In this document: positions 1-61,026 of the stretch, in pieces | Layout of the letters: each line of letters begins with the position of its first letter | How positions within the stretch are numbered: position 1 is the first letter of the stretch | Virus record (IMG/VR): IMGVR_UViG_3300048592_001388 | Location: 1 to 61,026 of that record | Length of the DNA: 61,026 bases | From: a virus | Lineage: Duplodnaviria; Caudoviricetes | Direction: 5' to 3' (one strand) | Translations under genes and position numbers: made by a program | Notes under the pieces: generated by a model | Seen by the model: the letters and a program-made list of their open reading frames with translations, nothing else | Databases searched by the model: none | Told to the model about the DNA's origin: nothing

Positions 1-2391
1 TCACACCGCCTCCGACAGATTGGCGGGTTTCACCCCCAGGATATCGGCTATCAGGCCATCGGCCTTTTGCTCCAGCGCCAGTATGTCCCGCGTCACTGCA
101 TCAAGGCTGCGCAGCGGCTTGTGGCGGTAGAAATACTTGTTGAAGCTGATCTCGTAGCCAATCTTGACCGTGTCGAGGTTGATCCAGGCCTCGGGCACAT
201 GCGGCTTTACCTCAGCCTTGAAATAGCGGTGGATGCTGTCCTTCAGCGGCACCGCCTCGCTGTCGCGCAGATCGGTGCTGGATTCATAGGTCAGCCAGCT
301 GCCATCCGGCTGGGCATAAAGACCGAAGTCGCCCAATTCGTCGATGCCACAGCCCAGTCGCGCCGCTGCTGCCTCCAGCTCCGCCCTCGTGTACCGCTGG
401 ATGCTGTCGATGACTTTTTCCGCATCATCGGCATACCAGCTGACGGCGTTCAGTATCGCGTTCTTATCGGTCGCGGTCAGCTTGATCTTGCGGACCTTCA
501 GCACCTTGCCCACGTGATCGCGGAAGGCATTGAAATCCGCCGTCTCCTCGGTGCCCACGGCCTGCATCAGCTGATGGCTGACCCCGATCAGCTCGCGCTG
601 GCGTAGCCAGAGGGAGGTGTCGACCAGATTGCCACGCTGTTTGGCGTTCAGTGCGATCTCTTGCTCCTCGCACCAGCCCTGGATCGCCTTAGACTGTGAT
701 TTCAGGAAGCCGGGCTCATAAACCTTGTCGCCATGCTCGGCCCACAGATGCTCCATCGGCTCGCGCAGGGATTTGTCGAAGCGCAGGGACTCCAGCCGTT
801 CCGCGCTGAACTGGGCGCGGCGGCGGTCGGGCCGTTCGATGGTGACCTTGTGATAGCCGAAATCTGTGTTGCCGAAGATCTGCACCGCGATGCCGGTCGG
901 ATCGCCGTTCGCGTCAAGTTGGCGCTCGACCGGTTGGAAGGCCTTGTAGGCGGCGATGATTTCGTCGATGTGTTCCGGCGCGAATTCGCAGTTCTTGTCG
1001 CCAAGGTTCTTACGCAACTTTCGGAACACCAGGTTGGCGTCGATCAGTTGCACGCGGCCACGGCGCGCGTCTAGTTTGGCATTGGTCAGAATCCAGATGT
1101 AGGTGGTGATGCCGGTGTTGTAGAATAGGTTGTTGGGCAGCTGGATGATTGTATCCAGCATGTCGTTTTCAATGATGTAGCGGCGGATGTTGGATTCTCC
1201 GCTGCCCGCGTCGCCGGTGAAGAGGCTTGAACCGTTGTGGACGCTGGCGATCCGCGAGCCTATGGTGCTGTTGGCAATGGGCTTCATCTTGCCCACCATT
1301 TCCATCAGGAAGAGCAGCTGCCCATCGCTGGAGCGCGGGGTGGCGTCGACGGTTTCGGTCTTGCCCCAGTAATCGGTCAGTTCTACCTGGAAACGCGGAT
1401 CAATGACGTCGTTACCGTCTTTGATGTGTTTCAGGTCGCTCTTCCAGCTTTTGCCGTAGGGCGGATTCGAAAGCATGAAGTCGAAGCGATGCCCCGAGAA
1501 TTCATCAGTGGCGAGGGTCGAGCCGACCTTGATGTTCTCTGGATTGTTGCCCTTGATCATCATGTCGGATTTGCAGATGGCATAGGTCTCATCGTTGATT
1601 TCCTTGCCACAGAGATAGACATCGCCCTTAGCGGCGATGGACCCTTCGGGATCTTTGATGTAGTTCTGGGCCTCGGTCAGCATCCCCCCACTGCCGCAGG
1701 CGGGGTCGTAGATGGTCATTACGGGCGGCAAATGGCCACTGATCGGGTCAAAGATGAGGTGGGTCATCAGGTGGATGACCTCACGCGGGGTGAAGTGTTC
1801 CCCGGCTTCTTCATTGTTTTCCTCGTTGAACTTGCGGATCAGCTCTTCGAATACATAGCCCATTCCGAGGTTCGACAGGCCAGGCATCATGTTGCCGTCC
1901 GGATCTTCGGCGTCGTGGGGCGTCAGGTTGATGTAAGGCGAGATGAACTTCTCAAGGACGTCGAGAAGCACCTGCTTGTTCGCCATGTGCCGCATCTGCT
2001 CGATCAGCTTGAAGCGGGCGATGATCTCCTTGACGTTGTCGCTGAAGCCGCCGAGGTATTCCTCGACGTTGGCCAGCAGGATCTGCTGGTTGTTCGTTGC
2101 GGTTGCATATATCTGCTTAAGCGTCCACTTGCTGGTGTTGTAAAATACATAGCCCGATGCCGCGGTCAGGGGGGCATCGTCCAGTTCCGTTGCGTTCATC
2201 TCTTCGCGCTGGAAACGGACCTCCTCCACAACAGCCGATTTCGTCGGTTCCAGCAGCGTGTCGAGTCGGCGCAAGACAACCATTGGCAGGATGACGTCAC
2301 GATACTTGCCGCGCACGTAGACGTCGCGGAGGCAATCGTCGGCAATCGACCAGATGAAAGAAATCAGCTTGTTGTGTGCGGCGTGGTTCAA
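1..2391 (-). CDS. hsdM: Type I restriction-modification DNA methyltransferase subunit M
   Basis: 796 aa; N-terminal IWSIAD..LR, GEHFTPRE, SAM motif YDPACGSGG, catalytic NPPY, LFYNTGI. hsdS/hsdR would lie left of the window. Confidence 0.95.
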   Translation of the reverse strand: MNHAAHNKLISFIWSIADDCLRDVYVRGKYRDVILPMVVLRRLDTLLEPTKSAVVEEVRFQREEMNATELDDAPLTAASGYVFYNTSKWTLKQIYATATNNQQILLANVEEYLGGFSDNVKEIIARFKLIEQMRHMANKQVLLDVLEKFISPYINLTPHDAEDPDGNMMPGLSNLGMGYVFEELIRKFNEENNEEAGEHFTPREVIHLMTHLIFDPISGHLPPVMTIYDPACGSGGMLTEAQNYIKDPEGSIAAKGDVYLCGKEINDETYAICKSDMMIKGNNPENIKVGSTLATDEFSGHRFDFMLSNPPYGKSWKSDLKHIKDGNDVIDPRFQVELTDYWGKTETVDATPRSSDGQLLFLMEMVGKMKPIANSTIGSRIASVHNGSSLFTGDAGSGESNIRRYIIENDMLDTIIQLPNNLFYNTGITTYIWILTNAKLDARRGRVQLIDANLVFRKLRKNLGDKNCEFAPEHIDEIIAAYKAFQPVERQLDANGDPTGIAVQIFGNTDFGYHKVTIERPDRRRAQFSAERLESLRFDKSLREPMEHLWAEHGDKVYEPGFLKSQSKAIQGWCEEQEIALNAKQRGNLVDTSLWLRQRELIGVSHQLMQAVGTEETADFNAFRDHVGKVLKVRKIKLTATDKNAILNAVSWYADDAEKVIDSIQRYTRAELEAAAARLGCGIDELGDFGLYAQPDGSWLTYESSTDLRDSEAVPLKDSIHRYFKAEVKPHVPEAWINLDTVKIGYEISFNKYFYRHKPLRSLDAVTRDILALEQKADGLIADILGVKPANLSEAV

Positions 2392-2780
2392 GGCACTTAC
2401 TCGTTTCTGTCTCGATATTCATGACGTTGGATTAGCGGTTCAAAAGGCGTCCAGAACCCCCTTACATCTTCCATTCCCACTGTCGCATTGATTCGAGCGA
2501 AGTCCCGTTCATTCCTGCGACCGCCTCAGACGGAATAGATATCGAGCCGTGCTGCCGTTCTTCCGACCTGAAAAGTGCAAGAGACATACCCAAATCGCCT
2601 CCTAAAGAACATTGCAAGAACGTATGACCCAGGGTAAAATCAGTCAATCATTTTTCGACGCTGGCAGATTGGTTTGATCAAGCGACGTTCTGAGTTCAGG
2701 AGTGAATATGGCCAAGAAAATGCCAGAGCGGCAGGGATAGTCCTGGTTTTCCGGGGCGAGGGAGGTGGATCTCTAGTTAC

Positions 2781-2979
2781 ATAGCCCAGGTGCACGGAAG
2801 CCAGTCGACGTTTGTTCCCGGTTTTGGAGTTACTATCGGCGATACCGTCTAGGCGCCATGCTCGTATCCCTTGTTTGAGAAGAAGGTGGTTCATACGAGC
2901 CTCAATGAGGAGGCGGTCTTAATCGACGGCGGCTACTGCGCCAACAATCCAACGCTCTACGCAATCGCCGACGCGATCG
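2781..2979 (+). pseudogene. Internal fragment of a patatin-like phospholipase (CBASS CapV-like effector type)
   Basis: One frame reads IAQVHGSQSTFVPGFGVTIGDTV*APCSYPLFEKK...LIDGGYCANNPTLYAIADA, with the patatin DGG..ANNP motif and an in-frame TAG at 2850-2852. No GxSxG region; truncated next to the ietS 3' end. Confidence 0.7.
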
Positions 2980-2989
2980 ACCGTCGCCA

Positions 2990-5533
2990 TCAATCTCGAG
3001 AAAGTCCTATCTGTACTTGCTGCGCCTCTACTAGAGCGGAAATCTCCGAATATAGATCAATCGTCTGTTCTGGCGCAGAAATCGAGATTACTAGTGAGTA
3101 GCGAGCTTTATCTGAAGCACGCCTTTGGCCTGCATGAGACTTCCACCATCCCCCAACTGGATAAATGGCAATTGCGTCATGCAGAGCAAGATCTGCTGCA
3201 TAGCCGCGCCACATATCGCAATGTAGAGATCCTGCCTGGATTGCCTTGAGGCCAAGCAGCCAATAGCTCTGCTCATGATCAGTGTGAGTGCCATCGTTCG
3301 GCTGACTCGACGATATTCGCCTCCTGAATCGTGCGTCCGTCTCTGCGCGCTTCTTCATTTCAAATCGCAGCCCAAATGAACGATATGTGTCCGGACGCGT
3401 AGCTGCCCGACCGGTGAGGTTGGGTTCTATGAAATAGGAGAGCGTCACCTTCATGGTGACAATCTCATTCTCCAACAATTCGAGAGCCGAAGTCGGCCAC
3501 GGGAGTTGATAAATGTGCATTTCATTGAATACGGCTGAGCCGCCCGTGCTTTGCGAATAGGGCTGTATCTCAGCCTGTGCAACAAGTGTTACATCGTTGC
3601 GCGCCGACATGACTGCACGCGAGAGTTCTGGAACTCCATAACCGACTTCTCTGAGCGCTTGTCTCATCTGAGCCTTGGATCCACTCTTCCAATGCGCTCC
3701 GCGCCCTATGAATTTCGTCCGGATTGGTCCAGGCCACCGGGCTGAATCCACAGTAAGGGCGCGGTGTGTTTCTGGCCAGAGATGGGGCAGTGCTGCCTGC
3801 AGTTGCCCGACGAAATTGCCGGCGACACCAACCGCCGCGCTTGTAGCCCAAAACGGAACCAAGGGATTTGAAACCGTGTCGGAACCGGTCGACAAGAGCG
3901 ATACGGCCGGATTCCAATCACAAAATCCGCTTTCATCGGCTAGCATATTCCCTGCTTCGAATAGCACTTCCGGCTTGATCGGCACCAAGTCGTCAGGGAG
4001 TGAGTGCGAGCCCCTACTAAATGGGCTGCGATGATTGGCGGCAACTGCGGGCGTTAGAGCCGGCGGTGGTGGCGGAGGTTGGTCTTTTCGGGTTATTCCT
4101 CCCACGGTCAAAGCGTTCCAGCTTTGCGACGGGTCTTCGAGGGGCTTGCACGGAAGAACATCTTCCATCATTCCTTCAAGCGAATTCCCTGTTGAAACCA
4201 CTATCAGGCGCTTGGGTCGTGCAGATGCAGGTATTGCTTCTTCGGCCTCAATCGGCATAGCCCCCGCAGCAATCTGGTCTAGCGCTCCGCTCCAGGTTGA
4301 GGGGCGATGTGGTGGAAAATCTGTTGTGGACACCGCCAGACAAAAGCTTCGGAGAACACCTGGTCGTTCTGACTCCACTGAGCTGATTGCTCCTTGTGTG
4401 ACAAGGCCATAGCTAGGTGGATCCGTCGCTGGAAAGCCCAACGGGGGAAGAAGCTTCATTGATTCAACGCCATGGGTGAGCTGAATCGCATTAGCTCCAT
4501 TCATCAGAGGCTCGAGATCACCATGCAATACTAACCCGGCCAAGGGGGTACCGTGACCTCCGTCGGCGTGGTGATCATCTGCGCCCCAGGCTGCGTCATA
4601 TGCCCATGCGCCACGCAATCCCGGTGAGATAAGTGGATGACCAGAGGATATTCCGGTATCAAGCGTGCAAACTACCGGAGAGTTCTCAGGCGGCGCCACC
4701 ACACGCGCGGAAAGTTCTGCAACCCACTCGTGCTGATTTACCCCCTGGCCTCCGCTAAGAAATATCTCGATGGTACCAGTGGCCTTCCGGACCTCCGTGA
4801 TGGCGCCAGGGATGAGCGCAGCAAATGAGGCGATGCGACCGGCAGACGAATGTAGAAAAATTACGGTAGTGTCCGGAAAGAACAGGCGGTCTGAATGCAC
4901 GTCTATGCCCTCTCCGACGGCAGCCGAAGTGATCCGATCCGCGAGAATGCGGGGTTGGCGAATCCATAGTTCCCACCAGCCAACTTCGGCGTTCGCAAGA
5001 TCTACATCGCCTGTGAACAGTGAAGAGAGGTTGACAGCCCGAACTTCTTCTATGACCTCAAACCGCTCGACATCTGGCCTTTGTTGATTTCCAGGGTTAC
5101 GACCGTAGTTCTCGATGCGCATACGCAAGTAGTCGCTGGCCTCGTCCGGAATGAAAAGAAGTGCACTTTCGGACCGATTTTCATTTCTCGTCGTGCGCAA
5201 CACAGATATTTCCTGTGCCGGAAAATCCAGATTGCTAGGAAGCTTCACGGCGGTCGCGCGCGAAGTCTCGGCCGGAGGCATTGTATGAACTTCAACTACT
5301 CGACCAAGCTTTATCCCCTCAATCAGTATGCGAGAGTCATCCTGCCCTGTAGGCCGAGCACTGAGTGCTTGCGCCAGCTGAACGAGTAAAGCCTCCGCGT
5401 GAGCGGCATAATCATCGCGTAGTGGTCTGCGTTCTTGTCTGCGGGAAGGGAATGTATAGTCGAGCTTCTCAACAAAGCGATCAATGGAAAGGTGGGGAAG
5501 GCGCCGTTCCCCGAAGCTGTCAGTTTCCGGCAT
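2990..5533 (-). CDS. ietS: S8 subtilisin-like serine peptidase, IetS-type
   Basis: 847 aa; catalytic-type motifs LDTG, GHGT, ATSAA, plus SPFSR and IKPEV; directly downstream of the AAA ATPase. Confidence 0.88.
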   Translation of the reverse strand: MPETDSFGERRLPHLSIDRFVEKLDYTFPSRRQERRPLRDDYAAHAEALLVQLAQALSARPTGQDDSRILIEGIKLGRVVEVHTMPPAETSRATAVKLPSNLDFPAQEISVLRTTRNENRSESALLFIPDEASDYLRMRIENYGRNPGNQQRPDVERFEVIEEVRAVNLSSLFTGDVDLANAEVGWWELWIRQPRILADRITSAAVGEGIDVHSDRLFFPDTTVIFLHSSAGRIASFAALIPGAITEVRKATGTIEIFLSGGQGVNQHEWVAELSARVVAPPENSPVVCTLDTGISSGHPLISPGLRGAWAYDAAWGADDHHADGGHGTPLAGLVLHGDLEPLMNGANAIQLTHGVESMKLLPPLGFPATDPPSYGLVTQGAISSVESERPGVLRSFCLAVSTTDFPPHRPSTWSGALDQIAAGAMPIEAEEAIPASARPKRLIVVSTGNSLEGMMEDVLPCKPLEDPSQSWNALTVGGITRKDQPPPPPPALTPAVAANHRSPFSRGSHSLPDDLVPIKPEVLFEAGNMLADESGFCDWNPAVSLLSTGSDTVSNPLVPFWATSAAVGVAGNFVGQLQAALPHLWPETHRALTVDSARWPGPIRTKFIGRGAHWKSGSKAQMRQALREVGYGVPELSRAVMSARNDVTLVAQAEIQPYSQSTGGSAVFNEMHIYQLPWPTSALELLENEIVTMKVTLSYFIEPNLTGRAATRPDTYRSFGLRFEMKKRAETDARFRRRISSSQPNDGTHTDHEQSYWLLGLKAIQAGSLHCDMWRGYAADLALHDAIAIYPVGGWWKSHAGQRRASDKARYSLVISISAPEQTIDLYSEISALVEAQQVQIGLSRD

Positions 5534-5583
5534 GTGATCCTGTCAGATGATAGGTCGCCTCTTTGGATGACATAGCAGTTTGC

Positions 5584-6594
5584 CTATCTAGTAGCTGAGT
5601 GCCGGAATTTGTCTTTCAGCGATTTACGATTTTGCAATGCCATGCGTAGAGCGTCGGCAGAGGCCCTTGATGCCCCCTCTATGATAGCATCTTTGATAAC
5701 TGCATCTGCTGCGCGCACCAGTTCTCCTTGACTTAACCCAATGAGGGTTGCCTCCAGATCGGGCCAGAATTTTGCGGCAAACTTGAATTGTCCCAGCCTT
5801 TTTTCGATGATTGCACGCGCCGCTGCCGCATCAGGCAATTGATATTCTATTACTTCATCAAAGCGTCGGGCCAAAGCTTCGTCCAGGATCTCAACATGAT
5901 TTGTTGCGGCCAGAACGAGGCTGTCAGTTGAATTGGGCTCTTCCATGAAAGCCAAAACCGAGTTTAGAACGCGCCGGATTTCACCTACGTCATTCGGATC
6001 ACCTCGGCGAGCACCAATTGCATCGAACTCGTCGAGTAGATAAACGCCGCGTGTTTGGGCAATTTGATCGAACAAGAGTCGGAGCTTTCCAGCAGTTTCG
6101 CCAAGGTAGCGACTGAAGAGAGCCTCCAAGCGAACGGTGAATAGCGGCAAGTGCAATTCGCCGGCCAGCGCTGAAGCTGTCATCGTCTTCCCTGTGCCGG
6201 GCAGACCCACAAGAAGCATATGGGTTGCCGGAGTTTGACCGTGTTCACGCAACGTAGCGCGCTGCTGTTGTTGACGGACAATCCGATTCAGGCGTTCTAC
6301 AATTTCTGCAGACAACACCATGTTTGTGAGTCGAACCTTTGGGTAGGTGCTTTCTACGAGACCCTGTAACTCACTTCGTGGCCGGGCAAGAGGAATCGGT
6401 GTCTGTCCACCTGCAACCTTGCCAAGTCGTCGTTGGTCTCTCGCCTTTTGGACCAACTTCTTGATCTTCTCTGCTTCCTCGGAGTGCCCTTGTCGCGCTT
6501 CCTGTGCCGCGATCTGCATAGCTAATGACAAAAGCTGATCTTCGTCTCCGTCGATATGCGAGTTGAGGAGCGCTAAAATATGCTTTGTCGACAT
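5584..6594 (-). CDS. ietA: AAA+ ATPase, IetA-type
   Basis: 336 aa; Walker A GLPGTGKT, Walker B LLDEFD, AATNH, LARRFD; N-terminus (QIAAQEARQGH) typical of S8-coupled ATPases. Confidence 0.9.
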   Translation of the reverse strand: MSTKHILALLNSHIDGDEDQLLSLAMQIAAQEARQGHSEEAEKIKKLVQKARDQRRLGKVAGGQTPIPLARPRSELQGLVESTYPKVRLTNMVLSAEIVERLNRIVRQQQQRATLREHGQTPATHMLLVGLPGTGKTMTASALAGELHLPLFTVRLEALFSRYLGETAGKLRLLFDQIAQTRGVYLLDEFDAIGARRGDPNDVGEIRRVLNSVLAFMEEPNSTDSLVLAATNHVEILDEALARRFDEVIEYQLPDAAAARAIIEKRLGQFKFAAKFWPDLEATLIGLSQGELVRAADAVIKDAIIEGASRASADALRMALQNRKSLKDKFRHSATR

Positions 6595-6689
6595 TTCTAT
6601 CCTCCTCTTGATGCGCGGAGATTTGCAAGTGCACGCTCATATTGAAAAGGGAGCCTTAAAACGCTAGCTTAGCAGACCGTAAAAAACCA

Positions 6690-7118
6690 CTAATATTCCT
6701 GAACGACACTCATAGATCTATGGACGCCCAATAGGTTCCCCTCGTTCATCAACCTCGATTGTTCACTCCAAGACCTGCTGGCAGTTCCGATTAAGCCTTT
6801 CAATGAAACCGAAGATGGAAAACCCTCTATGAGCAGGCCGAGGACCTCAGGAGACAGGTAGGCCAGCCGCATGGTCCGACTGACAAACCGTTCTGTCACC
6901 CCCTCCAACTTTGCCAGATCGCCTGCCGTTGCGACGTCGCCGCTCTCCAGTCTCCGTCGCCATGCCCAGGCCCGTCCTAGTGCCTTGAGAATGTGTGGAT
7001 CTTGTGCACGCGCCTGCCGGGCGGCTACGTCTTCCGGTGGCAGGATCCTGGGGCGCCCGTTGCGGCGGCGGATTGCAAGCGGAATCACGATCCGAATAGT
7101 GTCGTTGGAACTGCTCAT
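6690..7118 (-). CDS. Recombinase-associated hypothetical protein with HTH-like segment
   Basis: IPLAIRRRNGRPRIL and ALGRAWAWRRRLESG..LAYLSP pattern, typical downstream of DUF2924-linked recombinases; 4-nt overlap with the recombinase. Confidence 0.75.
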   Translation of the reverse strand: MSSSNDTIRIVIPLAIRRRNGRPRILPPEDVAARQARAQDPHILKALGRAWAWRRRLESGDVATAGDLAKLEGVTERFVSRTMRLAYLSPEVLGLLIEGFPSSVSLKGLIGTASRSWSEQSRLMNEGNLLGVHRSMSVVQEY

Positions 7119-8443
7119 TCGGCCTCCTTGTTGGTGCTGACATTCAGGTCCCGGATGAGAGTAGCGATGCCATTATTGCGAAATTCCACGGCCATGCCGT
7201 TGGGGCCCACCGTGACCCTGTCGACGAGAAGCCGCACGATGCGCGCCTGCTCTGCCGGAAAGAGCGCTTCCCACAGGTCGTTGAAACGTCGTAGGGCCGC
7301 AATGATCGCGCGCTCATCCATGGGCAGGCCGTTGCGGCCCTGCGCCTCGATCACGCGGGCGGCGACCTCGGGTGCGCTGATGATGCGTCGCATCTCGGCG
7401 ACGACCGCACCCTCGACCATAGCGGCGGCAAGCCGCATGGGGCCCGCACCGCCCCCCGTGTCGCGATTCCGGATCAGGTCCATCGATGTGTAGTAGTGGT
7501 AGAGCCTCTCGCTCTTTCGCGTGTAGGTCGGGGTCATGGCGGCGCCGGTGTCTGTGAAGATGATACCCTTGAGCAGCGCCTCGGAGCTGTTCCGGTTCTT
7601 GGCGCGCCGCTCGCGCGGGCTCTCTTTCAGGTTGGTGTGAACGCGGTCCCACAAGTCCTGAGAGATGATGGCCTCGTGCTCGCCGGGATGGGATGTACCC
7701 TTGTGGACCGCCTCGCCCAAATAGACCCGGTTGTTGATGAGCTTGTAGATGAAGCCCTTGTCGATGCGATTGCCGCGCTTGTTGCGAACGTCCTCGGCTT
7801 GCAGGGCGCGCGCCAGTGTGGAGGCGGAGCCGAGAGCGGCGAAGCGCTCGAAGATCATCCACACCGTTGCCGCCTCCGCTGTGTTGACCACCAGCTTGCG
7901 GTCCTTCACGTCATAGCCCATCGGCACGAAGCCACCCATCCACATTCCGCGCCTACGCGACGCCGCGAACTTGTCGCGAATGCGTTCACCGATGACCTCG
8001 CGCTCGAACTGGGCAAAGCTGAGCAGGATGTTGAGGGTCAGCCGCCCCATAGAGGTGGTCGTATTGAATGACTGGGTGACGGACACGAAGGTGACGCTGT
8101 TGCGGTCGAAAACTTCGACCAGCTTTGCGAAATCCATCAGCGAGCGGGATAGGCGGTCGATCTTGTAGACGACAATGACATCAATGAGCCCTGCCTCGAT
8201 GTCGGCAAGCAGCTGCTTCAGCGCTGGGCGCTCCAGTGTGCCGCCGGAGAACCCACCGTCGTCATAGCGCTCGCGGATAGCAGCCCAGCCTTCCGCTCTC
8301 TGGCTGGCGACATAGGCTTCGCAGGCCTCCCGCTGGGCTTCGAGGGAGTTGAACTCCATGTCGAGGCCTTCCTCGGATGACTTGCGGGTGTAGATGGCAC
8401 AGCGGGAACGCTTCGGCATCGGGATCACGGATGGCTTGTTCAT
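7115..8443 (-). CDS. Large serine site-specific recombinase (integrase)
   Basis: CAIYTRKS, YDDGGFSGG, VYKIDRLSRS, FAQFERE. Start placed at MNKPS (8443), with an ATGA overlap with the upstream gene. Confidence 0.93.
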   Translation of the reverse strand: MNKPSVIPMPKRSRCAIYTRKSSEEGLDMEFNSLEAQREACEAYVASQRAEGWAAIRERYDDGGFSGGTLERPALKQLLADIEAGLIDVIVVYKIDRLSRSLMDFAKLVEVFDRNSVTFVSVTQSFNTTTSMGRLTLNILLSFAQFEREVIGERIRDKFAASRRRGMWMGGFVPMGYDVKDRKLVVNTAEAATVWMIFERFAALGSASTLARALQAEDVRNKRGNRIDKGFIYKLINNRVYLGEAVHKGTSHPGEHEAIISQDLWDRVHTNLKESPRERRAKNRNSSEALLKGIIFTDTGAAMTPTYTRKSERLYHYYTSMDLIRNRDTGGGAGPMRLAAAMVEGAVVAEMRRIISAPEVAARVIEAQGRNGLPMDERAIIAALRRFNDLWEALFPAEQARIVRLLVDRVTVGPNGMAVEFRNNGIATLIRDLNVSTNKEAE

Positions 8444-8955
8444 GCCCGGTTCCCTTTCTTGCCGCCCATGCCGAAGAAGCGAAATCCGTTCCAGCTCGTG
8501 CCCGTAATGGCCTTGGCGATGGCGGAGAGGGAACGGTACTTGCGGCCCTGCCATTCGTATCCGTCAGCCAACACCGTGACCGCATGTTCCACCCCGTCCC
8601 ACTCCCGCATGAGCCGCGTTCCGGGCATGGGATTTCTTGCATCAACCGACATGCTCTTTCGCGCGACCTTGCCTTCCGCCTCGTCGGCGAGAAGATCAAG
8701 CACGCGGCGGGTTTCGCGGCTCAGGCCGCCGTAGATCAGTTCCTGGATGCGATACCCGATCCGCAACTCCAGAAAGGCCCGCGCGTTGTTGGGAGCAGGC
8801 GTGCCAAACAGGGTCTCCCACTTGGCCTTTAGCTCATTCACCGACAGCCGCTGCGTCGCCGCTAGCTGGGCAAGCACGGCCCCGTCTGTGGCGGCATCCT
8901 CACCAGGTCGCGGCAGGGGTTGTGGCTTCGGTTTCGTCGCGGTCTTCATCATCAC
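8440..8955 (-). CDS. DUF2924 family protein
   Basis: YRIQELIYGGL, PGTRLMREWDG, SLSAIAKAITGTSWNGFRFFG; canonical position upstream of a serine recombinase. Confidence 0.9.
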   Translation of the reverse strand: MMMKTATKPKPQPLPRPGEDAATDGAVLAQLAATQRLSVNELKAKWETLFGTPAPNNARAFLELRIGYRIQELIYGGLSRETRRVLDLLADEAEGKVARKSMSVDARNPMPGTRLMREWDGVEHAVTVLADGYEWQGRKYRSLSAIAKAITGTSWNGFRFFGMGGKKGNRA

Positions 8956-9170
8956 CCTCCAACTCGGTTGCGAAGTTTGCGACGATGAACACCGCTCTTC
9001 AGGGGCGAGAAGTCGACCAAACTGTCTCGGGCAGCCGCAGATAAAGTGCTGGACTGTTGAGGCAGGATACGACGCAGGCCGGCGCTTAGAATCTGCGCCA
9101 GTTCATCGAGGCGCTCGGACGGCATCATGCGTTCCGGCGGGGTCCAGTTTGGGGGTGGTGCGCTGCTCAT
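8952..9170 (-). CDS. Small hypothetical protein of the recombinase cassette
   Basis: PERMMPSERLDELAQILSAGLRRI motif; overlaps the DUF2924 start; start inferred at MSSAP. Confidence 0.6.
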   Translation of the reverse strand: MSSAPPPNWTPPERMMPSERLDELAQILSAGLRRILPQQSSTLSAAARDSLVDFSPLKSGVHRRKLRNRVGG

Positions 9171-9317
9171 CAAGACCGTTTGCGTTTGATGTTGATGGGC
9201 AAGTGAAGCGCTGCGAAACGCCCCAAAGCAAGCTCGTTTCAGCGCATCGAAAACCGCAGGCAAACCTTCGAAATCGAGCGGGCTACTGTCGTGTGGATAA
9301 CCCGTGAGTCCCGGTCA

Positions 9318-9623
9318 CTACTCGTGCCATGTGACGGGGACATTCTGGCGAATCGCCCATGAAAGCCATGCGTCGAAGGTGCTTCGGAATGCCGTTTTCG
9401 CTTCTGGCAAATCCTCGGCGTCACCGCTGCCATTCAGTGCGGCTCCTGGCAGATAGGGGCCGGTCACGGTCCAGAGCCAGCCATGCCTGCTGCCACTTCG
9501 GAGCGTTGCGAAGATGCGGCCGGCGGTATGGTCTGCGACCATCACGCGGAAATCATTCTCGCCGCTCCGGGCCAGATGCAGCTGCTGATCGACGAAGATG
9601 CGCGGGTCGAATCTGTGATGCAT
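9318..9623 (-). CDS. Hypothetical protein
   Basis: 101 aa, co-directional just downstream of recD2; Trp-rich globular composition (AGRIF..WLWTV..EAKTAFR..W). Confidence 0.6.
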   Translation of the reverse strand: MHHRFDPRIFVDQQLHLARSGENDFRVMVADHTAGRIFATLRSGSRHGWLWTVTGPYLPGAALNGSGDAEDLPEAKTAFRSTFDAWLSWAIRQNVPVTWHE

Positions 9624-9642
9624 GGCGAAGTCTTATGATTCA

Positions 9643-11859
9643 TCACGGCGCTGCCGCGGGAGAGAAAGGTGTTCTGGCGAGCCATTCCCTGAGTTTGGTC
9701 CATCGCAGGCGGCCCGAGACGTTCTTCACCGCAATCGCCACGGCCTTGGCTTGCCCGACAATGACCACCAGCTTCTTGCCGCGTGTAATGCCGGTGTAGA
9801 TCAGGTTCCGCTGCAGCATGGCATAATGCTGGGTCATGACGGGGATGACCACGGCGGAGTATTCGGATCCCTGAGACTTGTGGATAGTCGCGGCATAGGC
9901 GGGCACGAGGGTGTCGAGTTCACCGAATCCGTAGGTGACGGCGCGGCCATCGAAAGTGGCGATCAGTTCTCCGGTGTCGAGGTCGACCGCATCGATGTAG
10001 CCGACATCGCCGTTATAGACCTCCTTTTCGTAGTCGTTTTCGATCTGCATGACCTTGTCGCCGGGCGCGAATGTCCAGCCGAAGCGCTCGACCTTCTGCT
10101 CCGTGGCCGGGTTGAGCGCCGCCTGAAGCTCGATGTTGAGCGAGCGGGCGCCTACGCCGCCCCGGTTCATGGGGCAGAGCACCTGCACATCGCGGATGGG
10201 ATCGAAGCCGAAGCGGTTGGGGATGCGGTTCTTCACAAGGTCCACGATCAAGGGAACGGCTGCCTCCGGGTCTGCCGCATTGACGAAGTAGAAGTCGCTC
10301 TCGCCCTCGGGCTTTGCGAGATCAGGTATCTGACCCTTGTTGATGCGGTGCGCGGCGGTGATGATGCGGCTCTCGGCGGCCTGACGGAACACCTCCGTCA
10401 GGCGCACCACCGGGATCGCCTCCGACTGGATGATGTCGGCCAGCACCTGGCCCGGGCCCACGGAGGGTAGCTGATCGATGTCGCCGACGACGAGCAGGGC
10501 GGAGCTGTCGGGCAATGCCTTGAGGAGGGCATGCATCAGGGGCACGTCCACCATGGAGGTCTCGTCGATGACCAGCAACTCGCAGTCGAGCGGGTTCTCG
10601 GCGTTGCGCTTGAAGCCGCCACCCTTCGGATCGACTTCCAGCAGGCGATGAATGGTCTTCGCCTCGAAGCCCGTGGCTTCGGTCATGCGCTTGGCGGCGC
10701 GGCCCGTTGGCGCGCAGAGCAGGAGGTTGACGCCCTTGGCGGCAAGAATGCGCAGGATAGAATTGACGATGGTGGTCTTGCCAACCCCTGGACCGCCAGT
10801 GATGACCAGCACCTTTGCCATCAGCGCTAGACGGATGGCGTCCTTCTGGCTCGGCGCGAGGCTGAGGTCCGTCTTCTGCTCGATCCATGGCATGGCCTTG
10901 TCGGGATCGATCCAGGCCCATGGCAGCTTGCCGCTGGCAAGTGTCTGCAGCCTCTCGGCAATGGCCTGTTCTGATTTGTAGAGGCCGGCAAGAAACACGC
11001 AGCGGGTTTCTCCGACCGCATCGGCGATAACGGTGCCCTCGGCAAGCTCGAGGTCCAGCGCCGTCTGGATGAGTTCATTCGGCACATCAAGCAGTTCGAC
11101 CGCCAGCGGTGCGAGTTCTTCGACCGGCAGGCCGCAGTGACCCTGGTCCATGGCTTCCGTCAGTGCATAGGAAATCCCCGCCCTGACACGGATCATCGCC
11201 GTCTTCTCGATCCCCAACTTCATGGCGATGGCGTCGGCCGTGCGGAACCCGATGCCTCGGATGTCGCGGGCCAGCCGGTAGGGATTGTCCGTCATCACCT
11301 GGATGGCGTCGGCGCCATAGGTCTTGTAGATCCGCACCGCGCGCGCCGTGCCGACGCCATGGCTGTGCAGGAACACCATGATCTCGCGCACCGCCTTCTG
11401 TTCCGCCCAGGCGGAAACGATCCGCTGGGCACGAACCGCGCCGATGCCGTCAATCTCCCGCAGGCGCTCAGGATTGGCTTCGATGATGTCGAAGACCTGC
11501 TCACCGAAGGCCTTTACCATCTTCTTCGCATAGACCGGGCCGATGCCGCGGATCATGCCGGAGGAGAGGTATTTCTCGATACCCTCCGCCGTGGTGGGCG
11601 GCGTGGTCTTGAGAAACCGCGCCTTGAACTGCAGCCCATGCGTCCGGTCGTTGAACCACTCTCCCGTTGCGGTGATCCATTCCCCCGCCGAAATCGCAGC
11701 GGAATGTCCCACCACCGTCACAAGATCACGCTGCCCGCGCGCCTTGACGCGCAGCACGCAGAAGCCGCTCTCTTCGTTGTGGAACGTCACGCGCTCCACA
11801 ATGCCCGCGAGCACATCCTGCGGTGCCTGCTGGGCCTGTGCGGTGGCGTTTCGGCTCAT
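9643..11859 (-). CDS. recD2: ATP-dependent RecD2-like SF1B DNA helicase
   Basis: N-terminal OB-like region, HhH GIGPV, Walker A TGGPGVGKTT, DETSM, GDIDQL, ATIHKSQGSE, YTGITRG. Start inferred at MSRNAT. Confidence 0.93.
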   Translation of the reverse strand: MSRNATAQAQQAPQDVLAGIVERVTFHNEESGFCVLRVKARGQRDLVTVVGHSAAISAGEWITATGEWFNDRTHGLQFKARFLKTTPPTTAEGIEKYLSSGMIRGIGPVYAKKMVKAFGEQVFDIIEANPERLREIDGIGAVRAQRIVSAWAEQKAVREIMVFLHSHGVGTARAVRIYKTYGADAIQVMTDNPYRLARDIRGIGFRTADAIAMKLGIEKTAMIRVRAGISYALTEAMDQGHCGLPVEELAPLAVELLDVPNELIQTALDLELAEGTVIADAVGETRCVFLAGLYKSEQAIAERLQTLASGKLPWAWIDPDKAMPWIEQKTDLSLAPSQKDAIRLALMAKVLVITGGPGVGKTTIVNSILRILAAKGVNLLLCAPTGRAAKRMTEATGFEAKTIHRLLEVDPKGGGFKRNAENPLDCELLVIDETSMVDVPLMHALLKALPDSSALLVVGDIDQLPSVGPGQVLADIIQSEAIPVVRLTEVFRQAAESRIITAAHRINKGQIPDLAKPEGESDFYFVNAADPEAAVPLIVDLVKNRIPNRFGFDPIRDVQVLCPMNRGGVGARSLNIELQAALNPATEQKVERFGWTFAPGDKVMQIENDYEKEVYNGDVGYIDAVDLDTGELIATFDGRAVTYGFGELDTLVPAYAATIHKSQGSEYSAVVIPVMTQHYAMLQRNLIYTGITRGKKLVVIVGQAKAVAIAVKNVSGRLRWTKLREWLARTPFSPAAAP

Positions 11860-12356
11860 TTGTTCCGTGCCCGCCAATCCCACGGCATCTCGAAAGTTCC
11901 CACCCATATGCCACGGCGGGCAAGGCGGGCTTCGTCTTCCTCGTCAATGTAATCGATTCCATACTTCCTAAACGCCACGGCCCAGCCCTGCGCGACCATC
12001 CAGGCATTGAGGTTGGTCTCGCCCTTGAAGCAGACGGCGATGGTGCGCTTGTAGCGGTCCCGTCCCTTTGGCTGGCACGAAACGGTGGACCGCCCGATCA
12101 TGTCGGCGAGTGCGAAGGCGGACTTCTGCCCGCAGCGATATCGATTGCCGGCGGCGTCGAGGCAAAGCTGCGAACTCTCCGGCGCGTCGATGGCATCAAG
12201 CCGGATCCGCTCGCCCCGGATCTCGATGGTGTCGCCGTCAATGACGGAGGCGGTGCCCTGAATGAGCGGCGCGGCCGAGGCTGCAGCCGCCATGAACAGA
12301 AGGCCAGCCATCAAACCGGCAGCGATCGCCATTTTCCGCATCACCTGTCGTGACAC
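11856..12356 (-). CDS. Thermonuclease (SNase) family protein with signal peptide
   Basis: Hydrophobic leader, then VIDGDT, IRLDAIDAPE, DRYKR, EARLARRGIW, PWDWR. Confidence 0.9.
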   Translation of the reverse strand: MSRQVMRKMAIAAGLMAGLLFMAAAASAAPLIQGTASVIDGDTIEIRGERIRLDAIDAPESSQLCLDAAGNRYRCGQKSAFALADMIGRSTVSCQPKGRDRYKRTIAVCFKGETNLNAWMVAQGWAVAFRKYGIDYIDEEDEARLARRGIWVGTFEMPWDWRARNK

Positions 12357-12553
12357 CCTTCATCCAACGGTGACATTGCCACCGTCTCCGCTTCCGCGAC
12401 CAAGGCAGTTTCGCACGGCATTATCCGGCTTGTCCCTGTTGCCGCACACCTGTGGAAAAATTCATCGCTCACGAATCTCAGTCGAATCATGCGGTTATCG
12501 AAGCCTCGGCGGTTCTCCGAGTGGCAGAGCGGGCCGAATCAAAATTCAGGGGA

Positions 12554-12588
12554 TTGACTCTGTGTGTACTGTAGAACAAATAGAGAAC
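12554..12588 (+). promoter_or_regulatory. Putative promoter with alphaproteobacterial LexA (SOS) box
   Basis: TTGACT at 12554-12559; GAACAAATAGAGAAC at 12574-12588 matches GAAC-N7-GAAC and covers the expected -10 region, about 65 nt upstream of the ATPase start. Confidence 0.75.
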
Positions 12589-12652
12589 GCAAGAGCCGCC
12601 CCGTGCGGCATGGTGAACAGCCACATCGGCGTTACATATGGGGGAGCAATCG

Positions 12653-14584
12653 ATGGACAAGTCGCCCGTGCGTGTTCCTGCGGCGCGCAAGCGCAAGGAT
12701 GGCAGCCATCACCCGCACCACCGCATCCTAAGCATCGAGGTGGCGGGAGGCTTTCTCGACGGTACGCGGCTCGAATTCAGCGACGGCCTCAACTGCATCA
12801 TTGGCGGCCGCGGGACGGGCAAGACGACGGTCCTCGAGTTCATCCGCTACATTCTCGGCATGATGCCGGACGTGAACGACAACCGGCCCCGCGCCAAGGC
12901 CATCGAGGGCCATGTGCGCGGCAATCTCGGCAGCGGGACCATCTATCTCGAGGTCGAGACCAAGCATGGGACGCGCTACCGGGCGGAGCGGCCGTGGGGA
13001 GACGACGTGCAGGTGCTCGATCGTGACGGTGAGCCGGTGCCTGTGTCCCTCGATCGCGATCTCGTGTTCAAGGCCGACATCTACAGCCAGAACGAGATCG
13101 AGGAGATCGCCACCACGCCGCGCTTCCAGCTTTCGCTGATCGACCGCTTCGCCGAGGAGGAAATCCGCGAGGTCGAAACAGAAATCGCGCGGGCGAAGCG
13201 CCAGGTCCAGGACAGTGCGGCGGAACTGCGCATGATCGAAGGCCGTATCCGCGAGGCTGAGGAGGTGGTCCCGGAAATCGATGTCGTCGGCAAACGGTTG
13301 CAGGAACTGCAGGTTGCCGACGGCGCCGATGCCGGGCTGATCAATGCAGCTCATTCGCACAAGGCGCTGCGGGGCCGCGAATCCGCAGCGCTTGGCGACC
13401 TTCGCCTCGCGATCAACGACGCCAGGGCCACTATGCGCCGCCAGGGCGAGTATGTCGCAGAAGCATGCTCCGCTCCCCTCATCGCCGATTTTCGGGAGGG
13501 CCCCAACGCGGCTCTGTTCGAGGAGGTCGAAAGCCTGATGGCCTCCTTCGTCGACACATACCGCGCAGAGGCGAAGCGGCTGGAGAACGCGGGACAGACC
13601 GTGCTGGAGCAACTCAGCGCCCTTTCCGAACAATTGGCCAGTGACCATGCGCGGCAGGAACAGGACTACCGCGAGCTCGTGGCGCAATCGGACGTCGAAC
13701 GCCAGCATGCCGCCGAGCGCGCCAGCCTGCAAAAGCGCCACCTGTTCCTGACGCGCGCACAGCATGATCTTGCCGGCCTTCGCCAGAAGCACAAAGCCAT
13801 GGAAGCCCGTCACCGCAAGCTGATGGGGGAATTCTCCGGCTTCCGCGACAAGCGCTTCGCACTGCGCAAGGAGGTCGCCGACCGCCTGTCACAGGACCTT
13901 TCACCCATGGTCCGGGTGACGGTGCGCCAGGCGGGCGACCGCAGCAGCTACGAAACCGTCCTCAAGGAGATGCTGAAGGGATGCGGGCTGCAATACATGC
14001 GCCCCGTGATGCGGATCGTGGAAACCGTGTCGCCCGAGGAGCTGTCGCGCCTCGTCCGCAAGGGTGACGCGGCACGCCTTGCGGAGGATGCCGGCATCGG
14101 CGAGGAGCAGGCCGGCCGGATCCTGTCCCACCTCAAGGCGTCCGATCAGCTTTCGGGTGTCGAGACCGTCGATCTCGAGGATGAACCTCTGATCGAACTA
14201 AAGGACGGCACCGACTATAAGAACTCGGCCGGGCTCTCGACGGGTCAGCGCTGTACCGTTATCCTGCCCATCCTTCTGCTGCAGAGCGAAAGGCCGCTGC
14301 TGATCGACCAGCCTGAGGACAATCTCGACAACGCCTTCGTCTATGACACCATCGTCCGCAATCTCCAGGAGGCGAAGGGCGGCCGGCAGCTGATCTTCGC
14401 CACGCACAATCCGAACATCCCGGTGCTGGGCGAAGCCGACAGAGTGTTCGTCTTCTCCTCTGACGGGCGCAGGGGCCGCGTGACGCATACTGGCCGCGTC
14501 GATGATGTGAAGGATCAGGTCGAGCATCTCCTCGAGGGTGGCAAGGAAGCCTTCGTGCTTCGCATGCAGCGCTATGGTCACTGA
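12653..14584 (+). CDS. SMC/Rad50-like coiled-coil ABC ATPase (resembles the TrlF/Ppl-type ATPase domain, no PHP domain)
   Basis: Walker A GGRGTGKT, Q-loop YSQNE, long coiled coil, signature LSTGQ, Walker B LLIDQPEDNLD, H-loop ATHN; RBS GGGGAG before ATG 12653. Confidence 0.88.
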   Translation: MDKSPVRVPAARKRKDGSHHPHHRILSIEVAGGFLDGTRLEFSDGLNCIIGGRGTGKTTVLEFIRYILGMMPDVNDNRPRAKAIEGHVRGNLGSGTIYLEVETKHGTRYRAERPWGDDVQVLDRDGEPVPVSLDRDLVFKADIYSQNEIEEIATTPRFQLSLIDRFAEEEIREVETEIARAKRQVQDSAAELRMIEGRIREAEEVVPEIDVVGKRLQELQVADGADAGLINAAHSHKALRGRESAALGDLRLAINDARATMRRQGEYVAEACSAPLIADFREGPNAALFEEVESLMASFVDTYRAEAKRLENAGQTVLEQLSALSEQLASDHARQEQDYRELVAQSDVERQHAAERASLQKRHLFLTRAQHDLAGLRQKHKAMEARHRKLMGEFSGFRDKRFALRKEVADRLSQDLSPMVRVTVRQAGDRSSYETVLKEMLKGCGLQYMRPVMRIVETVSPEELSRLVRKGDAARLAEDAGIGEEQAGRILSHLKASDQLSGVETVDLEDEPLIELKDGTDYKNSAGLSTGQRCTVILPILLLQSERPLLIDQPEDNLDNAFVYDTIVRNLQEAKGGRQLIFATHNPNIPVLGEADRVFVFSSDGRRGRVTHTGRVDDVKDQVEHLLEGGKEAFVLRMQRYGH

Positions 14585-14593
14585 GGTTCGGGC

Positions 14594-15712
14594 ATGGATA
14601 GCCTGGCGCTTCTGCCCGCCGCCGTCGAAGGCGGGGATTGGCAAGACATCCGAGAACTGGTCGAGCGCACCGGGGAAGGCCTTCGCCTGTCCTCCGTGTC
14701 GTCCTCACGCATCCCTGAACTTGCACAGCTGTTCCTGCGCCTGTCGCGCCACGAGAACTGGCAGGTCCGCAAGGCGGTCGCGCACGCAGCGCTGTACCTC
14801 CGTCACGACCTGTTTCACGGCATCATCGCCAATCTGATCGACGACGACAATCTCTGGGTCCGTGACATCGCCCGAAAGACGCTGGTCCGGCGCAGCGAAC
14901 TGTCGCGCGCTGAGGTCAGGGCGCAGGATCCCTTCGATGCCGACGCCGCCCTGCTGGACGAGATCGAGAACCGCTATGGCGTGAAGGCGAGGAGGAGCGT
15001 GGTGGCCGCCGCCAGCAAGCTTCATCACCGTTTCGTCAAGGAAGTCTATCACGAGATCATCCGGATCCTGTCCCCGCTCGATACTTGCCTCGTCAACCTG
15101 GAACGGGATCTGTCCGGCAAGCCGGGGCTGGAGCACGCGGCGGACCGCATCCGGCGCGGCCATCATCATGTCGGCCTGATCACCGAGGTCCTCGAGAATC
15201 TGCGGGAGTTCACCGACGGCAAGCCCGCCGAGACGACCCGGGAGTGTCTGTCCTCGATCCTGAAGGAGGCCGTTTCGCTCGCGCAGCAAGGCGCTGCGGT
15301 ACCGCAGCCGACTCTGATGTTCAGCTTGCTGCTGCCAGAGAGCCTGTTCATCTCGGGTCATCGCTCGCGGCTGCTGCAGGCCTTCATCAACATCATCACC
15401 AATGCCATGGAGGCCTGCGAGGCTTCCGACCGGCAGGGGCGCATTGCCGTGAGCATCGAGCGCCAGTCGGAAGACTTCGCGAGGGTGCTGATCACCGATA
15501 ATGGCTGCGGGATGAGCCGTGACGCCGTGCGCGACTGCGTCGACCTGTTCAGCTCCGGCAAGGTTAGTGGCATGGGCTTCGGTCTTCCCATCTCCCGGAA
15601 AGTCATCGAGCAGGACCACAGCGGAATCCTCGCCCTCGAGAGCAGTCCGGGCGAGGGCACTACCGTCACGGTTCTCTTGCCCATCGAGCGTCTGGAGATG
15701 GAAGCGTCATGA
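14594..15712 (+). CDS. Cytoplasmic HEAT-repeat histidine kinase
   Basis: HEAT-like repeats (ENWQVRKAVA, DDNLWVRDIA), H-box YHEI, N-box NIITNAMEA, G1 DNGCGM, G2 GMGFGL; no transmembrane segment. Confidence 0.87.
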   Translation: MDSLALLPAAVEGGDWQDIRELVERTGEGLRLSSVSSSRIPELAQLFLRLSRHENWQVRKAVAHAALYLRHDLFHGIIANLIDDDNLWVRDIARKTLVRRSELSRAEVRAQDPFDADAALLDEIENRYGVKARRSVVAAASKLHHRFVKEVYHEIIRILSPLDTCLVNLERDLSGKPGLEHAADRIRRGHHHVGLITEVLENLREFTDGKPAETTRECLSSILKEAVSLAQQGAAVPQPTLMFSLLLPESLFISGHRSRLLQAFINIITNAMEACEASDRQGRIAVSIERQSEDFARVLITDNGCGMSRDAVRDCVDLFSSGKVSGMGFGLPISRKVIEQDHSGILALESSPGEGTTVTVLLPIERLEMEAS

Positions 15713-16464
15713 GTAATCACAGAGCCCTCATCGTGGAAGACGAGCGGGACATGGCCGCTGAGATTGGCGATCTCCTGGGATCGATGGGGTACGACCATGT
15801 CGCAATTGATAATCTCGCCGATGGCCGACGCCTGCTCGATGGAGGTGAGTTCTGCTTCATTCTCCTCGATCTGCAGATCAAGGCCGAGAAGTTTTCGATC
15901 CGTCCGCGCGTCGAAGCTGGCATGACATTCCTGAGGGAGTTGCGCCAGAAACATCCGCGCCGCGGTGACAACGACATGCACCTTTTGCCCGTCATCGTTG
16001 TGAGCGGCCATGCCAAGGAGCACGAGGACATCGTGCGCGCATTCCAGGCGGGTGCAAACGACTTCGTGAGAAAGCCACTCGGGCAGTTCGGGCAAGACCT
16101 TTCCGCCAAGATCGAGGCGTGTCTGGATCGTTCCGGACGTCACAGCCATGCCGCGTGCTGTGCCAATGCTGATGATGTCCGGCCGGAATGTGTGGTGGAG
16201 AACATTACACACTCTTCCGATTATCGCGAAGTGTGGTTCAGGGGTGAGCTCTTCATGTTCGGCGAACTGCAGGCCAGGGTCATCCGCTATCTCCACGAGG
16301 CATGGAAGTCGGGCAGTCCATGGGTCTCTGGGAAAGCCATCCTGCGCCGCGTCGGGTCCGGGGACTCCGCAGCAAAGCTCGCCAATCTCTTCCGTCGCCA
16401 TCCGGCCTGGCAGAAGCTTCTGCTTTCCGATGGACGCGGGGGGTATCGGCTCGCGGACGGATGA
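15709..16464 (+). CDS. Response regulator: receiver domain plus C-terminal winged-helix-like domain
   Basis: LIVEDE, phospho-acceptor LLDL, VVSGH, FVRKP; C-terminal domain QARVIRYLHEA..GKAIL..SDGRGGYRL; ATGA overlap with the kinase. Confidence 0.87.
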   Translation: MSNHRALIVEDERDMAAEIGDLLGSMGYDHVAIDNLADGRRLLDGGEFCFILLDLQIKAEKFSIRPRVEAGMTFLRELRQKHPRRGDNDMHLLPVIVVSGHAKEHEDIVRAFQAGANDFVRKPLGQFGQDLSAKIEACLDRSGRHSHAACCANADDVRPECVVENITHSSDYREVWFRGELFMFGELQARVIRYLHEAWKSGSPWVSGKAILRRVGSGDSAAKLANLFRRHPAWQKLLLSDGRGGYRLADG

Positions 16465-16617
16465 CCGGAGCACTGCATCTCTGAAATTCGTTGTTGCGAC
16501 GTTGCGAATCGGCAGGCTGAGCGGCCTGCCGATCGCTTCATCGTGCTCGGGTTCCACATGGAGATCAGCGCGCTCTGCAAGCTGACGTGAAACTCTAGCG
16601 CAATATTGCGTAAATAC

Positions 16618-16681
16618 ATCCGCCGCCCATCCGCCGGCGATCCGCCGGTGAGCCGCCGCCGATCCGCCGCCCATCCCGCCG
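16618..16681 (+). repeat. Six tandem ATCCGCCG-type repeats with exact 11-bp period
   Basis: Units start at 16618, 16629, 16640, 16651 (AGCCGCCG), 16662 and 16673 (ATCCCGCCG); preceded by the palindrome CGCAATATTGCG at 16599-16610. Confidence 0.9.
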
Positions 16682-16744
16682 ACAGCACCGATGCGAGCTG
16701 CCATCATCGCCCCATGCTTCGGACGTGAAGCCAAGGAGAAAGCG

Positions 16745-17008
16745 ATGACGACGACCCACCTTTCCCAAACCGACCTCGCCAATCGCTGGCGCATGTCGCC
16801 GAGGACGCTCGAACGCTGGCGCTTCACCGGCGAGGGACCGCAGTTCATCAAGCTCGGCGGACGTGTCGTGTATCGCCTCGAGGACATCGAGGCTTTCGAA
16901 ATCCGCCAGATCCGGCAGTTTACCCCCGGCATTACGCGCGGCGCTCCTGAACCTGGCATACCTATGAAGAGCTTCGGCAACCGCGCTGCCGCAGGGCAGG
17001 GCAAGTGA
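16745..17008 (+). CDS. Excisionase/AlpA-like HTH DNA-binding protein
   Basis: LSQTDLANRWRMSPRTLERWR..GPQFIKLGGRVVYRLEDI; RBS AAGGAG. Confidence 0.88.
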   Translation: MTTTHLSQTDLANRWRMSPRTLERWRFTGEGPQFIKLGGRVVYRLEDIEAFEIRQIRQFTPGITRGAPEPGIPMKSFGNRAAAGQGK

Positions 17009-17451
17009 GATCCGCCATGCTCAATATTGCCAGCGATATGCCCCACTTCGTTAAAAGCCGTTCCCTGACGCCGAAGGAGGTCATGAATGACGTTGACCTT
17101 TGCGTCTGGGTGGCGGACGCAAAGCCCGGTGACCGGATCGTCTACTACACGGGCCATCTCAGTCGTGACCGCCTTCCGCACAACGATGGCTATTCCGAGC
17201 CCGTGCGCCGCAGGATCGGCGAGCTCGGCAATGCAGCTTGGATGCTGGGCGAGGAGAACTGGGTGCATCTGGTGCAGCGCCGCGTCTCCTACGGATGCTG
17301 GGATTACATCGCTGTCCGCAAGGCCGAAGCGCCGAAGCTGAAGCCGGTCTACCGCATCATCCAGTTGCTCGCCGCAAAAGGCGGGAAGGAGAAGAGGGGA
17401 TTGGCCAATGAGCCCGCCGCAACGGTGAACGCTACCGGGCCGCCGGCCTGA
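17005..17451 (+). CDS. Phage hypothetical protein
   Basis: WVADAKPGDRIVYYTGHL and VHLVQRR motifs; coupled within the early operon. Confidence 0.7.
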   Translation: MRSAMLNIASDMPHFVKSRSLTPKEVMNDVDLCVWVADAKPGDRIVYYTGHLSRDRLPHNDGYSEPVRRRIGELGNAAWMLGEENWVHLVQRRVSYGCWDYIAVRKAEAPKLKPVYRIIQLLAAKGGKEKRGLANEPAATVNATGPPA

Positions 17452-17542
17452 TGCATCGCGCCTAGCCTCTCCGAACATCCATTCGCTGATCAACTTCAAC
17501 GGCCGGACAAGTGCTCCGCGCCGCACAGGAAGGAATTGCCTG

Positions 17543-18073
17543 ATGATCCCCTCCGCTCTGATGACCAAGTCTGCCGGCGCGGCGCTGCCCGTCCAGCAGA
17601 ATGCTGTGGCTTCCGCGGCCGACCTCCCCAAATTCACCGTGCAGCAGGTCGCCAACCTGCCGGCGGCGGAACTGCTCCGGCTCCAGCGCGAAGCTGACGC
17701 TGACCTGCGCAAAGCCAAGGCAGTTGCCGCCTGGCTCGAGGCAGCTCTCGGGCTTCGTTACAAGGAATGGGCCCGCCAGGTGCGTTCCCAGGTCCGAAAG
17801 GATGCGGGCACAGTCCGCTTCGAGGACAACGGCGTCACAGTGGTCGCAGACCTCCCGAAAAAAGTGGACTGGGACCAGCGCGAACTCGCCGAACTGGTGG
17901 AGCGCATCAAGTCCTCTGGCGACAATCCGAGTGATTACGTCGAGGTGAGCTTTCGCGTCTCGGAGCGCAAGTACACGGCTTGGCCCACTCCCATCCGCAA
18001 CGCATTCGAACGCGCCCGGACTGTTCGCACGGGCAAGGAGACCTTCGAACTGATGACCGGAGAGGACGCATGA
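17543..18073 (+). CDS. Phage hypothetical protein
   Basis: GTVRF..ADLPKKVDWDQ..VSERKYTAWP pattern, typical upstream of phage AAA_24 genes. Confidence 0.75.
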   Translation: MIPSALMTKSAGAALPVQQNAVASAADLPKFTVQQVANLPAAELLRLQREADADLRKAKAVAAWLEAALGLRYKEWARQVRSQVRKDAGTVRFEDNGVTVVADLPKKVDWDQRELAELVERIKSSGDNPSDYVEVSFRVSERKYTAWPTPIRNAFERARTVRTGKETFELMTGEDA

Positions 18074-18167
18074 CGTCCCCGACCCTCCCGGCCGCGCGCA
18101 AGTTCAACGTTGAGATCGCCAACGTTGAACCCACCCCCTTCACTCACTCCGAAAAAGGACCAGTCTG

Positions 18168-18914
18168 ATGGCAATCTCCCTTGCCTCTCTCCGCAAGAGC
18201 ACCGCGCTCCAGCCGCCGCGCATCCTGATGCACGGCGTGGCAGGCGTCGGCAAATCCACCTTCGCCGCGAAGGCCGACTCGCCCGTCTTCATCATGACGG
18301 AGGACGGGCTCGGTAAGCTGCAGGTGCCGCATTTTCCGCTGGCGACGAGCTACGCCGATGTGTCGGAGGCCCTCGAGGCGCTGCAGACGGAAGAACATGA
18401 CTATCGCACCGTGGTGATCGACAGCGTCGACTGGCTGGAGCCCCTGATCTGGGCCGAAGCCTGCAAGCGCAACAACTGGTCGTCGATTGAAACCCCGGGC
18501 TTCGGCAAGGGTTATGCCGAGGCCGTCAACATCTGGCGCGAATACATCGACAAGCTGAATGCGCTTCGCGACGAAAAGGGCATGGCGGTGCTCCAGATCG
18601 CGCACACCGATATCAAGCGCTTCGACAGCCCCGAGCACGAGCCTTACGACAGATACGTGATCAAGCTCCAGGCGCGTGCTGCTGCCCTGTTGCAGGAGCA
18701 CTCGGATATCGTGCTCTTCGCCAACTACCAGGTGTCGATCGCAAAGTCGGAGGTCGGCTTCAACAAGAAAGTGGCGCGCGCCCTCGGCACCGGAAAGCGC
18801 GTCATGCACACCGAGGAGCGACCCGCCTTCCTCGCCAAGAACCGTTACGAACTCCCCGAGACCTTGCCCCTCGACTGGTCGGAGTTCGTCAAGGCCATGC
18901 CCCAGCCCAAGTGA
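18168..18914 (+). CDS. AAA_24 / Sak4-like phage ATPase (recombination)
   Basis: HGVAGVGKST, VIDSVDWLE, GFGKGY, AKNRY. Confidence 0.85.
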   Translation: MAISLASLRKSTALQPPRILMHGVAGVGKSTFAAKADSPVFIMTEDGLGKLQVPHFPLATSYADVSEALEALQTEEHDYRTVVIDSVDWLEPLIWAEACKRNNWSSIETPGFGKGYAEAVNIWREYIDKLNALRDEKGMAVLQIAHTDIKRFDSPEHEPYDRYVIKLQARAAALLQEHSDIVLFANYQVSIAKSEVGFNKKVARALGTGKRVMHTEERPAFLAKNRYELPETLPLDWSEFVKAMPQPK

Positions 18915-18938
18915 TCCAGCCCTGACAGGAGAAGACAG

Positions 18939-19442
18939 ATGGCACGTTTCGACAATTCCTTCGACGCAACCGGCATCGAACCCGCAGCAGGCTACGATGT
19001 GCTGCCCGCGGGCAAGTATGTGGCCCAGATCATCGAGAGCGAGATGCGGGTGACCAACAATGGCATGGGCCAGTTCCTCTGGCTCATGCTCGACATTCTC
19101 GAGGGTCCCTACAAGGGCCGCAAGGTGTTCGACCAGCTGAACCTCGTCAACCAGAACCCGACCACGGTCGAGATCGCCCAGCGTGCGCTCTCTGCGATCT
19201 GCCATGCCACCGGCAAGCTGCAGGTTACCGACAGCGAAGAGCTGCACCTCATCCCGATGACCATCCAGGTGACGGTGAAACCGCCCAAGAACGGCTACGG
19301 CGAGCGCAACGCGATCCGCTACCTCGTGCCGAAGGACGGGGTCCCGTCCGGCGCGTCGGTGAAGCCTCAGCCCGCGTCAGCCGCCGCTGCGCCGGCCGCC
19401 CCGGCGAAGATCGCTTCGGCGCCCTGGAACAAGAAGGCCTGA
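18939..19442 (+). CDS. DUF669 family protein (putative ssDNA-binding)
   Basis: LPAGKY..GPYKGRKVFDQLNL; Ala/Pro tail ending in PW; follows the Sak4-like gene. Confidence 0.85.
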   Translation: MARFDNSFDATGIEPAAGYDVLPAGKYVAQIIESEMRVTNNGMGQFLWLMLDILEGPYKGRKVFDQLNLVNQNPTTVEIAQRALSAICHATGKLQVTDSEELHLIPMTIQVTVKPPKNGYGERNAIRYLVPKDGVPSGASVKPQPASAAAAPAAPAKIASAPWNKKA

Positions 19443-19505
19443 TGACCATAGCTGCCGGGGCCCGACGGCTGCGGCAGCACCCTCCCTCCAACTGAGAGAA
19501 CTCAC

Positions 19506-19868
19506 ATGACAGACCTGTCCAGTGCGGCCCTCGCGGCCGCAAACGCCCCCGGCTTGCCCGATGCCCGACTGCGCCTGATCGAACTCGACGATGCCATTGC
19601 CAGGATACGCACCCAGATCGCCACCGCCGATCTGGCGCGCCAGAGGCATCGCAAGCCTATTGACCCCGACTGGTTCCACAAGGCGCGCACTGCGCTGCGC
19701 CATCTCTGCCGCGAGCGTGCGGAGCTTGTTGCCCTCGGCACCGCGCAGCGCCGCCGCGAGACGATGAAGGACGCCCTCATCGGCGTGCTGCGCGAGCGCC
19801 ATGACGAGGACGCCTGGGCCGCCGTTCTGGCCGAGGCGAGGCTTCGCAGCTACGGGGAGGGCGCCTGA
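19506..19868 (+). CDS. Hypothetical helical protein
   Basis: 120 aa coiled-coil-like; stop overlaps the next start. Confidence 0.65.
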   Translation: MTDLSSAALAAANAPGLPDARLRLIELDDAIARIRTQIATADLARQRHRKPIDPDWFHKARTALRHLCRERAELVALGTAQRRRETMKDALIGVLRERHDEDAWAAVLAEARLRSYGEGA

Positions 19869-20815
19869 TGGCCGAACTTCCCGCACCCCCGATGCCGACG
19901 CTTTCAGCGATCTATGCCGCCTATGAGGCAGAGCAGGGCGATGGCTTCCGCGATCACCTCGGCGCCTCGCTCATCGGCAAGACCTGCACCCGCGCCCTCT
20001 GGTACGATTTTCGCTGGGTGACGACCTCGCGGCATCCCGGCCGGCTTCTCCGCCTGTTCGAGACAGGACAGCTGGAGGAGGCGCGCCTCGTGCGCAATCT
20101 CCGTGCGACCGGTGCCACCGTGCTCGAGGTCGATCCCGAAACCGGCCGCCAGTTCCGCGTCGAGGCGCATGCCGGGCAATTCGGCGGATCACTCGACGGC
20201 GTGGCGATCGGCCTCCTCGAGGCGCCAAAGACCTGGCACGTGCTCGAGTTCAAGACGCATTCGGTCAAGAGCTTCGCCGATCTGGTAGCCAAGGGCGTCG
20301 TCGCCTCCAAGCCCCAGCATGCGGCGCAGATGCAGGTCTACATGCATCTGACGGGCATCAGCCGCGCGCTTTACGTGGCGGTGTGCAAGGACACCGACGC
20401 GCTGCACATCGAGAGGGTCGAAGCCGACAAGGCATCTGCCGAGTGGCTGCTCGAGAAGGCCGGCCGCATCATCTTTGCCCAGCGTCCGCCGTCCCGCATC
20501 AGCGAGGATCCCGCCTGGTACGAGTGCCGCATGTGCGCGCACCACGATGTCTGCCATGGCGGCGGGGCCGCGGCCGTGAACTGCCGCACCTGCCTTCACG
20601 CCACGCCGCTCGAGGGTGGCTGGCACTGCGCCCGTCACGACCGGATGCAGGGTTCGCAGGAGCAGCGTGACGCCTGTGAAAGGCATTTGTTCATTCCCGA
20701 TCTGGTTCCCGGCGAGGTGACCGATGCCGGCGATGACCATGTCGCCTACCGCATGAAGGACGGCGCCATCTGGGTCAATGATGCGCGCGCGGAGACGGAG
20801 GTGACGTCATGCTGA
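19868..20815 (+). CDS. PD-(D/E)xK exonuclease, Cas4/YqaJ-like
   Basis: HLGAS..C.RALWY, GSLDG, LEFKT, QMQVYM, and Cys cluster C-x2-C-x5-C. Confidence 0.85.
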   Translation: MAELPAPPMPTLSAIYAAYEAEQGDGFRDHLGASLIGKTCTRALWYDFRWVTTSRHPGRLLRLFETGQLEEARLVRNLRATGATVLEVDPETGRQFRVEAHAGQFGGSLDGVAIGLLEAPKTWHVLEFKTHSVKSFADLVAKGVVASKPQHAAQMQVYMHLTGISRALYVAVCKDTDALHIERVEADKASAEWLLEKAGRIIFAQRPPSRISEDPAWYECRMCAHHDVCHGGGAAAVNCRTCLHATPLEGGWHCARHDRMQGSQEQRDACERHLFIPDLVPGEVTDAGDDHVAYRMKDGAIWVNDARAETEVTSC

Positions 20816-22542
20816 GCCTCCGTCCCTACCAGCAGGCCGCGATCGGTACGATCTACGCCTATTTCGAGGACCACAAGGGCAACCCGCTCATCGTGATCCC
20901 GACGGCCGGAGGCAAGAGCCTGGTGCTGGCTGCTTTCTCCGAGGGCGTCCTCAAGGCCTGGCCCGACCAGCGCATTCTCATCGTCACCCATGTGCGGGAG
21001 CTGATCGCCCAGAATCACGCTGAGATGATCGGATTGTGGCCCGAGGCACCGGCGGGAATCTACTCCGCCGGTCTCGGCAAACGCGAGGCGGATGCGCGCA
21101 TCCTCTTCGCTGGCATCCAGTCGGTACACCGCAAGGCTGTCGAGATCGGTCACTGCGATCTCGTGCTGATCGACGAGGCGCATCTGATCCCGGTCGCTTC
21201 CGCCACCATGTACCGCCGCTTCCTGGGCGAACTCACCGCCATCAACCCGAAGCTCAAGGTAATCGGCTTCACGGCGACGCCCTATCGGCTCGACAGCGGC
21301 ATGCTGCACGAGGGCGACGGGGCGCTGTTCACCGACATCGCCTACGAGGTCTCGGTCCGGGACTTGATTGACAGCGGCTACCTCTGTCCGCTGGTCAGCA
21401 AGCAGCCGAAGACAAAACTCGATGTTACCGGGGTCGGCAGCCGCGGCGGCGAGTTCATCGCCAGCGAGCTGCAGGCGGCGGTCGACAAGGAGGCGGTGAC
21501 AAAGGCCGCCGTAGCCGAGATCGTGGCCTGCGGTCAGGATCGCAAGTCGTGGCTCGCCTTCTGCTCCGGCGTCGATCACGCCCGCCATGTCGCCGAAGAA
21601 TTTCGCAGGCATGATATCAGCTGCGAAACGATCTTCGGCCATACCTCGAAGGACGAGCGCGACCGGATCATTGCCGCCTTCAAGCGGCAGGAGATTCGCG
21701 CACTTGCCTCCATGGGCGTGCTGACCACCGGCTTCAACGCCCCGGTGGTCGATCTTATCGCCATGCTGCGGCCGACCAAATCGGCCGGGCTCTACGTCCA
21801 GATGGCAGGCCGTGGCACGCGACTGGCGCCCGGCAAGCAGAACTGCCTTGTTCTCGACTTCGCCGGCAATGTCAGCCGCCATGGCCCCATTGACCTGGTA
21901 CGCCCGAAGCGGCCCGGCGAGGGTGGCGACGGCCTGGCGCCCACCAAGGTCTGCCCGGAGTGCGACAGCATCATTCCCCTCGCCGCCAGCGAATGTCCGG
22001 ACTGCGGCTTCGTCTTTCCGGCTCGGGAGGTGAAGATTGTCCCGACGGCGGCCACGCTGCCGGTGCTTTCGCCGAAGCACCCGCCGTGGCTTGCTGTGAA
22101 CGACGTCATGTACGTCCGGCACGAGAAGGCCGGCGGGCTGCCCTCGCTCAGGGTGACCTACCGCTGCGGGCTTTCCGCCTACAGCGAATGGGTCTGCTTC
22201 GAGCATTCCGGCTATGCGCGGCGCAAGGCCGAGGAGTGGTGGCAACTGCGCGCATCGGGAACGCCGTTCCCGCTCACCGTCGCGGAGGCGCTCGCCCGCA
22301 GGTCCGAGCTCAGGCGCCCATCCGCCATCATGGTCGAGACCGTCGGCCGTTTCTTCGAGGTCAAGCGCGCGAGGTTCAACGCATGTCCATCCCCGGCCTC
22401 TGCGCCGTCTGCCACCGGCAAGCCCGTCACCATGGCTGGTTCGATGCAGCCTTCCCCGCATCGGACCCCCGCCGCGACGCCAGCCGGAAACGGCTCTGCA
22501 GCCGGCTCTGCCAGGACATCTGTCACGGGAGGAAAGGCATGA
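20809..22542 (+). CDS. SF2 DEAH helicase (YejH/RadD-like) with zinc finger
   Basis: LRPYQ, PTAGGKS, DEAH, TAT, LTTGFN, QMAGRGTR, CPEC..CPDC. Confidence 0.92.
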   Translation: MLSLRPYQQAAIGTIYAYFEDHKGNPLIVIPTAGGKSLVLAAFSEGVLKAWPDQRILIVTHVRELIAQNHAEMIGLWPEAPAGIYSAGLGKREADARILFAGIQSVHRKAVEIGHCDLVLIDEAHLIPVASATMYRRFLGELTAINPKLKVIGFTATPYRLDSGMLHEGDGALFTDIAYEVSVRDLIDSGYLCPLVSKQPKTKLDVTGVGSRGGEFIASELQAAVDKEAVTKAAVAEIVACGQDRKSWLAFCSGVDHARHVAEEFRRHDISCETIFGHTSKDERDRIIAAFKRQEIRALASMGVLTTGFNAPVVDLIAMLRPTKSAGLYVQMAGRGTRLAPGKQNCLVLDFAGNVSRHGPIDLVRPKRPGEGGDGLAPTKVCPECDSIIPLAASECPDCGFVFPAREVKIVPTAATLPVLSPKHPPWLAVNDVMYVRHEKAGGLPSLRVTYRCGLSAYSEWVCFEHSGYARRKAEEWWQLRASGTPFPLTVAEALARRSELRRPSAIMVETVGRFFEVKRARFNACPSPASAPSATGKPVTMAGSMQPSPHRTPAATPAGNGSAAGSARTSVTGGKA

Positions 22543-22763
22543 TCGATCCGACCCCGAACGAGAAAGCCGCCATGGACAATGGCGGCCGCATGGGCGGCGA
22601 ATATCTCGAGAGCATCGGCAAGACCGATCTCGCGGCCCTCGATTCTACCGAGTGGGACTGCTTCGTCGAGGCGGTCGTCACCGGTTACTGCGACCATCTG
22701 CGCGATCTCGCAGCCCGCGACCGCGCCCGTCTCGATTCCATGACCGCGGAGGTGCCCTTCTGA
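22383..22763 (+). CDS. DUF6511-like protein, possibly with N-terminal zinc finger
   Basis: CAVC...CSRLCQ, then MIDPTPNE..GEYLESIGKTDL. Alternative start at 22539; the long form overlaps the helicase 3' end. Confidence 0.7.
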   Translation: MSIPGLCAVCHRQARHHGWFDAAFPASDPRRDASRKRLCSRLCQDICHGRKGMIDPTPNEKAAMDNGGRMGGEYLESIGKTDLAALDSTEWDCFVEAVVTGYCDHLRDLAARDRARLDSMTAEVPF

Positions 22764-25060
22764 TGACCGTCCAATCCCACATGGCGCGTTTCGGCGCGCA
22801 GCTTCTGACCAATGGCTATACGATCCTGCCGATCCAGCCCGGCACCAAGAAGCCCGGCCGTCACGCGCGCGGCAAGTGGCATGACTACGGCGAATGGAAC
22901 CGCCACGCGGCCCGCGCCACCACCGAGGTCGAGGTGGCGACCTGGTCGAAGTGGCCGGGCTGCGGCATCGGCATCGTGGGCGGCGCGGTTGCCGCACTCG
23001 ACATCGACATCCGCGAGGATGCCGAGCTCGCGCTCAGGATCGAAGCCCTTGCCCGCGAGCGGCTTGGCGATACGCCCGCGCTGCGGATCGGCAAGGCGCC
23101 CAAGCGCATGCTGGTCTATCGCACGGCGGAGCCGTTTAAGGGCATCAAGCGGCATCCGCTGGAGGTCCTGTGCCTCGGCCAGCAGTTCCTCGCCTATGCC
23201 GATCATCCGGACACGGGTGCGCCCTATGCCTGGCCGGAAGAAGGGCTGGCCGATCTCGACATCTCGCAGCTTCCGGAGATCGGCGAGGCGGCGGCCCGCG
23301 CCTTCCTGGAGGAGGCGCACGCGCTCCTGCCAAGCGAACTGCGGCAGAGCAGCCTCAACTGCGACGCCAACGGCGCTACGCCGCAAGGTCATGCCGCGCC
23401 GGGGTCCAGCCAGGTCGGAACGCTTCCCGCGATCGAGGCGGCGCTTGGGCATATTCCCAATGCCGAACTCGATTATGACAGCTGGATGCGCGTCGGCATG
23501 GCGTTGAAAGGCGCGCTCGGTGAGGAGGGCGGCGGTCTCTTCGCCGCATGGTCGGCGCAGGCAGCCAAGAACGATCCCGCCACGACGGCGAAGTCGTGGC
23601 TGAGCTTTCATCCTGATCGTATCGGAGCGGGAACGATCTATCATCTCGCCATGGAGCGCGGCTGGCAGCCGGAGCCCGGCCTCGTGCTCGACGGCGCGCG
23701 GGAGGAGGGCGAGGAGCATCCGGCAGCCGCCATGCTCGCCCGCCTGACGCGGCAGGCTGCGGCGGAGCCGGAGCATTCTGTTGCCGAGGAAAGGCCCGCG
23801 GCGCCCTTCGAACTGGTCATCCCCGACGGCCTGGTGGGCGATCTTGCCAGCTACATGATCGCCACCGCCCGGCGTCCCCAGCCACTGCTGTCCCTAGGCG
23901 CCAGCCTCTGCGCCATCGGCGCGCTGATGGGCAGGCTCTACCGGACCGAGAGCAATCTCCGCTCCAACCTCTATGTCGTTGGCATCGCCGACAGCGGCTC
24001 TGGCAAGAACCACGCCCGCGAGATCGTCAACGAGGTGTTCTTCGAGGCCGGATTCGCCAATCATCTCGGCGGCAACAAGATCGCCTCCGGGGCCGGCCTG
24101 CTGACAGCACTTCACCGTCAGCCCGCAATTCTCTTCCAAATCGATGAGTTCGGCATGTTCCTCTCCGCCGCGGCGGACAGGAAGCGCAGCCCCCGGCACA
24201 TCACCGAAATCCTCGACAACATGACCGAGCTTTACACGGCGGCGGGCGGCATCTTCCTCGGCGCGGAATATGCGAACCGGGACGGCGCAAACGAACGCCG
24301 GGACATCGTCCAGCCCTGTCTCTGCCTCTACGGCACGACGACGCCCCTGCATTTCTGGGGCGCGCTGCAGGGCGCCAATGTCGTCGACGGTTCGCTGGCG
24401 CGCTTCATCATCCTGCCGAGCGATGAGGATTACCCGGACGAGAACCTTACCGCAGGACTCCGGCAGGCGCCGTCGGCGCTGGTCGACGGGCTGCAGCGCA
24501 TCGCGGAGGGCGGGGGGCTCCAGCGAGGCAATCTGTCGGGCGTCACATCGGGCCCCAACACCGCCGTGAACCCCGCCATCGTCCCCATGACGGAGGAGGC
24601 GAAGGCGTGCTTCGCGGGCCTGAGCGTACAGCTGACGGAAGAACTGCGCGCCGCCTCGGGGACGGCCTATACGGCGATCCTCGCGCGCATTGGCGAGAAT
24701 GCCATGAAGCTGGCGCTGATCGTTGCCGTGGGACGCGATCCGTCGCGGCCCGTGATCGAGCTTGGGGATGCCGAATGGGCCATCGGCTTCGTGCGGCACT
24801 TTGCGAAGCGGACAATGGATGCGGTCGAGCGTCATGTCGCGGACACCGAGACCGAGGCTCACCTCAAGCGTATCCGGGAGATCATCCGTGCGGCGGGCAG
24901 TGAAGGCGTCTCCAAATCGGAAATCACCCGGGCCTCGCAGTGGCTGAAAGCGCGCGACCGCGATGATATACTGGCCACGTTGACCGAGAGCGGTGATATC
25001 ATGCCGGTCATGCGTAACACCGCCGGACGCAAGGCCATGGTCTTCCGGCTCGTGAGGTGA
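22763..25060 (+). CDS. Primase-polymerase / PriCT-2 / DUF3987-type helicase replication protein
   Basis: GYTILPI..KKP, ALDID, YDSWMRVGMALK (PriCT-2), Walker A SGSGK, IDEFG; TGATG start coupling. Confidence 0.88.
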   Translation: MTVQSHMARFGAQLLTNGYTILPIQPGTKKPGRHARGKWHDYGEWNRHAARATTEVEVATWSKWPGCGIGIVGGAVAALDIDIREDAELALRIEALARERLGDTPALRIGKAPKRMLVYRTAEPFKGIKRHPLEVLCLGQQFLAYADHPDTGAPYAWPEEGLADLDISQLPEIGEAAARAFLEEAHALLPSELRQSSLNCDANGATPQGHAAPGSSQVGTLPAIEAALGHIPNAELDYDSWMRVGMALKGALGEEGGGLFAAWSAQAAKNDPATTAKSWLSFHPDRIGAGTIYHLAMERGWQPEPGLVLDGAREEGEEHPAAAMLARLTRQAAAEPEHSVAEERPAAPFELVIPDGLVGDLASYMIATARRPQPLLSLGASLCAIGALMGRLYRTESNLRSNLYVVGIADSGSGKNHAREIVNEVFFEAGFANHLGGNKIASGAGLLTALHRQPAILFQIDEFGMFLSAAADRKRSPRHITEILDNMTELYTAAGGIFLGAEYANRDGANERRDIVQPCLCLYGTTTPLHFWGALQGANVVDGSLARFIILPSDEDYPDENLTAGLRQAPSALVDGLQRIAEGGGLQRGNLSGVTSGPNTAVNPAIVPMTEEAKACFAGLSVQLTEELRAASGTAYTAILARIGENAMKLALIVAVGRDPSRPVIELGDAEWAIGFVRHFAKRTMDAVERHVADTETEAHLKRIREIIRAAGSEGVSKSEITRASQWLKARDRDDILATLTESGDIMPVMRNTAGRKAMVFRLVR

Positions 25061-25074
25061 ATCGGCGCCTGCAG

Positions 25075-25340
25075 GTTCTTTCAAACCGCCACCTCTGCCT
25101 TGAATAAGAAAGTTCTGGTCTAACATATGGAAATCGCGTGAGAAAAGAGAACCATCCCCTTCTTTCAATCTTTCAAAGGGAATAGAGTACTATCTCGCGT
25201 GTGCGCGCGCGGTATAAATAGAATAGACCCCTACCTATATAAAATAATAATAATATAAATAAGTAGAGGACCCCAGCCATTCCAAAGGCTTGGAGGCCAA
25301 CTTCCTTCAAGAGGCGCCTCTTGAAGCCTTGAAAGAACCC
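25075..25340. other. Candidate phage replication origin
   Basis: Very AT-rich tract at about 25213-25265, repeated CTTTCAA/TTGAA motifs and the perfect palindrome CTTCAAGAGGCGCCTCTTGAAG at 25305-25326, directly after the primase. Confidence 0.55.
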
Positions 25341-25459
25341 GCCGGACGGCTTTGCTGCCCTGCGGATGACCTGACCAGACCCCTTTCGGGTCCGGGCGAT
25401 GCGCCTCCCTCACCGGACAGCGGCTTCGCCCCGGCCGCCAACCCGAAGAGGAGGTCGTC

Positions 25460-25948
25460 ATGACCCGTTCCCCTGAACATATCGCGAGTGTCCTCGCGCT
25501 CGATCTGGGCAGCACCACTGGATGGGCTGTCCGCAACAGCCGCTGCCGCGTCCTGCATGGCACGGCGGTGTTCCGGCCCAGCCGCTTTGAAGGCGGTGGC
25601 ATGCGCTACCTCCGTTTCGGCAAGTGGCTGGACCAGACGCTGGAGGTTACCGGCGGCGTCGATGCCGTCTACTACGAAGCGGTGCGGCGGCATCTCGGCA
25701 CCGATGCCAGCCACGTCTATGGCGGTCTGCTCGCCACGCTGACGGCCTGGTGCGAGGGGCAGAGCATCCCCTACAGCGGCGTGCCCGTCGGTACATGGAA
25801 ACGCCACGCCTGTGGAAAGGGCAATGCCGACAAGCAGGCGGTGATCGATGCCATGCGCGCGCGCGGCTTCGAGCCCGCCGACGACAACGAGGCGGATGCC
25901 ATCGCCATTCTGCTCTGGGCCCTCGAGACGAACGGAGGCTTGGCATGA
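25460..25948 (+). CDS. RuvC-like Holliday junction resolvase
   Basis: LALDLG..TGWA, YEAV, GKGNADK, DDNEADAIA. Confidence 0.85.
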   Translation: MTRSPEHIASVLALDLGSTTGWAVRNSRCRVLHGTAVFRPSRFEGGGMRYLRFGKWLDQTLEVTGGVDAVYYEAVRRHLGTDASHVYGGLLATLTAWCEGQSIPYSGVPVGTWKRHACGKGNADKQAVIDAMRARGFEPADDNEADAIAILLWALETNGGLA

Positions 25949-26229
25949 GCACTCCAGCGGAAATGTTCCTGAAGCACGTCGCCAATGTGATCGCCGAGCG
26001 CAGCTCCCAGTACGGCGACGCCAGCAGCAACATGGCGGCCATCGCTGCACGGTGGTCGGCCACGCTGGGAAGGGAAATCACCCCGGCGCAGGTGGTGCTG
26101 TGCCTGCTCGACCTGAAGCTGGCGCGCCTCGCCCACGATCCCACCCACGAAGACTCGGCAGTGGATGTCTGCGGCTATGCCGCGTTGCTGCGCGAGCTGA
26201 TCGAAACCTCGAACACGGAAGGACGCTGA
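25945..26229 (+). CDS. DUF6378 family protein
   Basis: ERSSQYG..IAARWS..LKLAR..HEDSAVDVCGYA. Confidence 0.82.
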   Translation: MSTPAEMFLKHVANVIAERSSQYGDASSNMAAIAARWSATLGREITPAQVVLCLLDLKLARLAHDPTHEDSAVDVCGYAALLRELIETSNTEGR

Positions 26230-26232
26230 ACC

Positions 26233-26793
26233 ATGGCCCCCGGACGCAAGCGGAAACCTGGCAAGCGCTACGCCTGTGGCAAGCGCACGCGGCAGGAAAC
26301 GGAACGGGATGCCATGAGCGTTGCCATCGATGCGCGGCGCCGCCACTTTGGCGTGACGGCGAAGCAGGCGAAGGACGAGCGGCTTGGCACGGCGCTCGGG
26401 CGGCTGGCCTTTCGCGAACTGATCAGCGAGACCCAGTACCAGGCAGGCGTGGCGTTCGCTGAGCTCTATCAGCAGCACCATGCAGTGTTCGGTCTGCCTT
26501 CCCCCAGCCCGCGGTCCGTGGCTGGTCTACTGATCAACGAGGGCATCTTCGGCTCAAGCCCGAGCGAACCGGTGCTGGAGGTCATCGAGAAGCTCAAGCG
26601 CCGCTTCGGCGATGCTACCGATGCGCTCGACGTCTGCGACCGCGAGCAGCGCATGTCGCGCGGACGGCGGCCGACCTTGTTGATCTACCGCCTCATCTGC
26701 ACCGACGAGGATGCGCTGCACTGGCCCGAGGAGGATATCGGGAATCTGCGCGTCGCGCTGAATGCGCTGGTCCGCGTTTTCCGGCTGCGATGA
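26233..26793 (+). CDS. Hypothetical protein; candidate late-gene regulator
   Basis: Basic N-terminus (GRKRKPGKR), LGRL..ISETQYQAG, C-terminal LRVALNAL; last early gene before the late promoter. Function inferred from position. Confidence 0.6.
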   Translation: MAPGRKRKPGKRYACGKRTRQETERDAMSVAIDARRRHFGVTAKQAKDERLGTALGRLAFRELISETQYQAGVAFAELYQQHHAVFGLPSPSPRSVAGLLINEGIFGSSPSEPVLEVIEKLKRRFGDATDALDVCDREQRMSRGRRPTLLIYRLICTDEDALHWPEEDIGNLRVALNALVRVFRLR

Positions 26794-26884
26794 GAGTTAT
26801 CCACACGACAGGAGCACGCAGGGTTTCGCGCGGGTGCGTGCTGCTGCGCGTTACTTATCATGTTGAAAGTATTGAAGAAAATGC

Positions 26885-26913
26885 TTGACGCGGAACTGCG
26901 GCGCGGCTAAAAG
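26885..26913 (+). promoter_or_regulatory. Putative late promoter
   Basis: TTGACG (26885-26890), 17-nt spacer, TAAAAG (26908-26913). Confidence 0.5.
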
Positions 26914-26938
26914 TTCCGATATTGAAAGCTCACAAATG

Positions 26939-26966
26939 CGCCCGGAGATAGCTCTCCGGGCGTTTT
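26939..26966 (+). terminator. Intrinsic terminator in the late leader
   Basis: 10-bp stem CGCCCGGAGA/TCTCCGGGCG, loop TAGC, followed by TTTT. Confidence 0.65.
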
Positions 26967-26984
26967 GCGTATCGGAGGGTAGCC

Positions 26985-27557
26985 ATGCGGGTTCAGTTCC
27001 TCGAGGCCGATGATGTCCGCACCCGCTTCGAAGCAGCGTGCACGCGTCTTGGTGAGAGTGATGCCCGCCGCGCCTTCTCGATGGCGCTCAACAAGGAAGG
27101 CCGCAAGTCGTTCACGCAGCTGCGCCGGGCTCTGGCGCAGCAATCCTCAATCCCGCGTGGCGCGGTCAACGCTGCAACACGTTTCCAGTCCGCAACGCGC
27201 GCCACGATGTCTACCGTGACCTCCGGCACTGGCCGTCATCTGCCTCTTTCGGTCTTCGGTGCAAAGCAGTTCTCCTACGGCGTGCGTGCAAAGATCTGGG
27301 GCAGGGCGCAGACCTTCCGCTCTGCCTTCGTGGTGAAGCGTTACGGTGGCGGCGTGTTCAAGCGCACGGGCAAGGCGAGGTTTCCCATCGAGCAGCTGTG
27401 GGGTCCTGCGGTCCCCGTCGAGATGCTGCGTGATAAAGCGTATGCCGCCTGGACCGATCAGCACCCTCGCGTGCTGAAGGAGTCGGCACGCCTGATCGAA
27501 ATGATGCTGACTGGAGCGGGCTTCCGGGGGCTCCCGCGTAATCGTAGTCGTGCGTAG
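26985..27557 (+). CDS. Phage tail completion / GpZ-like protein
   Basis: AFSMALNK, SAFV..GGVFKRTGKARFPIEQLWGPAVP; Arg-rich. Confidence 0.7.
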   Translation: MRVQFLEADDVRTRFEAACTRLGESDARRAFSMALNKEGRKSFTQLRRALAQQSSIPRGAVNAATRFQSATRATMSTVTSGTGRHLPLSVFGAKQFSYGVRAKIWGRAQTFRSAFVVKRYGGGVFKRTGKARFPIEQLWGPAVPVEMLRDKAYAAWTDQHPRVLKESARLIEMMLTGAGFRGLPRNRSRA

Positions 27558-27718
27558 GGGGGCGGGCCCAGGAGCCCCATTGCGGGGTTCTGAGTAGCGC
27601 TGGCGCGGCGGCCCGGTTTTCGCGCGTTTTTCTGCTTTTGATTTTTCCGTTTTGTTTTGACTCGCACGCGCTGAAACGCCCGGAAAACTGGCATTTCCAT
27701 TGAGAGTTAGGGGGTCCG

Positions 27719-28978
27719 ATGATCGTCACCGACATGCCGGTGGAGAGCCTGGTTCCCTATGCCCGCAACCCGCGCAACAACACCGCCGCCATCGACGCGG
27801 TGAAGGCGTCGATCGCCGAGTTCGGCTTCCGCCAGCCCATCGTGGTGGACGAGAAGCTGGTGGTGATCGTCGGGCACACCCGGCTCGAGGCCGCGAAGCA
27901 GCTGGGCCTCAAGACTGTCCCGGTGCATGTGGCCGAGGGCCTGACCCCGGCGCAGGCCAAGGCCTATCGCATCATGGACAACCGCTCGCACGAGAATGCC
28001 GAGTGGGATGATGAACTCCTGCGGCTGGAATTCGGAGACCTGAAGCTCGACGACTTCGACCTAGCGCTGACCGGCTTCGTCTCCGACGAGCTCGACAAGC
28101 TCCTGGGCGCAGAGCAGATCGAGGGTCTCACTGACCCGGATGAGGCACCCGAGGTTCCCGCCGAAGCTGTCAGCCGGCCGGGCGACCTCTGGATCCTCGG
28201 CGATCACCGCGTGCTCTGCGGCGACTCGACCGTGATGACCGATGTCGAGAAGCTGATGGGCGGCCAACTGGCTGACATGGCGGTGACGGATCCACCCTAC
28301 AACGTGGATTACGGCAACAGCGCCAAGGACAAGATGCGCGGCAAGGACCGCCGCATCCTGAACGACGCGCTGGGCGATGGCTTCTATCAGTTCCTCTATG
28401 ACACCTGCGTCAACCTGCTCATGGTGATCAAGGGTGCCTGTTACATCTGCATGAGTTCCTCGGAACTCCACACCCTGCAGAAGGCTTTCACCGACGCCGG
28501 TGGCAAGTGGTCGACCTTCATCATCTGGGCGAAGAATACCTTCACACTCGGGCGCGCAGATTATCAGCGGCAGTACGAGCCGATCCTCTACGGCTGGAAG
28601 GACGGCAGTCAGCACTACTGGTGCGGCGCCCGCGACCAGGGTGATGTCTGGTTCGTGGACAGGCCGCGGGTGAACGACCTGCACCCCACCATGAAGCCGG
28701 TGGAGCTCATCGAGCGGGCCATCACCAATTCGTCCAAGAGCCGGGATATCGTCCTCGACCTGTTCGGCGGGTCGGGTACCACCCTCATCGCCGCCGAGCG
28801 CACCGGCCGCTCGGCGCGGCTGATGGAACTCGACCCCAAATACGTCGATGTTATCGTCCAGCGCTGGCAGGATTACTCTGGCAACACCGCGGTGTTGGCC
28901 GGCGAAGATCGGACCTTTGACGACCTCAAGTCGAGCCGCGCGAAACGCGCGGATCAATCCGTTCTATGTGAAGGCTGA
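27719..28978 (+). CDS. ParB-domain-fused amino-DNA methyltransferase (N6/N4, beta class)
   Basis: ParB-like PYARNPR..FGFRQP..GHTRL; catalytic DPPY; HPTMKPV; DLFGGSGTT. Confidence 0.92.
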   Translation: MIVTDMPVESLVPYARNPRNNTAAIDAVKASIAEFGFRQPIVVDEKLVVIVGHTRLEAAKQLGLKTVPVHVAEGLTPAQAKAYRIMDNRSHENAEWDDELLRLEFGDLKLDDFDLALTGFVSDELDKLLGAEQIEGLTDPDEAPEVPAEAVSRPGDLWILGDHRVLCGDSTVMTDVEKLMGGQLADMAVTDPPYNVDYGNSAKDKMRGKDRRILNDALGDGFYQFLYDTCVNLLMVIKGACYICMSSSELHTLQKAFTDAGGKWSTFIIWAKNTFTLGRADYQRQYEPILYGWKDGSQHYWCGARDQGDVWFVDRPRVNDLHPTMKPVELIERAITNSSKSRDIVLDLFGGSGTTLIAAERTGRSARLMELDPKYVDVIVQRWQDYSGNTAVLAGEDRTFDDLKSSRAKRADQSVLCEG

Positions 28979-29149
28979 TCGTAGCTTTGCTTCCAATGCA
29001 GCGATCTCGTCCTTGAGCACGAGCTTTTTGTGTTTCAGTTCGGCGATCTCCTGATCGCTGGATGAGGAATGAAGCAGCGCATCGGCAAGATCTGCCTCGA
29101 GTTGCCTGTGCTGCTCCTTGAGTACTTCGAGTCGAGCTTGGATTGACAT
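28964..29149 (-). CDS. DUF465 / YdcH-like coiled-coil protein (moron)
   Basis: MSIQARLEVLKEQHRQLE..IAELKHKKLVLKDEI; strong RBS GAGGAGG. Confidence 0.8.
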   Translation of the reverse strand: MSIQARLEVLKEQHRQLEADLADALLHSSSSDQEIAELKHKKLVLKDEIAALEAKLRSAFT

Positions 29150-29248
29150 AGTCCCTCCTCTGTCGAGTGCCGAACAAGGCAGAATGCACATCAGAGTGCA
29201 ACCGAATTTGCTCTTCGTCAAATGGACAGCAGATGAGCTGGAGGTCCT

Positions 29249-29464
29249 ATGCAATCACGCTTCATGTCACTCCTTGAGGCGGTCACCAACATCGTGGTGG
29301 GCTACGGCCTCGCCGTGCTGACCCAGATCATTGTGCTTCCGGTCTTCGGGTTTCACGCATCGGTGAGCGAAAATCTTCTGATAGGCGGGGCATTCACGGT
29401 CATCTCTTTGATTCGCAGTTACGCGCTCAGGCGACTGTTCATCGCTGTGGCGAAACTGGATTGA
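29249..29464 (+). CDS. Small phage membrane protein
   Basis: QSRFMSLLEAVTNIVVGY..RSYALRRLF, two hydrophobic segments; usual neighbour of phage methylases. Confidence 0.75.
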   Translation: MQSRFMSLLEAVTNIVVGYGLAVLTQIIVLPVFGFHASVSENLLIGGAFTVISLIRSYALRRLFIAVAKLD

Positions 29465-29555
29465 CCTGACAAGCCCATACCATTTATCGTTTGGATATGG
29501 TCTGTGACTGACCATCGATCGAGGCTGGGAAGCCCACCGGCAGCCTTGACTGACT

Positions 29556-29585
29556 GAGCCACCAGCTCCCCCAAGCTGGTGGCTC
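29556..29585. terminator. Hairpin between convergent genes
   Basis: 12-bp stem GAGCCACCAGCT/AGCTGGTGGCTC with a 6-nt loop; no clear U-tract. Confidence 0.45.
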
Positions 29586-29608
29586 GTCTGTTTCGAGAGC
29601 TGCCTCGA

Positions 29609-30076
29609 TTACGATGTCTTGTAGATCCGTCCTCTGATGTCATCCTTCTCCGAACTGACGACCAGCCCAAGCTTCTTCTTCAAGACGCCTGCCATGGCGC
29701 CCCGCACCGTGTGGGACTGCCAGCCTGTGGCATCGACGATCTCTGCGATGGTTGCACCCTCAGGGCGACGCAGAAGTTCGACCAGCAGGGCCTGTTTGGT
29801 GCCTCCGCGGATCTGGCGGTCCGTGCTCGTGGGAGTGGCTCGCTGTAACTCGGATTTTTCTGCTGACAGGACCAGCTTCTGACCATCCTTGGCGTAGTCG
29901 CCTTCGCCGGCGAGGCCGCGTGGTTCCAGTCTGCCCTTTCGGATCAAACTGGCAATGGCAGCACCGTAGGCGCGAGGGTCGGCTTTGGACTTCGACCGCT
30001 CGCGGGTGGGCACAACGCCATTGTTGCGGGCGGTGGTGGTAAGTATGACCTGTTCGGTGTCGGTGAGTTTCGTCAT
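29609..30076 (-). CDS. DUF3489 family protein
   Basis: TKQALLVELLRRPEGATIAEI..TGWQSHTVRG..LKKKLGL. Confidence 0.9.
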   Translation of the reverse strand: MTKLTDTEQVILTTTARNNGVVPTRERSKSKADPRAYGAAIASLIRKGRLEPRGLAGEGDYAKDGQKLVLSAEKSELQRATPTSTDRQIRGGTKQALLVELLRRPEGATIAEIVDATGWQSHTVRGAMAGVLKKKLGLVVSSEKDDIRGRIYKTS

Positions 30077-30174
30077 GAGTTTGCTCCTTTGCTTCGGACC
30101 GGCGCGTGTCGCCAGTTCCTAGGAGCCCAAGCCCCGCGTCTGAGGCGGGGCGGAGGTGAGGGATGGCCGGGGCC

Positions 30175-30399
30175 TCACTCGGCGTGTTCGCCTTCCTTGA
30201 AGGCGGCGTCGGTAACGCGCTTCAGCTGGGAGGCGTAATAGTCGAGGTTCCCGACGTGTCCCCAATGCAGCGTATCGGGATCGGTTTCGAAATGGCTGGC
30301 GCTGAGCGCAGCGAGTCTTGCCAGCATGGTGTCGATCTCGGCCTTCCTGGCGATGAAGGCAGCGAGGGCCTTGCTGTTGTCCTTGGTGCAGCTTTGCAT
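30175..30399 (-). CDS. Small hypothetical protein (DUF3489 neighbour)
   Basis: ALAAFIARKAEID..HF..P..HWGHVG; RBS CAGGAG. Confidence 0.75.
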   Translation of the reverse strand: MQSCTKDNSKALAAFIARKAEIDTMLARLAALSASHFETDPDTLHWGHVGNLDYYASQLKRVTDAAFKEGEHAE

Positions 30400-30651
30400 G
30401 GCGGTCTCCTGTTGGAGCCATACATGCTTCATGTGCGCCGGAAGACAAGCGGAATGAACGATCATGATATTGCTTTATGAGCAGGCCAAGAGCCTGACAT
30501 GAACGGGGACCCTACCCGCCCCTGGGACGCGCGATGATGCCGATGGAACCTGATTCGAACGACGGCCGGAGACGCCTCTTGTTCCTGATCAGCTGACTGA
30601 TCAGCACCTGCACGGGAGGCGAGCTTCAGTCTGACGTCGTTCTCCGACGGC

Positions 30652-31362
30652 TCAACTCAAATTGTGACTCTTGATCTTCTCCATCCACGCGTCCAGCGGC
30701 ATTTTTGCAACCTTTGCCGCTACGTCATGACTGCCGCCGGCCTCCTGCAGAATTGCCATCAAACACCGCTTCTCGAGTGCAGAAGCCGTCTCCGCAATTA
30801 CTTTGTCGAACGGCGAGCGTTCGATTTGCGCTAGAACACTTTCAACAGGAGAATCGGCCGTTCCTGGTTCATTGAGACCTCGTGCGGGGCTTTCAAGTTT
30901 CCGCAGCTTTTCATTGTACTGGTATTCCATCTCACGCTGAGCCGCCAGGAAGCGGTCGTTCGCTGCCTGCAATGGTCGCAGGTCACGCAGAACCAACATT
31001 TGGGCTTCCCGTCCATCGCTTCTCAGGACCAGATAACGTGCGAGAACCGGGATGAAGGTTCCAGCAGCGCCCACCAGATTGATGTGCCGCCAGGGAACCG
31101 CGGATGACGTCTCACTCGCATCGTTCGACATCAGAACATCGATTTTTCCGAGGGACTCTGGTCCGACGATGGTTCTGACAGGGTGCCCAATCCAGTGCGA
31201 GACGTCAGCGGCGGAAAAACTATCGGAGTGGACGGCATCGATCACAATGGAGTTATGATCGATGAATAGCGTAAGGTCCTGTGTCTTGTCGATCAACAAT
31301 CGCACCCATGCGGATGACAACGCGGGCAGTGTCACAGATTGGAGGGGATGTGCAGAAGCCAT
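30652..31362 (-). CDS. Miniature PpsR/CrtJ-like protein (N-domain, Q-linker, degenerate Fis-like HTH)
   Basis: DLTLFID, WIG..V..ES..K, WRHINL, RDLRPL....RF..AQ..ME and P...VI.ET...LEK.C match PpsR segments, but only 236 aa with no room for PAS1/PAS2. Confidence 0.75.
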   Translation of the reverse strand: MASAHPLQSVTLPALSSAWVRLLIDKTQDLTLFIDHNSIVIDAVHSDSFSAADVSHWIGHPVRTIVGPESLGKIDVLMSNDASETSSAVPWRHINLVGAAGTFIPVLARYLVLRSDGREAQMLVLRDLRPLQAANDRFLAAQREMEYQYNEKLRKLESPARGLNEPGTADSPVESVLAQIERSPFDKVIAETASALEKRCLMAILQEAGGSHDVAAKVAKMPLDAWMEKIKSHNLS

Positions 31363-31365
31363 GAT

Positions 31366-32172
31366 TCAGTTTCTCGAAAGTTCGACGGTCGTTGTGCCGG
31401 AGCAATACCCCAGCGCGTCTTCAACACTGAGCGCGATATAGTCTGCGCCCAGCCACTCATACTGGGTCCTAGGCGACGAAAAAACATTGCCCCCCAAAAT
31501 GATCTTCACGGATGGATTCCGACTCTTCTGGCGCAGCAGCGATATGAACTGTCCGAGATCAAGAAGTCCCTCATCATAACCGACCGAGAGACCAATGAAG
31601 TCGGCGGACCAGTCTGTTGCAGACCGTACTATACCGTCAGGATGATCGTTCGTGAAAGTCTGCGTGTCCCATCCAGCCGCACGAAAGCTGTCGCCGACGA
31701 CTGACAGCCCGAAGACGTGCTGAGTTTCTGGCGCGGCAGCCAGAAGGACCCGACCCCAGGCCGACCCCTTGGGTCTTGTCTGGTTGGGTCTCTTACTTTC
31801 GAGACGGCTCAGGAGCTGTTCTACGTTCCAGAACGCATAGACCGTATCGGTATAACTCCGTTGGCCGGCGCGCCAGTCGTTCTCGAGCTGAGGAATCACG
31901 GGAAGAATCAAGCTGAGCTGATCACGAGTTCCGACTGACGCGCTCTCCAGGGAAGAATTCAGGATCAACTCTGCTTGCTGCAGATCGCCATCGCAAAACG
32001 CCTCAAGAAGCGAAGTGCTTGACGGCCCCTCCTGCGACATGTCGCTGACACTTGCACGACTCGGGAGTGCGCGGAGTTTGAGCGCCTGGAGGGTGTCACC
32101 AAGCCACTTGCGACAATCCTGGATAGCGGCACTCGTCATGGGCGCCTTCGGGAATGGCATTGAAACGGTCAT
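31366..32172 (-). CDS. AerR/PpaA-like cobalamin-binding domain protein
   Basis: Helical cap (LENDW...SYTD), Rossmann B12 domain RVLLAAAPETQHVFGL..F..AGW, IGLSVG, ILGG, LGAD; 3-nt gap to the PpsR-like gene. Confidence 0.82.
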   Translation of the reverse strand: MTVSMPFPKAPMTSAAIQDCRKWLGDTLQALKLRALPSRASVSDMSQEGPSSTSLLEAFCDGDLQQAELILNSSLESASVGTRDQLSLILPVIPQLENDWRAGQRSYTDTVYAFWNVEQLLSRLESKRPNQTRPKGSAWGRVLLAAAPETQHVFGLSVVGDSFRAAGWDTQTFTNDHPDGIVRSATDWSADFIGLSVGYDEGLLDLGQFISLLRQKSRNPSVKIILGGNVFSSPRTQYEWLGADYIALSVEDALGYCSGTTTVELSRN

Positions 32173-32299
32173 AAACCGTTTAGCCAGTTTGTGCGGGCAT
32201 GTCCATCCACTGGGGCTCCGGAAAGCGTCGGTGGTGCGTCGGGGTTGAGCAATACGCGCTCGTCTGGGGGATTACTATTCAAGGGAAGGGGCCTGCAGG

Positions 32300-32797
32300 A
32301 TGGCGGAACATGCAGGCCTGATCCCCATCGGCCAGGCCGCGCGGCTGCTGATGATCTCGGAGGAGCGTATCCGGCAGCTGGTGAAGCAGGGCTTCATCCC
32401 GCGACCTGAGAAGCGCGGTTTCGTGCAACTCGTGGGGGCTGTGCAGGGATACCTGCGTTACCTGAAGGATGATGAGCGCCGCTCCGCCAAGTCGGCCGCC
32501 GACAGCCGGGTGCGCGATGCTCGGGCGCTCGAAATCGAACTCCGCATCGCCGAGCGCTCGCGCGAGCTGATCCCGGTCGAGGATGCACTCAACGACATGG
32601 CGGAGCTCGCGGGCATGGTGAGGTCGGAGCTTGCAGGGCTTCCGGCGCGGCTGACCCGCATCGTGGCCGAGCGCCAGAAGGTTGAAACAGAGATTGATGG
32701 TGTCCTCTCGCGCCTTTCCCAGCGAGCCGCAGAAAAGGCTGAAGGCCTGGAGGCTGGCCGAAGCCATCCTCCTGCCGGCGCCGAAGCTGCCGCCTGA
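32300..32797 (+). CDS. Terminase small subunit (Nu1-like)
   Basis: N-terminal HTH ISEERIRQL, coiled coil, ELIP..LAGLPARL; overlaps terL. Confidence 0.8.
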   Translation: MAEHAGLIPIGQAARLLMISEERIRQLVKQGFIPRPEKRGFVQLVGAVQGYLRYLKDDERRSAKSAADSRVRDARALEIELRIAERSRELIPVEDALNDMAELAGMVRSELAGLPARLTRIVAERQKVETEIDGVLSRLSQRAAEKAEGLEAGRSHPPAGAEAAA

Positions 32798-34736
32798 CGA
32801 GTGGGCGCGTCTTCACAGGGTCTATCCTGAAACGTCAGGCCTTCCCGGTCCGCGTGATCCCGGTCTCACGCCCTACATGGTTCCGATGACGCATGCGGTG
32901 CATGGCGGAGCGTACAAGCGCGTGGTGATGGTGTGCTCTGCGCAAAGTGGCAAAACGGAATCCCTGTTGGATGTCTTGGGCGCACGTCTCGACCAGCGCC
33001 CTGCACCAATACTGTACGTGGGTCCGATCCGGGACTTCCTGACCGACCAGTTCGAGCCGCGCCTCATGAGTCTGCTCGACGAAGCCGAGACGCTCTCGGC
33101 CAAGGTGGTGCGCGGGCGGCGCATGAAGAAGACGCTGAAGATCGTGGCCGGCGTTCCGGTACGGCTTGCGCATGCAGGATCGTCGGCGGCCTTGAAGTCG
33201 AGCCCTGCAGCACTCGCGCTGGTCGACGAGTACGACGAGATGCTGGCGAACGTGAAGGGGCAGGGCGATCCCTTGGGGTTGGTCGAAGCCCGCGGCGAGA
33301 CCTACGCCGACTTCGTTACCGCCATCACCTCGACGCCCTCGCGTGGGTTGATCGAAACCGAATTGGATGAGCGAAGCGGTTTCAGGTTCTGGAAGGTTGC
33401 GGTCCCAGAGGCCGTCGAGAGCGCCATCTGGAAGCTCTGGCAATCTGGTACACGGCATCATTTCTGCTGGCCGTGCCTACACTGCGACAAGTACTTCGTG
33501 CCGCGCTTCGAGCAGATGCGCTGGCCCGAGAATGCCACGCCGGCGGAAGCGTCAAAGGCAGCGCAGTTGCAGTGCCCGCATTGCGGCGGCTTGCACCAGG
33601 ATGCTGACAAGCAGGAGATGAACGCCCGGGGTCTGTACGTGGCGCCGGGGCAATGGGTGGAAAAGGGAGAAGTCCGGGGCCAGCCCCCGGAAAACGCGGT
33701 GATCAGCTTCTGGGCCAGCGGGCTGGCGAGCCCCTTCGTCACCTGGGGCACCCGGATCGAGCGTTATGTCCGCGCTCTTGCTTCGGGCGATCCCGACCAG
33801 GTGCAGACAGCGCTGAATGCCGGGTTCGGCGAGTGCTTTACTCCCGCTGCAGGCCGTGATGCGTTGGACTGGCAGGAGATCCTGCAGCGTCGCGAACCTT
33901 ACCGCATGAAAGAGGTACCCGGCGGCGTTCTGCGGTTGGGGATGGGCGTCGATGTGCAGAAGCTGTCATTATACTACACCATCCGCGGCTTCGGCGCGCG
34001 GGGACGGTCTTGGCTCATCGACCGCGGACAGCTTTACGGCCCCACCGACGACGACGAGGTATGGAACGCGCTTGCCGACCTGATGCTCACGCCCATCGCT
34101 GGACTGCAGATCGAGCGGGTGTTCGTGGACTCCGGCTTCCGCCCGAACAAGCCCGATGCAGGCGACGAACACAAGGTCTACGAGTTTGTCAGGCGCTATC
34201 CGTGGCTGGTTTCACCCACCAAGGGCCGGGCCAGCATGTCGCCGCCCTACCGGGTGTCGAAGATCGAGGTGACGCCGCGAGGCAAGAAGGCGACCTACTC
34301 CATCGATCTGGTCTGGCTTTCGACCGACTTCTTCAAGTCGCTTCTGGTGTCGCGGATCCGCACACCTCTCGATCAGCCGGGGTCTTTCATCGTGCCGGAC
34401 GATATTGACGAGGATTACGCGAAGCAGCTTGTCTCCGAGGTACGCGTTGTCGATGGCGCCACCGGCAAGCCGCAGTGGGTCCAGAAATCACGGGCCAACC
34501 ACTATCTCGACTGCGAGGCGCTTGCCATGGCCATCGGCTACTCGCTGAACGTCCAACGAATTCCGGATGGGGTGACGAGGGAGAGCCGCGGTGCTGAAAC
34601 CGGCCCTGAGACTGGAAGTGACACTGACAATGACGAAGCGACGGTTCGGGACAAGCCGGTAGTGGCTCTTGCTGCGGGAGCGATGCCGGACTTGCGTTCG
34701 CGCTTCGCAGGCCTTTCGTCACGATTGAACAGGTGA
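32682..34736 (+). CDS. Terminase large subunit, lambda GpA family
   Basis: TPY, SAQSGKT, VDEYD, STP, CPHCG, GVDVQ, VDSG, NHYLDC. Start uncertain (ATG at 32697 possible). Confidence 0.93.
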   Translation: MKQRLMVSSRAFPSEPQKRLKAWRLAEAILLPAPKLPPDEWARLHRVYPETSGLPGPRDPGLTPYMVPMTHAVHGGAYKRVVMVCSAQSGKTESLLDVLGARLDQRPAPILYVGPIRDFLTDQFEPRLMSLLDEAETLSAKVVRGRRMKKTLKIVAGVPVRLAHAGSSAALKSSPAALALVDEYDEMLANVKGQGDPLGLVEARGETYADFVTAITSTPSRGLIETELDERSGFRFWKVAVPEAVESAIWKLWQSGTRHHFCWPCLHCDKYFVPRFEQMRWPENATPAEASKAAQLQCPHCGGLHQDADKQEMNARGLYVAPGQWVEKGEVRGQPPENAVISFWASGLASPFVTWGTRIERYVRALASGDPDQVQTALNAGFGECFTPAAGRDALDWQEILQRREPYRMKEVPGGVLRLGMGVDVQKLSLYYTIRGFGARGRSWLIDRGQLYGPTDDDEVWNALADLMLTPIAGLQIERVFVDSGFRPNKPDAGDEHKVYEFVRRYPWLVSPTKGRASMSPPYRVSKIEVTPRGKKATYSIDLVWLSTDFFKSLLVSRIRTPLDQPGSFIVPDDIDEDYAKQLVSEVRVVDGATGKPQWVQKSRANHYLDCEALAMAIGYSLNVQRIPDGVTRESRGAETGPETGSDTDNDEATVRDKPVVALAAGAMPDLRSRFAGLSSRLNR

Positions 34737-34740
34737 GCCC

Positions 34741-36339
34741 ATGGGCATGATGGATCGGATGCGGGACTGGCTTGCGCCGTCCCGCGCGAGATCCGTTGCG
34801 CCTCCCGCAATCCGCGCCGACTTCATGCGCGGGAATCGTGGTGTGGTGTTCGGCGGCTGGCGGCCGGCGCTTCGAGAAGCGGCCGATGACGTCGGCGCTT
34901 CCTGGGACCTTGCTGCGGCGCGCACCATTGACCTGATCCAGAATTCCGGATGGATGGCAGGCGCCTTGGACCAGGCGGTTGCCAACACCATCGGTACGGG
35001 TCTCCGATTGAAGGCCATGCCCGAGAATGACCTCTTCGGCATGAGCAACGCTGAGGCCGAGAGCTGGGCCCAGACCGTCGAGCAGCGCTGGAGCCTTTGG
35101 GCTGACAAGCCCTACGAGTGCGACATCGAGGGACGGCGGTCATTCGGGCTGATGCAGGCCGCTGCTTTTCGCTCCTGGTTCGCCACCGGCGAGATCTGGG
35201 CTGAGCTTCCCTGGCGGGAACGAGCCGGGGGGCGCTACGGCACGAAGGTCAGGCTCATTCCGCCCCACCGGGTTGTCCGGCGCAATGAGGCATCCCGCAA
35301 CATCGTACAGGGTGTCCGTATGGATAATGACGGCATGCCCGTCGGCTATGTCGCCACCCGCAAGGACCTGTCTCTTGGCACCGTGGAATACGATGTCACC
35401 GCGCGCGATGATCTTGGTCGCATCCGCGTTATCCATGTCTTCGACGGCATGCCGGGGCAGGTGCGGGGGATTTCTCCGCTGACACCCGCCCTGCAGGTGG
35501 CGCGCCAGTTCGACCAGCTTTCGGATGCGACCCTCACGGCGGCCATTCTGCAGACGGTCTTCGCGGCCTCCATCACCTCGGATGAGCCGACGGAGGAAGT
35601 TCTCTCGGGCCTGCTCACGCCGCAGGAGCAGGCACGGCTTTCAGCCAGCGGCATCTCGCCGTGGGACGCTTATATCCAGGCCCAGTCGGGCTGGTACGAC
35701 AATGCCACCATCAATCTCGGCATCAATGGCCGGATTGCCCATCTGTTTCCGGGCCAGAAGCTCGAGCTTCACCGCGCCCAGCATCCGCATTCGGACTACC
35801 GGGACTTTGCAGCACACCTGCTTCGCGAACTCGCCCGCTGCATGGGGCTCACCTATGAGAGCGCCACGGCGGACTACACAAACGCCACCTACTCGAGCGT
35901 CCGCATGGCGTCCGGCGAGATCTTCCAGATCACGCTCTACCGCCGGGCACATATTCTTGGACCCTTCTGCACTGCCGTCTATGAAGCCTGGCTCGAGGAG
36001 GAGATCGCCCGCGGGGGCATTCCGTTCCCCGGCGGACTCGATGGCTTCCTTGCCAACCGCTCGGCGGCCTCGCGCGCCATCTGGCGGGGAGCGCCCAAGC
36101 CCCAGGCGGATGACCTCAAGATGGCCAAGGCCCACGAGATCTGGTGCCGACTCGGCGTCATGACGGACGCGGCGATCGCCGAGGATCTCGGCCACGACAT
36201 CGAAGACGTTTATGCGCAGCGCGCCCGCGAGAAGGCGCTCCGCGAAACTTACGGCCTGCCCGACCACCAGTACCAGGGGGTCACCAACCCCTCTGGTGAC
36301 TCCGCTGACGATCCTGCCGAGGACAGCTCACAGCAATGA
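34741..36339 (+). CDS. Portal protein, lambda family
   Basis: GQVRGISPL, GLTYE..DY..ATYSSVR; follows terL. Confidence 0.9.
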   Translation: MGMMDRMRDWLAPSRARSVAPPAIRADFMRGNRGVVFGGWRPALREAADDVGASWDLAAARTIDLIQNSGWMAGALDQAVANTIGTGLRLKAMPENDLFGMSNAEAESWAQTVEQRWSLWADKPYECDIEGRRSFGLMQAAAFRSWFATGEIWAELPWRERAGGRYGTKVRLIPPHRVVRRNEASRNIVQGVRMDNDGMPVGYVATRKDLSLGTVEYDVTARDDLGRIRVIHVFDGMPGQVRGISPLTPALQVARQFDQLSDATLTAAILQTVFAASITSDEPTEEVLSGLLTPQEQARLSASGISPWDAYIQAQSGWYDNATINLGINGRIAHLFPGQKLELHRAQHPHSDYRDFAAHLLRELARCMGLTYESATADYTNATYSSVRMASGEIFQITLYRRAHILGPFCTAVYEAWLEEEIARGGIPFPGGLDGFLANRSAASRAIWRGAPKPQADDLKMAKAHEIWCRLGVMTDAAIAEDLGHDIEDVYAQRAREKALRETYGLPDHQYQGVTNPSGDSADDPAEDSSQQ

Positions 36340-36587
36340 CCATCATCACAGACTATGCCGATCCGTGCGCAGTGCTGCCGCGGATCCGCGAAGCCTATTA
36401 CGCGCTGCTGGAAGGCCGACGCCCGGAAGTCATCGAGTTCGACGCCGGCAATGGGGTCAGGCGCAAGGTGCAGTATGGGCGGACGGATCTTGGAGCGTTG
36501 CGGGCAGAGCTTTCGCGCCTTGAGGCAGTTTGCAGCCGCGTCGGCGGCCTTCGGAAGCGCTTCGGCCTCAGGGCAGGAGGATATTGA
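36336..36587 (+). CDS. Head-tail joining protein, GpW-like
   Basis: 83 aa; AYYALLEG..V.Y...DLGAL..EL..LE pattern. Confidence 0.7.
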   Translation: MTIITDYADPCAVLPRIREAYYALLEGRRPEVIEFDAGNGVRRKVQYGRTDLGALRAELSRLEAVCSRVGGLRKRFGLRAGGY

Positions 36588-37927
36588 TGCCCGGACAGCT
36601 CTTGCGCCTCAGCGACCGCCTGCTCAACACGCCGCTCCTAATCCACCCGGCCAAGGCCCAGATCATTCTCGGCGCCCTGAGCGGGAGAATCGACATCGAT
36701 GCCCAACTCTTCTCTCTGGATGAGACAGCCGAATCACCCGATGCGAATCGCTTCACCGGCTCGTCGCGCCGCGCCGACGGCAGCTCGTCCATGTCACGCA
36801 CCGCCGATGGCGTCGCCATCATTCCGGTGCTCGACACGCTGGTGAATCGCGGTGCGTGGCTCGACAGCCGGTCGGGCCTCACCAGCTACGAGGGGATCGC
36901 GGCCCAGCTTCGCGCGGCAGGGCAAGATCCGGAGGTACGGTCGGTCCTGCTCGACATCTCCTCGCCCGGCGGTGAAGCCGCCGGCATGGCAGGTCTGGCG
37001 GATCTGATCCGTTCGGTTCGCCAGACCAAGCCTGTCACCGCCTTCGTCAACGACATGGCGGCCTCTGCTGCCTATGGCATCGCCAGCGCCGCCAGCGAAA
37101 TCGTCATCTCGCCCACATCCATTGTCGGATCCATCGGCGTCGTCATGCTGCACGCCGACCGCTCGGGCGAACTCGCCGCACAAGGCGTGAAGCCGACCCT
37201 CATCTTCGCCGGGAGCCACAAGGTCGACGGCAACCCGTTCGAGCCACTGTCGGATGCCGTGCGCGCCGACCTGCAGGCCAGCGTCGATGCCCACTACCGC
37301 CAGTTCCTCGACACGGTTGCCGCGGGCCGCGGACGGAAACTCACCGCCGACATGGCGCGCGCCACCGAGGCCCGCACCTTCATCGGTGCGGAAGCCCTCA
37401 CGCTGGGCCTCGCCGACCGTATCGCCAGCTTCGATGAGCTGCTGGCCTCACTCTCACAAACCACCCGCCCGTCCGGGCGCAATGCTCGCAAAGGAGGGAT
37501 ATCCATGAGCACAGAAGACATTGCCGCAGCTGCGGGAGCAACCCCGGCAGCACCGATTGCACCGGCACAGCCCGCGCGGCTGGACGCGCTGGCACCGCAG
37601 TCTGCTGCGAGGCTGGACGAGGCAGTTGCTGCCGCCCGCCTGGAAGAGCGCGCCCGCATCCGCGCCATCGTCAACTGCGAGGCCGCCGAAGGCCGCGAGA
37701 AGCAGGCTCTGATGCTGGCAACTGAGACGGCACTCTCTGTTTCCGAGGCGGAGAAGATCCTCACTGCCTCGCCCAAGGAGTCCCGTGTCGAGGCGCTCGC
37801 CCACCGTGCGGCTACAGGCCCTGAGTTCGGCTCGAGCGGTGACGACCGTCCCAATCCCGCTGCCCGCACAGAAGAGGGCTGGAAGCGCGCCATCGCCAAC
37901 GCCAACCGCCGCTTCGCCCGTTCTTGA
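36587..37927 (+). CDS. S49 capsid maturation protease with C-terminal scaffold
   Basis: DISSPGGE, AASAAYGIAS, VGSIGV; Ala-rich C-terminus with ERARI. Confidence 0.9.
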   Translation: MPGQLLRLSDRLLNTPLLIHPAKAQIILGALSGRIDIDAQLFSLDETAESPDANRFTGSSRRADGSSSMSRTADGVAIIPVLDTLVNRGAWLDSRSGLTSYEGIAAQLRAAGQDPEVRSVLLDISSPGGEAAGMAGLADLIRSVRQTKPVTAFVNDMAASAAYGIASAASEIVISPTSIVGSIGVVMLHADRSGELAAQGVKPTLIFAGSHKVDGNPFEPLSDAVRADLQASVDAHYRQFLDTVAAGRGRKLTADMARATEARTFIGAEALTLGLADRIASFDELLASLSQTTRPSGRNARKGGISMSTEDIAAAAGATPAAPIAPAQPARLDALAPQSAARLDEAVAAARLEERARIRAIVNCEAAEGREKQALMLATETALSVSEAEKILTASPKESRVEALAHRAATGPEFGSSGDDRPNPAARTEEGWKRAIANANRRFARS

Positions 37928-37941
37928 GAGGAGAATCAGAC

Positions 37942-38313
37942 ATGACCGTTCTCGTGGAAACCCGGCATCCGGGGGAGTTCATCCTCTCGGAAGCCAACGG
38001 CCAGCGCTCGCGCGAGGCCATTACCATTGCGTCAGGTGCCGGCATCATTGCCGCCGGCACCGTCCTCGGCAAGATCACCGCCAGCGGAAAATACGTCGCC
38101 AGCGCAGCGGGAGCGACCGACGGCAGCGAAACCCCTGCCGCCATCGCCATCTACGGTGCCGATGCCACCATCGCGGATGTGACCGTCTCGGCCATCGTCC
38201 GCGACGCCGAGGTGAACGGCACCTGCCTCACCTACCACGCCGACCGTGACCAACCTGCCGAGAAGGCTGCTGCGAATACGGCCCTCGCCACCCTCGGCGT
38301 CATCGTGCGCTGA
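37942..38313 (+). CDS. Head decoration protein
   Basis: EFILSEANGQRSRE, AGTVLGKIT, DGSE, RDAEV. Confidence 0.85.
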   Translation: MTVLVETRHPGEFILSEANGQRSREAITIASGAGIIAAGTVLGKITASGKYVASAAGATDGSETPAAIAIYGADATIADVTVSAIVRDAEVNGTCLTYHADRDQPAEKAAANTALATLGVIVR

Positions 38314-38330
38314 TCCCGGAGACAATACAC

Positions 38331-39362
38331 ATGTCCATTCTCAACATCTTCACCCAGGACGCCTTCAGCGTCATGCGCCTCACGGACGCGTTGCGCGAGA
38401 TCTCCTATGTCCCCTCGGCCATCGGCCAGATGGGCCTCTTCCAGACGGTGAGCATCGACACGCTCGACATCGCCATCGAGAAGGACAAGGCCCAGAACGG
38501 CATGCTGATCCAGGCAAGCCCCCGCGGCGGTCCCGGCCAGACCTTCGGCAAGGGCAAGCGCTCCATGCGCACCCTGAGGGTCCCCCACTTCCAGGTGGAT
38601 GACGCCATCAATGCGGACGAGGTCCAGCAGGTAAGGGTCTTCGGCGAGGAGGTCGCCGTGGAGCGCCTGCAGTCGAAGATTGCCGAGCGCGCGGCGGAGG
38701 CCTCCCAGTTCTTCGCCCTGACGGAGGAGTACCACCGCATCAACATCCTCAAGACCGGCCGTCTTCTCGACGCCGACGGGGCGGTGCTGTTCGACTACTT
38801 CACCGAGTTTGGCGAGACCCCTGCCGCCGAGATCGACTTCGACCTCGACAATGCGACGCCGCCTGAGGGCGGACTCCGCAAGAAGTGCGCTGGCGTCATC
38901 CGCCAGATGGCAGCGACCCTCGACGGCATTCCCTATACTGGCGTCATGGCGCTGTGTGGGGATACCTTCTTCGACGACCTCATCGCCCACAAGGAGGTCC
39001 GCGACACCTACAAGGGCTATGCCGATGCGGCGAGCCTGAGGGGCGCCTACATCAACCCCGGTGCCGGCGGCCTTCACGGCTCCTTCGACTTCGGCGGCAT
39101 CACCTGGGCCAACTACCGGGGCGGCGGCAGTGTCGGGATCGACACCAACAAGTGCCATCTCCTCCCCATGGGCGTGCCTGGTCTGTTCCGCACCGTCTAT
39201 GGCCCGGCCGACTACATCGAGACGGTGAACACGCCAGGGCAGCGACTCTACGGCAAGCAGTGGGAGATGATGAACGGCAAGGGCGTCAATCTGGAGTTCC
39301 AGATGAACGCGCTCCATTACTGCACCCGCCCGCGCGTGCTGATCCCCGGCAAGCGAACCTGA
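38331..39362 (+). CDS. Major capsid protein, lambda GpE family
   Basis: 343 aa; F..DAFS..LT, SPRGG, TEEYHR, YGPAD, N.L..CTRP; follows the decoration gene. Confidence 0.9.
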   Translation: MSILNIFTQDAFSVMRLTDALREISYVPSAIGQMGLFQTVSIDTLDIAIEKDKAQNGMLIQASPRGGPGQTFGKGKRSMRTLRVPHFQVDDAINADEVQQVRVFGEEVAVERLQSKIAERAAEASQFFALTEEYHRINILKTGRLLDADGAVLFDYFTEFGETPAAEIDFDLDNATPPEGGLRKKCAGVIRQMAATLDGIPYTGVMALCGDTFFDDLIAHKEVRDTYKGYADAASLRGAYINPGAGGLHGSFDFGGITWANYRGGGSVGIDTNKCHLLPMGVPGLFRTVYGPADYIETVNTPGQRLYGKQWEMMNGKGVNLEFQMNALHYCTRPRVLIPGKRT

Positions 39363-39375
39363 GTCGGGCGCGTTC

Positions 39376-39792
39376 ATGACCTCGGTCTTTGACGCCCTCG
39401 ATGCGCTGGCGTCTGACGCGGCAATCGAGGGGTTCGGTGAAGAGGCCGTGCTGACTCCGCGCCGAGGCAATCAATATGTCGAGGCCGCCGCCGACGCAGA
39501 TCGTATGGCGGTGAAGGTCAGGGGCATCTTCTCGGCCCTGGCCGCGTCCTCCGATCTCCGGGGGCAAAGCCGGGGTGGGGAGTTCACCGGAACGACGCGC
39601 GTCGTCTCCGAGCAGACAGCCTTCTGGATTGCCGCCGCGCAGGTTGCGGATCTTGGGTTCCGGCCCGCCAGGGGTGATCAGATCAAACTGCCGGAGCGAT
39701 GCGGAAGCCCGAGCTACGCCATTTCCGCCATTCATCCGACCAGCATGGGCGATCTCAACCTTCTTCTCGTCCGGGAGGATGTTGCGGTGTGA
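39376..39792 (+). CDS. Head-tail joining protein (FII-like)
   Basis: Position after the capsid gene; FGEEA and P..GD.I motifs. Confidence 0.6.
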   Translation: MTSVFDALDALASDAAIEGFGEEAVLTPRRGNQYVEAAADADRMAVKVRGIFSALAASSDLRGQSRGGEFTGTTRVVSEQTAFWIAAAQVADLGFRPARGDQIKLPERCGSPSYAISAIHPTSMGDLNLLLVREDVAV

Positions 39793-39839
39793 GTGTTCGC
39801 GTTCCGCAGCGAAACATTGCGGGGGGCGATTGCGGGGGA

Positions 39840-39911
39840 GGGGCATGTTCCTGTCTGGAACATGCCCCGATCATGGCGTCGATCGGAAAACCTTCCAGTC
39901 TGGAAGGTTTT
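39840..39911. repeat. Cluster of perfect inverted repeats
   Basis: GGGGCATGTTCC-N5-GGAACATGCCCC (39840-39868), CCGATC-N8-GATCGG (39867-39886), AAAACCTTCCAG-T-CTGGAAGGTTTT (39887-39911). Confidence 0.85.
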
Positions 39912-39932
39912 TGGCATTGAAGGAGTCTCTGC

Positions 39933-40733
39933 ATGAGCCTCGCCCGTCTTGCCATGCGCATCGCTGCCGCCCGTGCGCTTCGCGGTGCGACGCTGGCGGA
40001 GGGGCGCGTCCATGATAGCGCCATCGCGCCCATCGATCAGACCATTGCTGAGGAGCGCCAGCCCATCCTGATCGTCACCACTGACGATCACGAGATGGAT
40101 GTGACGGGGCGGGACCTGTTCCACGGGAATGTTTCCTGCGACCTTGTCATCGAGGCCGCCATTGCAGCGCGGGTCGAGATCGCGGGTGAGGAAAGCGTCA
40201 TCACCATCCCGCATACGGACGAGGGAATGGAGCTTGCCCTGGATCTCATGGAGCATCAGGTCATGGCGGCGCTCATCCGAGAGCGTACACCATGGTCGCG
40301 CGTCTGGATGAAGCTTGTGCCGCGTATCTCGCGGCGTCTGTCGCGGCGCGGCGCCTCGGTCGAGAAGGGTGTGCGCTTTGCCGCAAGGCAGATTGTCCTC
40401 ACCTGCGATCTGATCGAGGCCCCCACCGATGGCACTCCTATTGGTGAGGGCACGGCGTGGGCGGAACTGCTCACCGTTATGGAGGCCGACGCCGATCTGG
40501 CGCCGATTGCGCAGATGCTGCGATCGGAGATCGAAGGTACTCCTCTTGCCGACTGGCGGCGCGCCGCGAACATGCTGGGCATCCATCTGGAACCCGCAGA
40601 CGCAATTGGCCTCGGGCCTGTGCTCGATTTATCGGAAGACCCGCAGACATTCGAGGAGGCCGAGATCGCGGGCGGCCCCGATCCTGTAATTGTCAACCAC
40701 CACACCGCGCTGGCCCGCATCGCCGATGCGTGA
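39933..40733 (+). CDS. Hypothetical virion protein (neck/tail terminator position)
   Basis: 266 aa with RBS AAGGAG, between head joining and baseplate V genes. Confidence 0.65.
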   Translation: MSLARLAMRIAAARALRGATLAEGRVHDSAIAPIDQTIAEERQPILIVTTDDHEMDVTGRDLFHGNVSCDLVIEAAIAARVEIAGEESVITIPHTDEGMELALDLMEHQVMAALIRERTPWSRVWMKLVPRISRRLSRRGASVEKGVRFAARQIVLTCDLIEAPTDGTPIGEGTAWAELLTVMEADADLAPIAQMLRSEIEGTPLADWRRAANMLGIHLEPADAIGLGPVLDLSEDPQTFEEAEIAGGPDPVIVNHHTALARIADA

Positions 40734-41304
40734 GGTCGTGGAGCTTGCTGCCCGCATCGCTGAACTCGAGCGCCGCTTTTCGGGCGTCATGCGTCACGGG
40801 ACGGTCGAGGAGGTCGATGCCGGCAAGCAGCGAATCAGGATCAACTTCGGGAAGGACATCGACGGCAATCCCTTCCTGTCGCCCTGGGTGCCCTACGCCC
40901 AGATTGCAGGTGCGTTGAAGGTTCACACGCCGCCTTCGAAGGGCCAGCAGTTCACGGCCTTGTCGCCCAACGGCGACTGGCAGCAGGCCGTGGCGCTGCC
41001 GATGACCTGGAGCGACCAGAACACGTCACCGTCATCGAAGGGTGATGAGAACGTCCTCACCTACGGAAACGTCAGCGCAACCATCAAGGACGGCCTCTGT
41101 GAGGTCGTTGTTGGCGCCGCCACCTTGAAGATCACGTCCGCCGCCGTGACGATCAAGGTTGGCGGCGTCAACGTTGAAGTGAGTGCCGCCGGCGTTGTCA
41201 TCACCGGAGGTGAGGTCACGCACGATGGCAAGAATATCGGCTCCACCCATATCCACGGCGGCGTGGTACCCGGCGGCGGTCTGACCGACGTGCCGGCCAA
41301 CTGA
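40726..41304 (+). CDS. Baseplate spike protein GpV
   Basis: OB fold (GTVEEVD, SPW, PSKGQQ), beta-helix repeats, C-terminal HxH (THIHGGV). Confidence 0.9.
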   Translation: MREVVELAARIAELERRFSGVMRHGTVEEVDAGKQRIRINFGKDIDGNPFLSPWVPYAQIAGALKVHTPPSKGQQFTALSPNGDWQQAVALPMTWSDQNTSPSSKGDENVLTYGNVSATIKDGLCEVVVGAATLKITSAAVTIKVGGVNVEVSAAGVVITGGEVTHDGKNIGSTHIHGGVVPGGGLTDVPAN

Positions 41305-41325
41305 ACTCCAGCAAAGGATTGACAG

Positions 41326-41607
41326 ATGCCACGCTACGCCATCACCGAGAGGGCGGGCCCCTTCGTCGCGGCCCATCGCAACACCGGGGTAGGGACCGTT
41401 CTTGATCTCACCGAGCGCCAGGCCGGGCATGAGTTGCGGATAGGCACGCTGGTCCGGTTGCCCGAGCCTGATCAGAGCGCCACCGGCAAACCAGATGTCG
41501 CGCCCGTCATTGTCGCGGCTCCGACTGAACTCCCGACCACGCCGGTCAGTGAGCAGAAAACCGATGCAGTGGCGCCGTCGCGCAAGCCCAGGCGGTCCGC
41601 CACTTGA
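41326..41607 (+). CDS. Hypothetical protein
   Basis: 93 aa, RBS AAGGA; folded N-terminal half and low-complexity tail. Confidence 0.6.
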   Translation: MPRYAITERAGPFVAAHRNTGVGTVLDLTERQAGHELRIGTLVRLPEPDQSATGKPDVAPVIVAAPTELPTTPVSEQKTDAVAPSRKPRRSAT

Positions 41608-43166
41608 GCCTGAGCTATCTTTCCGTCTGCTCAGGCATCGAAGCAGCGACGGTCGCCTGGCATCCGCTGGGCTTCCGTCCGCTGGCCTTCTCCGAGATCG
41701 AGCCTTTCGCACGGGCGGTGCTCACCCATCACTATCCTGATGTGCCGCTGCATGGCGATTTCACGCTGCTGCGCGACGAGGACTGGATCGCTGGGGCCGA
41801 CATCCTGGTGGGCGGAACGCCATGCCAGGGATTTTCGATCGCAGGCCTGCGCCGCTCTCTTGATGACGCCCGTGGAAACCTCACCCTCGAGTTTTTGAGG
41901 CTTGCCGATGCCATTGATGAACGCCGCGACCGAGAAGGCCTCCCACCATGCATCGTTGTCTGGGAGAACGTCCCCGGCGTGCTCTCGGTCCGCGATAATG
42001 CCTTCGGCTGCTTCCTCTCGGGGTTATCTGGAGAGGACACCCCCTTCGTTCCGCCACGGGGCAAATGGACGAACGCGGGTGTGGCTCTTGGACCCGCGCG
42101 CGCAGTCGCGTGGCGGATCCTCGACGCCCAATTCTTCGGACTGGCCCAACGGCGCCGTCGTGTGTTCGTTGTCGCAAGTGCTCGAGAGGGGTTCGATCCC
42201 GCGGCGATTCTTCTTGAGTTCGAAGGCCTGCGCCGGGATTCTCCGCCGCGCCGAGAAGCGTGGCAAGACCTTGCCGCCGATGTTGCATCAGGCGCTGACG
42301 AGCGTCGCAGCCACTGGGACGGCGTAGAACATCCGCATCCCACGCTGAACCAGTCGTTCAACACCGGCGCCATCGGCTACAGCAATCAGGAACTGTTCAG
42401 CCAGCGAGGCGCGGGACTCGTTGGTGAGGCTTCGACGGGAGAGATCAGCCACTGCCTGAACGCCGGCGGCATGGGACGGCAGGATTACGAAACCGAGACG
42501 CTGGTCACACACGCGCTCCGCGGTGAAGGCTTCGATGCGTCGGAGGATGGCACGGGCAGAGGCACCCCACTGGTTCCGGTGGCCTTCTCGGCCAAGGATC
42601 ACGGCGCCGACGCCACGGAAGACCTTTCGCCCACGCTCAGGGCCATGCCGCATGATGCGAGCCATGCCAATGGCGGCGGCCAGATGGCGGTTGCCGTGCC
42701 TCTGCTGGAAGTCGGCAAGCGCACCGGACCGTCGTCGACCGATGACATGCGGGCCGGGCTCGGCATCGGCGAGGATGGCGACCCCATGTTCACCCTGCAG
42801 GCCGGGGCGCAGCACGGAGTCGCGGCCTATGCCTTCCAGGCAAGGATTGCCCGCAACGGGCGCGGCGACATGGGCGACCTCGTCAATGCCCTCACCATGT
42901 CCGGCGAGACGGGGAAGGGCGATACCGCGCCCTGCGTTGCGTTGCCAATGATGGTGCGTCGCTTGACGTGCGAAGAGGCGGAATCCCTGCAAGGCTTTCC
43001 GCGAGGATATACGCGCATTCCTTGGAAGAAGAGGTCCGCCGAAGACTGCCCCGACGGACCCCGTTACCGCGCGCTCGGCAATTCCATGGCGGTGAACGTC
43101 ATGGGCTGGATCGGAGAGCGCATCAGGGCGATGGTTGAGAACGGGAAAGACGGAGTGGAGCCATGA
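41604..43166 (+). CDS. DNA (cytosine-5) methyltransferase
   Basis: Motifs SVCSGIEA, GTPCQ, WENV, QRRRRVF, RRLT..E..LQGFP, LGNS; long variable region. Confidence 0.92.
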   Translation: MSLSYLSVCSGIEAATVAWHPLGFRPLAFSEIEPFARAVLTHHYPDVPLHGDFTLLRDEDWIAGADILVGGTPCQGFSIAGLRRSLDDARGNLTLEFLRLADAIDERRDREGLPPCIVVWENVPGVLSVRDNAFGCFLSGLSGEDTPFVPPRGKWTNAGVALGPARAVAWRILDAQFFGLAQRRRRVFVVASAREGFDPAAILLEFEGLRRDSPPRREAWQDLAADVASGADERRSHWDGVEHPHPTLNQSFNTGAIGYSNQELFSQRGAGLVGEASTGEISHCLNAGGMGRQDYETETLVTHALRGEGFDASEDGTGRGTPLVPVAFSAKDHGADATEDLSPTLRAMPHDASHANGGGQMAVAVPLLEVGKRTGPSSTDDMRAGLGIGEDGDPMFTLQAGAQHGVAAYAFQARIARNGRGDMGDLVNALTMSGETGKGDTAPCVALPMMVRRLTCEEAESLQGFPRGYTRIPWKKRSAEDCPDGPRYRALGNSMAVNVMGWIGERIRAMVENGKDGVEP

Positions 43167-43585
43167 GCACCAATCTCCGCGACCCCTCCGTTGGCCTCAA
43201 TGCGGCGACCGGCGGCATCCTGACCGGCTGGGACCATGTGGTCCAGTCGCTTCGGGACATATTCGACACGCGCTTCGGCTCGCGCATCATGCGCGAGTGG
43301 TACGGGTCCTTCGTGCCGAACCTTCTGGGGCGTCTCATCACGCCCGACGAGGTGGTTCCCTACTTCGCGGCGATCACCTCGGCCATCGAGCAGTGGGAGC
43401 CGCGCTTCCGGGTGACAAGAATCGAGGCGGTGAAGGTGACGCGGGATGGGCAGTTGCATGTGTTTCTCGAGGGCGAGTACCGGCCTCGCGCCGTCTACGG
43501 CGACTTTACCGCTGCGGGCGCCAGGCGGCTTGACGCCTATGCCAATCCGGACGGCCTGCTGATCGAGAAGAGGCTGTCGGCATGA
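43163..43585 (+). CDS. Baseplate GPW/gp25 family protein
   Basis: HVVQSL.DI..T..GSRIMR..YGS, AIEQWEPR. Confidence 0.9.
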   Translation: MSTNLRDPSVGLNAATGGILTGWDHVVQSLRDIFDTRFGSRIMREWYGSFVPNLLGRLITPDEVVPYFAAITSAIEQWEPRFRVTRIEAVKVTRDGQLHVFLEGEYRPRAVYGDFTAAGARRLDAYANPDGLLIEKRLSA

Positions 43586-44442
43586 GTCGCTTCACCGCCA
43601 TCGACCTCTCGGGCCTCGCACCGCCCGACATCATCGAGACGCTGGATTACGAGCAGATCGTCAGCGCGATGCGGGACGACCTCGTCGAGCGCTTTCCGCT
43701 CATCGCGGGCGTGATCGACCTCGAGAGCGAGCCCGCCCGCAAGCTGATCGAGGCCTTCGCCTACCGCGAGCTTCGTCTCCGGGCCCGCATCAACGATGCG
43801 GCACGGGCCGTCCTGCTGGCCTCGTCCTGGGGCACCAACCTCGATCATCTGGGCGCGCTCTTCGCCACCGCCCGGCAGGCGGGCGAGGATGACAAGAGGT
43901 TCCGCCGCCGCATCCAGCTGGCGCCCGAGGCCTTCTCGGTCGCAGGTCCCGAGGGCGCCTATCAGTATCATGCGCTGACCGTGGCGCCCTGGGCCCGCGA
44001 TGTCTCGGCGGTGGCGCGCCGCCCCGGCGTGGTGCGTGTCACGGTGCTGAAGGAAGGTCCCGACCCTGTGCCTGCGCTCGCCGAGCGCGAGGCGGTCCGG
44101 CTCCACCTCAAGGACGAGGCCATCCGCCCGCTCACCGATGTGGTGGAGGTGCTGGCACCCGTCATCCGCCGCACCCGGATCGTGGCGAAGCTGACACTCT
44201 ATCCCGGCCCCGATGGCGAGCTGGTGCGGCAGCGCGTGCTCGCCGCCGTCACCGCATGGGTGGAGAGGAACCGCATGCTCGGCATGAACCTCCGCCGCTC
44301 GGCGCTCTACGCGGCGTTGCATCAGGAGGGTGTGCATTCGGTCGACCTCGTCTCTCCGGCAGAGGATCTCGTGCTCGACGTCACCGAGGTCTACTCGGTG
44401 GACGCCATCGAGGTGAGCGTGAGTTCCAACCGCGATGAGTGA
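43582..44442 (+). CDS. Baseplate J protein
   Basis: IDLS.L.PP.IIE.LDYE, FSVAGPEGAY, IRPLTD. Confidence 0.92.
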   Translation: MSRFTAIDLSGLAPPDIIETLDYEQIVSAMRDDLVERFPLIAGVIDLESEPARKLIEAFAYRELRLRARINDAARAVLLASSWGTNLDHLGALFATARQAGEDDKRFRRRIQLAPEAFSVAGPEGAYQYHALTVAPWARDVSAVARRPGVVRVTVLKEGPDPVPALAEREAVRLHLKDEAIRPLTDVVEVLAPVIRRTRIVAKLTLYPGPDGELVRQRVLAAVTAWVERNRMLGMNLRRSALYAALHQEGVHSVDLVSPAEDLVLDVTEVYSVDAIEVSVSSNRDE

Positions 44443-45703
44443 CGCCATGACCCGGCAGACGCTGCTGTCGCCGAACCACACGCCCTTCGAGGAAGCTTTC
44501 GACCTCACGGGCGCGCGCATCGATGAGCTTCCCGTCGATGTGCGCAAACTGGTGCGGCCTAGGAATATCCCGTCCTCGCACCTGCCGTGGCTGGCATGGG
44601 GCCTCTCGGTCGATCTGTGGGAACCGGAGTGGTCAGAGGAGAAGCATCGCTCGTTGGCGGCCCGTGCGCTGCCGATGCATGCCCGGAAAGGGACGCAGGC
44701 GTCGATTGCGGAGCATATCCGCATCATGGGTGCCGAGCCCCGCCGCTTCATCGTGCCGCCGGCCAAGACTTATCTGATGGAAGGCTTCACGGAGGAAGAG
44801 CGGCAGGCCTTCCTCGCGCGCTTTCCGCAGCTCCGCATCTATCCCTTCGTCGCGCGGGGCACGTACCGCTTTGCGCACTTCACATCGGGGGCATTCGGCA
44901 GAGCGAAGGCGTTTCTGGACGCCTGCTGCATCAAGGACGTGGGAGCATGGTCACGCTACATCCGCACGGCGAGGCTGTGGGACCGCGGCGAGGAAGCGAC
45001 GCTCACCATTCGCGCCGTGACGCCCGAAGGTATCGGAAGGTTCCACGCCGCCGAATTCGACGAGGTGGTGCTGGGCGCAAAGCCGACGAGGGCATTGCAT
45101 CTCGATGCGCAGCCGAAGGCGAGGGCGTTTCTGGTAGACGATTTCGGGGTGGCGCAGCGGCTGATTCGTATTCCGCGCGATACCAGCTATTCCTATCGTC
45201 TTGGCCGCGAGACCTACACCACCGCGTGGCCCAACGCTGACCTCGTCGATGTGCGCCCGCAAATCGTGGCCGAGCGACACGAGGGACAGCCTGGTACCCT
45301 CTACGCAACACGCCGGCAGTTCATCTCTGGCAAGCACCTGCCGCCGTCCATCGCGTGGCAGTACATTTACGAGCGCTGGCACATCCACGATCCAGACCGC
45401 ACGCCGGATGTACGATTGCGCTCGACACACCTCGGCTTCACGCGGCTCGGCATGCCGCCTTATCACGCCGAGATTCGCACCAGGATCTCAGGCACACAGG
45501 CCCCGCGCACCGCAGGTCTCTTCGTCACCGGTCACCTGATGACCGGCAACCGCAAACCCATCTCAGCCGTCCGCGAGGCGGTGCGCGTCTCGAAGTCGCT
45601 GCGGGACCGGATCCTGCTCGACACAAAGACATACCGATTCCCGCGCGTTGGCGACCGGCTCAAGGCCGGAACCGTGACGCTCGGACGCTTCATCGCGGCA
45701 TAG
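44435..45703 (+). CDS. Tail protein I (P2 GpI-like) with long C-terminal extension
   Basis: LPWLAWGLSVD.W..HARKGT in the N-terminal part; 422 aa. Confidence 0.82.
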   Translation: MSDAMTRQTLLSPNHTPFEEAFDLTGARIDELPVDVRKLVRPRNIPSSHLPWLAWGLSVDLWEPEWSEEKHRSLAARALPMHARKGTQASIAEHIRIMGAEPRRFIVPPAKTYLMEGFTEEERQAFLARFPQLRIYPFVARGTYRFAHFTSGAFGRAKAFLDACCIKDVGAWSRYIRTARLWDRGEEATLTIRAVTPEGIGRFHAAEFDEVVLGAKPTRALHLDAQPKARAFLVDDFGVAQRLIRIPRDTSYSYRLGRETYTTAWPNADLVDVRPQIVAERHEGQPGTLYATRRQFISGKHLPPSIAWQYIYERWHIHDPDRTPDVRLRSTHLGFTRLGMPPYHAEIRTRISGTQAPRTAGLFVTGHLMTGNRKPISAVREAVRVSKSLRDRILLDTKTYRFPRVGDRLKAGTVTLGRFIAA

Positions 45704-45716
45704 AAGGACCAGGCAC

Positions 45717-48023
45717 GTGGAACAGACCGTCATCTTCAGGGACCGGCAGGAACTGCAATCGGCCGATCTCAACAATGCCCAGGACTTCGCGCGGGCGTCC
45801 CTCGACCATGTGGTGAAGGACGCGATCGACGGCGGCAAGGCCTATACCGGCTTTTCCGCGTCGAAGACCGCGGCCACCGAGATCACCCTGTCGCCGGGGC
45901 GCTATTATGCCGGTGGCCAGGTCTTCGCCCGCAACGAGAACGTGGTCATCGACCTGTTCAACTCGCTGCCGCTGGTGACGAAGAAGCGGGTCGCCATCGT
46001 CGCCTTCGGCCAGTCCGTCGATACAGACGTCCAGCCCCGCGACTTCCTGATCGACGCCCAGCTCGGCAGCACCGAGCCCCAGGCGGTCGCCATGGAGAAC
46101 ATGCGTCGCGCCGAGCTCTCGGCGGTGGCGGGCGTGGAGGGCCCCGATCCCTCCTATCCCCCGACGGACGCCGCCACCGTGGTGATCTGTTACGCCGTCC
46201 TCGACACGGCGGGGATCGTCTCGATCGAGCAGTGGGCTCCCAGCCAGCTTCCCAACCTCAGGCTGGTGGCCAACCGGGTCTCGGCCCTCGAGGTGTGGCG
46301 CGGCCAGATCAGCGGCCAGGTCGATACGCTCCGCACTGACCTCTCGGCGCTGGCTGACCGTCTGGGGGCCTATGCGCTCAAGAGCGAGACGGTGGACCTG
46401 ACCGAGCAGCTCGAGGAGCTCCGCCGCAAGGTCTACGAGCCCGGCGCCTACATCTATTACGGCACCAACCATTTCCTGACGGACGAAGGCTCCAACTTCG
46501 ACCACCCTGCCTTCGATGCGATCGTGGGGGAGGGGGTGCGCTTTCCCGAGGCGGGCTCGGCCACTTCGGCCTTGGCGCTCCTCAACCCGAACAATGCCTT
46601 CGTGTCGGTCAACAACGGTTTCGTTCTCCCGAAGTACAGCCACGGCCTGCGCATGAACCTCGCCGGTTATTCGGGCGAGCTGCGCATGGCGCAGTACACC
46701 TTCGAGACCACCGCCATCCGCCAGCTGTTCCGCTCCCGTGAGCGCCGCCGCTACGGCGCAACGAAGCAGGTCTGCACCAATTCCGCCTGGTGGCGTCAGG
46801 GGATCTACGACCAGGCCGCCAGCACCTTCACCCGCAACGGCGAGACCTGGGAGGTGGTGAACGGCATCCCCGACCGCATGCCCAACGGCCAGTTCATCCC
46901 CAACGGCAACGTCCACTGGGTGCGCCTCACCCAGTTCTGGATCGACATCTTTCTCGAGCCCTACTGGGACCGGGTGACCGCTACCACCACCTTGAACGGC
47001 CAGCAGGTGGCTCAGACCTTCCTCAACTCGCAGGACGGCTGGCTCACCCAGGTGGGAGTGTATTTTAGCCGGAAGGCGGCGGCGGGCGATGTCCATGTGC
47101 TGGTCTGCGAGACGGCCTTCGGCATGCCGGACCTCTCCCGGGTGATTTCCCGGACCGTGCTGCCGGTGGCCGACATCCAGGTCGGGGCCGTCGCCGCCAA
47201 CGCCGCCCTTCCGGCCCTTCTGGAAACCACCGTCCCCATCATCCCGGCCTATCTGGTCTCCGGACGCCGCTATGCCATCGTGCTGGTGACCACGGGCGAC
47301 CATTACGTCGCCATGACCAATACCGACAACGGGATTGTCCAGGGCACCTTCTTCGTCTCGACCGACGGGGCCTTCTTCGCCGGCAATCTGGTCGACGATC
47401 TCAAGATGCGGCTCTACTTTGCCAAATTCGAGCGCTCCCGCCTCTCGGTCGAGCTGAGCCCCCTGCAGCTGGCGGGTGGCATACTCGATCTCGACATCCT
47501 GAACGAGGGCATCACGCCCCCGGCCTGCCGCACCGATTTCGAGGTGCAGGTGAACGGCGCCTGGATTCCGCTCGACGGGGCGCCCAATGGCCCGAACCTC
47601 TCGGGGCTCCCGGCCATCCTGCCGCTGAGGGTGACGCTCACCGGCACCACCGACCTGATGCCGGGCTTCGGGCTGAGCAACTCGCAGGCCATTGTCAGCC
47701 GGTCCAAGACGGCCTTCACCTGGATGGGCGAGACCCGGACACTGGGCTCTCCCACCACCAGCATCAAGATCATCACCGATCTTCAGGCATTCGATGAGAC
47801 GAAACATGATTGCACCGTGACCTTGCTGTCCGGCGCGGACCTGTCCGGCAGCGAAACCGCAGATGTGGTCGAGGACGTGCTTCTCGCCAACGGCGCGATC
47901 CGGCGCACTTCGGTGTTCAACCTGACGGCGGTCAGCACCTATGCGGTGCGGATCGTCGGCTCCACCACCAGTGCGGCCGAGCAGTTCCTTGTCGCGGAAC
48001 TGATCGAGTTCGCCCAGTCGTAA
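45717..48023 (+). CDS. Large baseplate/tail-associated protein
   Basis: 768 aa beta-rich ORF in the fibre position after GpI; RBS AAGGA; family not recognised. Confidence 0.65.
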   Translation: MEQTVIFRDRQELQSADLNNAQDFARASLDHVVKDAIDGGKAYTGFSASKTAATEITLSPGRYYAGGQVFARNENVVIDLFNSLPLVTKKRVAIVAFGQSVDTDVQPRDFLIDAQLGSTEPQAVAMENMRRAELSAVAGVEGPDPSYPPTDAATVVICYAVLDTAGIVSIEQWAPSQLPNLRLVANRVSALEVWRGQISGQVDTLRTDLSALADRLGAYALKSETVDLTEQLEELRRKVYEPGAYIYYGTNHFLTDEGSNFDHPAFDAIVGEGVRFPEAGSATSALALLNPNNAFVSVNNGFVLPKYSHGLRMNLAGYSGELRMAQYTFETTAIRQLFRSRERRRYGATKQVCTNSAWWRQGIYDQAASTFTRNGETWEVVNGIPDRMPNGQFIPNGNVHWVRLTQFWIDIFLEPYWDRVTATTTLNGQQVAQTFLNSQDGWLTQVGVYFSRKAAAGDVHVLVCETAFGMPDLSRVISRTVLPVADIQVGAVAANAALPALLETTVPIIPAYLVSGRRYAIVLVTTGDHYVAMTNTDNGIVQGTFFVSTDGAFFAGNLVDDLKMRLYFAKFERSRLSVELSPLQLAGGILDLDILNEGITPPACRTDFEVQVNGAWIPLDGAPNGPNLSGLPAILPLRVTLTGTTDLMPGFGLSNSQAIVSRSKTAFTWMGETRTLGSPTTSIKIITDLQAFDETKHDCTVTLLSGADLSGSETADVVEDVLLANGAIRRTSVFNLTAVSTYAVRIVGSTTSAAEQFLVAELIEFAQS

Positions 48024-48043
48024 GAGCTACAGGCAGGAGAGAC

Positions 48044-48217
48044 ATGATGGCCAGCAAGCCCACTCATTACAGGATCACCGTCAACAGGCCATTGGAGGTG
48101 GCGAACGCCCGCTTCCGCCCGGGTGCGCGCTACACCGTCAAGGCCGCCGTCCACGATACGCTTCGCGAACAGGCGGCGGATGCCATCGCCACCGCCGAGC
48201 CGATGCTGATGGAGTGA
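48044..48217 (+). CDS. Small hypothetical protein
   Basis: 57 aa with RBS AGGAG; fills an operon gap. Confidence 0.55.
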   Translation: MMASKPTHYRITVNRPLEVANARFRPGARYTVKAAVHDTLREQAADAIATAEPMLME

Positions 48218-48224
48218 CAGCGCC

Positions 48225-49013
48225 ATGTTGAGGTTCGAGGATCTCCGGGTCCGCGACAGCCAATCGCTCGACCGGGACTTCTTCAACCGGCGCTTCCGGC
48301 TGATCGCCGAGGCGCTGGGACAGCTGGGAACCGAGGTGACCTCGGTCACCACCGACACCGACCGGCTCGTCACCCTCGGGCTGACCCGGGTCAACGAGGT
48401 CCTGGGGCCGCTGCTCGCCAGGCTGCAGGCCGCCGCGGAAAACGGCTTCCTCGTCGCCGCCTCCGACACGCCGCTCACTGTCACATCCGGCCTGCAAACG
48501 ACGCTGGTGATTGCCAGCGAAGCCGAACGCGACCTGTTCACGCCGACGCCCTATGTGCTGCTGACCCGCCGGGCGGAGGACACGGAGCATGATTACGCCG
48601 TGCTGCGGGTCGAAGGGTATGACCGCACCAGTGGCGGCCTCGCCTTCGAGGTGGTGCTGGTCAATGGTGCCATCGGCGATGCCGTGCATGACGACTGGGT
48701 GATTTCGGCGACGGCGGGCATCAGCGTCGCGGTGCTGGAAGCCGCCACATCTGTGCAGGCGACCCTGGCGCTGGCCCAGCAGGCGGCGCAGGACGCTGCT
48801 GAGGCAGCTGCGACGGCGGAATCGGTTCTGGCCTCGGGCCCTGTCTCGTCGGTCAATGGCCGAACGGGCGCCGTGGTGCTCGGCATGTCCGACATTGCCG
48901 GCCTGGTGAGCGCGCTCGCCGCCAAGGCCGACAGCAGCCACGGCCACACCATCGCGCAGGTATCCAACCTGCAGGCGACGCTCAATGCCATCAGCGATGG
49001 CGGAGCCTACTGA
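48225..49013 (+). CDS. Tail fibre-like / adaptor protein
   Basis: Ala-rich coil, VSSVNGRTGAV, HGHTIAQV fibre repeat, ends DGGAY. Confidence 0.65.
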   Translation: MLRFEDLRVRDSQSLDRDFFNRRFRLIAEALGQLGTEVTSVTTDTDRLVTLGLTRVNEVLGPLLARLQAAAENGFLVAASDTPLTVTSGLQTTLVIASEAERDLFTPTPYVLLTRRAEDTEHDYAVLRVEGYDRTSGGLAFEVVLVNGAIGDAVHDDWVISATAGISVAVLEAATSVQATLALAQQAAQDAAEAAATAESVLASGPVSSVNGRTGAVVLGMSDIAGLVSALAAKADSSHGHTIAQVSNLQATLNAISDGGAY

Positions 49014-49041
49014 GCACCCGGAAACAAGGCGAGGAACGAAC

Positions 49042-49269
49042 ATGACGCAGTCGCTCATCGAGCAGCTGTCGCAGAAGGTAGCGATCGGCGGCGTGAAGGA
49101 CATCGAGGTGACCGGCATCGTGGAGGATGGCGCGGGCGGCTGGATCCGCTCGGTTCGCTTCCATGGCACGCCCGCATCCGGCACGAACAAGGCGCTCGTC
49201 CTCGAGGTGTTGCTCCAGTCCACCGAGAAGGCCGACCTCGCCATCACCACGCCCGAGATCGATTTCTGA
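49042..49269 (+). CDS. Small hypothetical protein
   Basis: 75 aa with RBS GAGGA; beta-rich. Confidence 0.55.
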   Translation: MTQSLIEQLSQKVAIGGVKDIEVTGIVEDGAGGWIRSVRFHGTPASGTNKALVLEVLLQSTEKADLAITTPEIDF

Positions 49270-49312
49270 TCGGGTTCCACTCCGCCTTCTGAACCCGTCC
49301 AGACCTCTCAAC

Positions 49313-49346
49313 ACCCGTCCCGCGGTAATTCCGTGCGGCGGGTTTT
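49313..49346 (+). terminator. Intrinsic terminator-like hairpin before the sheath gene
   Basis: ACCCGTCCCGCGG/CCGTGCGGCGGGT stem (one mismatch, GU pairs) ending in a T run. Confidence 0.55.
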
Positions 49347-49364
49347 CTGCAATGGAGACCTTCC

Positions 49365-50612
49365 ATGTCTGATCCGACTTTTGGCATTTCGATCACGCGG
49401 ATCGACAATGAACCGCGTCCCGCCGTCTACAGCGACATGTCGGTGGTGGGCCTCATCGGTACCGCGCCCGAGGCCGATCCGGCGTTATTTCCGTTGGATA
49501 CGCCAGTGTTTCTCTATTCCGACGATGTCGCAAAGCGTACGGCACTCGGCACACCAGGCACCATTCACGATGCCCTCACCCTGATCAATGCTCAGCTGGG
49601 CGAGTTCCAGGTCGCGGCCAAGGTTGTCGTGGTGCGGGTGGAGGAGGGCCTTACCGCCGACGCGACCATTGCCAACATTGTGGGGGATGGAATTTCCACC
49701 GGCCTGGAAGCCTTCGTTCAGGCGGGGCCGCTACTCGGTGTCATCCCGCGGCTCATCTGCGCGCCCGGCTTCACCAGCCAGCGGACGGGAACCGATGCCA
49801 ATGCCGTCTGCGCCGCTCTGCCTGCGCTCTGCAACAAGCTTCTCGCCCATGCCGTGGTGGACGGCCCTGCTACCACCGAACAGGCCGCCATCGATTGGCG
49901 CGAGACGATTTCCTCGAGCCGGCTCATTCCTGTGGATCCGGCCGTCCGCGTCATGGCGGGAACCGAGGTTGCAGTGATGCCGCTTTCGCCGGCCGTCATC
50001 GGCATCGGCGTCAGGCGCGACCACGAGAAGCAGGGCCGTCCCTTCCATTCCTGGGCCAACCAGCCGGTCGCGGGCATTGTCGGCCCGTCGCGGCCGATCA
50101 ACTTCTCGCTGACCGATGGCGCCACCGAGGGTCAGCGCCTTCTCTCGCACAATGTCGGGGTCCTTCTCCGTGGCGAGCTGGGCGTCGAGACGGCCATCGC
50201 CTCCGGCGGATTCGTCTATGTGGGCACTGACAACGCCGGCGAGGATGATCTCTGGCGCTTCTACAACGTCACGCGCGGGAGGGATTACATCCACCTGATG
50301 TTCCTGCGCACACTCAGGTTTTATCTCGGACGCTTCAATCTCACCGGCCAGACCATCCAGGCGGTGCTCAACACAATGGGCTTCGCCATGCGCGACCTCA
50401 AGGCCGATAGCGACATCCTCGGCTACGAGGTCAAGTTCACGCGGGACCAGAATTCGCCGGAAGAACTGCGGCAGGGCCGCTTCACGGTCAGTTTTGCGGC
50501 CGAAGAGGCGCCGGTGCTCCGCTATCTCGGCATCCAGTCCGCGCGCTACCGGCCGGCCCTCGATGCGCTGCTCGACGACCTGCTTGCCCAGGTCGATGCC
50601 GTTACCGGCTGA
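49365..50612 (+). CDS. Contractile tail sheath protein
   Basis: VVGLIGTAP, PRLICAPGF, W.FYNVTR, NSPEELRQG. Confidence 0.9.
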   Translation: MSDPTFGISITRIDNEPRPAVYSDMSVVGLIGTAPEADPALFPLDTPVFLYSDDVAKRTALGTPGTIHDALTLINAQLGEFQVAAKVVVVRVEEGLTADATIANIVGDGISTGLEAFVQAGPLLGVIPRLICAPGFTSQRTGTDANAVCAALPALCNKLLAHAVVDGPATTEQAAIDWRETISSSRLIPVDPAVRVMAGTEVAVMPLSPAVIGIGVRRDHEKQGRPFHSWANQPVAGIVGPSRPINFSLTDGATEGQRLLSHNVGVLLRGELGVETAIASGGFVYVGTDNAGEDDLWRFYNVTRGRDYIHLMFLRTLRFYLGRFNLTGQTIQAVLNTMGFAMRDLKADSDILGYEVKFTRDQNSPEELRQGRFTVSFAAEEAPVLRYLGIQSARYRPALDALLDDLLAQVDAVTG

Positions 50613-50638
50613 TCGCCACACAACAAGGAGGAATTTCC

Positions 50639-51169
50639 ATGAGCACAATCCACGTCATGGAGGCGGCAAATCTGTTCGCCGGCGATCACGACCCCACCGC
50701 CTCGAAGCATCTCACACTGGCCGAACTCAAGCTGCCCACCCTGCAGGAAATGTACCAGGACCATCATGCCGGCGGCTCCCGCGTCCAGATCGAGGTGGCG
50801 GTCGGCATCCAGAAGCTCGAGCCCACCTTCAAGCTCAATGGCTGGGATCCTGAGCTCCTCACGCAGTTTGGCCTCGGCTCGTCCCGCCAGAAGGTCTTCA
50901 CAGCCTATGGCGTGATCCGCGACAAGCGGACCGGCATTGCGATCGAATCCAAGGCCATCATCGAGGGTCGCCTCGGCAAGATCGAGTCCGACGCCTTCCA
51001 GCGAGGCGAACTTCAAGGGCACGAATACGCCATCAACGAGGTCATGCACTACGAGCTCTGGTTCAATGAGAAGGAAAAGCTGTTCTGGGACTTCTTCTCC
51101 TCCGAGTGGCGCCTCGACGGCGTCTCGCAGAACGATGACGAACGCCGCATCCTGCGTGTCCAGCGCTGA
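50639..51169 (+). CDS. Major tail tube protein (P2 FII-like)
   Basis: 176 aa after the sheath gene; LP.L, AGG, G+.KLE, Y.L..N pattern. Confidence 0.85.
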   Translation: MSTIHVMEAANLFAGDHDPTASKHLTLAELKLPTLQEMYQDHHAGGSRVQIEVAVGIQKLEPTFKLNGWDPELLTQFGLGSSRQKVFTAYGVIRDKRTGIAIESKAIIEGRLGKIESDAFQRGELQGHEYAINEVMHYELWFNEKEKLFWDFFSSEWRLDGVSQNDDERRILRVQR

Positions 51170-51195
51170 ATGCCTGACTTTCCGGAGATGACAGC

Positions 51196-51465
51196 ATGAC
51201 CGATACTGCCCGCGTGAAGCTTGTTCGCCCCTTCAGGGTGGAGGAGCGCATGATCACCGAAGTCACCATTCGCCGGCCCAAGGTAAGAGACCTCCGGGCA
51301 TTGGAGAAAGTCAGGGAACCCGGCGCTACGGAACTCGATCAGAGCATCGCCATGACAGCCACGCTCTGTGATCTGCCGACCGAGGCCATGGACGAGATGG
51401 ACGCCGCCGACTTCGCGGCGGTCTCGGAGGTGCTCGGGAGTTTTTTGCCCAAACCCCCGGCGTGA
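51196..51465 (+). CDS. Tail assembly chaperone (P2 GpE-like)
   Basis: L.RP, IRRPKVRDL, MDAADF; slippery TTTTTTG at 51441-51447. Confidence 0.88.
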   Translation: MTDTARVKLVRPFRVEERMITEVTIRRPKVRDLRALEKVREPGATELDQSIAMTATLCDLPTEAMDEMDAADFAAVSEVLGSFLPKPPA

Positions 51466-51602
51466 GCGGCTGGCGCGGGGTCGTTGCGGACACCGCGCAT
51501 GTGCTTTCGACCCCGGTGACGGCTTTCGACGACATGGACTGGGTCGAGGTGCTGCTCTGGCACGCAGAGGCACGGCGCCTGACCGGTGGCAGGAGGGAAT
51601 GA
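51444..51602 (+). CDS. GpE'-like extension reached by -1 frameshift
   Basis: The -1 frame reads FAQTPGVSGWRGVVADTAHVLSTPVTAFDDMDWVEVLLWHAEARRLTGGRRE*; absent from the ORF track. Confidence 0.8.
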   Translation, partial: FAQTPGVSGWRGVVADTAHVLSTPVTAFDDMDWVEVLLWHAEARRLTGGRRE

Positions 51603-51605
51603 CTG

Positions 51606-53927
51606 ATGGCGAATCAGACCACCCAGCTCATCGTTGAACTGCTCGACCGGGTGTCGGGCCCGGCGCGCGGCGTCGCCAACAGCCTGCGCGGCATCACACG
51701 TTCGGTCCGGGATGCCACAGGCGGCCCCATCACCATGGCCGACAGGCTGGACGCCGCCATCGCCCGCAACAACCGCGCCATCGATGCTGCGCGCGGGCGC
51801 ATGCTCGATGCTGTGGGCACCCTCTACGTGCTCAAGACAGCGCTCACCGCGCCGGTGCAGTCGGCGCAGGAGCTCGAACGGGCGCTCGCCGAATTGGGTG
51901 CCAAGGGCAATCTCTCGGTCCGGCAATTGAAGGAGATCGGCGACGCGGCGAAGGCCACGTCGGGTCAGATCAACCAGTTCACCACCGACATCGTCCGGGC
52001 GCAGGACTTCCTTGTCGGCATGGGCCTCGACGTCGAACGCTCCACCCGGGCCATGCCGTCGATCGGCAAGGCTGCGACGGCGACCGGCGCCAGCCTCGAG
52101 GACCTGTCGAAGGCGGGCTTTGCCGCCATGTCGAACCTCGGCGTGGGAGCGGAGGACCTTGCCCGCTCCTTCGATATCATGGCGGCGGCCGGCAAGGCGG
52201 GCGGCTTCGAGCTGAAGGACATGGCGCAGTATCTGCCCTCGATCACCGCGTTGGCCAGTTCCAAGGGCATGACCGGGCAGCAGGGCCTTGGCCAGATTGC
52301 GGCAGCCCTGCAGATCGTCAGGCGCGGAGCCGGCGACAGTGCCGAGGCCGCGACCAACTTCAACAACATCCTGCAGAAGATCAATTCCAACGATGCCATC
52401 AAGAACTTCAAAAAGAAGGGCATCGACATCCAGAAGGTCCTGAAGGACGCGGCGGCAAAGGGGGCGGACCCACTCGAAGCAGCACTTCGCGCGATAAACA
52501 AGGCGCTCAGTGGCGACATGTCCCGCATCGGGGAACTGTTCTCCGACGCCCAGGTGCAGAAGGGCCTGCTGCCACTCCTGACCGGACTCGACGATTACAT
52601 CCGGCTCCGCGACGACGCGTCGAAAGCGACGGGCGTGGTCGATGCGGATTTCCTGCGCATGATGGGGACCGGCGTCGAGAAGATGAAGGCGTTCCGGATT
52701 GCCATCCAGAACCTGCAGACCAGCATCGGCAGTGCGCTGATCCCGATCCTCGGGAGCGCCGCCGGGGCGCTGAAGCCCCTTGTCGAAGGCCTGATCTCCA
52801 TTGTCGACGCGCATCCCCGGATCGCTGGCGCTCTTGTGGCCATCACTGCCGGCTTCGTCGGCCTCAAGGCGGCGATGGCCGGGCTCTCCTATCTGGGCCT
52901 GATGGGCAAGGGCGGGATGCTCGCCACCCTCTCATTCGCGGTGAACACGCTCGGCGGGTCCTTCACGCGCCTCAAGGAAGGTGCGAGCGGAATGATCGCC
53001 CTCCAGACGGCGCTGGCCGGCATGGAGGGGCTGAAGATGACCGGCCTCCAGACCGCGGCGGCCGGTCTTCGCGGCATGGCGCTCGCCGTTCCGGGTGTTT
53101 CGGGCCTCGCCTCCGCCATGACGGCCGTCGGCGTGGCTCTGGCGACCGTCTCGGCTCCGGTCTGGGGGACCATCGCGGTGGCGGTCGCTGCTGTTGCCGC
53201 GGCGGCCCACACCCTCTGGAAATACTGGGACCGCATCTCGTCCTTCGCCGGCGGTTTTGCGAGTGTGCTGCTCACACAGCTTCATCCGGCCTTCGCGGAA
53301 CTCGAGCCGGTGATGCGACCGCTGGCCGGGCTGGGGCGGGCAATCGGGGACGGCTTCTCGTGGGCTTACCTAAAGCTGCAGGAGTTAGGGACCTGGATCG
53401 GCTCCTTCTTCTCCCGCGAGGTCCTGAACGAGGGCCAGAAGCAAGCGTACGCCCAGGCGGGTTCCGATCTGGCGAACGCCATGATCGAAGCCATCAAGAG
53501 CGCCTTCAATGGTCTCCTCGCATGGTTCTCGACGCTGCCATCCCGGATTGTCGCCGCCATCGGCAGCATCGATGTGTCGGGCCTCATCAAGTGGCCGTCC
53601 ATGCCGTCGTGGCTGGGGGGCGGCAGTACCGAACCCGCGCCAGCGATGAGCGTTCCGGGAAAGGCCACCGGCGGTCCGATCTCCCGCGGCTCCACCTACA
53701 TGGTAGGCGAGCGTGGGCCGGAACTCATCACCGCCGGGAGGTCGGGATACGTCAACAAGGCCGGATCGGCTGCCGGCGGCGGCATGACCGTCAATCAGAC
53801 GATCAGCTTCAGCATCGCCGGCAGAGCCGACGAGGATGTCGTCGAGAAGATCCGCCGTGTAATGCGCGACGAAGTCCGCGAGATCTTCCGCGGTGTCTAT
53901 GCCGATGCCGGTTTGAGGTTCGCCTGA
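51606..53927 (+). CDS. Tail tape measure protein
   Basis: 773 aa Ala/Gly-rich; AGKAGGFELKDMAQY, YWDRI, ATGGP..VGERGPEL. Confidence 0.92.
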   Translation: MANQTTQLIVELLDRVSGPARGVANSLRGITRSVRDATGGPITMADRLDAAIARNNRAIDAARGRMLDAVGTLYVLKTALTAPVQSAQELERALAELGAKGNLSVRQLKEIGDAAKATSGQINQFTTDIVRAQDFLVGMGLDVERSTRAMPSIGKAATATGASLEDLSKAGFAAMSNLGVGAEDLARSFDIMAAAGKAGGFELKDMAQYLPSITALASSKGMTGQQGLGQIAAALQIVRRGAGDSAEAATNFNNILQKINSNDAIKNFKKKGIDIQKVLKDAAAKGADPLEAALRAINKALSGDMSRIGELFSDAQVQKGLLPLLTGLDDYIRLRDDASKATGVVDADFLRMMGTGVEKMKAFRIAIQNLQTSIGSALIPILGSAAGALKPLVEGLISIVDAHPRIAGALVAITAGFVGLKAAMAGLSYLGLMGKGGMLATLSFAVNTLGGSFTRLKEGASGMIALQTALAGMEGLKMTGLQTAAAGLRGMALAVPGVSGLASAMTAVGVALATVSAPVWGTIAVAVAAVAAAAHTLWKYWDRISSFAGGFASVLLTQLHPAFAELEPVMRPLAGLGRAIGDGFSWAYLKLQELGTWIGSFFSREVLNEGQKQAYAQAGSDLANAMIEAIKSAFNGLLAWFSTLPSRIVAAIGSIDVSGLIKWPSMPSWLGGGSTEPAPAMSVPGKATGGPISRGSTYMVGERGPELITAGRSGYVNKAGSAAGGGMTVNQTISFSIAGRADEDVVEKIRRVMRDEVREIFRGVYADAGLRFA

Positions 53928-54349
53928 TGCTGATGACGCTGGGCCCCATCCGCTTCGAGGTCTATCCGTTCAACGCAACGGAATACGACCATGGCCACGA
54001 ATCAAGCTTCGTGGAAAAGCCTGTGCTCGGCGCCCGGCCGCCGCTGGAATGGGTGGGCGAGGGGGCCGAGAGCTGGTCGATCCGCGCCATCATATTTCCG
54101 CACAGGTTCGGCGGTCTTGGCGATCTCAAGAAGCTCTACCAGGCGCGGGCTGGGGGCAGGCCGCTCTACCTCATGCGCGGCGACGGGGCGCAGATGGGCT
54201 GGGTGGTGATCGAGAGGGTGTCCGAGCGGTCCAGCTATCTGGACGCCGAAGGCATCGGCCGGGTGATCGATGTCGACATCGCGGTGCGCCGCGCGGCGAA
54301 GCCGTCGAACGGCTCCTTCTTCTCTGTGTTCTCGGGGATGTTCTCATGA
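53927..54349 (+). CDS. Tail protein, P2 GpU-like
   Basis: MLMTLG..F, P.LEWVG, L..GDG..GWVVI. Confidence 0.85.
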   Translation: MLMTLGPIRFEVYPFNATEYDHGHESSFVEKPVLGARPPLEWVGEGAESWSIRAIIFPHRFGGLGDLKKLYQARAGGRPLYLMRGDGAQMGWVVIERVSERSSYLDAEGIGRVIDVDIAVRRAAKPSNGSFFSVFSGMFS

Positions 54350-54567
54350 TCGTCGAGCCTGTCACGGTCGAGGGTGAGTTCATCACCGTGTCGCTCATCG
54401 TCTGGCGGCGGTTCAAACGTCCCATGCCCGGGCTGGTCGAACAGATCCACGACATCAATCCGGGGCTCAGCGAGCTTGGCGCCTTCCTGCCTATCGGCAC
54501 GAGTTTCGACATGCCGGTGCCCACGCCCCGTGCGCCGGCGATCCTCGAAACGATCAGACTGTGGTGA
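54346..54567 (+). CDS. Tail protein X (P2 GpX-like)
   Basis: VE.I...NPGL...LPIGT, ends IRLW. Confidence 0.85.
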   Translation: MIVEPVTVEGEFITVSLIVWRRFKRPMPGLVEQIHDINPGLSELGAFLPIGTSFDMPVPTPRAPAILETIRLW

Positions 54568-54573
54568 CCCTTC

Positions 54574-55581
54574 ATGTCGAAGCGCGCGGCGTTCATGGTG
54601 ACTGTGGCCGGGACCAACATCACGACCACGCTGCTGCCGGTGCTGATCTCGCTCTCGGTCTCGGACAAGGTCGGCACCCACTCCGATACGGCGAGCCTCG
54701 AGATCGACGACACCGATGGCCGCATCGTGCTGCCGCAGATCGGTGCCCCGGTCGTGGTGGCGCTGGGTTGGGAGGGCGAGGGGGTGCGGGTCGTGTTCAC
54801 CGGTACGGTGGACGAAGTGAGGTCATCGGGCTCCCGCGGCAGCGGTCGCACACTGTCGATCTCGGCGAAGGGCATGGACACCACGAAGAAGCCGAAGGAA
54901 GGTCAACAGCGCCATTTCGACGACAGCACGGTCGAGGACATCCTGAAGCAGGCGGGGGAGAAGGCTGGCGTGACCGAGATCGAGGTCGATCCGTCGCTGG
55001 CCTCGATCAGCCGCAAGTATTTCGAGATGCGGGACGAGAGCTTCATTCACATGGGCGAGCGCCTCGCCCGCGAGATTGGCGGCAACTTCCGCATCCAGGG
55101 CACACGCGCCGTCATGTCGAAGCGCGGCGGGAGCTACACCGCGGCGGTCATCGCTGCCTGGGGACGTAACCTCCACGGCTGGGACATCTCCCCGGCGCTG
55201 GGACGGACGCAATATTCGCAGGTCCGGGCCCGCTGGTACGATTCCAGGAAAGCCGAATGGCAGGAGATGGAGGAGAGCACATCTCTCGCTGTCGATGCCC
55301 GGCACGATCATCGCTACGCGAAGCCTGATGAAGTCGAAGCGACGCAGCAGACCGCCTCCGACAGGGCGACATCGGAGCGCGATGCGGGCGAGGGCAGCAT
55401 CACCATCGAAGGCAATACCGCCGCCATTCCCGACGGGCTCTGCATCGTCACAGGGGCCAGGCCCGGCGTTGACGGCCCCTACCGCATCGAAAGTGTCACC
55501 CACAGCTATTCGCGGGGCGGGGGTTTCGTCACGCAGCTCAGCCTGAAGCAGCCCGGGCCGGGCGCCTCGCCGGATACGTAA
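54574..55581 (+). CDS. Late control D / baseplate hub protein
   Basis: SL..SD..G..SD, LGW, DEV, ES....RLA, V.H...GGF.T. Confidence 0.88.
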   Translation: MSKRAAFMVTVAGTNITTTLLPVLISLSVSDKVGTHSDTASLEIDDTDGRIVLPQIGAPVVVALGWEGEGVRVVFTGTVDEVRSSGSRGSGRTLSISAKGMDTTKKPKEGQQRHFDDSTVEDILKQAGEKAGVTEIEVDPSLASISRKYFEMRDESFIHMGERLAREIGGNFRIQGTRAVMSKRGGSYTAAVIAAWGRNLHGWDISPALGRTQYSQVRARWYDSRKAEWQEMEESTSLAVDARHDHRYAKPDEVEATQQTASDRATSERDAGEGSITIEGNTAAIPDGLCIVTGARPGVDGPYRIESVTHSYSRGGGFVTQLSLKQPGPGASPDT

Positions 55582-55595
55582 AAGGAGGGTCCCGC

Positions 55596-55910
55596 ATGGT
55601 GCAGGACTGGACCGGGGACATTCCCACGGTGGTTTATTTCGTGGTGGGGCTTGGCGGCCTCGCAGGTGCACTTCTCGCCATGGTGAAGCTGAAGGAGGCG
55701 CTCGTTCCCGACGCCAACAGCCAAGTGACGAAGGACATCGCCGCCATCAAGGCCGACATCCACGACATCCGCGCCCGCGTCGGCATGCTGGAACTCGACG
55801 TCGCCCGCATCGACCAGCCATCGATCGCCAAGCGCTTCGACGCCCTCGAGGGCAAGATCGACAAGTTGTACGACTTCCTGCTCGAGCGCCTGACCAAGCT
55901 GCCGTCCTGA
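55596..55910 (+). CDS. Holin-like membrane protein
   Basis: N-terminal TM plus coiled coil, directly before the endolysin; RBS AAGGAGG. Confidence 0.5.
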   Translation: MVQDWTGDIPTVVYFVVGLGGLAGALLAMVKLKEALVPDANSQVTKDIAAIKADIHDIRARVGMLELDVARIDQPSIAKRFDALEGKIDKLYDFLLERLTKLPS

Positions 55911-55998
55911 GCGGCCACGAGCCTTTCTCTCATCGAGTTTTCAGACCCAACCCATCCGGCGGCCAGAGCGCATCGCCGGAACAAGGAGGCTTTTGCCC

Positions 55999-56934
55999 AT
56001 GACCCACATGACCATCGCCCGCGGCTATCTCGGCACCAGGGAGCTGAAAGGCTCCGCCGGCAACCCGAAGATCATGGAGATGTACCGTACCGTCGGCCAC
56101 CATTGGGTGGAACATGATGAGGTGGCCTGGTGCGCCGCCTTCGTCGGGCATTGCCTCGAGAAGTCAGGCATACCATCGACGCGCAAACTCAATGCAAGGT
56201 CCTACCTCACCTGGGGCGAGAAGGTCGCCGGCCTCGAGCAGGCGCGGGAGGGCGATGTCGTCGTGTTTACGCGCGGTACGTCCGCGGCGACGGGCCATGT
56301 CGCCTTTTTTCTCAAGACCACCGGCCAGCAGATCGAGGTGCTGGGCGGCAACCAGTCGGACGGCGTCACAGTCGCGCGCTATGCCAAATCCCGTCTTCTC
56401 GGCATCCGGCGGTCTCTGCGTGCCGACGCACCACAGCGCCCGGAGATGAAGGTCGTCCAACAGCAGTTGAAGGACTTGGGGTATTTCGAGGTGGGCAACG
56501 TCGACGGGCGCTACGGCCCCCGCACGCGAGCTGCAATCCTCGCCTTCCGGGCCGACAACGGGCTCGGCCTCAGCCCGGATGTGGATCCGGTGTTGGCAGA
56601 AGCCCTGCAGCGCGCCAGGCCACGTGCCGTTTCGCGGGAGCGGGCGGAGGGCAAGCCTGAGGATTCGCGCATCGTGAAGGCGGCGGATGCCCAGATCGCC
56701 ACCGGCATTGTCGGCATTGCGGGCGCTGCCGCGACCGTTGTTGCCCCCGCCGTCGAAACCGCCGAGCGGGCAAAGGACATGACTGAGCGCACCGTGGGGC
56801 TCCTGAACCTGACGGACTGGCTGCTGCCGGTGCTGCCCTGGGCGGGTGCCGCAATCTTCCTGATCGTCATCTTACTTGCGTGGAAGGCGAAGGCCGCCCG
56901 CATCGAGGATTACCGCACGGGGAAGACGCCATGA
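55999..56934 (+). CDS. Endolysin: TIGR02594/NlpC-P60-like peptidase, PG-binding domain and C-terminal hydrophobic segments
   Basis: DEVAWCAAFV, GHVAF, LGGNQ; QQQL..LGY..VDG.YGP.T; hydrophobic C-terminus. Confidence 0.88.
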   Translation: MTHMTIARGYLGTRELKGSAGNPKIMEMYRTVGHHWVEHDEVAWCAAFVGHCLEKSGIPSTRKLNARSYLTWGEKVAGLEQAREGDVVVFTRGTSAATGHVAFFLKTTGQQIEVLGGNQSDGVTVARYAKSRLLGIRRSLRADAPQRPEMKVVQQQLKDLGYFEVGNVDGRYGPRTRAAILAFRADNGLGLSPDVDPVLAEALQRARPRAVSRERAEGKPEDSRIVKAADAQIATGIVGIAGAAATVVAPAVETAERAKDMTERTVGLLNLTDWLLPVLPWAGAAIFLIVILLAWKAKAARIEDYRTGKTP

Positions 56935-57188
56935 CGGGGTTTCCCATTTCGATGTTTGGCGCCGCCTGGTCCCGCCTGTCGGGCTGGGCCGTGCTGGCGG
57001 CGGGCGTTCTCGCCGCCCTCGGCATTGCGTGGCTCAGGGGCCGCGCCGCCGGCAGGGCTGCCTGGGAGGCGAAACGGCAGGCCGCGCGTGAACGAGCAAC
57101 CCAGCAAGCAGGGGAGATCCGGCATGACGTTCAGAACAGCAGCGATCCTGCTCTCGATCGCCGTCTCGACCGCTGGATGCGCGACTGA
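56931..57188 (+). CDS. i-spanin-like protein
   Basis: N-terminal TM, charged helical region, ends W.RD; follows the endolysin. Confidence 0.65.
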   Translation: MTGFPISMFGAAWSRLSGWAVLAAGVLAALGIAWLRGRAAGRAAWEAKRQAARERATQQAGEIRHDVQNSSDPALDRRLDRWMRD

Positions 57189-57324
57189 TCCGCGGCTGAA
57201 GAGCGACTGCGACTGGGCCCAGCCCATCCGGCCTTCACGGTCTGATGTGCTCACCCGGCAGACGAAGGAACAGATCCTGGCCCACAACGAGGCGGGGGCA
57301 AAACTCTGCGGGTGGCGGCCATGA
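57124..57324 (+). CDS. o-spanin-like lipoprotein
   Basis: Signal peptide with lipobox TAGC; C...PI, ILAHN....C; overlaps the i-spanin 3' end. Confidence 0.7.
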   Translation: MTFRTAAILLSIAVSTAGCATDPRLKSDCDWAQPIRPSRSDVLTRQTKEQILAHNEAGAKLCGWRP

Positions 57325-57665
57325 GCGTCAGCGTCGCAGACGGGCCCGCAATCGTTGCTGGTTATGAGTACAGGCTGCAGCTGGAGGCCGACAGCCCGGT
57401 GTTTCCGGTGGGCTGCACGCTCGCGGCGCAGGTGCGGGCCAAGGTCAGCGACAGCGCCATCATCGCAGCCCTCACCACGGCAAACGGTGGCCTCGAGCGG
57501 ATCTCCGATACCGTCGTGGAGATCGCCATTCCGCCCGCCGCGACAGCGAATCTCCCGCCGGGCAGCGTCGTCATGGACATGGTGCGCACTGATCTCGAAC
57601 CAGACCGGCATCTCAACTTCACCCTCGAGATCCCCGTCATCCGCCCGGTCACGCGAGGCCTGTGA
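57321..57665 (+). CDS. Hypothetical virion-associated beta-sandwich protein
   Basis: AQVR, LTTANGG, I....TA.L pattern seen ahead of fibre genes; ATGA coupling. Confidence 0.6.
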   Translation: MSVSVADGPAIVAGYEYRLQLEADSPVFPVGCTLAAQVRAKVSDSAIIAALTTANGGLERISDTVVEIAIPPAATANLPPGSVVMDMVRTDLEPDRHLNFTLEIPVIRPVTRGL

Positions 57666-57886
57666 TGGCGGGGAAGATCGAACTCGCACCACATACCGGC
57701 CCGATCCGAATCCAAGTGTCGGGCAGCGAGATGGTCAGGGTGCGGGTCAGCAGCGTGCCTATCGCCGTCAGGGTTCTCGGGCTTCCCGGTCCGCAGGGCC
57801 AAGCCGGCGCGCCAGGCTCCCCCGGCCCGCAGGGGCCGCCCGGCAGCCTCGACCATGGCATCGCCATCGACGGCGGCAATTTCTGA
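57665..57886 (+). CDS. Short collagen-repeat protein
   Basis: GLPGPQGQAGAPGSPGPQGPPG (G-X-Y run); ends IDGGNF. Confidence 0.7.
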   Translation: MAGKIELAPHTGPIRIQVSGSEMVRVRVSSVPIAVRVLGLPGPQGQAGAPGSPGPQGPPGSLDHGIAIDGGNF

Positions 57887-57906
57887 CTCCTGAAAGGTAG
57901 AACTAT

Positions 57907-58890
57907 ATGGCGAACGTCATCCGCATCAAGCGCCGCGCGTCCGGCAACACCGGCGCACCCGCCGCCCTCAAGTCGGCCGAACTTGCTCACAACGAGGTCG
58001 ACAACACGCTTTACATCGGCAAGGGTGACGACGGCTCCGGGAATGCCACGACCATCGTGCCGATTGGCGGCAGTGGCTCCTTCACCGATCTCTCCACCGC
58101 GCAGACCATTGGCGGCGCGAAGACCTTTTCGACCGTGCCGAAGTCTTCGCAAGACGCATCCGGCAGTACCGATCTTGTTCGCAAGAGTCAGCTCGACACG
58201 CTGCTCGCGACCAAGGCGCCGCTCGCCTCACCGGCCCTCACCGGCACGCCGACTGCACCCACGGCGGCGGCCGCCACCAGCACCACCCAGATCGCCACGA
58301 CCGCCTTCGTGCAGGAGGCCCTGTCGGCGGCCGGCGCCGGCGACATGTCAAAGTCGGTCTATGACACCACCAACAACGGCAAGGTGGACGTCGCCGAGAC
58401 CGCCGAGGCGGTGCCGTGGACGGGTGTCACGGGCAAGCCTTCGACCTTTACGCCCGCGACGCATGCCCATGCCACATCGGACATCACGGGGCTCGATGCG
58501 GCGCTGGCCGCGAAGGCCCCGCTGGCCTCGCCAGCCCTTACCGGCACGCCCACCGCGCCGACAGCGACAGGTGGAACCAACAGCACGCAGATCGCCACCA
58601 CGGCCTTTGTCGCAGCGGCGATCACGGCGGTGATCAACGGCGCGCCGGGTGCTCTCGACACGCTCAATGAACTGGCCGCGGCGCTTGGCAATGATGCGAG
58701 CTTTGCCACGACCATCACCAATGGCCTAGCGGAGAAGCTCGCCAAGGCGTCTAACCTCTCCGACCTGACGAATGTGGCAACAGCCAGATCGAACCTCGGC
58801 CTCGGCACCATGGCCACCCAGAACGCCAACAGCGTGAACATCACGGGCGGCACCCTCGACGGCGTCACCATCGACGGCGGCACGTTCTGA
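57907..58890 (+). CDS. Tail fibre protein with internal repeats
   Basis: N-terminal IRIKR..ELA.N...LY; KAPLASPALTGTPTAPT..TQIATTAFV twice; LDTLNELAAALG; ends IDGGTF. Confidence 0.8.
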   Translation: MANVIRIKRRASGNTGAPAALKSAELAHNEVDNTLYIGKGDDGSGNATTIVPIGGSGSFTDLSTAQTIGGAKTFSTVPKSSQDASGSTDLVRKSQLDTLLATKAPLASPALTGTPTAPTAAAATSTTQIATTAFVQEALSAAGAGDMSKSVYDTTNNGKVDVAETAEAVPWTGVTGKPSTFTPATHAHATSDITGLDAALAAKAPLASPALTGTPTAPTATGGTNSTQIATTAFVAAAITAVINGAPGALDTLNELAAALGNDASFATTITNGLAEKLAKASNLSDLTNVATARSNLGLGTMATQNANSVNITGGTLDGVTIDGGTF

Positions 58891-58942
58891 CGCGCATCCT
58901 TTCGATTCTCCCAGCCAGACTGCACCTGAAAGGGGCCCCCCT

Positions 58943-59791
58943 ATGGGAATCAAGCTCAAACGGTCGGCGGTCGCCAGCAAGGTGCCTGTCGTCGCCGACC
59001 TCGAACTGGGTGAGCTCGCGGTCAATACGTTCGACGGCAAGCTCTATCTCAAGAAGAATGACGGCACCGAAGCCATCGTCGAAGTGGGTCCGGTGCGCTC
59101 GGTCGCCGGCAGGACGGGTGCCGTTGCCTTAGGCATCGCCGACGTCGCCAGCCTGCAGACTGCGCTCGACGGCAAGCAGCCGGCAGGCTCATATGCGGCC
59201 GCCTCGCACACCCACGCCATCGCCAATGTGACGGGCCTGCAGGCAGCGCTCGACGCCAAGGCAAACCTCGCTGACATCTTGGGCAGGCAGTCCATCTGGG
59301 TGCCAGCACCTGCGATGCATGACAGTGGCAACGCGCCGCTGACGACCATCTGGCCATCGGGCGGCTCCGGTTACAGGGTGCTGTTGCTGGATCCCTTCGG
59401 AAACGAGGGGGCCTACTTCTCCGTCCAGATGCCCAGGAGCTGGAACAAGGGTCCGCTCACCGCCAGGTTTGTTTGGAGCCACGCTGCCACCAGCACCAGC
59501 TTCGGGGTTAGGTGGGAAGTCTATGCCATAGCAACGGGTGACGGGGAGAATCTCGCAGGGATTTCCTGGAGCGCCGTTGCCAGGGTGACGGATACGGGCG
59601 GCAACACGGACCACCTGTACATCTCACCCGAAACTCCCGCACTTGCGCCCGAGGGCACGGCTGGAGATGAAGACCTGGTTTCCTTCTATGTGGGCCGCCA
59701 GGCCACCGACGCCGCCGACACCATGGCAATCGATGCCCGGCTGCATGGCGTCTTCCTCTACTACACCACCAGTGCCGCGAAGGATAACTGA
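58943..59791 (+). CDS. Tail fibre / receptor-binding-like protein
   Basis: IKLKRS..GELAVN..DGKLY, VAGRTGAV, HTHAIANVTGL, beta-rich C-terminal domain. Confidence 0.72.
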   Translation: MGIKLKRSAVASKVPVVADLELGELAVNTFDGKLYLKKNDGTEAIVEVGPVRSVAGRTGAVALGIADVASLQTALDGKQPAGSYAAASHTHAIANVTGLQAALDAKANLADILGRQSIWVPAPAMHDSGNAPLTTIWPSGGSGYRVLLLDPFGNEGAYFSVQMPRSWNKGPLTARFVWSHAATSTSFGVRWEVYAIATGDGENLAGISWSAVARVTDTGGNTDHLYISPETPALAPEGTAGDEDLVSFYVGRQATDAADTMAIDARLHGVFLYYTTSAAKDN

Positions 59792-59794
59792 GCC

Positions 59795-60490
59795 ATGCTC
59801 CGCGTCAATCAGCTGATCGGGTTCGGAGCGGGTGGCGGCAGGCCCGGACCCTATTCCATGTCCTATGCCGGCAGAAACCTCTCGTCCGGCCTGACGCGCA
59901 CCGTCAGCTTCGACATCGGTCCATACTATTCAGACAGGATCGTGTTCATCGGGGGTGTGTCGGGCCTCAGCCAGGGCATCACCTCCTGCTCCGTCAACGG
60001 TGCGGCTTGCGCCAAGGTCGGTGGGGCGACCTCCTATTCCGTCCGCGAGTTCTGGCGTGTGGTGGCGCCACCCGGAGAAGGCTCCGTCCCCATAACTGTC
60101 AACTGGACCGCCTCGACCTCGAGCCTCTTCGCCGTCTGGGTTCTCGGCGGCGGCGCGGGCTTGAGCCCCATCTTCGATGTGGCCTCCGCCGCGGGAAACA
60201 ATACGAACAGTGCAACGGCGAACTTCAGCACCCCCGGCGCCGTCAACGAATTTGCCCTGATGCTCGGCTCCAAGCCGATGGCGTCCGTCGGCGCCTTCGA
60301 CGGGTTCAACACGGACCTCGACAACCCGAGCACGTCCTTCGTGGGCGTCTCGTACAATGGCGGCGGGTGCGGTGGCGGCTTCATTGGGCCAAACATCACC
60401 TATGAAGCGAACGTGTACGTCCAGGCCTACGGCTCTGACAGCTCCAAGCCCATCAACGTGCTGGCCATCAAGTTCGGAAAGACTCCCTGA
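59795..60490 (+). CDS. Hypothetical Gly/Ser-rich beta protein (candidate receptor-binding)
   Basis: 231 aa between a fibre gene and the DUF4376 gene. Confidence 0.55.
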   Translation: MLRVNQLIGFGAGGGRPGPYSMSYAGRNLSSGLTRTVSFDIGPYYSDRIVFIGGVSGLSQGITSCSVNGAACAKVGGATSYSVREFWRVVAPPGEGSVPITVNWTASTSSLFAVWVLGGGAGLSPIFDVASAAGNNTNSATANFSTPGAVNEFALMLGSKPMASVGAFDGFNTDLDNPSTSFVGVSYNGGGCGGGFIGPNITYEANVYVQAYGSDSSKPINVLAIKFGKTP

Positions 60491-60492
60491 CC

Positions 60493-61026
60493 ATGACGGA
60501 ATTTGCACTCCTGATCGACGGCGCCCTCAGGGAAATCCGTCAGTATGACGAAAGGCCAGCCGACATTCCGCACAAGAAGGTGTCTTGGCATCCGGTGGTC
60601 CGGGACGAAGGGGCCACCGCATTCACCGGACTCGAGAACGGCAACTGGGTGATCCGCGCGGCGCTGCCGACGCTGGAAGAGCTTCGCGCCCAAAAACTCG
60701 CGGAGCTTGCCGCTCTCCGCTGGGAGAAGGAGACGGGTGGCACCCTGTTCAACGGCATGCCTGTCGCCACCGACGCGGTAAGCCAGACCAAGTACATCGG
60801 CGCGGTGGTCGGCGCACAGATCGACCCCAATGCTGTCATCAACTGGAAGATGGCGGACGGCGCATTTGTCACTCTCGATGCCCAGGCCATCACGGCGGTG
60901 GCGATGGCGGTGCGGGCGCATGTGCAGGCGTGCTTTGACGGGGAGGCGCTGCTGAAAGGAGACATCGAAGCTGCCACCACGGCGGAAGAGATTACGGCAG
61001 TCGATCTGAACATCGGATGGCCGTGA
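60493..61026 (+). CDS. DUF4376 family protein (fibre-associated)
   Basis: LAALRWEKETGG, TD..SQ, WKMADG.FV.L, HVQACF..E. Confidence 0.82.
   Translation: MTEFALLIDGALREIRQYDERPADIPHKKVSWHPVVRDEGATAFTGLENGNWVIRAALPTLEELRAQKLAELAALRWEKETGGTLFNGMPVATDAVSQTKYIGAVVGAQIDPNAVINWKMADGAFVTLDAQAITAVAMAVRAHVQACFDGEALLKGDIEAATTAEEITAVDLNIGWP

Follow-up and report, generated by a model that had tools for sequence, protein, structure and literature searches.

The 61,026-nt stretch of viral DNA analysed here (the window) is a myovirus-type provirus, in which terminase, portal, capsid, sheath and tape-measure genes are all present. Three genes that lie together on its plus strand, coding for an ATPase, a histidine kinase and a response regulator, are the subject of this study. 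An initial annotation had described them as tightly coupled and as lying between a leftward recombinase/RecD2 arm and a rightward early operon, and both statements are borne out: in the ORF map the first two genes are separated by 9 nt and the last two overlap by 4 nt (ATGA), and the annotated neighbours agree with the position. The features of the region are as follows.

7115–8554, minus strand: large serine recombinase
9643–11907, minus strand: RecD2
11856–12356, minus strand: SNase
12357–12652, no strand: divergent intergenic region between the SNase gene (minus) and the ATPase gene (plus), the presumed promoter region of the trio
12653–14584, plus strand: ABC ATPase with a coiled-coil insert, 643 aa (alternative start 12638), Pfam AAA_23 and AAA_21; presumed sensor
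14594–15712, plus strand: soluble histidine kinase, 372 aa, with a HEAT-like helical repeat (residues ~3–109), DHp helices carrying H153 and a catalytic domain
15709–16464, plus strand: OmpR/PhoB-type response regulator, 251 aa, with a receiver (1–141), a linker and a predicted winged helix (166–250)
16508–16533, plus strand: hairpin with a 6-nt loop 3′ of the regulator gene, its stem a perfect inverted repeat of 10 nt
16617–16681, plus strand: about six tandem copies of a direct repeat, period 11 bp, core ATCCGCCG; presumed regulator binding site
16745–17008, plus strand: HTH_17 (AlpA/excisionase-like) gene, first of the rightward early operon; Pfam HTH_17, phrog_66
Right of the trio, all plus strand: the HTH_17 gene, then AAA_24, DUF669, PDDEXK, helicase and primase-polymerase

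Neither a sigma-70 consensus site nor a repeat family was found in the intergenic region 12357–12652.

The ATPase matches the Pfam families AAA_23 (41.1 bits) and AAA_21 (42.5 bits), each exceeding the cutoff of 27, and the residues of its Walker A, Q-loop, signature, Walker B and H-loop motifs are invariant in an alignment of 22 sequences. A weak HhH match is seen at residues 453–495. The earlier description of the protein as SMC-like holds in part: it is an ABC ATPase of the Rad50/SbcC type, related to TrlF and Ppl and lacking their N-terminal part, but its SMC_N score of 27 bits lies below the Pfam cutoff of 40. The NCBIfam TrlF profile (NF045780) aligns with it over positions 284–944 of 944 (299.3 bits, E 9.5e-89), a partial match that stays below the cutoff of 350 for family membership, and the Ppl profile (NF042955) covers the C-terminal head alone, with 117 bits against a cutoff of 1000. 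Partial matches were also obtained in PADLOC to Ppl (E 7.8e-22, residues 526–640), to mad3 and to LmuB (best E 8.8e-16). Assignment to Lamassu was rejected, the LmuB matches being partial only and the neighbouring proteins giving no Lamassu matches. Judged by these profiles, the sole named relatives of the ATPase in PADLOC and NCBIfam are anti-phage proteins.

The kinase matches HATPase_c (PF02518) with 73.5 bits against a cutoff of 26.4. Its phospho-accepting residue H153, located in a long helix (130–173) of the AF2 model, is invariant among 56 kinase sequences, and the residues of the N, G1 and G2 boxes (N270, D302/G304 and G328/G330) are invariant or nearly so in the same set. As the acceptor aspartate of the regulator, D54, is nearly invariant too, the ATPase, kinase and receiver motifs that had been read as intact are conserved in all three proteins. 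In the AF2 model of the kinase (pLDDT 87.9) six stacked N-terminal helices (residues 3–109) are followed by the DHp helices and the catalytic domain, and there is no membrane segment. Pfam gave no match in the kinase to PAS or to HisKA, and PADLOC no match to the protein at all. Because its score for Pfam HEAT (19.2 bits) is below the cutoff of 23.5 while the model shows six stacked helices, the N-terminal repeat is HEAT-like by shape only. In this form the earlier proposal of a kinase with neither transmembrane nor PAS input, and a HEAT-like repeat alone, agrees with the model and the Pfam scan.

Modelling of the ATPase–kinase complex gave an ipSAE of 0.67, compared with 0.00 for the best control. 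As a yardstick, 58 of 80 solved complexes and 2 of 110 mismatched pairs attain this value, counts that are rough here, own alignments having been used. At least 90% of the contacts agree between runs, with partner pLDDT values of at least 79. The HEAT domain of the kinase is predicted to sit on a conserved patch of the ATPase, within residues 388–511, where the interface includes the invariant or near-invariant residues S395, D399, F402, Q426, G428, R430 and E462 on the ATPase side and the conserved KWEVRK and DxNxxVR motifs on the kinase side. The suggestion that the ATPase signals through the HEAT domain is thus supported by the complex model, with clean controls.

The receiver of the regulator is recognised by Pfam (Response_reg, PF00072; 52.3 bits, cutoff 30.2), and Trans_reg_C found no match in the protein. 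Its AF2 model (pLDDT 83.4) shows a C-terminal domain made up of a strand platform, three helices and a hairpin, and the top Foldseek matches to the model are full-length, DNA-bound regulators of the OmpR family, with alignments of ~260 columns to CosR, KdpE, MtrA and RpaA (E ~1e-9). A homologous domain is found in the resident regulators of related phages. In relatives that lack the trio, the gene immediately 5′ of the HTH_17 gene codes for one of two proteins, P227 or P309; residues 161–248 of the regulator are 42% identical to the C-terminus of P227 over 88 aa (E 4e-20), and the C-terminus of P309 matches more weakly. By these alignments, the DNA-binding domain of the regulator is homologous to the early regulator of the repressor cassettes. 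The output domain varies with phage lineage, the regulator of locus L093 having a P309-type domain in place of the P227-type.

OmpR-family regulators bind tandem direct repeats spaced about one helical turn apart, and such repeats are present just beyond the regulator gene. TRF describes the array as having a period of 11 and 5.8 copies (score 72), with five copies in register at 11-nt spacing, and its end is 63 nt from the HTH_17 start codon, which is probably at 16745, with an AAGGAGA ribosome-binding site in front. Arrays occur at the same position in 22 of the 23 trio loci that have an HTH_17 gene, and their spacing to its start is constrained. Counted as a period of 9–13 nt with at least 2.5 copies, they follow the regulator in 22 of 85 trio loci, nearly all of them alphaproteobacterial (the exceptions are L019, L038, L043 and L111), tandem arrays being present in few loci outside this clade. 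They are rare elsewhere, with 3 of 77 loci having one upstream of the ATPase, where the window has none, and 6 of 130 control windows. The core of the repeat unit follows the type of domain, being ATCC(G/A/C) with the regulator and P227 and GCCTCCC with P309. The HTH_17 gene comes directly after the regulator gene in trio-bearing relatives and is kept in the trio-less ones as well. A transcriptional output onto the early operon, as originally proposed, is therefore supported by the OmpR-type fold, by homology to the resident regulator and by the 11-bp array before the first early gene. The hairpin between the regulator gene and the array (–31.7 kcal/mol as folded RNA, z –3.85) may be a terminator or an operator; since it has no T-run and is not conserved in most relatives, it is weak evidence.

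The position of the trio is that in which a phage of this group normally keeps its repressor. Close relatives by backbone, with AAA_24 83–100% identical, have neither the ATPase nor the kinase (0 of 80). The interval from recombinase to HTH_17 gene is wholly visible in 24 of these, where it holds an XRE gene with Peptidase_M78 (ImmA-like) in 15, HTH_3 with Peptidase_S24 (CI-like) in nine and the trio in none. Conversely, the trio-bearing loci (the window, L001–L016 and L082–L094) gave no match to CI-S24 or XRE plus ImmA-like repressors. For the window itself, a profile scan of ~45 ORFs found neither HTH_3 nor S24, and phmmer searches of its stop-to-stop ORFs of at least 45 aa with CI-S24, XRE, ImmA-like, LexA-like and WYL queries returned nothing at E ≤ 1. 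Two further statements of the initial annotation, that no CI/S24 gene is visible in the window and that the trio occupies the usual repressor position, are accordingly upheld, the second by all 24 syntenic relatives. A CI-type or ImmR/ImmA-type cassette was considered for the window and rejected, as no HTH_3 repressor with an S24 or M78 partner was found in it. The slot of L128, read by eye, holds a fourth cassette.

The segment 12168–16940, which runs from the 3′ end of the SNase gene through the trio and the array to the HTH_17 gene, is 88.6% identical to that of L082, compared with 75% for the replication genes, and by this comparison behaves like an exchangeable immunity region. Taken together, the relatives show that a single phage group uses at least four interchangeable regulatory cassettes in its immunity slot, with a common output domain and operator type.

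Beyond this phage group the trio is widespread. One scan of species-representative genomes yielded at least 585 ATPase relatives, which belong to Alphaproteobacteria, Magnetococcales, Myxococcota, Acidobacteriota, Planctomycetota, Verrucomicrobiota, Gemmatimonadota and Chloroflexota. Among 80 loci fetched from at least eight phyla, the order of the three genes is preserved in 73, with variable flanks; by tblastn the kinase follows the ATPase in 77 and the regulator then follows in 70, three more regulators being found through clustering. Five of the seven incomplete trios are cut by contig ends, and all loci with enough DNA, except two, have kinase and regulator behind the ATPase. Only the three trio clusters are common widely to the loci. 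Recurrence in hundreds of genomes, far above chance, confirms that the trio is conserved as a unit. We found no published description of such a trio.

The surroundings of the trio in these genomes are diverse. Downstream genes are on the plus strand in 37 loci and on the minus strand in 25, and there is therefore no fixed target gene; 26 of 45 loci of at least 12 kb lack nearby phage genes like those of the window. A link to an early operon recurs in Magnetococcales and Verrucomicrobiota, in either orientation, and in Myxococcales a DNA polymerase A gene lies upstream of the trio. One verrucomicrobial locus, read by eye, has an HTH_17-like gene at the head of a divergent operon. Among the called genes within two positions of the trio on either side (117 upstream, 106 downstream) we found ResIII 9 times, SMODS 5, WYL/WCX 4, N6_N4_Mtase 3, MmeI 2 and TIR_2 2, as well as SAVED, patatin and AAA_13, and in other phyla the neighbourhoods are rich in restriction (RM), CBASS and TIR genes. 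The WYL/WCX genes, which are repressor-like, lie beside the trio in four Magnetococcales loci. Read by eye, L025 has a LexA-like gene and L049 an XRE gene beside the trio. All four plasmid matches inspected carry a sister trio, with a regulator of ~476 aa annotated as 'phosphotransferase', and adjoin integrases and VapBC pairs.

We propose that the trio is a control module of the phage early operon that works without CI and stands in for the repressor cassette, a reading to which we assign a probability of roughly one half. The Rad50/SbcC-type coiled-coil ATPase, which lacks an effector domain, would sense a DNA-related cue, for which damage, DNA ends and the state of the phage genome are candidates. 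The sensor-less kinase, docked by its HEAT-like repeat beside the C-terminal head of the ATPase as the model predicts, would pass phosphate to the OmpR-type regulator, a step for which the His, Asp and catalytic motifs are intact. The regulator would then bind the 11-bp repeats between its own gene and the HTH_17 gene and so govern expression of the operon that holds the early, excision and replication genes; this we infer from its fold, its homology to the resident early regulator and the co-variation of repeat and domain type. The geometry of the array, 63 nt before the start codon, suits PhoB-like activation slightly better. Against the control-module reading, the trio is co-directional with the early operon and no repressor of its own promoter is evident, so that the upkeep of lysogeny without CI is left unexplained. 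Other points against it are the missing array upstream of the ATPase, the scarcity of arrays outside the alphaproteobacterial clade, the many loci with no phage gene of the window's kind close by, the lack of a fixed target gene and the repressor-like genes beside some trio loci. The defence-type neighbours in other phyla and the anti-phage relatives of the ATPase also speak against it.

These last observations belong to a different explanation, offered as an alternative from the outset, in which the trio is stand-alone anti-phage or superinfection-exclusion cargo of the immunity region, a known site for defence genes too. Its ATPase would detect invading DNA and its kinase–regulator pair would trigger protective transcription, perhaps a suicide-like induction of the prophage. 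The best named matches of the ATPase (Ppl, LmuB and mad3 in PADLOC, TrlF and Ppl in NCBIfam) fit this, as do the location of TrlF next to brxL on a plasmid, the compact conserved operon with its variable flanks, the ResIII, SMODS, WYL/WCX, N6_N4_Mtase, MmeI, TIR_2, SAVED, patatin and AAA_13 genes nearby, the plasmid sister trios, and the high turnover implied by the absence of the trio from all 80 close backbone relatives; two-component defence systems, Detocs and Ambrosia, are also known. The trio, however, substitutes for a repressor cassette instead of lying beside one, its DNA-binding output domain is shared with the resident early regulator of these phages and is set towards their early operon, with a matching array between the two, its kinase has no match in PADLOC, and the window's clade has no effector. 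Cargo of this kind, which gained some support, is a serious rival that we consider less likely.

The array and the genes beyond it could also be read in terms of DNA replication, with the 11-bp repeats as origin iterons through which the regulator, once phosphorylated, would block or start replication, in the manner of CtrA at the origin of Caulobacter. The repeats are iteron-like, have a one-turn period and adjoin the replication module, and in several phyla the trio is often found beside AAA_24, DUF669, helicase or DNA polymerase A genes. Yet the array is always placed in the short interval before the HTH_17 start, at the constrained spacing typical of promoter control, and no initiator-type gene is linked to it, making an origin function improbable. 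Phages are known to carry signalling genes, and the trio might be a moron, a two-component system of lysogenic conversion that acts on host genes to the advantage of the host and is unrelated to phage development; RNA-library contigs cover parts of all three genes in one relative, a weak indication given possible DNA carry-over. This would account neither for the position and the common output domain nor for the array alongside and the way in which trio and repressor cassettes exclude each other, and the output domain changes with phage lineage, so we regard this as very improbable.

Tentatively, the trio could be a CI-less lysis–lysogeny switch in which the Rad50/SbcC-like ATPase responds directly to damaged DNA or to the condition of the phage genome and induces the prophage through the kinase and the OmpR-type regulator on an iteron-like operator, the ATPase–kinase pair being a portable module of mobile elements. 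Its outputs would then vary: lineage-specific winged helices where phages of at least eight phyla carry it, and on plasmids an enzyme resembling a kinase. Of the interpretation given initially, the unit, the slot, the HEAT contact and the early-operon output are supported, and the DNA-state cue, the control of induction and the switching-on, as opposed to switching-off, of lytic genes stand as proposals.

The CI/Cro and ImmR/ImmA switches resemble the trio in occupying the slot between integrase and early operon and in forming an exchangeable mosaic block, and are mutually exclusive with it in 24 of 24 syntenic relatives. The trio differs from them in lacking an HTH_3 repressor as well as a protease of the S24 or M78 type and in running in the same direction as the early genes, and its signal would be phosphotransfer from an ATPase-coupled kinase instead of the RecA-stimulated cleavage of the CI type. 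TrlF and Ppl are single proteins, aligning with the ATPase over the whole ATPase part of the former and the C-terminal head of the latter; the trio ATPase is partnered by a kinase–regulator pair and lacks the first ~283 positions of the TrlF profile, which we take to be a PHP phosphoesterase domain. With OmpR/PhoB systems the trio shares a canonical histidine kinase core, a receiver joined to a domain modelled as a winged helix and tandem 11-bp sites, and differs in its soluble kinase with HEAT-like input and in the missing Pfam matches to Trans_reg_C and HisKA. The sensor-less kinases of Bce-type systems likewise rely on an ABC ATPase complex, but there the ATPase is a transporter, as opposed to a coiled-coil protein of the Rad50/SbcC type.

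Among defence systems, Detocs and Ambrosia resemble the trio in combining a kinase with a receiver protein in a mobile or defence context, and neither is known to have an SMC-like ATPase. Detocs pairs its TPR kinase with a buffer receiver and with a regulator to which an enzymatic effector is fused, where the trio regulator has a predicted DNA-binding output. Ambrosia has a winged-helix regulator, as predicted for the trio, together with a methylase and an HNH nuclease. For Lamassu, LmuB matches the trio ATPase in heads and parts only, and the trio has neither the LmuA effector nor the LmuC partner. The repressors on which known prophage switches rely are removed by cleavage, blocked by antirepressors or adjusted through peptides or quorum signals. 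Set beside these, the trio in the repressor slot points to an undescribed viral route to the decision between dormancy and lysis; if true, a switch in which a two-component relay takes its signal from a DNA-repair-type ATPase would give viruses a novel means of gauging the condition of the host cell. The trio also offers a testable handle on what the TrlF/Ppl-type ATPases sense.

Three consecutive plus-strand genes make up the trio of ABC-type ATPase, histidine kinase and response regulator:

12653 (or 12638)–14584, plus strand: ABC-type ATPase gene, from the ORF map
14594–15712, plus strand: histidine kinase gene, from the ORF map
15709–16464, plus strand: response regulator gene, from the ORF map

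The initial annotation described a 9-nt gap and then an ATGA overlap between these genes, intact ATPase and kinase motifs, and a kinase without a transmembrane segment; its observation of the trio as a whole is confirmed. The ORF map has the same layout. An alignment of 22 sequences shows no variation in the ATPase residues of Walker A (with Lys57), the Q-loop, the signature, Walker B or the H-loop, and in Pfam the protein matches AAA_23 and AAA_21 above their cutoffs and SMC_N below cutoff. A size-restricted search for homologues of 1127–3215 aa returned none, a negative of little weight; seven weak matches were all that came from the phage GenBank collection, and a PDB sequence search gave generic SMC and MalK head matches only. 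Across 56 sequences the kinase keeps His153 and the N, G1 and G2 boxes with little or no variation. Pfam assigns it a HATPase_c domain (73.5 bits) and a sub-threshold HEAT match, with no match to PAS, and its AF2 model (pLDDT 87.9) comprises six N-terminal helices, the DHp helices and the catalytic domain and lacks any membrane segment. Contigs 90–95% alike in RNA library run X20 cover parts of all three genes, for which DNA carry-over is a possible source; the contig gap over 16003–17100 carries no evidential weight.

The surrounding element is an IMG/VR provirus record rated complete by CheckV, with terminase, portal, protease, capsid, sheath, tape-measure and baseplate genes. Minus-strand genes flank the trio on the left: a large serine recombinase and its small partner, a 101-aa unknown, RecD2 and an SNase. 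On the right come plus-strand genes, namely HTH_17 (the AlpA/excisionase-like first gene of the early operon), two unknowns, AAA_24, DUF669, a PD-(D/E)XK nuclease, a 577-aa helicase and a primase-polymerase. Neither a tRNA nor a sigma-70-like promoter was found. Further features of the window are:

2990–6594 and 1–2391, minus strand: AAA ATPase and S8 peptidase pair of low GC (0.54), and truncated HsdM
8952–9263, minus strand: small conserved ORF or motif, SERLxELAxILAAGLxRL..., beside the serine recombinase gene
9643–12356, minus strand: RecD2 (PADLOC typeIV_RecD, E 1e-67) and secreted-type SNase, between recombinase and trio
27719–28978 and 41604–43166, plus strand: two phage DNA methyltransferases
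29609–31016, minus strand: genes running leftward, one of them for a DUF3489 protein, where GC is lower, between the replication and packaging modules

The ATPase/peptidase pair, far left in the window, resembles the anti-phage system IetAS/IteAS (IteA 206 bits against a cutoff of 510, with a weak IteS match); it adjoins the truncated type I HsdM, and together they are a small defence island at the prophage edge or just beyond it. The small ORF or motif beside the recombinase, which has no family match, recurs in four trio-bearing loci (L002, L003, L006 and L010) and in the trio-less L139. Of the two methyltransferases, one carries a fused ParB-like domain; the second lies within the structural gene block. 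The leftward DUF3489 group comprises the sole minus-strand genes within the phage besides the left arm.

The trio had been placed where a CI repressor would be expected, with no CI/S24 gene in the window, and comparison with relatives now supports this. No HTH_3 or S24 gene is present among the ORFs scanned, nor by phmmer across all stop-to-stop ORFs; minus-strand ORFs at 21576–22109, considered as a repressor pair, were rejected as lying inside the plus-strand helicase gene. Eighty provirus loci with an AAA_24 83–100% identical to that of the window were picked from 319 relatives, and none of the 80 contains the ATPase or the kinase. In 24 of them the recombinase-to-HTH_17 gap is fully visible, and every one holds a repressor cassette: a leftward XRE and Peptidase_M78 (ImmA/IrrE-like) pair with the rightward unknowns P408 and P309 in 15, and a leftward HTH_3+Peptidase_S24 CI-like repressor with the rightward unknown P227 in nine. 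Trio-bearing relatives gave no match to the XRE/M78 or HTH_3/S24 repressors. We conclude that the trio occupies the lysogeny-switch position and that it and the classical versions of the switch exclude one another. The very close relative L128 (AAA_24 91% identical) has a different cassette, read by eye as ImmA-like and ECF-sigma-like genes; this, the two repressor cassettes and the trio make at least four interchangeable cassettes on one backbone (L126–L205).

Block 12168–16940, which runs from the 3′ end of the SNase gene through the trio and a repeat array to HTH_17, is 88.6% identical to the closest trio-bearing relative, L082, compared with ∼75% for the replication genes. Given this difference, and the other cassette in L128, the trio, array and HTH_17 move together in the manner of an immunity region. 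The RecD2 stretch is absent from L082; RecD2 is therefore taken as separate cargo, and RecD2 and SNase were dropped as parts of the system.

The proposed link to the early operon comes from the regulator, in which a receiver domain (Pfam) with Asp54 as acceptor is followed by a C-terminal domain without a Pfam name. Its AF2 model (pLDDT 83.4) shows the receiver, a linker, a strand platform, three helices and a hairpin, and Foldseek matches it best to full-length regulators of the OmpR/PhoB family, several in DNA-bound form. An atlas look-up of the output domain gave unnamed small-protein clusters and, as a lead only, a Trans_reg_C cluster at 0.81. The last ∼88 residues share 42% identity with the P227 C-terminus (E 4e-20) and bear a weaker likeness to P309. 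These two proteins have a winged-helix-like C-domain in common; neither they nor P187 match a Pfam or PHROG family. Immediately ahead of HTH_17 is P227, P309 or the regulator, each in its own cassette, and in the more distant trio locus L093 the regulator bears a P309-type domain. The regulator has its output domain in common with the resident early regulator.

The repeat array lies in the gap from the regulator gene to HTH_17:

16617–16681: direct repeats, about six in number, spaced at exactly 11 nt

From the end of the array to the probable HTH_17 start (16745) there are 63 nt. An 11-nt array occupies the same place in 22 of 23 HTH_17-containing trio loci (TRF), 18 of them with at least 2.5 copies. 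At a single threshold, arrays are found 3′ of the regulator in 22/85 trio loci, nearly all alphaproteobacterial (exceptions L019, L038, L043 and L111), upstream of the ATPase in 3/77, and in 6/130 control windows. No repeats were found upstream of the ATPase in the window, and no tandem repeat in L093. Trio-less relatives also have arrays before HTH_17, and the repeat core follows the domain type, being ATCC(G/A/C) with the regulator and with P227 (inverted in P227 loci) and GCCTCCC with P309. The binding sites of OmpR/PhoB regulators are tandem direct repeats spaced by one helical turn. Since fold, site architecture and co-variation all match, the array is assigned to the regulator as a candidate operator.

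At the other end of the proposed signal path, in which the ATPase would act through the HEAT domain of the kinase, modelling supports ATPase–kinase binding. A model of kinase residues 1–128 bound to the ATPase scored 0.67, compared with 0.00 for the best of three controls; this score is reached by 58/80 solved complexes and 2/110 mismatched pairs, counts that are rough here as our own alignments were used. The runs share at least 90% of contacts, with partner pLDDT of at least 79, and the modelled interface joins ATPase residues 388–511, many of them invariant, to the two most conserved kinase motifs; it includes Arg398, Gln426 and Glu462 of the ATPase and Trp56 and Asn86 of the kinase. Because this patch overlaps a weak helix-hairpin-helix match at 453–495, one may speculate that DNA and kinase compete for it.

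Proteins of ∼640 aa form a tight family around the ATPase, with at least 585 confirmed relatives in one scan of species-representative genomes, and the trio is kept as a unit. By tblastn, the kinase lies behind the ATPase in 77, and the regulator behind it in 70, of the 80 loci kept; three further regulators were recovered by clustering. Five of the seven incomplete loci end at contig edges, and L005 and L008 are without partners although downstream DNA is present. Trio loci span Alphaproteobacteria, Magnetococcales, Myxococcota, Acidobacteriota, Planctomycetota, Verrucomicrobiota, Gemmatimonadota and Chloroflexota; the regulator's receiver domain is conserved among them, and its C-terminal domain varies with lineage. 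One Myxococcales MAG holds four copies on four contigs (L027, L028, L033 and L035), and in three of these a gene for family A DNA polymerase lies immediately upstream on the opposite strand.

Neighbour sets were taken as the two nearest ORFs of at least 90 aa per side, omitting L003, L020 and L046 as near-duplicates. After the trio the next largest cluster is a serine recombinase (11 loci), and nothing else is widely shared. These cluster counts understate presence, because gene calls came from a crude ORF heuristic that at times called a false antisense ORF in place of the kinase. Flanks are mixed in orientation (downstream 37 plus and 25 minus; upstream 34 minus and 22 plus). Window-like phage genes, in either orientation, flank the trio in 30/44 viral loci by our own count, and in Verrucomicrobiota an HTH_17-like gene heads a divergent replication operon. 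Control of the phage's early operon by the trio, in place of CI, is the reading we prefer, at a probability of about 0.5; its biological role, its cue and whether regulation is positive or negative are inferences.

That the trio is instead a defence or exclusion module is clearly less probable, and is kept alive by several neighbourhoods. Of 45 genome loci of at least 12 kb, 19 have window-like phage genes beside the trio and the other 26 have none. The nearest neighbours include type III and other restriction genes, SNF2/ResIII helicases, AAA_13, CBASS cyclases, TIR, SAVED and patatin, and a WYL/WCX (CapW/BrxR-like) gene adjoins the trio upstream of the ATPase in four Magnetococcales prophage-like loci (L018, L021, L022 and L026), divergently in three. 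All four plasmid matches inspected (L206, L208, L209 and L210, from Shinella, Leclercia, Caballeronia and Phaeobacter) hold a sister trio of a ∼612-aa ATPase (29–33% identical), a short kinase-like 'ATP-binding protein' and a ∼476-aa third protein, annotated 'response regulator' or 'phosphotransferase' and by eye a receiver with an aminoglycoside-kinase-like domain; integrases, IS elements and VapBC pairs lie nearby. The neighbour and plasmid data fit a portable sensor pair with exchangeable outputs. A role in origin control is unlikely, and a host-directed moron very improbable, beside control of the early operon from the switch position.

A literature search returned no description of the trio or of a phage two-component switch; supplements and the ABC ATPase classification of Krishnan et al. 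(2020), a possible prior source, fall outside its coverage. In the DefensePredictor work, a figure legend names HATPase and REC domains. Searches on TrlF, Spaf_1101 and Ppl gave unrelated papers only. The best named match of the ATPase is the NCBIfam TrlF family, at 299 bits, below the cutoff of 350; the alignment is confined to profile positions 284–944, so the ATPase is without the N-terminal part of TrlF. Plasmid TrlF is an 883-aa single protein, one copy of which directly follows brxL. The ATPase also matches the anti-phage protein Ppl, in the C-terminal head. In two Verrucomicrobial loci a fourth gene after the regulator encodes a lone receiver domain (L056, 11089–11436; L073, 10652–11068). 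Detocs includes a buffer receiver, and it is this component that the lone receiver resembles.

Follow-up and report, generated by a model that had tools for sequence, protein, structure and literature searches.

The window analysed here is a 61,026-nucleotide stretch of viral DNA (Duplodnaviria; Caudoviricetes), positions 1 to 61,026 of IMG/VR record IMGVR_UViG_3300048592_001388. Between its phage genes and terS lie two minus-strand open reading frames, 31366-32172 (268 aa) and 30652-31362 (236 aa), with 3 nt in between and antisense to terS and terL. An earlier note, made from the sequence alone, had described a two-gene operon at this place before terS, and both frames are real and have these coordinates. 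The features of the locus are as follows.

29609-30076, minus strand: gene of a DUF3489 protein in the flank (phrog_10315)
30175-30465, minus strand: orf96b, a 96-aa phage ORF in the flank (phrog_14596)
30548-32299, no strand given: extent of the variable cassette, with limits taken from relatives and an RNA-library contig
30652-31362, minus strand: mini-PpsR, 236 aa, with N-PAS (about residues 17-127), Q-linker helix (129-157), disordered linker and Fis-type HTH (185-232)
30763-30765, minus strand: Cys200 codon; this HTH residue is invariant in all 27 family sequences
31366-32139, minus strand: gene of a predicted AerR/PpaA-like cobalamin binder; 257 aa if read from its probable start (open frame to 32172, 268 aa)
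31717-31719, minus strand: codon of His141 in APETQHVFG, predicted to be the lower axial ligand of cobalamin and invariant in 13 of 13 family members
32113-32115, minus strand: codon of Cys9 in the N-terminal helix (C..WL); C9, W12 and L13 are invariant in 13 family members
32140-32299, minus strand: cassette upstream region with promoter-like boxes and an inverted repeat, of putative regulatory function
32300-32797, plus strand: terS (phrog_57), start of the late/packaging genes
32682-34736, plus strand: terL, with GpA ATPase and nuclease domains, in the late/packaging genes

The B12 frame exists as first described, but its start is probably the internal Met at 32139, since the N-terminus and a Shine-Dalgarno-like stretch (GAAGG/GAGAG) are kept from there in relatives.

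The composition of the cassette is unlike that of the surrounding phage genes. GC amounts to 0.557-0.585 over 29001-32000 versus 0.62-0.68 around it, in agreement with the earlier description of the pair as less GC-biased, and GC3 of the two genes is 0.63 and 0.59 versus about 0.73-0.89 for phage genes. In phage relatives, similarity ends exactly at the terS start codon, and homology to a chromosomal copy of the pair (locus L003) spans only 30644-32151 of the window. One RNA-library contig matches the window up to 30548 and then continues unlike it, while in the cassette-free relative L061 orf96b is joined to terS with 49 nt between them. The DUF3489 protein and orf96b were considered as parts of the module and rejected because both are retained in cassette-free relatives and are missing beside chromosomal pairs. 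No bch, crt or puf genes had been seen in the window; nothing in it matches Photo_RC, and the neighbours are phage genes. Neither cassette protein has a family in PHROGs or PADLOC.

Domain structure of the two proteins

The product of the first gene is a predicted AerR-type cobalamin binder, made up of a cap and a Rossmann domain, with the ligand His and the aromatic cap kept. Pfam, a family profile and an AF2 model searched with Foldseek all agree on the AerR/PpaA homology claimed earlier. Pfam B12-binding (PF02310) is found at 7.2e-14, above its cut-off, and a profile of 13 members of the gene 1 family has Rhodobacter capsulatus AerR (7te2, 3.7e-13) as its top match of solved structure. The AF2 model (pLDDT 75.5) has a helical cap (helices 39-114) followed by a beta/alpha Rossmann fold, and its Foldseek matches include B12 photoreceptor domains, AerR (7te2, 1.2e-8), AppA SCHIC, and CarH. 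AppA is the best solved match in a single-sequence search, with Pfam AppA_SCHIC below its cut-off; NCBIfam adds weak matches to MtgC and MtbC, which are corrinoid carriers. The gene directly 5′ of full-length ppsR encodes a protein 26-31% identical to that of gene 1 in 18 of 19 Hyphomicrobiales loci. A DNA-binding domain was found neither by Pfam nor in the AF2 model, and there is no MerR-type fusion.

According to PMC9144470, the lower-ligand His of AerR is His145, and Trp94 and Phe101 are its aromatic cap residues. These three align with His141, Trp89, and Tyr96 of the phage protein, so the His that the earlier note had singled out in TQHVFG is indeed the one matched to the lower-ligand His in LLIVPPGEQHTLG. 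Trp89, like His141, is invariant in all 13 members of the family, which share 28 invariant columns. The upper side of the cobalamin looks different. Long AerR uses an N-terminal His10 as upper ligand after photolysis, and short AerR is devoid of such a His (PMC9144470); residues 1-140 of the phage protein include no His, and the family has no conserved His column before His141. It is tempting to speculate that Cys9 serves as an upper ligand or as a redox site.

The second gene encodes what homology and modelling identify as a PpsR cut down to the N-PAS domain, the Q-linker, and an HTH domain with a conserved Cys. The earlier assignment of a PpsR-like partner thus stands as to homology and needs correction as to size, the protein being only half as long as PpsR (236 vs. 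about 470 aa). NCBIfam PpsR-CrtJ (TIGR02040) matches it at 6e-19. The match is confined to profile positions 1-136 of 442, and its 68.4 bits fall short of the equivalog cut-off of 275.4. The PDB match is PpsR (4hh3/4hh2, 2e-8), and the seven top Foldseek matches of the AF2 model (pLDDT 78) are all PpsR chains. PAS1 and PAS2 are absent, and the model has a 26-residue disordered linker in their place. Searched against full-length PpsR, the mini-PpsR family profile matched 15 of 19 frames, and in all 15 it did so twice, at the N-domain plus Q-linker (residues about 23-165) and at the HTH (about 401-475; 21-35 bits). Identity of the phage proteins to the canonical PpsR and PpaA amounts to about 25-31%.

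Cys200 falls into the same alignment column as the conserved HTH Cys of eight full-length PpsR sequences, whose counterpart in CrtJ is the redox-active Cys420 (PMC9144470). The recognition helix, in turn, is distinct: it reads PLDAWM (within MPLDAWMEKI) in mini-PpsR, with acidic residues, versus SRQSLY (LSRQSLY.KL) in PpsR. Pfam HTH_8 is not significant on the window protein and reaches 27.9 bits on a relative (L036). The net charge of the HTH, +1 to +4 in the phage clade, overlaps with that of PpsR (-2 to +5), and hence nothing here speaks against DNA binding. Over 27 mini-PpsR sequences, 25 columns are invariant. A complex prediction with two mini-PpsR chains and the B12 protein scored 0.00; it was made without control complexes and carries no weight either way.

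Distribution of the pair and its place in the phage lineage

The B12 gene lies directly upstream of the mini-PpsR gene in 17 of 18 loci, the 18th of which begins inside the mini-PpsR gene, with a gap of 0-8 nt or a 4-nt overlap. This is the gene order of aerR(ppaA)-ppsR(crtJ), as had been claimed; the canonical pairs are so arranged in 18 of 19 loci. Both frames are intact wherever a locus contains them whole. The mini-PpsR family comprises 40 clusters of 159-240 aa, mostly metagenomic, and forms a single clade apart from eight full-length PpsR sequences (SH-aLRT 100). Its profile gave 1070 matches, 35 of them at E<=1e-30, with the short forms ranking top.

Apart from the window, the pair was found in chromosomes, in a genomic island, and in four other contigs of the phage lineage. 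Chromosomal copies are located amid GST, Dus, MFS, gatCAB, and mreBC genes with no phage genes nearby. At L003, cobT/cobS lie about 3 kb from the pair; they are not adjacent to it and were unseen at other loci, a weak hint only. One distant pair, on a Roseinatronobacter plasmid, adjoins a puhABC-acsF-puhE-hemA photosynthesis cluster and is the sole such case. Among genome contigs, single-protein searches retrieved no relative and narrower alignments retrieved two genomes only. Megablast of window positions 27000-40000 against GenBank phages and tblastn of mini-PpsR against 50,697 phage records gave no match. Neither the phage databases nor the literature searched contain a prophage-borne case, as the earlier note had presumed.

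Within the phage lineage, the window and four other contigs (L002/L029, L026, L027, and L028) carry the cassette, in all five directly upstream of terS and divergent from it. None of the 14 related prophage loci whose terL is 80% identical or more and which extend for 500 nt or more upstream of terS has it at this junction, and all 43 loci L061-L103 are devoid of it. The cassette-free close prophages reside in Aestuariivirga, Bauldia, Devosia, and others. Absence from 14 close prophages at one and the same junction marks the pair as a true accessory cassette, and the designation "prophage moron" is therefore apt: it is an insertion in a provirus that close relatives lack.

Between phages, the cassette proteins are only 45-66% identical, while the flanking proteins are 82-97% identical. 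Such poor conservation could reflect relaxed constraint rather than a tuned switch, and would suit a passenger that regulates nothing, be it a hitch-hiker in decay or a protein that carries or scavenges corrinoids and has a non-DNA-binding partner. The MtgC and MtbC matches of gene 1 and the lack of a significant Pfam HTH match in the window mini-PpsR point the same way. However, neither the intact frames nor the invariant columns of both families look like decay, the HTH part is homologous to that of PpsR, and the best solved relatives are regulators (AerR, AppA, CarH-type) and not enzymes. A mere passenger is thus extremely improbable.

Upstream signals, host and the link to phototrophy

Upstream of the B12 gene there are two promoter-like boxes, TGGACA (32200-32205) and, after 15-16 nt, GCTAAAC (32178-32184). 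By eye, they recur at equal spacing 5′ of the B12 gene in L003, L026, and L002 and are degenerate in L027. A consensus scan for promoters and terminators did not list these boxes, revealed nothing convincing around the pair, and gave no terminator-like site behind it. The inverted repeat AAACGG-N7-CCGTTT (32163-32181) is not enriched (2 matches vs. 1.7 expected), and the regions upstream of the B12 gene in the various alleles have no inverted repeat in common. TGT-N12-ACA boxes are not enriched in the window either (9 vs. 5.6 expected; 9 of 100 shuffles reach 9), and none occurs in the intergenic DNA flanking the module. The PpsR boxes at 12431 and 12561 belong to an early divergent promoter region, where the second overlaps a LexA-box-like repeat; they were taken as coincidental.

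The place of the cassette makes it conceivable that the pair gates the genes of the phage itself, for example the adjacent packaging/late operon or those that maintain lysogeny, in response to B12, light, or redox state. Its constant position divergent from terS in five phage contigs is what such a role would lead one to expect, and alleles that diverge far more than their flanks are reminiscent of immunity regions; the early operon of the phage also encodes further sensors, namely a histidine kinase and a response regulator. Yet none of the 14 close prophages needs the cassette, the same pair occurs in chromosomes with no phage genes near it, and the upstream region of terS has no repeated operator-like site. 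Moreover, the early promoter carries GAAC-N7-GAAC, which resembles a LexA box and suggests ordinary SOS control. Control of the phage life cycle by the pair is, on balance, very unlikely.

As for expression, one wastewater RNA library contains two low-depth 151-nt contigs with 99% identity over 31344-31620, which show neither strand nor level and may stem from DNA carry-over; long matches to the phage genes on either side are missing from this library. In two biofilm RNA libraries (X16 and X17), orf96b is matched exactly, with no 99% cover over the pair. Given the RNA contig that diverges at 30548, the X16/X17 reads may derive from a relative whose content differs at this place and are no sign of silence. 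Altogether, there is a weak hint that the cassette is expressed from the prophage.

The host group of the prophage appears to be freshwater and wastewater Hyphomicrobiales. The nearest relatives of the phage are Aestuariivirga prophages, and the window sequence occurs mainly in activated-sludge and wastewater runs (runs with a small share of its sequence words were left out in naming habitats). Of three Aestuariivirga genomes that contain related prophages, two have both pufLM and full-length PpsR, so that the likely host genus includes phototrophs. In one metagenome-assembled genome (MAG), G402, a chromosomal copy of the pair coexists with pufLM and full-length PpsR.

These data, together with the Roseinatronobacter plasmid, leave room for cross-talk, in which the phage proteins would act on host photosynthesis regulators and reset bacteriochlorophyll and photosystem expression in the lysogen. 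Two routes can be envisaged: mixed oligomers in which mini-PpsR joins host PpsR via N-domain and Q-linker, or docking of the AerR-like protein on host PpsR. Mini-PpsR retains exactly the parts that provide dimer contacts and AppA/AerR docking in PpsR/CrtJ, according to PMC9144470. On the other hand, low identity to the canonical proteins and a separate clade of mini forms give no sign of host-protein mimicry, and strict pairing suggests that the two proteins serve each other. In addition, pufLM was not found in the Aestuariivirga MAG with the closest prophage relative, nor were pufLM and full-length PpsR in a Hyphomicrobiales MAG that has the pair (G001; completeness not given). The provenance of the sequence, chiefly activated sludge and wastewater, does not favour phototrophy either. 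A different recognition helix, a partner without PAS1 and PAS2, and the lack of PpsR boxes near the module likewise argue against it, and cross-talk seems unlikely. In a bolder version, a phage of aerobic anoxygenic phototrophs (Aestuariivirga) would reset pigment and photosystem expression of the lysogen by light or B12 through a minimal orthogonal cobalamin/redox switch with Cys9 replacing the upper-ligand His, and this has to be regarded as quite doubtful.

A putative two-protein switch and known systems

The explanation that we consider probable, with somewhat better than even confidence, is an accessory temperate-phage insertion that encodes an orthogonal, self-contained, B12-dependent transcription switch of two proteins, derived from an aerR(ppaA)-ppsR(crtJ) pair. 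By analogy with AppA-SCHIC and AerR, as held for PpsR/CrtJ, the B12 protein would use its cap helices to dock on the Q-linker in a dimer of mini-PpsR. Bound cobalamin would then set the binding of mini-PpsR to an operator other than the PpsR box, and the HTH Cys may supply a redox input. As there is no His able to become an upper ligand, the B12 protein may report available corrinoid, like short AerR, and not light, unless Cys9 is the upper ligand. In the lysogen, the cassette is probably driven by its own sigma-70-like promoter and probably regulates host or phage genes. Cobalamin binding, the contact between the proteins, the operator, and the regulon are all inferred here from homology.

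Such a switch would be the first phage-borne pair of a cobalamin sensor and a regulator, and with it comes a mobile, previously undescribed family of PpsR proteins of half size, each with its own AerR-like partner. It bears on the minimal PpsR architecture for co-regulator control (here N-PAS, Q-linker, and HTH are kept) and on how B12 sensors work without an upper-ligand His. If Cys9 replaces that His, this would be a thiolate-cobalamin photochemistry for which neither AerR nor CarH offers a known precedent. A compact B12/light switch of two proteins that is orthogonal to the host system would be useful as a tool, too.

Cyanophage psbA and other photosynthesis genes are phage morons, or auxiliary genes. 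The cassette resembles such morons in being a host-derived gene set of foreign composition in a variable slot with its own promoter-like boxes, but it differs from those like psbA in that it is a regulator pair and not a metabolic or structural gene. It therefore bears on whether phages of anoxygenic phototrophs carry regulatory as well as metabolic auxiliary genes; the literature searched has no regulator pair described for such phages. Should the phototrophy reading be true, the pair would count as a set of auxiliary genes that regulates anoxygenic photosynthesis.

The closest known systems are AerR-CrtJ of R. capsulatus and PpaA-PpsR of R. sphaeroides and other purple bacteria. There, too, the gene of a stand-alone cobalamin co-regulator precedes a co-oriented gene of a PAS/Q-linker/Fis-HTH regulator, and the lower-ligand His, the Trp/aromatic cap, the N-PAS domain, the Q-linker, and the HTH Cys are shared. 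In contrast, the phage regulator has no PAS1 and PAS2 and has another recognition helix, the phage B12 protein has an invariant N-terminal Cys in place of an upper-ligand His, and the pair is found outside the photosynthesis cluster, on a phage, an island, or a plain chromosome. The AppA-PpsR2 complex (PDB 4HH3) contains the best solved match of mini-PpsR, and the SCHIC cap in it touches the Q-linker, a part that mini-PpsR retains; AppA, however, has a BLUF domain and a heme-binding SCHIC, whereas the phage protein has the B12 His. Finally, the B12 photoreceptor-repressors CarH/LitR have the same cap-plus-Rossmann photoreceptor fold, but they combine sensor and MerR DNA-binding domain in one chain and have an upper-ligand His, while here the predicted functions are divided between two proteins and no such His is present.

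The pair as an accessory cassette of a phage lineage

The two genes of the cassette are separated by 3 nt in the provirus (CheckV completeness of the 61,026-base record, 100) and lie between phage genes:

31366-32172, minus strand: gene 1, open frame of the B12 protein, 268 aa
30652-31362, minus strand: gene 2, mini-PpsR, 236 aa
27719-28978: ParB-methylase, flanking phage gene on the same side as the next two
DUF3489 protein (phrog_10315), flanking phage gene
96-aa ORF, orf96b (phrog_14596), flanking phage gene
terS (phrog_57), on the opposite flank of the pair
terL (GpA ATPase and nuclease), on the opposite flank of the pair

GC is 0.557-0.585 across 29001-32000 versus 0.62-0.68 in the surrounding DNA, and GC3 is 0.63 in gene 1 and 0.59 in gene 2 versus about 0.73-0.89 in phage genes. 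ORF calls, composition, and flanking families thus agree with the earlier note, which described a less GC-biased two-gene operon running against the late genes just before terS; that note saw no bch/crt/puf genes in the window, and there is no Photo_RC match within it. Gene 1 probably begins at the Met at 32139, since in relatives the N-terminus and a GAAGG/GAGAG stretch show conservation from this point on. Between 30585 and 30605, some 50 nt past the mini-PpsR stop codon, CTGATCAGC is present twice, 12 nt apart, and the repeat doubles as a perfect palindrome pair of 8 nt; a terminator scan of the window found no T-run terminator there.

The pair occupies the same slot next to terS in four other contigs (L002/L029, L026, L027, and L028), and DNA similarity among the phage relatives ends at the terS start codon.

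Protein identity of the other phage-borne loci to the window
terS (flank): 92-97%
terL (flank): 89-93%
ParB-methylase (flank): 86%
Portal (flank): 92%
B12 protein (cassette): 45-63%
mini-PpsR (cassette): 54-66%

A terL scan of species genomes yielded 60 loci, and the compared set comprised 43 prophage loci (L061-L103), the closest being from an Aestuariivirga MAG (terL 93%, terS 97%, and primase 97.5% identical). No B12 or mini-PpsR match was found in any of the 43, among them the 14 whose terL is 80% or more identical and whose locus extends 500 nt or more upstream of terS; the spacing between orf96b and terS is 49 nt in L061. In this phage lineage the pair is genuinely an accessory cassette, and the shared slot together with the absence from close relatives upholds the proposal that it is a moron. 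The slot in some related prophages holds other DNA (about 800 nt in L074, 5820-6616; no DUF3489 or orf96b match upstream of 6652 in L098), and this site may attract accessory genes generally.

No mini-PpsR relatives were found in 50,697 GenBank phage records, in PHROGs, or in PADLOC. A search of full-text literature returned neither a phage-borne AerR/PpsR, in line with the earlier statement that no described prophage-borne case is known, nor a description of a half-size PpsR.

Gene 2, a half-size relative of PpsR

The PpsR homology claimed for gene 2 is confirmed by profile and structure comparison. NCBIfam PpsR-CrtJ matches the protein at 6e-19, far below the cut-off and over profile positions 1-136 of 442 only; among solved sequences, only constructs of R. 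sphaeroides PpsR are matched (2e-8, residues 9-160), and the seven best Foldseek matches of the AF2 model are all PpsR chains. In the model (pLDDT 78), residues 17-127 fold as a PAS domain and 129-157 as a long helix; a disordered stretch comes next, and 185-232 make up a helical C-terminal domain. When the mini-PpsR family profile was run on 19 long frames from full-length ppsR loci, 15 were matched, each in two separate parts, one at roughly residues 23-165 (N-domain with Q-linker) and one at roughly 401-475 (C-terminal HTH, 21-35 bits); for the other four, the wrong ORF was probably picked. Gene 2 therefore encodes a PpsR that lacks PAS1 and PAS2.

Cys200 of mini-PpsR is invariant and shares an alignment column with the conserved HTH Cys of PpsR, which in CrtJ is the redox-active Cys420 controlling DNA binding, according to PMC9144470. 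The recognition helix reads MPLDAWMEKI in mini-PpsR versus LSRQSLY.KL in PpsR. Since the HTH net charge of the phage clade (+1 to +4) is not lower than that of PpsR (-2 to +5), DNA binding by mini-PpsR stays plausible, but with a specificity other than that of PpsR. TGT-N12-ACA boxes are not enriched in the window (9 versus 5.6 expected; 9 of 100 shuffles reach 9), and there are none in the intergenic DNA beside the cassette.

One of the nine matches overlaps GAAC-N7-GAAC (12574-12588), which resembles the alphaproteobacterial LexA box and follows TTGACT (12554-12559) in a divergent early regulatory region (12554-12588). The rightward early operon (12638-16464, plus strand) begins with an SMC/AAA-type ATPase (648 aa); next come a histidine-kinase-like protein of 372 aa (HATPase_c) and a 251-aa response-regulator receiver protein, so the phage encodes a two-component pair. 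At the left end, the minus strand bears an HsdM-type N6 DNA methylase (HsdM_N and N6_Mtase; 1-2391, cut by the window end), a low-GC block (2990-6594) encoding an 847-aa protein of subtilase type and a 336-aa AAA ATPase, and the adjoining large serine recombinase/integrase (7115-8554; phrog_95, 1.1e-105). The two proteins of the block match the PADLOC models IetS (1e-26) and IetA (3.9e-72), which makes them a candidate prophage-borne Iet pair for anti-phage defence.

Distribution, hosts, and expression

A word-indexed search for the family gave 40 clusters (159-240 aa). An exhaustive profile search retrieved 1070 proteins at E<=0.001, of which 35 reach E<=1e-30, with short forms (214-251 aa) ranked first and full-length PpsR after; 84 of the 187 fetched proteins have 200-260 aa. 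Of 18 loci with the mini-PpsR gene, 17 have the B12 gene immediately upstream, and the 18th begins inside the mini-PpsR gene; the two genes are spaced by 0-8 nt or overlap by 4 nt. In a quick maximum-likelihood tree (61 rows), the family groups as a single clade apart from eight sequences of full-length PpsR (SH-aLRT 100), with one subclade (25 rows) of all phage-borne copies plus one chromosomal copy and another (25 rows) of chromosomal and island copies. Few genomes contain the family: motif scans across 185,579 species genomes detected it in two, and within the orders of G001 and G402, two genomes with chromosomal pairs, the profile matched 83 of 401 and 46 of 401 genomes, with the short form in the seed genome only and long frames matched over the N-part in the rest.

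Outside phages, GST, Dus, MFS, and ArsR genes surround the pair in the Hyphomicrobiales MAG G001 (locus L003), with cobT and cobS about 3 kb away; this locus is homologous to the window over 30644-32151 only, and promoter-like upstream boxes (TGGACA, 15-16 nt, GCTAAAC), read by eye, are common to both. Neither pufLM nor full-length PpsR was found in G001, whose completeness is not given. G402 bears both, and there (L024), as in L033 and L034, the pair stands beside a SpoU methylase, gatCAB, and mreBC. In two metagenome contigs of GC 0.46 (L036, 7132-11499; L037, 5717-9340), the low GC3 of the pair (about 0.27-0.36 versus 0.5-0.7 upstream) and the integrase-family genes behind it suggest a genomic island. 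On a 613-kb plasmid of Roseinatronobacter sp. S2 (NZ_CP121115.1, 5060-6639 of locus L041), a 'cobalamin-dependent protein' gene precedes that of a 244-aa hypothetical protein distantly related to mini-PpsR (28% identity); this pair directly adjoins hemA-puhE-acsF-puhCBA on the border of the plasmid's photosynthesis cluster, and four 50%-clusters are of this type (P0144, P0099, P0133, and P0138).

Related prophages were found in Aestuariivirga, Bauldia, Devosia, Aquibium, Mesorhizobium, and Cypionkella. Five of their genomes were searched: two, both Aestuariivirga, have pufLM and full-length PpsR, and none has mini-PpsR. The likely host genus includes phototrophs, which favours cross-talk of the pair with the host's PpsR system; we consider such cross-talk rather unlikely.

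Fourteen runs (wastewater, activated-sludge, freshwater, and aquatic metagenomes), one of which may be the source, each contain at least half of the words of the cassette region, and an activated-sludge DNA run gave a contig of 4339 nt that spans 29284-33622 with 213 differences. Expression was judged from assembled contigs of RNA libraries only. One wastewater library holds two 151-nt contigs over 31344-31620 (1-2 differences) with no long flank match, and two biofilm libraries of one study contain exact contigs over 30043-30537 (orf96b) with no coverage of the pair at 99%. One RNA-library contig matches the window exactly up to 30548 and is unlike it thereafter, consistent with a relative that carries something else in this slot. 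These contigs give a weak hint of transcription of the pair and of cassette variation.

The B12 protein and the possible role of the pair

Pfam B12-binding matches gene 1 at 7.2e-14, above the cut-off, and AppA_SCHIC matches weakly. The profile of its family (the window protein and 12 relatives translated from fetched loci) has R. capsulatus AerR (7te2) as best match among all solved structures (3.7e-13), and the AF2 model (pLDDT 75.5), a helical cap and a Rossmann domain, retrieves B12 photoreceptor domains, AerR, AppA SCHIC, and CarH in Foldseek; the AerR/PpaA-like identity first proposed from the sequence is thus substantiated. Moreover, in 18 of 19 Hyphomicrobiales loci with full-length ppsR, the gene immediately ahead of it, the canonical ppaA/aerR, encodes a product to which the window protein is 26-31% identical.

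In the alignment of this profile with 7te2, His141 (APETQHVFG) pairs with the AerR His of PPGEQHTLG, and Trp89 and Tyr96 with an AerR Trp and Phe seven residues apart. In AerR, His145 is the lower axial ligand and Trp94/Phe101 cap the upper ligand, as described in PMC9144470. His141, Trp89, and Gly-Gly at 216/217 are invariant in all 13 members. Because of such invariant columns in the family alignments, it is very improbable that the pair is a passenger without a regulatory role.

Our best reading, which we hold to be probable, is that the two genes, carried as a moron, make up an orthogonal and mobile B12-dependent co-regulator/regulator switch; a role of the pair in controlling the phage's own life cycle seems distinctly unlikely. 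In such a switch, the B12 protein would contact mini-PpsR through the Q-linker, by analogy with the AppA-PpsR and AerR-CrtJ models treated in PMC9144470. Long AerR has an upper-ligand His10 with no counterpart in the window protein, since no His precedes His141; in its place, the family has an N-terminal Cys9-x2-Trp-Leu, invariant in the 13 members. As short AerR, likewise without His10, binds several cobalamins irrespective of light (PMC9144470), the window protein may report corrinoid supply rather than light.

Follow-up and report, generated by a model that had tools for sequence, protein, structure and literature searches.

PpsR/CrtJ and AerR/PpaA form the central switch of photosynthesis genes in purple and aerobic anoxygenic phototrophs. 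In the known systems, AerR-CrtJ of Rhodobacter capsulatus and PpaA-PpsR of R. sphaeroides, the gene for a cobalamin-binding antirepressor is followed by the gene for the PpsR/CrtJ repressor. An IMG/VR provirus, analyzed here as one stretch of 61,026 nucleotides (the window), encodes a short PpsR paralogue, which raises the question of what a PpsR-like protein that is missing large parts of its relatives could do on a phage genome. A preliminary description had proposed that this protein is a decoy that poisons the oligomers of host PpsR. The architecture of the protein, the gene that accompanies it, its family and its genomic surroundings were therefore examined.

Architecture of the short PpsR paralogue and its partner

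The features of the two-gene module are as follows.

30652..31362, minus strand: short PpsR paralogue ("mini-PpsR"), ORF of 236 aa (TIGR02040, PDB, AF2, Foldseek)
30982..31314, minus strand: N-cap helix and N-terminal PAS domain, residues 17-127 (AF2 and column comparison)
30892..30978, minus strand: Q-linker helix, residues 129-157 (AF2; residue list from part of PMC9144470)
30814..30885, minus strand: disordered joint, residues 160-183 (pLDDT <50; two-stretch profile match)
30667..30810, minus strand: degenerate Fis-type helix-turn-helix (HTH), residues 185-232 (column comparison)
31366..32172, minus strand: AerR-like cobalamin-binding partner, 268 aa (PF02310, PDB profile, AF2)

The mini-PpsR frame is intact, as had been claimed: the ORF begins with ATG, spans exactly 30652-31362 on the minus strand, and its translation contains ALEKRCLMAILQEAGGSHDVAAKVAKMPLDAWMEKIKSHNLS. 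The NCBIfam model TIGR02040 (PpsR-CrtJ) matches residues 23-161 with model positions 1-136 of 442 (E 6e-19); the score of 68.4 bits lies below the curated cut-off of 275.4 bits, which places the whole protein outside PpsR/CrtJ proper. Residues 9-160 can be aligned with the solved PpsR chains 4hh3 and 4hh2, and the top Foldseek matches of the AF2 model (pLDDT 79) are the PpsR structures 4hh3, 4l9g and 4hh2, so that all four approaches find the N-terminal PAS domain and Q-linker helix of PpsR/CrtJ. In the model, residues 17-26 form the N-cap helix, 30-127 the PAS core and 129-157 a long helix; residues 160-183 are disordered, and three further helices cover 185-207, 212-218 and 223-232. Within the PAS domain, W57-x-G59, K73 and W91-R92-H93-x-N95 are common to 41 full-length PpsRs, while the N-cap residues are specific to the short family. 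An invariant RDLR (126-129) precedes the Q-linker helix.

When a profile of the short family (A1) was run against these 41 full-length PpsRs, it matched each of them in two separate stretches. Profile positions ~11-154 correspond to the N-domain and Q-linker, and positions ~171-234 to the C-terminal HTH (residues ~400-465), leaving ~240 residues of the full-length proteins unmatched in between. PAS1 and PAS2 are therefore absent from mini-PpsR and the ends are joined, in agreement with the preliminary description, and a disordered joint of 24 residues occupies their place. The A1 match and the AF2 model likewise support its statement that the parts used for oligomerization and partner binding, the N-domain and the Q-linker, have been kept.

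The C-terminal region was compared column by column between 44 short and 41 full-length proteins (numbering of the window protein). All 41 full-length PpsRs carry N211, a basic residue at 212 (R in 93%), S222, R223, Q224, Y227 and K229. Among the 44 short forms, by comparison, position 212 is basic in 5% and position 223 in none, with L, I or P in its place, while D or E is found at position 224 in 70% and at position 228 in 77%. R212, R223, Q224 and Y227 are replaced in the window protein and across the short forms; although the fold is present, mini-PpsR does not carry the PpsR/CrtJ recognition residues (N-R ... S-R-Q-S-L-Y-x-K). The net charge of the recognition helix averages -0.32 in the short forms (range -3 to +2) compared to +3.68 in the full-length forms (range 3 to 4), and is 0 in the window protein (PLDAWMEKIK). 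Judging from the alignment, the short family has lost the invariant R/Q/Y of the full-length recognition helix, and the replacement of SRQSLYVKL by PLDAWMEKI, which had been pointed out for the window protein, extends to the DNA-reading residues of all 44 short forms.

Other parts of this region have been retained. The cysteine before the HTH (C200), the conservation of which had also been pointed out, is invariant in all 44 short and 41 full-length proteins and is equivalent to CrtJ Cys420. G210 and A215-A216 are likewise invariant in the short-family HTH, W226 occurs in 75% of the short forms, 86% have kept K229 and 64% have a basic residue at position 231. AF2 predicts the HTH fold at a pLDDT of 84-92. 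Pfam HTH_8 was not detected in mini-PpsR, nor was any Pfam HTH even at E 0.1; HTH_8 scores above its cut-off in two relatives, L026 and L027 (27.9 bits). Given the strong conservation of the HTH-like domain and the HTH_8 matches in these two relatives, DNA binding with another specificity may persist. The dimerization and docking surfaces have changed as well. Full-length PpsR has an Ala-rich N-cap dimer helix, the short forms one of the W19/R21/E25/K26/T27/Q28 type. Six Q-linker residues are described as universal in CrtJ (part of PMC9144470); the short forms keep only two of them, Q142 (80%) and E146 (86%), with N135 and F138 in place of the canonical Q and L and with variation at positions 149 and 153. 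This divergence makes mixing with host PpsR or host AerR uncertain.

The stop codon of the partner gene lies 3 nt before the ATG of mini-ppsR. The partner is modeled by AF2 as an N-terminal helix, a helical bundle and a Rossmann B12-binding domain; PF02310 matches residues 140-253 (E 7e-14), and H152-x-x-G155, S196-x-G198 and G227-G228 are invariant in 18 relatives. Compared to the PDB, its profile best matches AerR 7te2 (E 1.3e-13), followed by AppA 4hh3_C (1e-6), and the alignment with 7te2 includes P-G-x-x-H-x-L-G, with the His lower ligand of AerR at H152. The partner thus shares with AerR/PpaA the helical bundle cap and the Rossmann B12 domain with a His lower ligand, and is a putative cobalamin binder. 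It also shares their gene position, directly upstream of a ppsR-type gene: an AerR-like B12-binding gene directly precedes mini-ppsR on the same strand in all 24 loci and is translationally coupled to it (spacing -4 to +8 nt), and in the canonical unit an AerR-like gene immediately precedes full-length ppsR at 49 of 50 loci. However, a tree of 23 module B12-binders and 48 canonical AerR proteins splits them at one branch (SH-aLRT 100), with the partner outside the AerR/PpaA group of photosynthesis gene clusters. Neither protein of the pair has a family match in PHROGs or PADLOC.

Size, phylogeny and distribution of the family

Mini-PpsR is a member of a conserved, deep family of proteins of ~214-251 aa rather than a one-off truncation. 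Its homologues number 40, of 159-240 aa and down to 30% identity. The closest homologue, P0001, is 95% identical to the window protein and shares a 90% cluster with P0074, which is encoded on a 149-kb contig. The best 150 cluster representatives include 46 short forms with full coverage, all but one of which (45 of 46) are without an SRQSLY-type helix, and length is conserved across these 46 clusters. Eleven relatives (152-174 aa) consist of the N-domain and Q-linker only, and in them the N profile of the short family outscores that of full-length PpsR; the HTH may thus be dispensable in some relatives. Database labels of the homologues include "hypothetical", "DNA-binding protein Fis" and "transcriptional regulator with PAS, ATPase and Fis domain". 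A tree of the 44 short and 41 full-length PpsRs splits the two groups at one long branch (SH-aLRT 100), so that mini-PpsR does not stem from recent truncation of a host ppsR. Both genes of the module have diverged in parallel, each forming its own clade relative to canonical AerR or PpsR. For pairs within the short family with dS of 0.07-0.86, dN/dS (NG86) is 0.10-0.24, and it is 0.17 for the window mini-PpsR against both L012 and L003. These ratios indicate that mini-PpsR is under purifying selection; the preliminary description had named dN/dS among short homologues as a check, and its outcome contradicts the decaying-gene alternative.

A metagenome scan with the single mini-PpsR protein returned no relatives, while searches with the A2 alignment found 20 loci in metagenomes and two in genomes. 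Among species representatives, the module occurs in 1 of 401, 1 of 401 and 1 of 121 genomes. The family sample (121 genomes) overlaps the order sample (one of the two sets of 401), and the hit in both is G001, so that only two genomes, G001 and G002, are involved. With two genomes, a test of co-occurrence with PpsR or photosynthesis genes has almost no power.

Phage cargo and links to phototrophy

The surroundings of the module in the window are as follows.

29609-30076, minus strand: DUF3489 protein gene, phage backbone, downstream of the module
30175-30465, minus strand: phrog_14596 protein gene, phage backbone, downstream of the module
30456..32299, no strand: cargo segment of 1844 bp, module and flanking non-coding DNA (blastn/tblastn against L089)
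32173..32299, no strand: intergenic region from which the B12-binder and terminase small-subunit genes diverge, presumed module promoter region
32300-32797, plus strand: terminase small subunit, TerS (phrog_57, E 1.7e-20)
32682-34736, plus strand: terminase large subunit, TerL (phrog_15, E 2e-170)

The pair constitutes a 1.84-kb accessory cargo insertion beside the terminase genes of the provirus. A syntenic prophage in genome G261, which also carries the DUF3489 and phrog_14596 genes, has 49 bp where the window has the 1844-bp segment, and the GC content of the segment is 0.57-0.58 compared to 0.63-0.67 in its flanks. Mini-ppsR sits between the replication/methylase module and the head module, which begins with the terminase genes (32300..34736). 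The module also lies beside TerS/TerL in three other phage contigs (L002, L012 and L013), and it is divergent to TerS in four phage contigs that are themselves diverged (54-67% identity). The stretch was found in wastewater, activated-sludge and freshwater metagenomes; the GenBank "phages" collection gave only one weak, unrelated match of 235 bp. Among non-phage copies, an integrase or serine recombinase adjoins the module in 5 of the 17 metagenome loci scanned, and chromosomal copies occupy varied housekeeping contexts, near cobT/cobS in L003. The possibility that L003 is a hidden prophage was considered and rejected: none of the 12 ORFs scanned between 1949 and 16978 matches any PHROG, and the two matches among 14 ORFs scanned (a universal stress protein and a family of unknown function) both lie >8 kb from the module.

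Several observations link the module to phototrophs. The sister prophage in G261 has a TerL 86% identical to that of the window, and the G261 genome has PufL/M, BchH and PpsR, which makes a host with PpsR plausible for the window phage. G002 carries the module together with full-length PpsR and PufL/M. In L014, a gene for BchE (703 bits) follows the module, and a TGT-N12-ACA site lies between the two; bchE is the only photosynthesis gene found next to the module in the 17 metagenome loci scanned. Of the chromosomal copies, the closest (66% identity) is in G001, a possibly incomplete 3.3-Mb MAG in which searches for PpsR, PufLM and BchH found none. The window copy lies in a phage and the chromosomal copies in varied places, not in the photosynthesis gene cluster as is characteristic of PpsR/CrtJ. 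Judging from these sequences, the window phage is probably a temperate phage of phototrophic Hyphomicrobiales, its putative host.

The window contains nine TGT-N12-ACA sites where 5.3 would be expected, a count reached or exceeded in 10 of 100 shuffles. No such site was found in the presumed promoter region (32173-32299), and of 20 loci one has a site upstream of the module; these counts give no sign that host PpsR controls the module. A promoter and terminator scan of 29400-32900 returned counts near the shuffled expectation, the RNA fold downstream of mini-ppsR has a z of -0.83, and no repeated operator was seen by eye in 32173-32299 of the window. Contigs from RNA libraries (three runs, two studies) match 30043-30537, 30650-31006 and 31344-31620 with 0-4 differences. 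Their depth is 2-3, DNA carry-over is possible, and the uncovered parts and relative depths are uninformative; they are a weak hint that the module is expressed.

Possible modes of action and their meaning

It is possible, and we prefer this reading tentatively, that the pair is a B12- or light-gated modulator of the host PpsR/AerR circuit that does not bind DNA and serves as a lysogenic-conversion module. Mini-PpsR would be the regulator half of a miniature, mobile aerR-ppsR (ppaA-ppsR) two-gene unit carried as phage accessory cargo. Since the partner-binding parts are kept and the DNA-reading residues lost, the protein probably retunes the host switch rather than binding genes. In the structural account given in part of PMC3949515, the Q-linker is the docking site of the AppA four-helix bundle and N-Q-PAS1 constructs dimerize, and AerR has been modeled on the same Q-linker site of PpsR/CrtJ (part of PMC9144470). 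Mini-PpsR may accordingly dimerize through its N-cap, N-domain and Q-linker, and the B12 partner may dock on its Q-linker as AppA (solved) or AerR (modeled) does with PpsR/CrtJ. The pair would sense light, cobalamin or redox state and would act through contacts with other proteins instead of recognizing TGT-N12-ACA. Two ways of joining the host PpsR/AerR circuit are conceivable in a lysogen. One is the decoy proposed previously, in which mini-PpsR and host PpsR assemble into mixed oligomers deficient in DNA binding; the other is competition for, or exchange of, AerR-type antirepressors. Both would shift how photosynthesis and bacteriochlorophyll genes are expressed, to the advantage of the prophage or the host; that the shift would be a derepression is pure inference. 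A bolder version, which we regard as rather doubtful, is a phage light/B12-sensing anti-regulator in which the sensor and a DNA-blind PpsR mimic hijack the master switch of host photosynthesis. The prophage would then decide when the host builds its photosystem, and the module would move on phages and integrative islands.

There are several alternative explanations. An autonomous two-protein switch, in which the altered HTH binds DNA with a new specificity and the B12 partner provides light, cobalamin or redox input, is unlikely but deserves consideration; its targets would be phage genes (e.g., the divergent packaging operon) or host genes, independent of host PpsR. The well-predicted HTH fold (pLDDT 84-92), the invariant C200, G210 and A215-A216, the family-specific pattern of the third helix, K229 (86%), the basic position 231 (64%) and the HTH_8 matches in L026 and L027 are consistent with such a switch, as are the orientation divergent to TerS in four phage contigs and the presence of the module in G001, where PpsR was not found. 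In addition, CrtJ Cys420, the equivalent of C200, matters for DNA binding (part of PMC9144470). However, R212, R223, Q224 and Y227 are replaced, acidic residues have been gained at positions 224, 225 and 228, the charge of the recognition helix has fallen (-0.32 vs +3.68), and the window protein has no Pfam HTH at E 0.1. Moreover, 11 relatives are without an HTH, PAS2, which the tetramer of full-length PpsR requires (part of PMC3949515), is absent, and no repeated operator was seen by eye in 32173-32299. A narrower decoy appears less probable still: mini-PpsR alone would co-assemble with host PpsR through the N-domain and Q-linker as a dominant negative, the mixed oligomers would be unable to bind TGT-N12-ACA, and photosynthesis genes would be derepressed. 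The retention of the dimerization parts together with the loss of the DNA-reading residues fits this explanation, as do the dependence of PpsR DNA binding on the N-domain and oligomerization (part of PMC3949515), the co-occurrence of the module and full-length PpsR in G002, and the relationship of the phage to a lineage in a PpsR-bearing phototroph. It leaves the obligatory B12 partner (24/24 loci) unexplained, however, and a pure decoy would need no conserved HTH-like domain; the deep split of the family, the changed N-cap and Q-linker surfaces and the failure to detect PpsR in the possibly incomplete 3.3-Mb MAG G001 also speak against it. The interpretation in the preliminary description stands as far as the kept parts, the lost DNA-reading residues and the absence of decay are concerned, and a dominant-negative role is still plausible, but it missed the AerR-like partner upstream.

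It is improbable that the pair contacts a target unrelated to PpsR, such as another regulator or a cobalamin-dependent process, including in non-phototrophs. The varied chromosomal contexts, the integrases or serine recombinase at 5 of 17 loci, cobT/cobS near the L003 copy and the absence of the searched photosynthesis markers from G001 would suit such a target, but no partners of these domains are known other than PpsR and AerR or AppA, and three independent links to phototrophs (G002, G261 and the bchE gene in L014) point the other way. Least credible of all is that a captured ppsR gene is decaying here without any function. The two missing domains and the TIGR02040 score below the cut-off would fit such a remnant; nevertheless, the intact frame, the conserved length in 46 clusters, dN/dS of 0.10-0.24, the invariant motifs, the strict coupling to the partner gene and the same site in four diverged phage contigs (54-67% identity) make this explanation hardly tenable.

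Compared to the AerR-CrtJ and PpaA-PpsR systems, the module has the same gene order, with the B12-binder directly upstream on the same strand (24/24; canonical 49/50), and a homologous N-PAS domain, Q-linker, redox-type Cys and HTH fold. The nearest solved relative of the partner is AerR (7te2), with the His lower ligand at H152 (part of PMC9144470). In contrast to canonical PpsR, mini-PpsR is without PAS1 and PAS2, has R212, R223, Q224 and Y227 replaced and scores 68 bits compared to a cut-off of 275, and the module differs from these systems in forming separate clades, lying outside the photosynthesis gene cluster and being mobile and phage-borne. In the AppA-PpsR2 complex (4hh3), AppA contacts the Q-linker of the N-Q dimer (part of PMC3949515), the part that mini-PpsR keeps, and the partner profile matches the AppA SCHIC domain (E 1e-6); unlike AppA, the partner has a cobalamin-type His and no BLUF domain. 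HP1 (Rru_A0625) of Rhodospirillum rubrum is a reduced PpaA/AerR-like protein of the same regulatory system that still works, but there the antirepressor has been reduced and its B12 domain lost (part of PMC10734443), while here the repressor is reduced and the B12 domain intact. A literature search found no paper describing a protein of this type, only laboratory truncations. A conserved, partner-binding-only form with its own cobalamin sensor on phages points to modulation by mimicry, which is undescribed for PpsR/AerR.

Id proteins and plant microProteins are dimerization-only relatives of transcription factors that act as dominant negatives. The logic proposed here is similar, with the dimerization part kept and the DNA-contact part lost; these eukaryotic proteins are unrelated in sequence, however, and mini-PpsR retains a conserved DNA-binding fold and a co-encoded sensor partner. 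Cyanophages carry photosynthesis genes such as psbA as auxiliary metabolic genes, which resemble the module in being host-type, photosynthesis-related genes on a phage. Those genes are structural or enzymatic and belong to oxygenic phototrophs, whereas the module would be regulatory, directed at anoxygenic phototrophs and borne by one of their temperate phages. The 236-aa protein and its 268-aa partner offer a compact natural pair with which to dissect how AerR-type proteins read the Q-linker, and could supply parts for B12-based optogenetic tools. If the proposed function is correct, the pair would be a natural bacterial counterpart of the Id/microProtein dominant negatives with a built-in photoreceptor, and would include the first regulatory, as opposed to enzymatic, photosynthesis gene of a phage. 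The range of photosynthesis genes carried by phages would then extend from the enzymes of cyanophages to regulatory cargo in temperate phages of anoxygenic phototrophs.

A reduced PpsR and its B12-binding partner

The gene pair examined here (the module) lies on the minus strand and encodes the products listed below, with the structural divisions of the short PpsR taken from an AF2 model.

30652-31362, minus strand: short PpsR, intact open reading frame with an ATG start, 236 aa
Short PpsR residues 17-26: N-cap helix (AF2)
Short PpsR residues 30-127: PAS core (AF2)
Short PpsR residues 129-157: 29-residue helix (AF2)
Short PpsR residues 160-183: disordered joint (AF2)
Short PpsR after the joint: three C-terminal helices (AF2)
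31366-32172, minus strand: AerR-like B12-binder, 268 aa (PF02310, E 7e-14)

Pfam returned no match to the short PpsR, even at E 0.1, and the NCBIfam PpsR-CrtJ model matched it only over positions 1-136 of 442 (E 6e-19), with a score of 68.4 bits that falls below the cut-off of 275.4. Residues 9-160 align with the solved PpsR chains 4hh3 and 4hh2, and the top Foldseek matches of the AF2 model (mean pLDDT 79) are PpsR structures. When 41 full-length PpsRs were compared with a profile of 28 short relatives (A1), every one of them matched in two distinct stretches: model positions ~11-154 correspond to the N-domain and Q-linker and positions ~171-234 to the C-terminal HTH (residues ~400-465 of the full-length proteins). 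This indicates that the short protein is a PpsR without PAS1 and PAS2. The preliminary description had claimed both this loss, which the two-stretch match bears out, and an intact frame, as found here. The Cys before the HTH, which it reported as kept, is invariant in 44 short and 41 full-length proteins, and the altered recognition helix that it noted extends across the 44 short proteins, in which the canonical residues at 212 and 223 are mostly or wholly replaced.

N211, S222, R223, Q224, Y227 and K229 (numbering of the window protein) are present in 41/41 full-length PpsRs, and position 212 is basic in all of them (R in 93%). Among the 44 short proteins, position 212 is basic in 5% and position 223 in none, and acidic residues occupy position 224 in 70% and position 228 in 77%. 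The recognition helix carries a mean net charge of -0.32 in short proteins versus +3.68 in full-length ones; that of the window protein is 0. The module is homologous to AerR-CrtJ and PpaA-PpsR, but the short PpsR falls outside PpsR proper on four counts, namely its score, its lack of PAS1/PAS2, its recognition residues and its location.

The B12-binder gene, which the preliminary description had missed, ends in a TGA stop 3 nt before the ATG of the short PpsR. A gene of this kind immediately precedes the short PpsR gene, in the same orientation and at a spacing of -4 to +8 nt, in 24/24 loci examined (the window, one viral contig, two genome contigs and 20 metagenome contigs, several being near-duplicates). 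Pfam gave a weak AppA_SCHIC match in this protein, and the nearest solved relative of its profile was AerR 7te2 (E 1.3e-13), followed by the AppA SCHIC domain (1e-6) and CarH (6e-4). Invariant residues in 18 aligned partners comprise H152-x-x-G155, S196-x-G198, G227-G228, E97, W100, C20, W23 and C257, and the P-x-x-x-H-x-x-G of the partner aligned with P-G-E-Q-H-T-L-G of AerR, whose His145 is the lower cobalt ligand according to excerpts of PMC9144470. The AF2 model of the partner (pLDDT 75) combines a Rossmann domain with a helical bundle and a long helix at the N-terminus.

Diversity and origin of the short family

A word-indexed search recovered 40 homologues (159-240 aa, 95% to 30% identity), and an exhaustive profile search recovered 1057 proteins at E ≤ 1e-3. 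Among the best 150 cluster representatives, 46 were short whole-model forms (214-251 aa), 82 were full-length forms (at least 400 aa) and 22 were fragments or of other lengths. The third helix was non-canonical in 45 of the 46 short representatives; only P0160 retains the canonical LGLSRQSLY there, together with an N-domain that scores as canonical. P0160 is 246 aa long and has neither PAS1 nor PAS2, but its N-domain is that of a canonical PpsR and its helix the canonical LGLSRQSLYMKMRR; it seems to have arisen from a true PpsR by a separate, recent deletion, unless it is an artefact of assembly.

Eleven cluster representatives (P0099, P0122, P0137, P0146, P0153, P0159, P0182, P0186, P0188, P0189 and P0202) consist of N-domain and Q-linker alone, without an HTH. 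They are 152-180 aa long and end just past the Q-linker, and the short-family N profile gives them higher scores than does the full-length one; five are exactly 161 aa, with differing sequences. These proteins may represent an even smaller 'micro-PpsR' form, and their end point and scores point to N plus Q as the functional core.

In a tree of the N-domain, Q-linker and HTH columns (a quick IQ-TREE search, midpoint-rooted for drawing only and carrying a long-branch warning from the program), a single branch with SH-aLRT 100 splits the 44 short proteins from the 41 full-length PpsRs. The window protein falls within a 17-member clade (support 99) that contains all phage-borne copies plus the Hyphomicrobiales copy L003. 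Likewise, 23 module B12-binders are split from 48 canonical ones by a single branch (SH-aLRT 100), and the window's groups with partners from L003 and the phage contigs L012, L013 and L002, mirroring the PpsR tree. Gene order is the same as in the canonical aerR-ppsR unit: of 50 full-length ppsR loci searched with the partner profile, 49 have an AerR-like gene immediately upstream, and in the fiftieth only ~200 nt of upstream DNA is available. The simplest reading has a single duplication of the whole aerR-ppsR unit followed by reduction of the copy.

Comparison of dN/dS among short homologues, a check proposed in the preliminary description, gave NG86 pairwise values of 0.10-0.24 where dS was 0.07-0.86; purifying selection acts on the gene. 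Values for the window gene against L012 and L003 were 0.175 and 0.167 at dS > 1, near saturation, and the 0.81 of the near-identical pair L026/L027, based on very few changes, is uninformative.

Phage and chromosomal settings

The window is an IMG/VR provirus record, in which the following genes surround the module.

1-2391: type I DNA methylase, truncated at the window edge (PADLOC MTase_I, E 7e-255)
2990-5533: S8 subtilase of an IetA/IetS defence pair
5584-6594: AAA ATPase of the IetA/IetS pair
7115-8554: large serine recombinase, beside the methylase and IetA/IetS block
12638-14584: SMC/AAA_23-type ATPase, with weak Ppl and LmuB-like PADLOC matches
14594-15712: histidine kinase, after the SMC/AAA_23-type ATPase
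15709-16464: response regulator, its gene overlapping that of the histidine kinase
27719-28978: ParB-N-terminal/N6-N4 methylase fusion, adjoining the module
41604-43166: second DNA methyltransferase, amid structural genes
Between the serine recombinase and the ParB-methylase: replication genes (RecD2-type helicase, AAA_24, DUF669, Cas4-type exonuclease, helicase, primase)
Minus-strand block: DUF3489, phrog_14596, short PpsR, B12-binder
Plus strand: TerS, TerL, portal, protease, decoration, major head, then tail, CHAP lysin

The left end (1-6594), with a GC content of only 0.52-0.58, may be a defence island inside or adjoining the provirus. The histidine kinase and response regulator form a second sensory module of the same phage. 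GC content over the PpsR module is 0.57-0.58 versus 0.63-0.67 in its flanks. The palindrome CTGATCAG occurs twice at 30585-30604, 3' of the short PpsR gene, with CTGA between (CTGATCAGCTGACTGATCAG); the region downstream of this gene folded no better than shuffles (z -0.83).

The pair adjoins terminase genes in three further phage contigs: TerS is divergent from it in L002, followed by DUF3489 and the ParB-methylase; TerL adjoins it in L012; and TerL and portal lie on one side in L013, with phrog_14596 on the other. Since the short proteins of these contigs are only 54-67% identical to the window's, the association with the terminase site is old. A related prophage in G261, a genome of the same family as G001 (which holds the closest chromosomal module copy, 66% identity), shares TerL (86% identity), TerS (90%), ParB-methylase (88%), DUF3489 (68%) and phrog_14596 (60%) with the window, but its phrog_14596-TerS gap is 49 bp versus 1844 bp in the window (30456-32299), which makes the module accessory cargo. 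In addition, G261 encodes PufL, PufM, a BchH above the curated cut-off and a full-length PpsR-type frame of 573 aa (matched by A1 at model positions 14-172), which places phototrophs among the hosts of this phage lineage.

Other copies are chromosomal. The module in L003 is flanked by dus and an adenine deaminase gene, and none of the 12 ORFs scanned within ~8 kb matched a PHROG. The cobalamin lower-ligand genes cobT (DBI_PRT) and cobS lie 3-5 kb from this closest chromosomal copy (L003 4526-6432), which may be chance or a link between B12 sensing and B12 synthesis. In L004 and L021 the module has a GDSL lipase gene on one side and spoU-gatBAC on the other, and an integrase or serine recombinase adjoins it in 5/17 metagenome loci scanned. 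In L014 (1750-3900), bchE (TIGR02026, 703 bits) begins 150 nt after the short PpsR gene, and the spacer contains one TGT-N12-ACA site, TGTCATCTTAGGTTTACA; L031 looks like a cut-short locus of this type.

Among species representatives, only G001 and G002 carry the module (1/401 in the order of each, and 1/121 in G001's family, the hit in both G001 samples being G001), and full-length PpsR without the module occurs in 82, 45 and 28 genomes of G001's order, G002's order and G001's family, respectively. In NCBI the short protein of G001 goes by no other name than 'hypothetical protein [Aestuariivirga sp.]'; PpsR, PufLM and BchH were not found in this possibly incomplete MAG. G002 combines a module 32% identical to the window's with full-length PpsR (384 bits) and PufL/M, and its lack of detectable BchH shows how incomplete such bins can be.

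At least half of the sampled words of a 4-kb stretch around the module occurred in 9 runs, labelled as wastewater, activated-sludge or aquatic metagenomes or without an organism label, and some part of it in 20 runs from 12 studies. Contigs from three RNA-library runs of two studies, compared with window 27000-36000, matched with 0-4 differences at 30043-30537, 30650-31006 (the 3' half of the short PpsR gene) and 31344-31620 (across the junction of the two module genes); at a depth of 2-3 and with DNA carry-over possible, they give a weak hint that the module is transcribed.

Candidate modes of action

Excerpts of PMC3949515 describe a dimer formed by the PpsR N-cap and N-domain, Q-linkers forming a ~57 Å coiled coil that binds the AppA four-helix bundle, dimerisation of N-Q-PAS1 constructs, a tetramer that needs PAS2, and loss of DNA binding without the N-domain. 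In excerpts of PMC9144470, AerR is modelled on the same Q-linker site, and six Q-linker residues are universal among CrtJ orthologues (window 135, 138, 142, 146, 149 and 153). The short family keeps Q142 in 80% and E146 in 86%, has its own N135 (82%) and F138 (82%), and varies at 149 and 153; its N-cap is unlike the Ala-rich canonical one. From these comparisons and the published data, we infer that the short protein would dimerise, that its own co-diverged B12 partner would dock on its Q-linker, and that the pair would be an input-output device acting through protein contacts.

For a phage of phototrophs, the obvious target would be the host PpsR/AerR circuit, reached either through mixed oligomers with host PpsR or through competition for AerR-type proteins. 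Action on this circuit by one of these routes is a tentative reading, to which we give somewhat less than an even chance; its narrow dominant-negative version, the decoy subunit proposed in the preliminary description, is by itself improbable. The main rival, in which the conserved HTH-like domain has retained DNA binding but with a different specificity, draws on the invariant Cys of that domain and on Pfam HTH_8 passing its cut-off in the relatives L026 and L027, and is rather unlikely.

In the full-text literature, with subscription journals largely outside it, no phage-borne PpsR or AerR was found, and truncated PpsRs were found as laboratory constructs only. PMC10734443 reports that R. 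rubrum has a reduced AerR-like protein lacking the B12 domain, which shows that members of this system can function in reduced form. The phage setting of the pair is new, and the mini-PpsR observation is solid and broader than the preliminary description knew.
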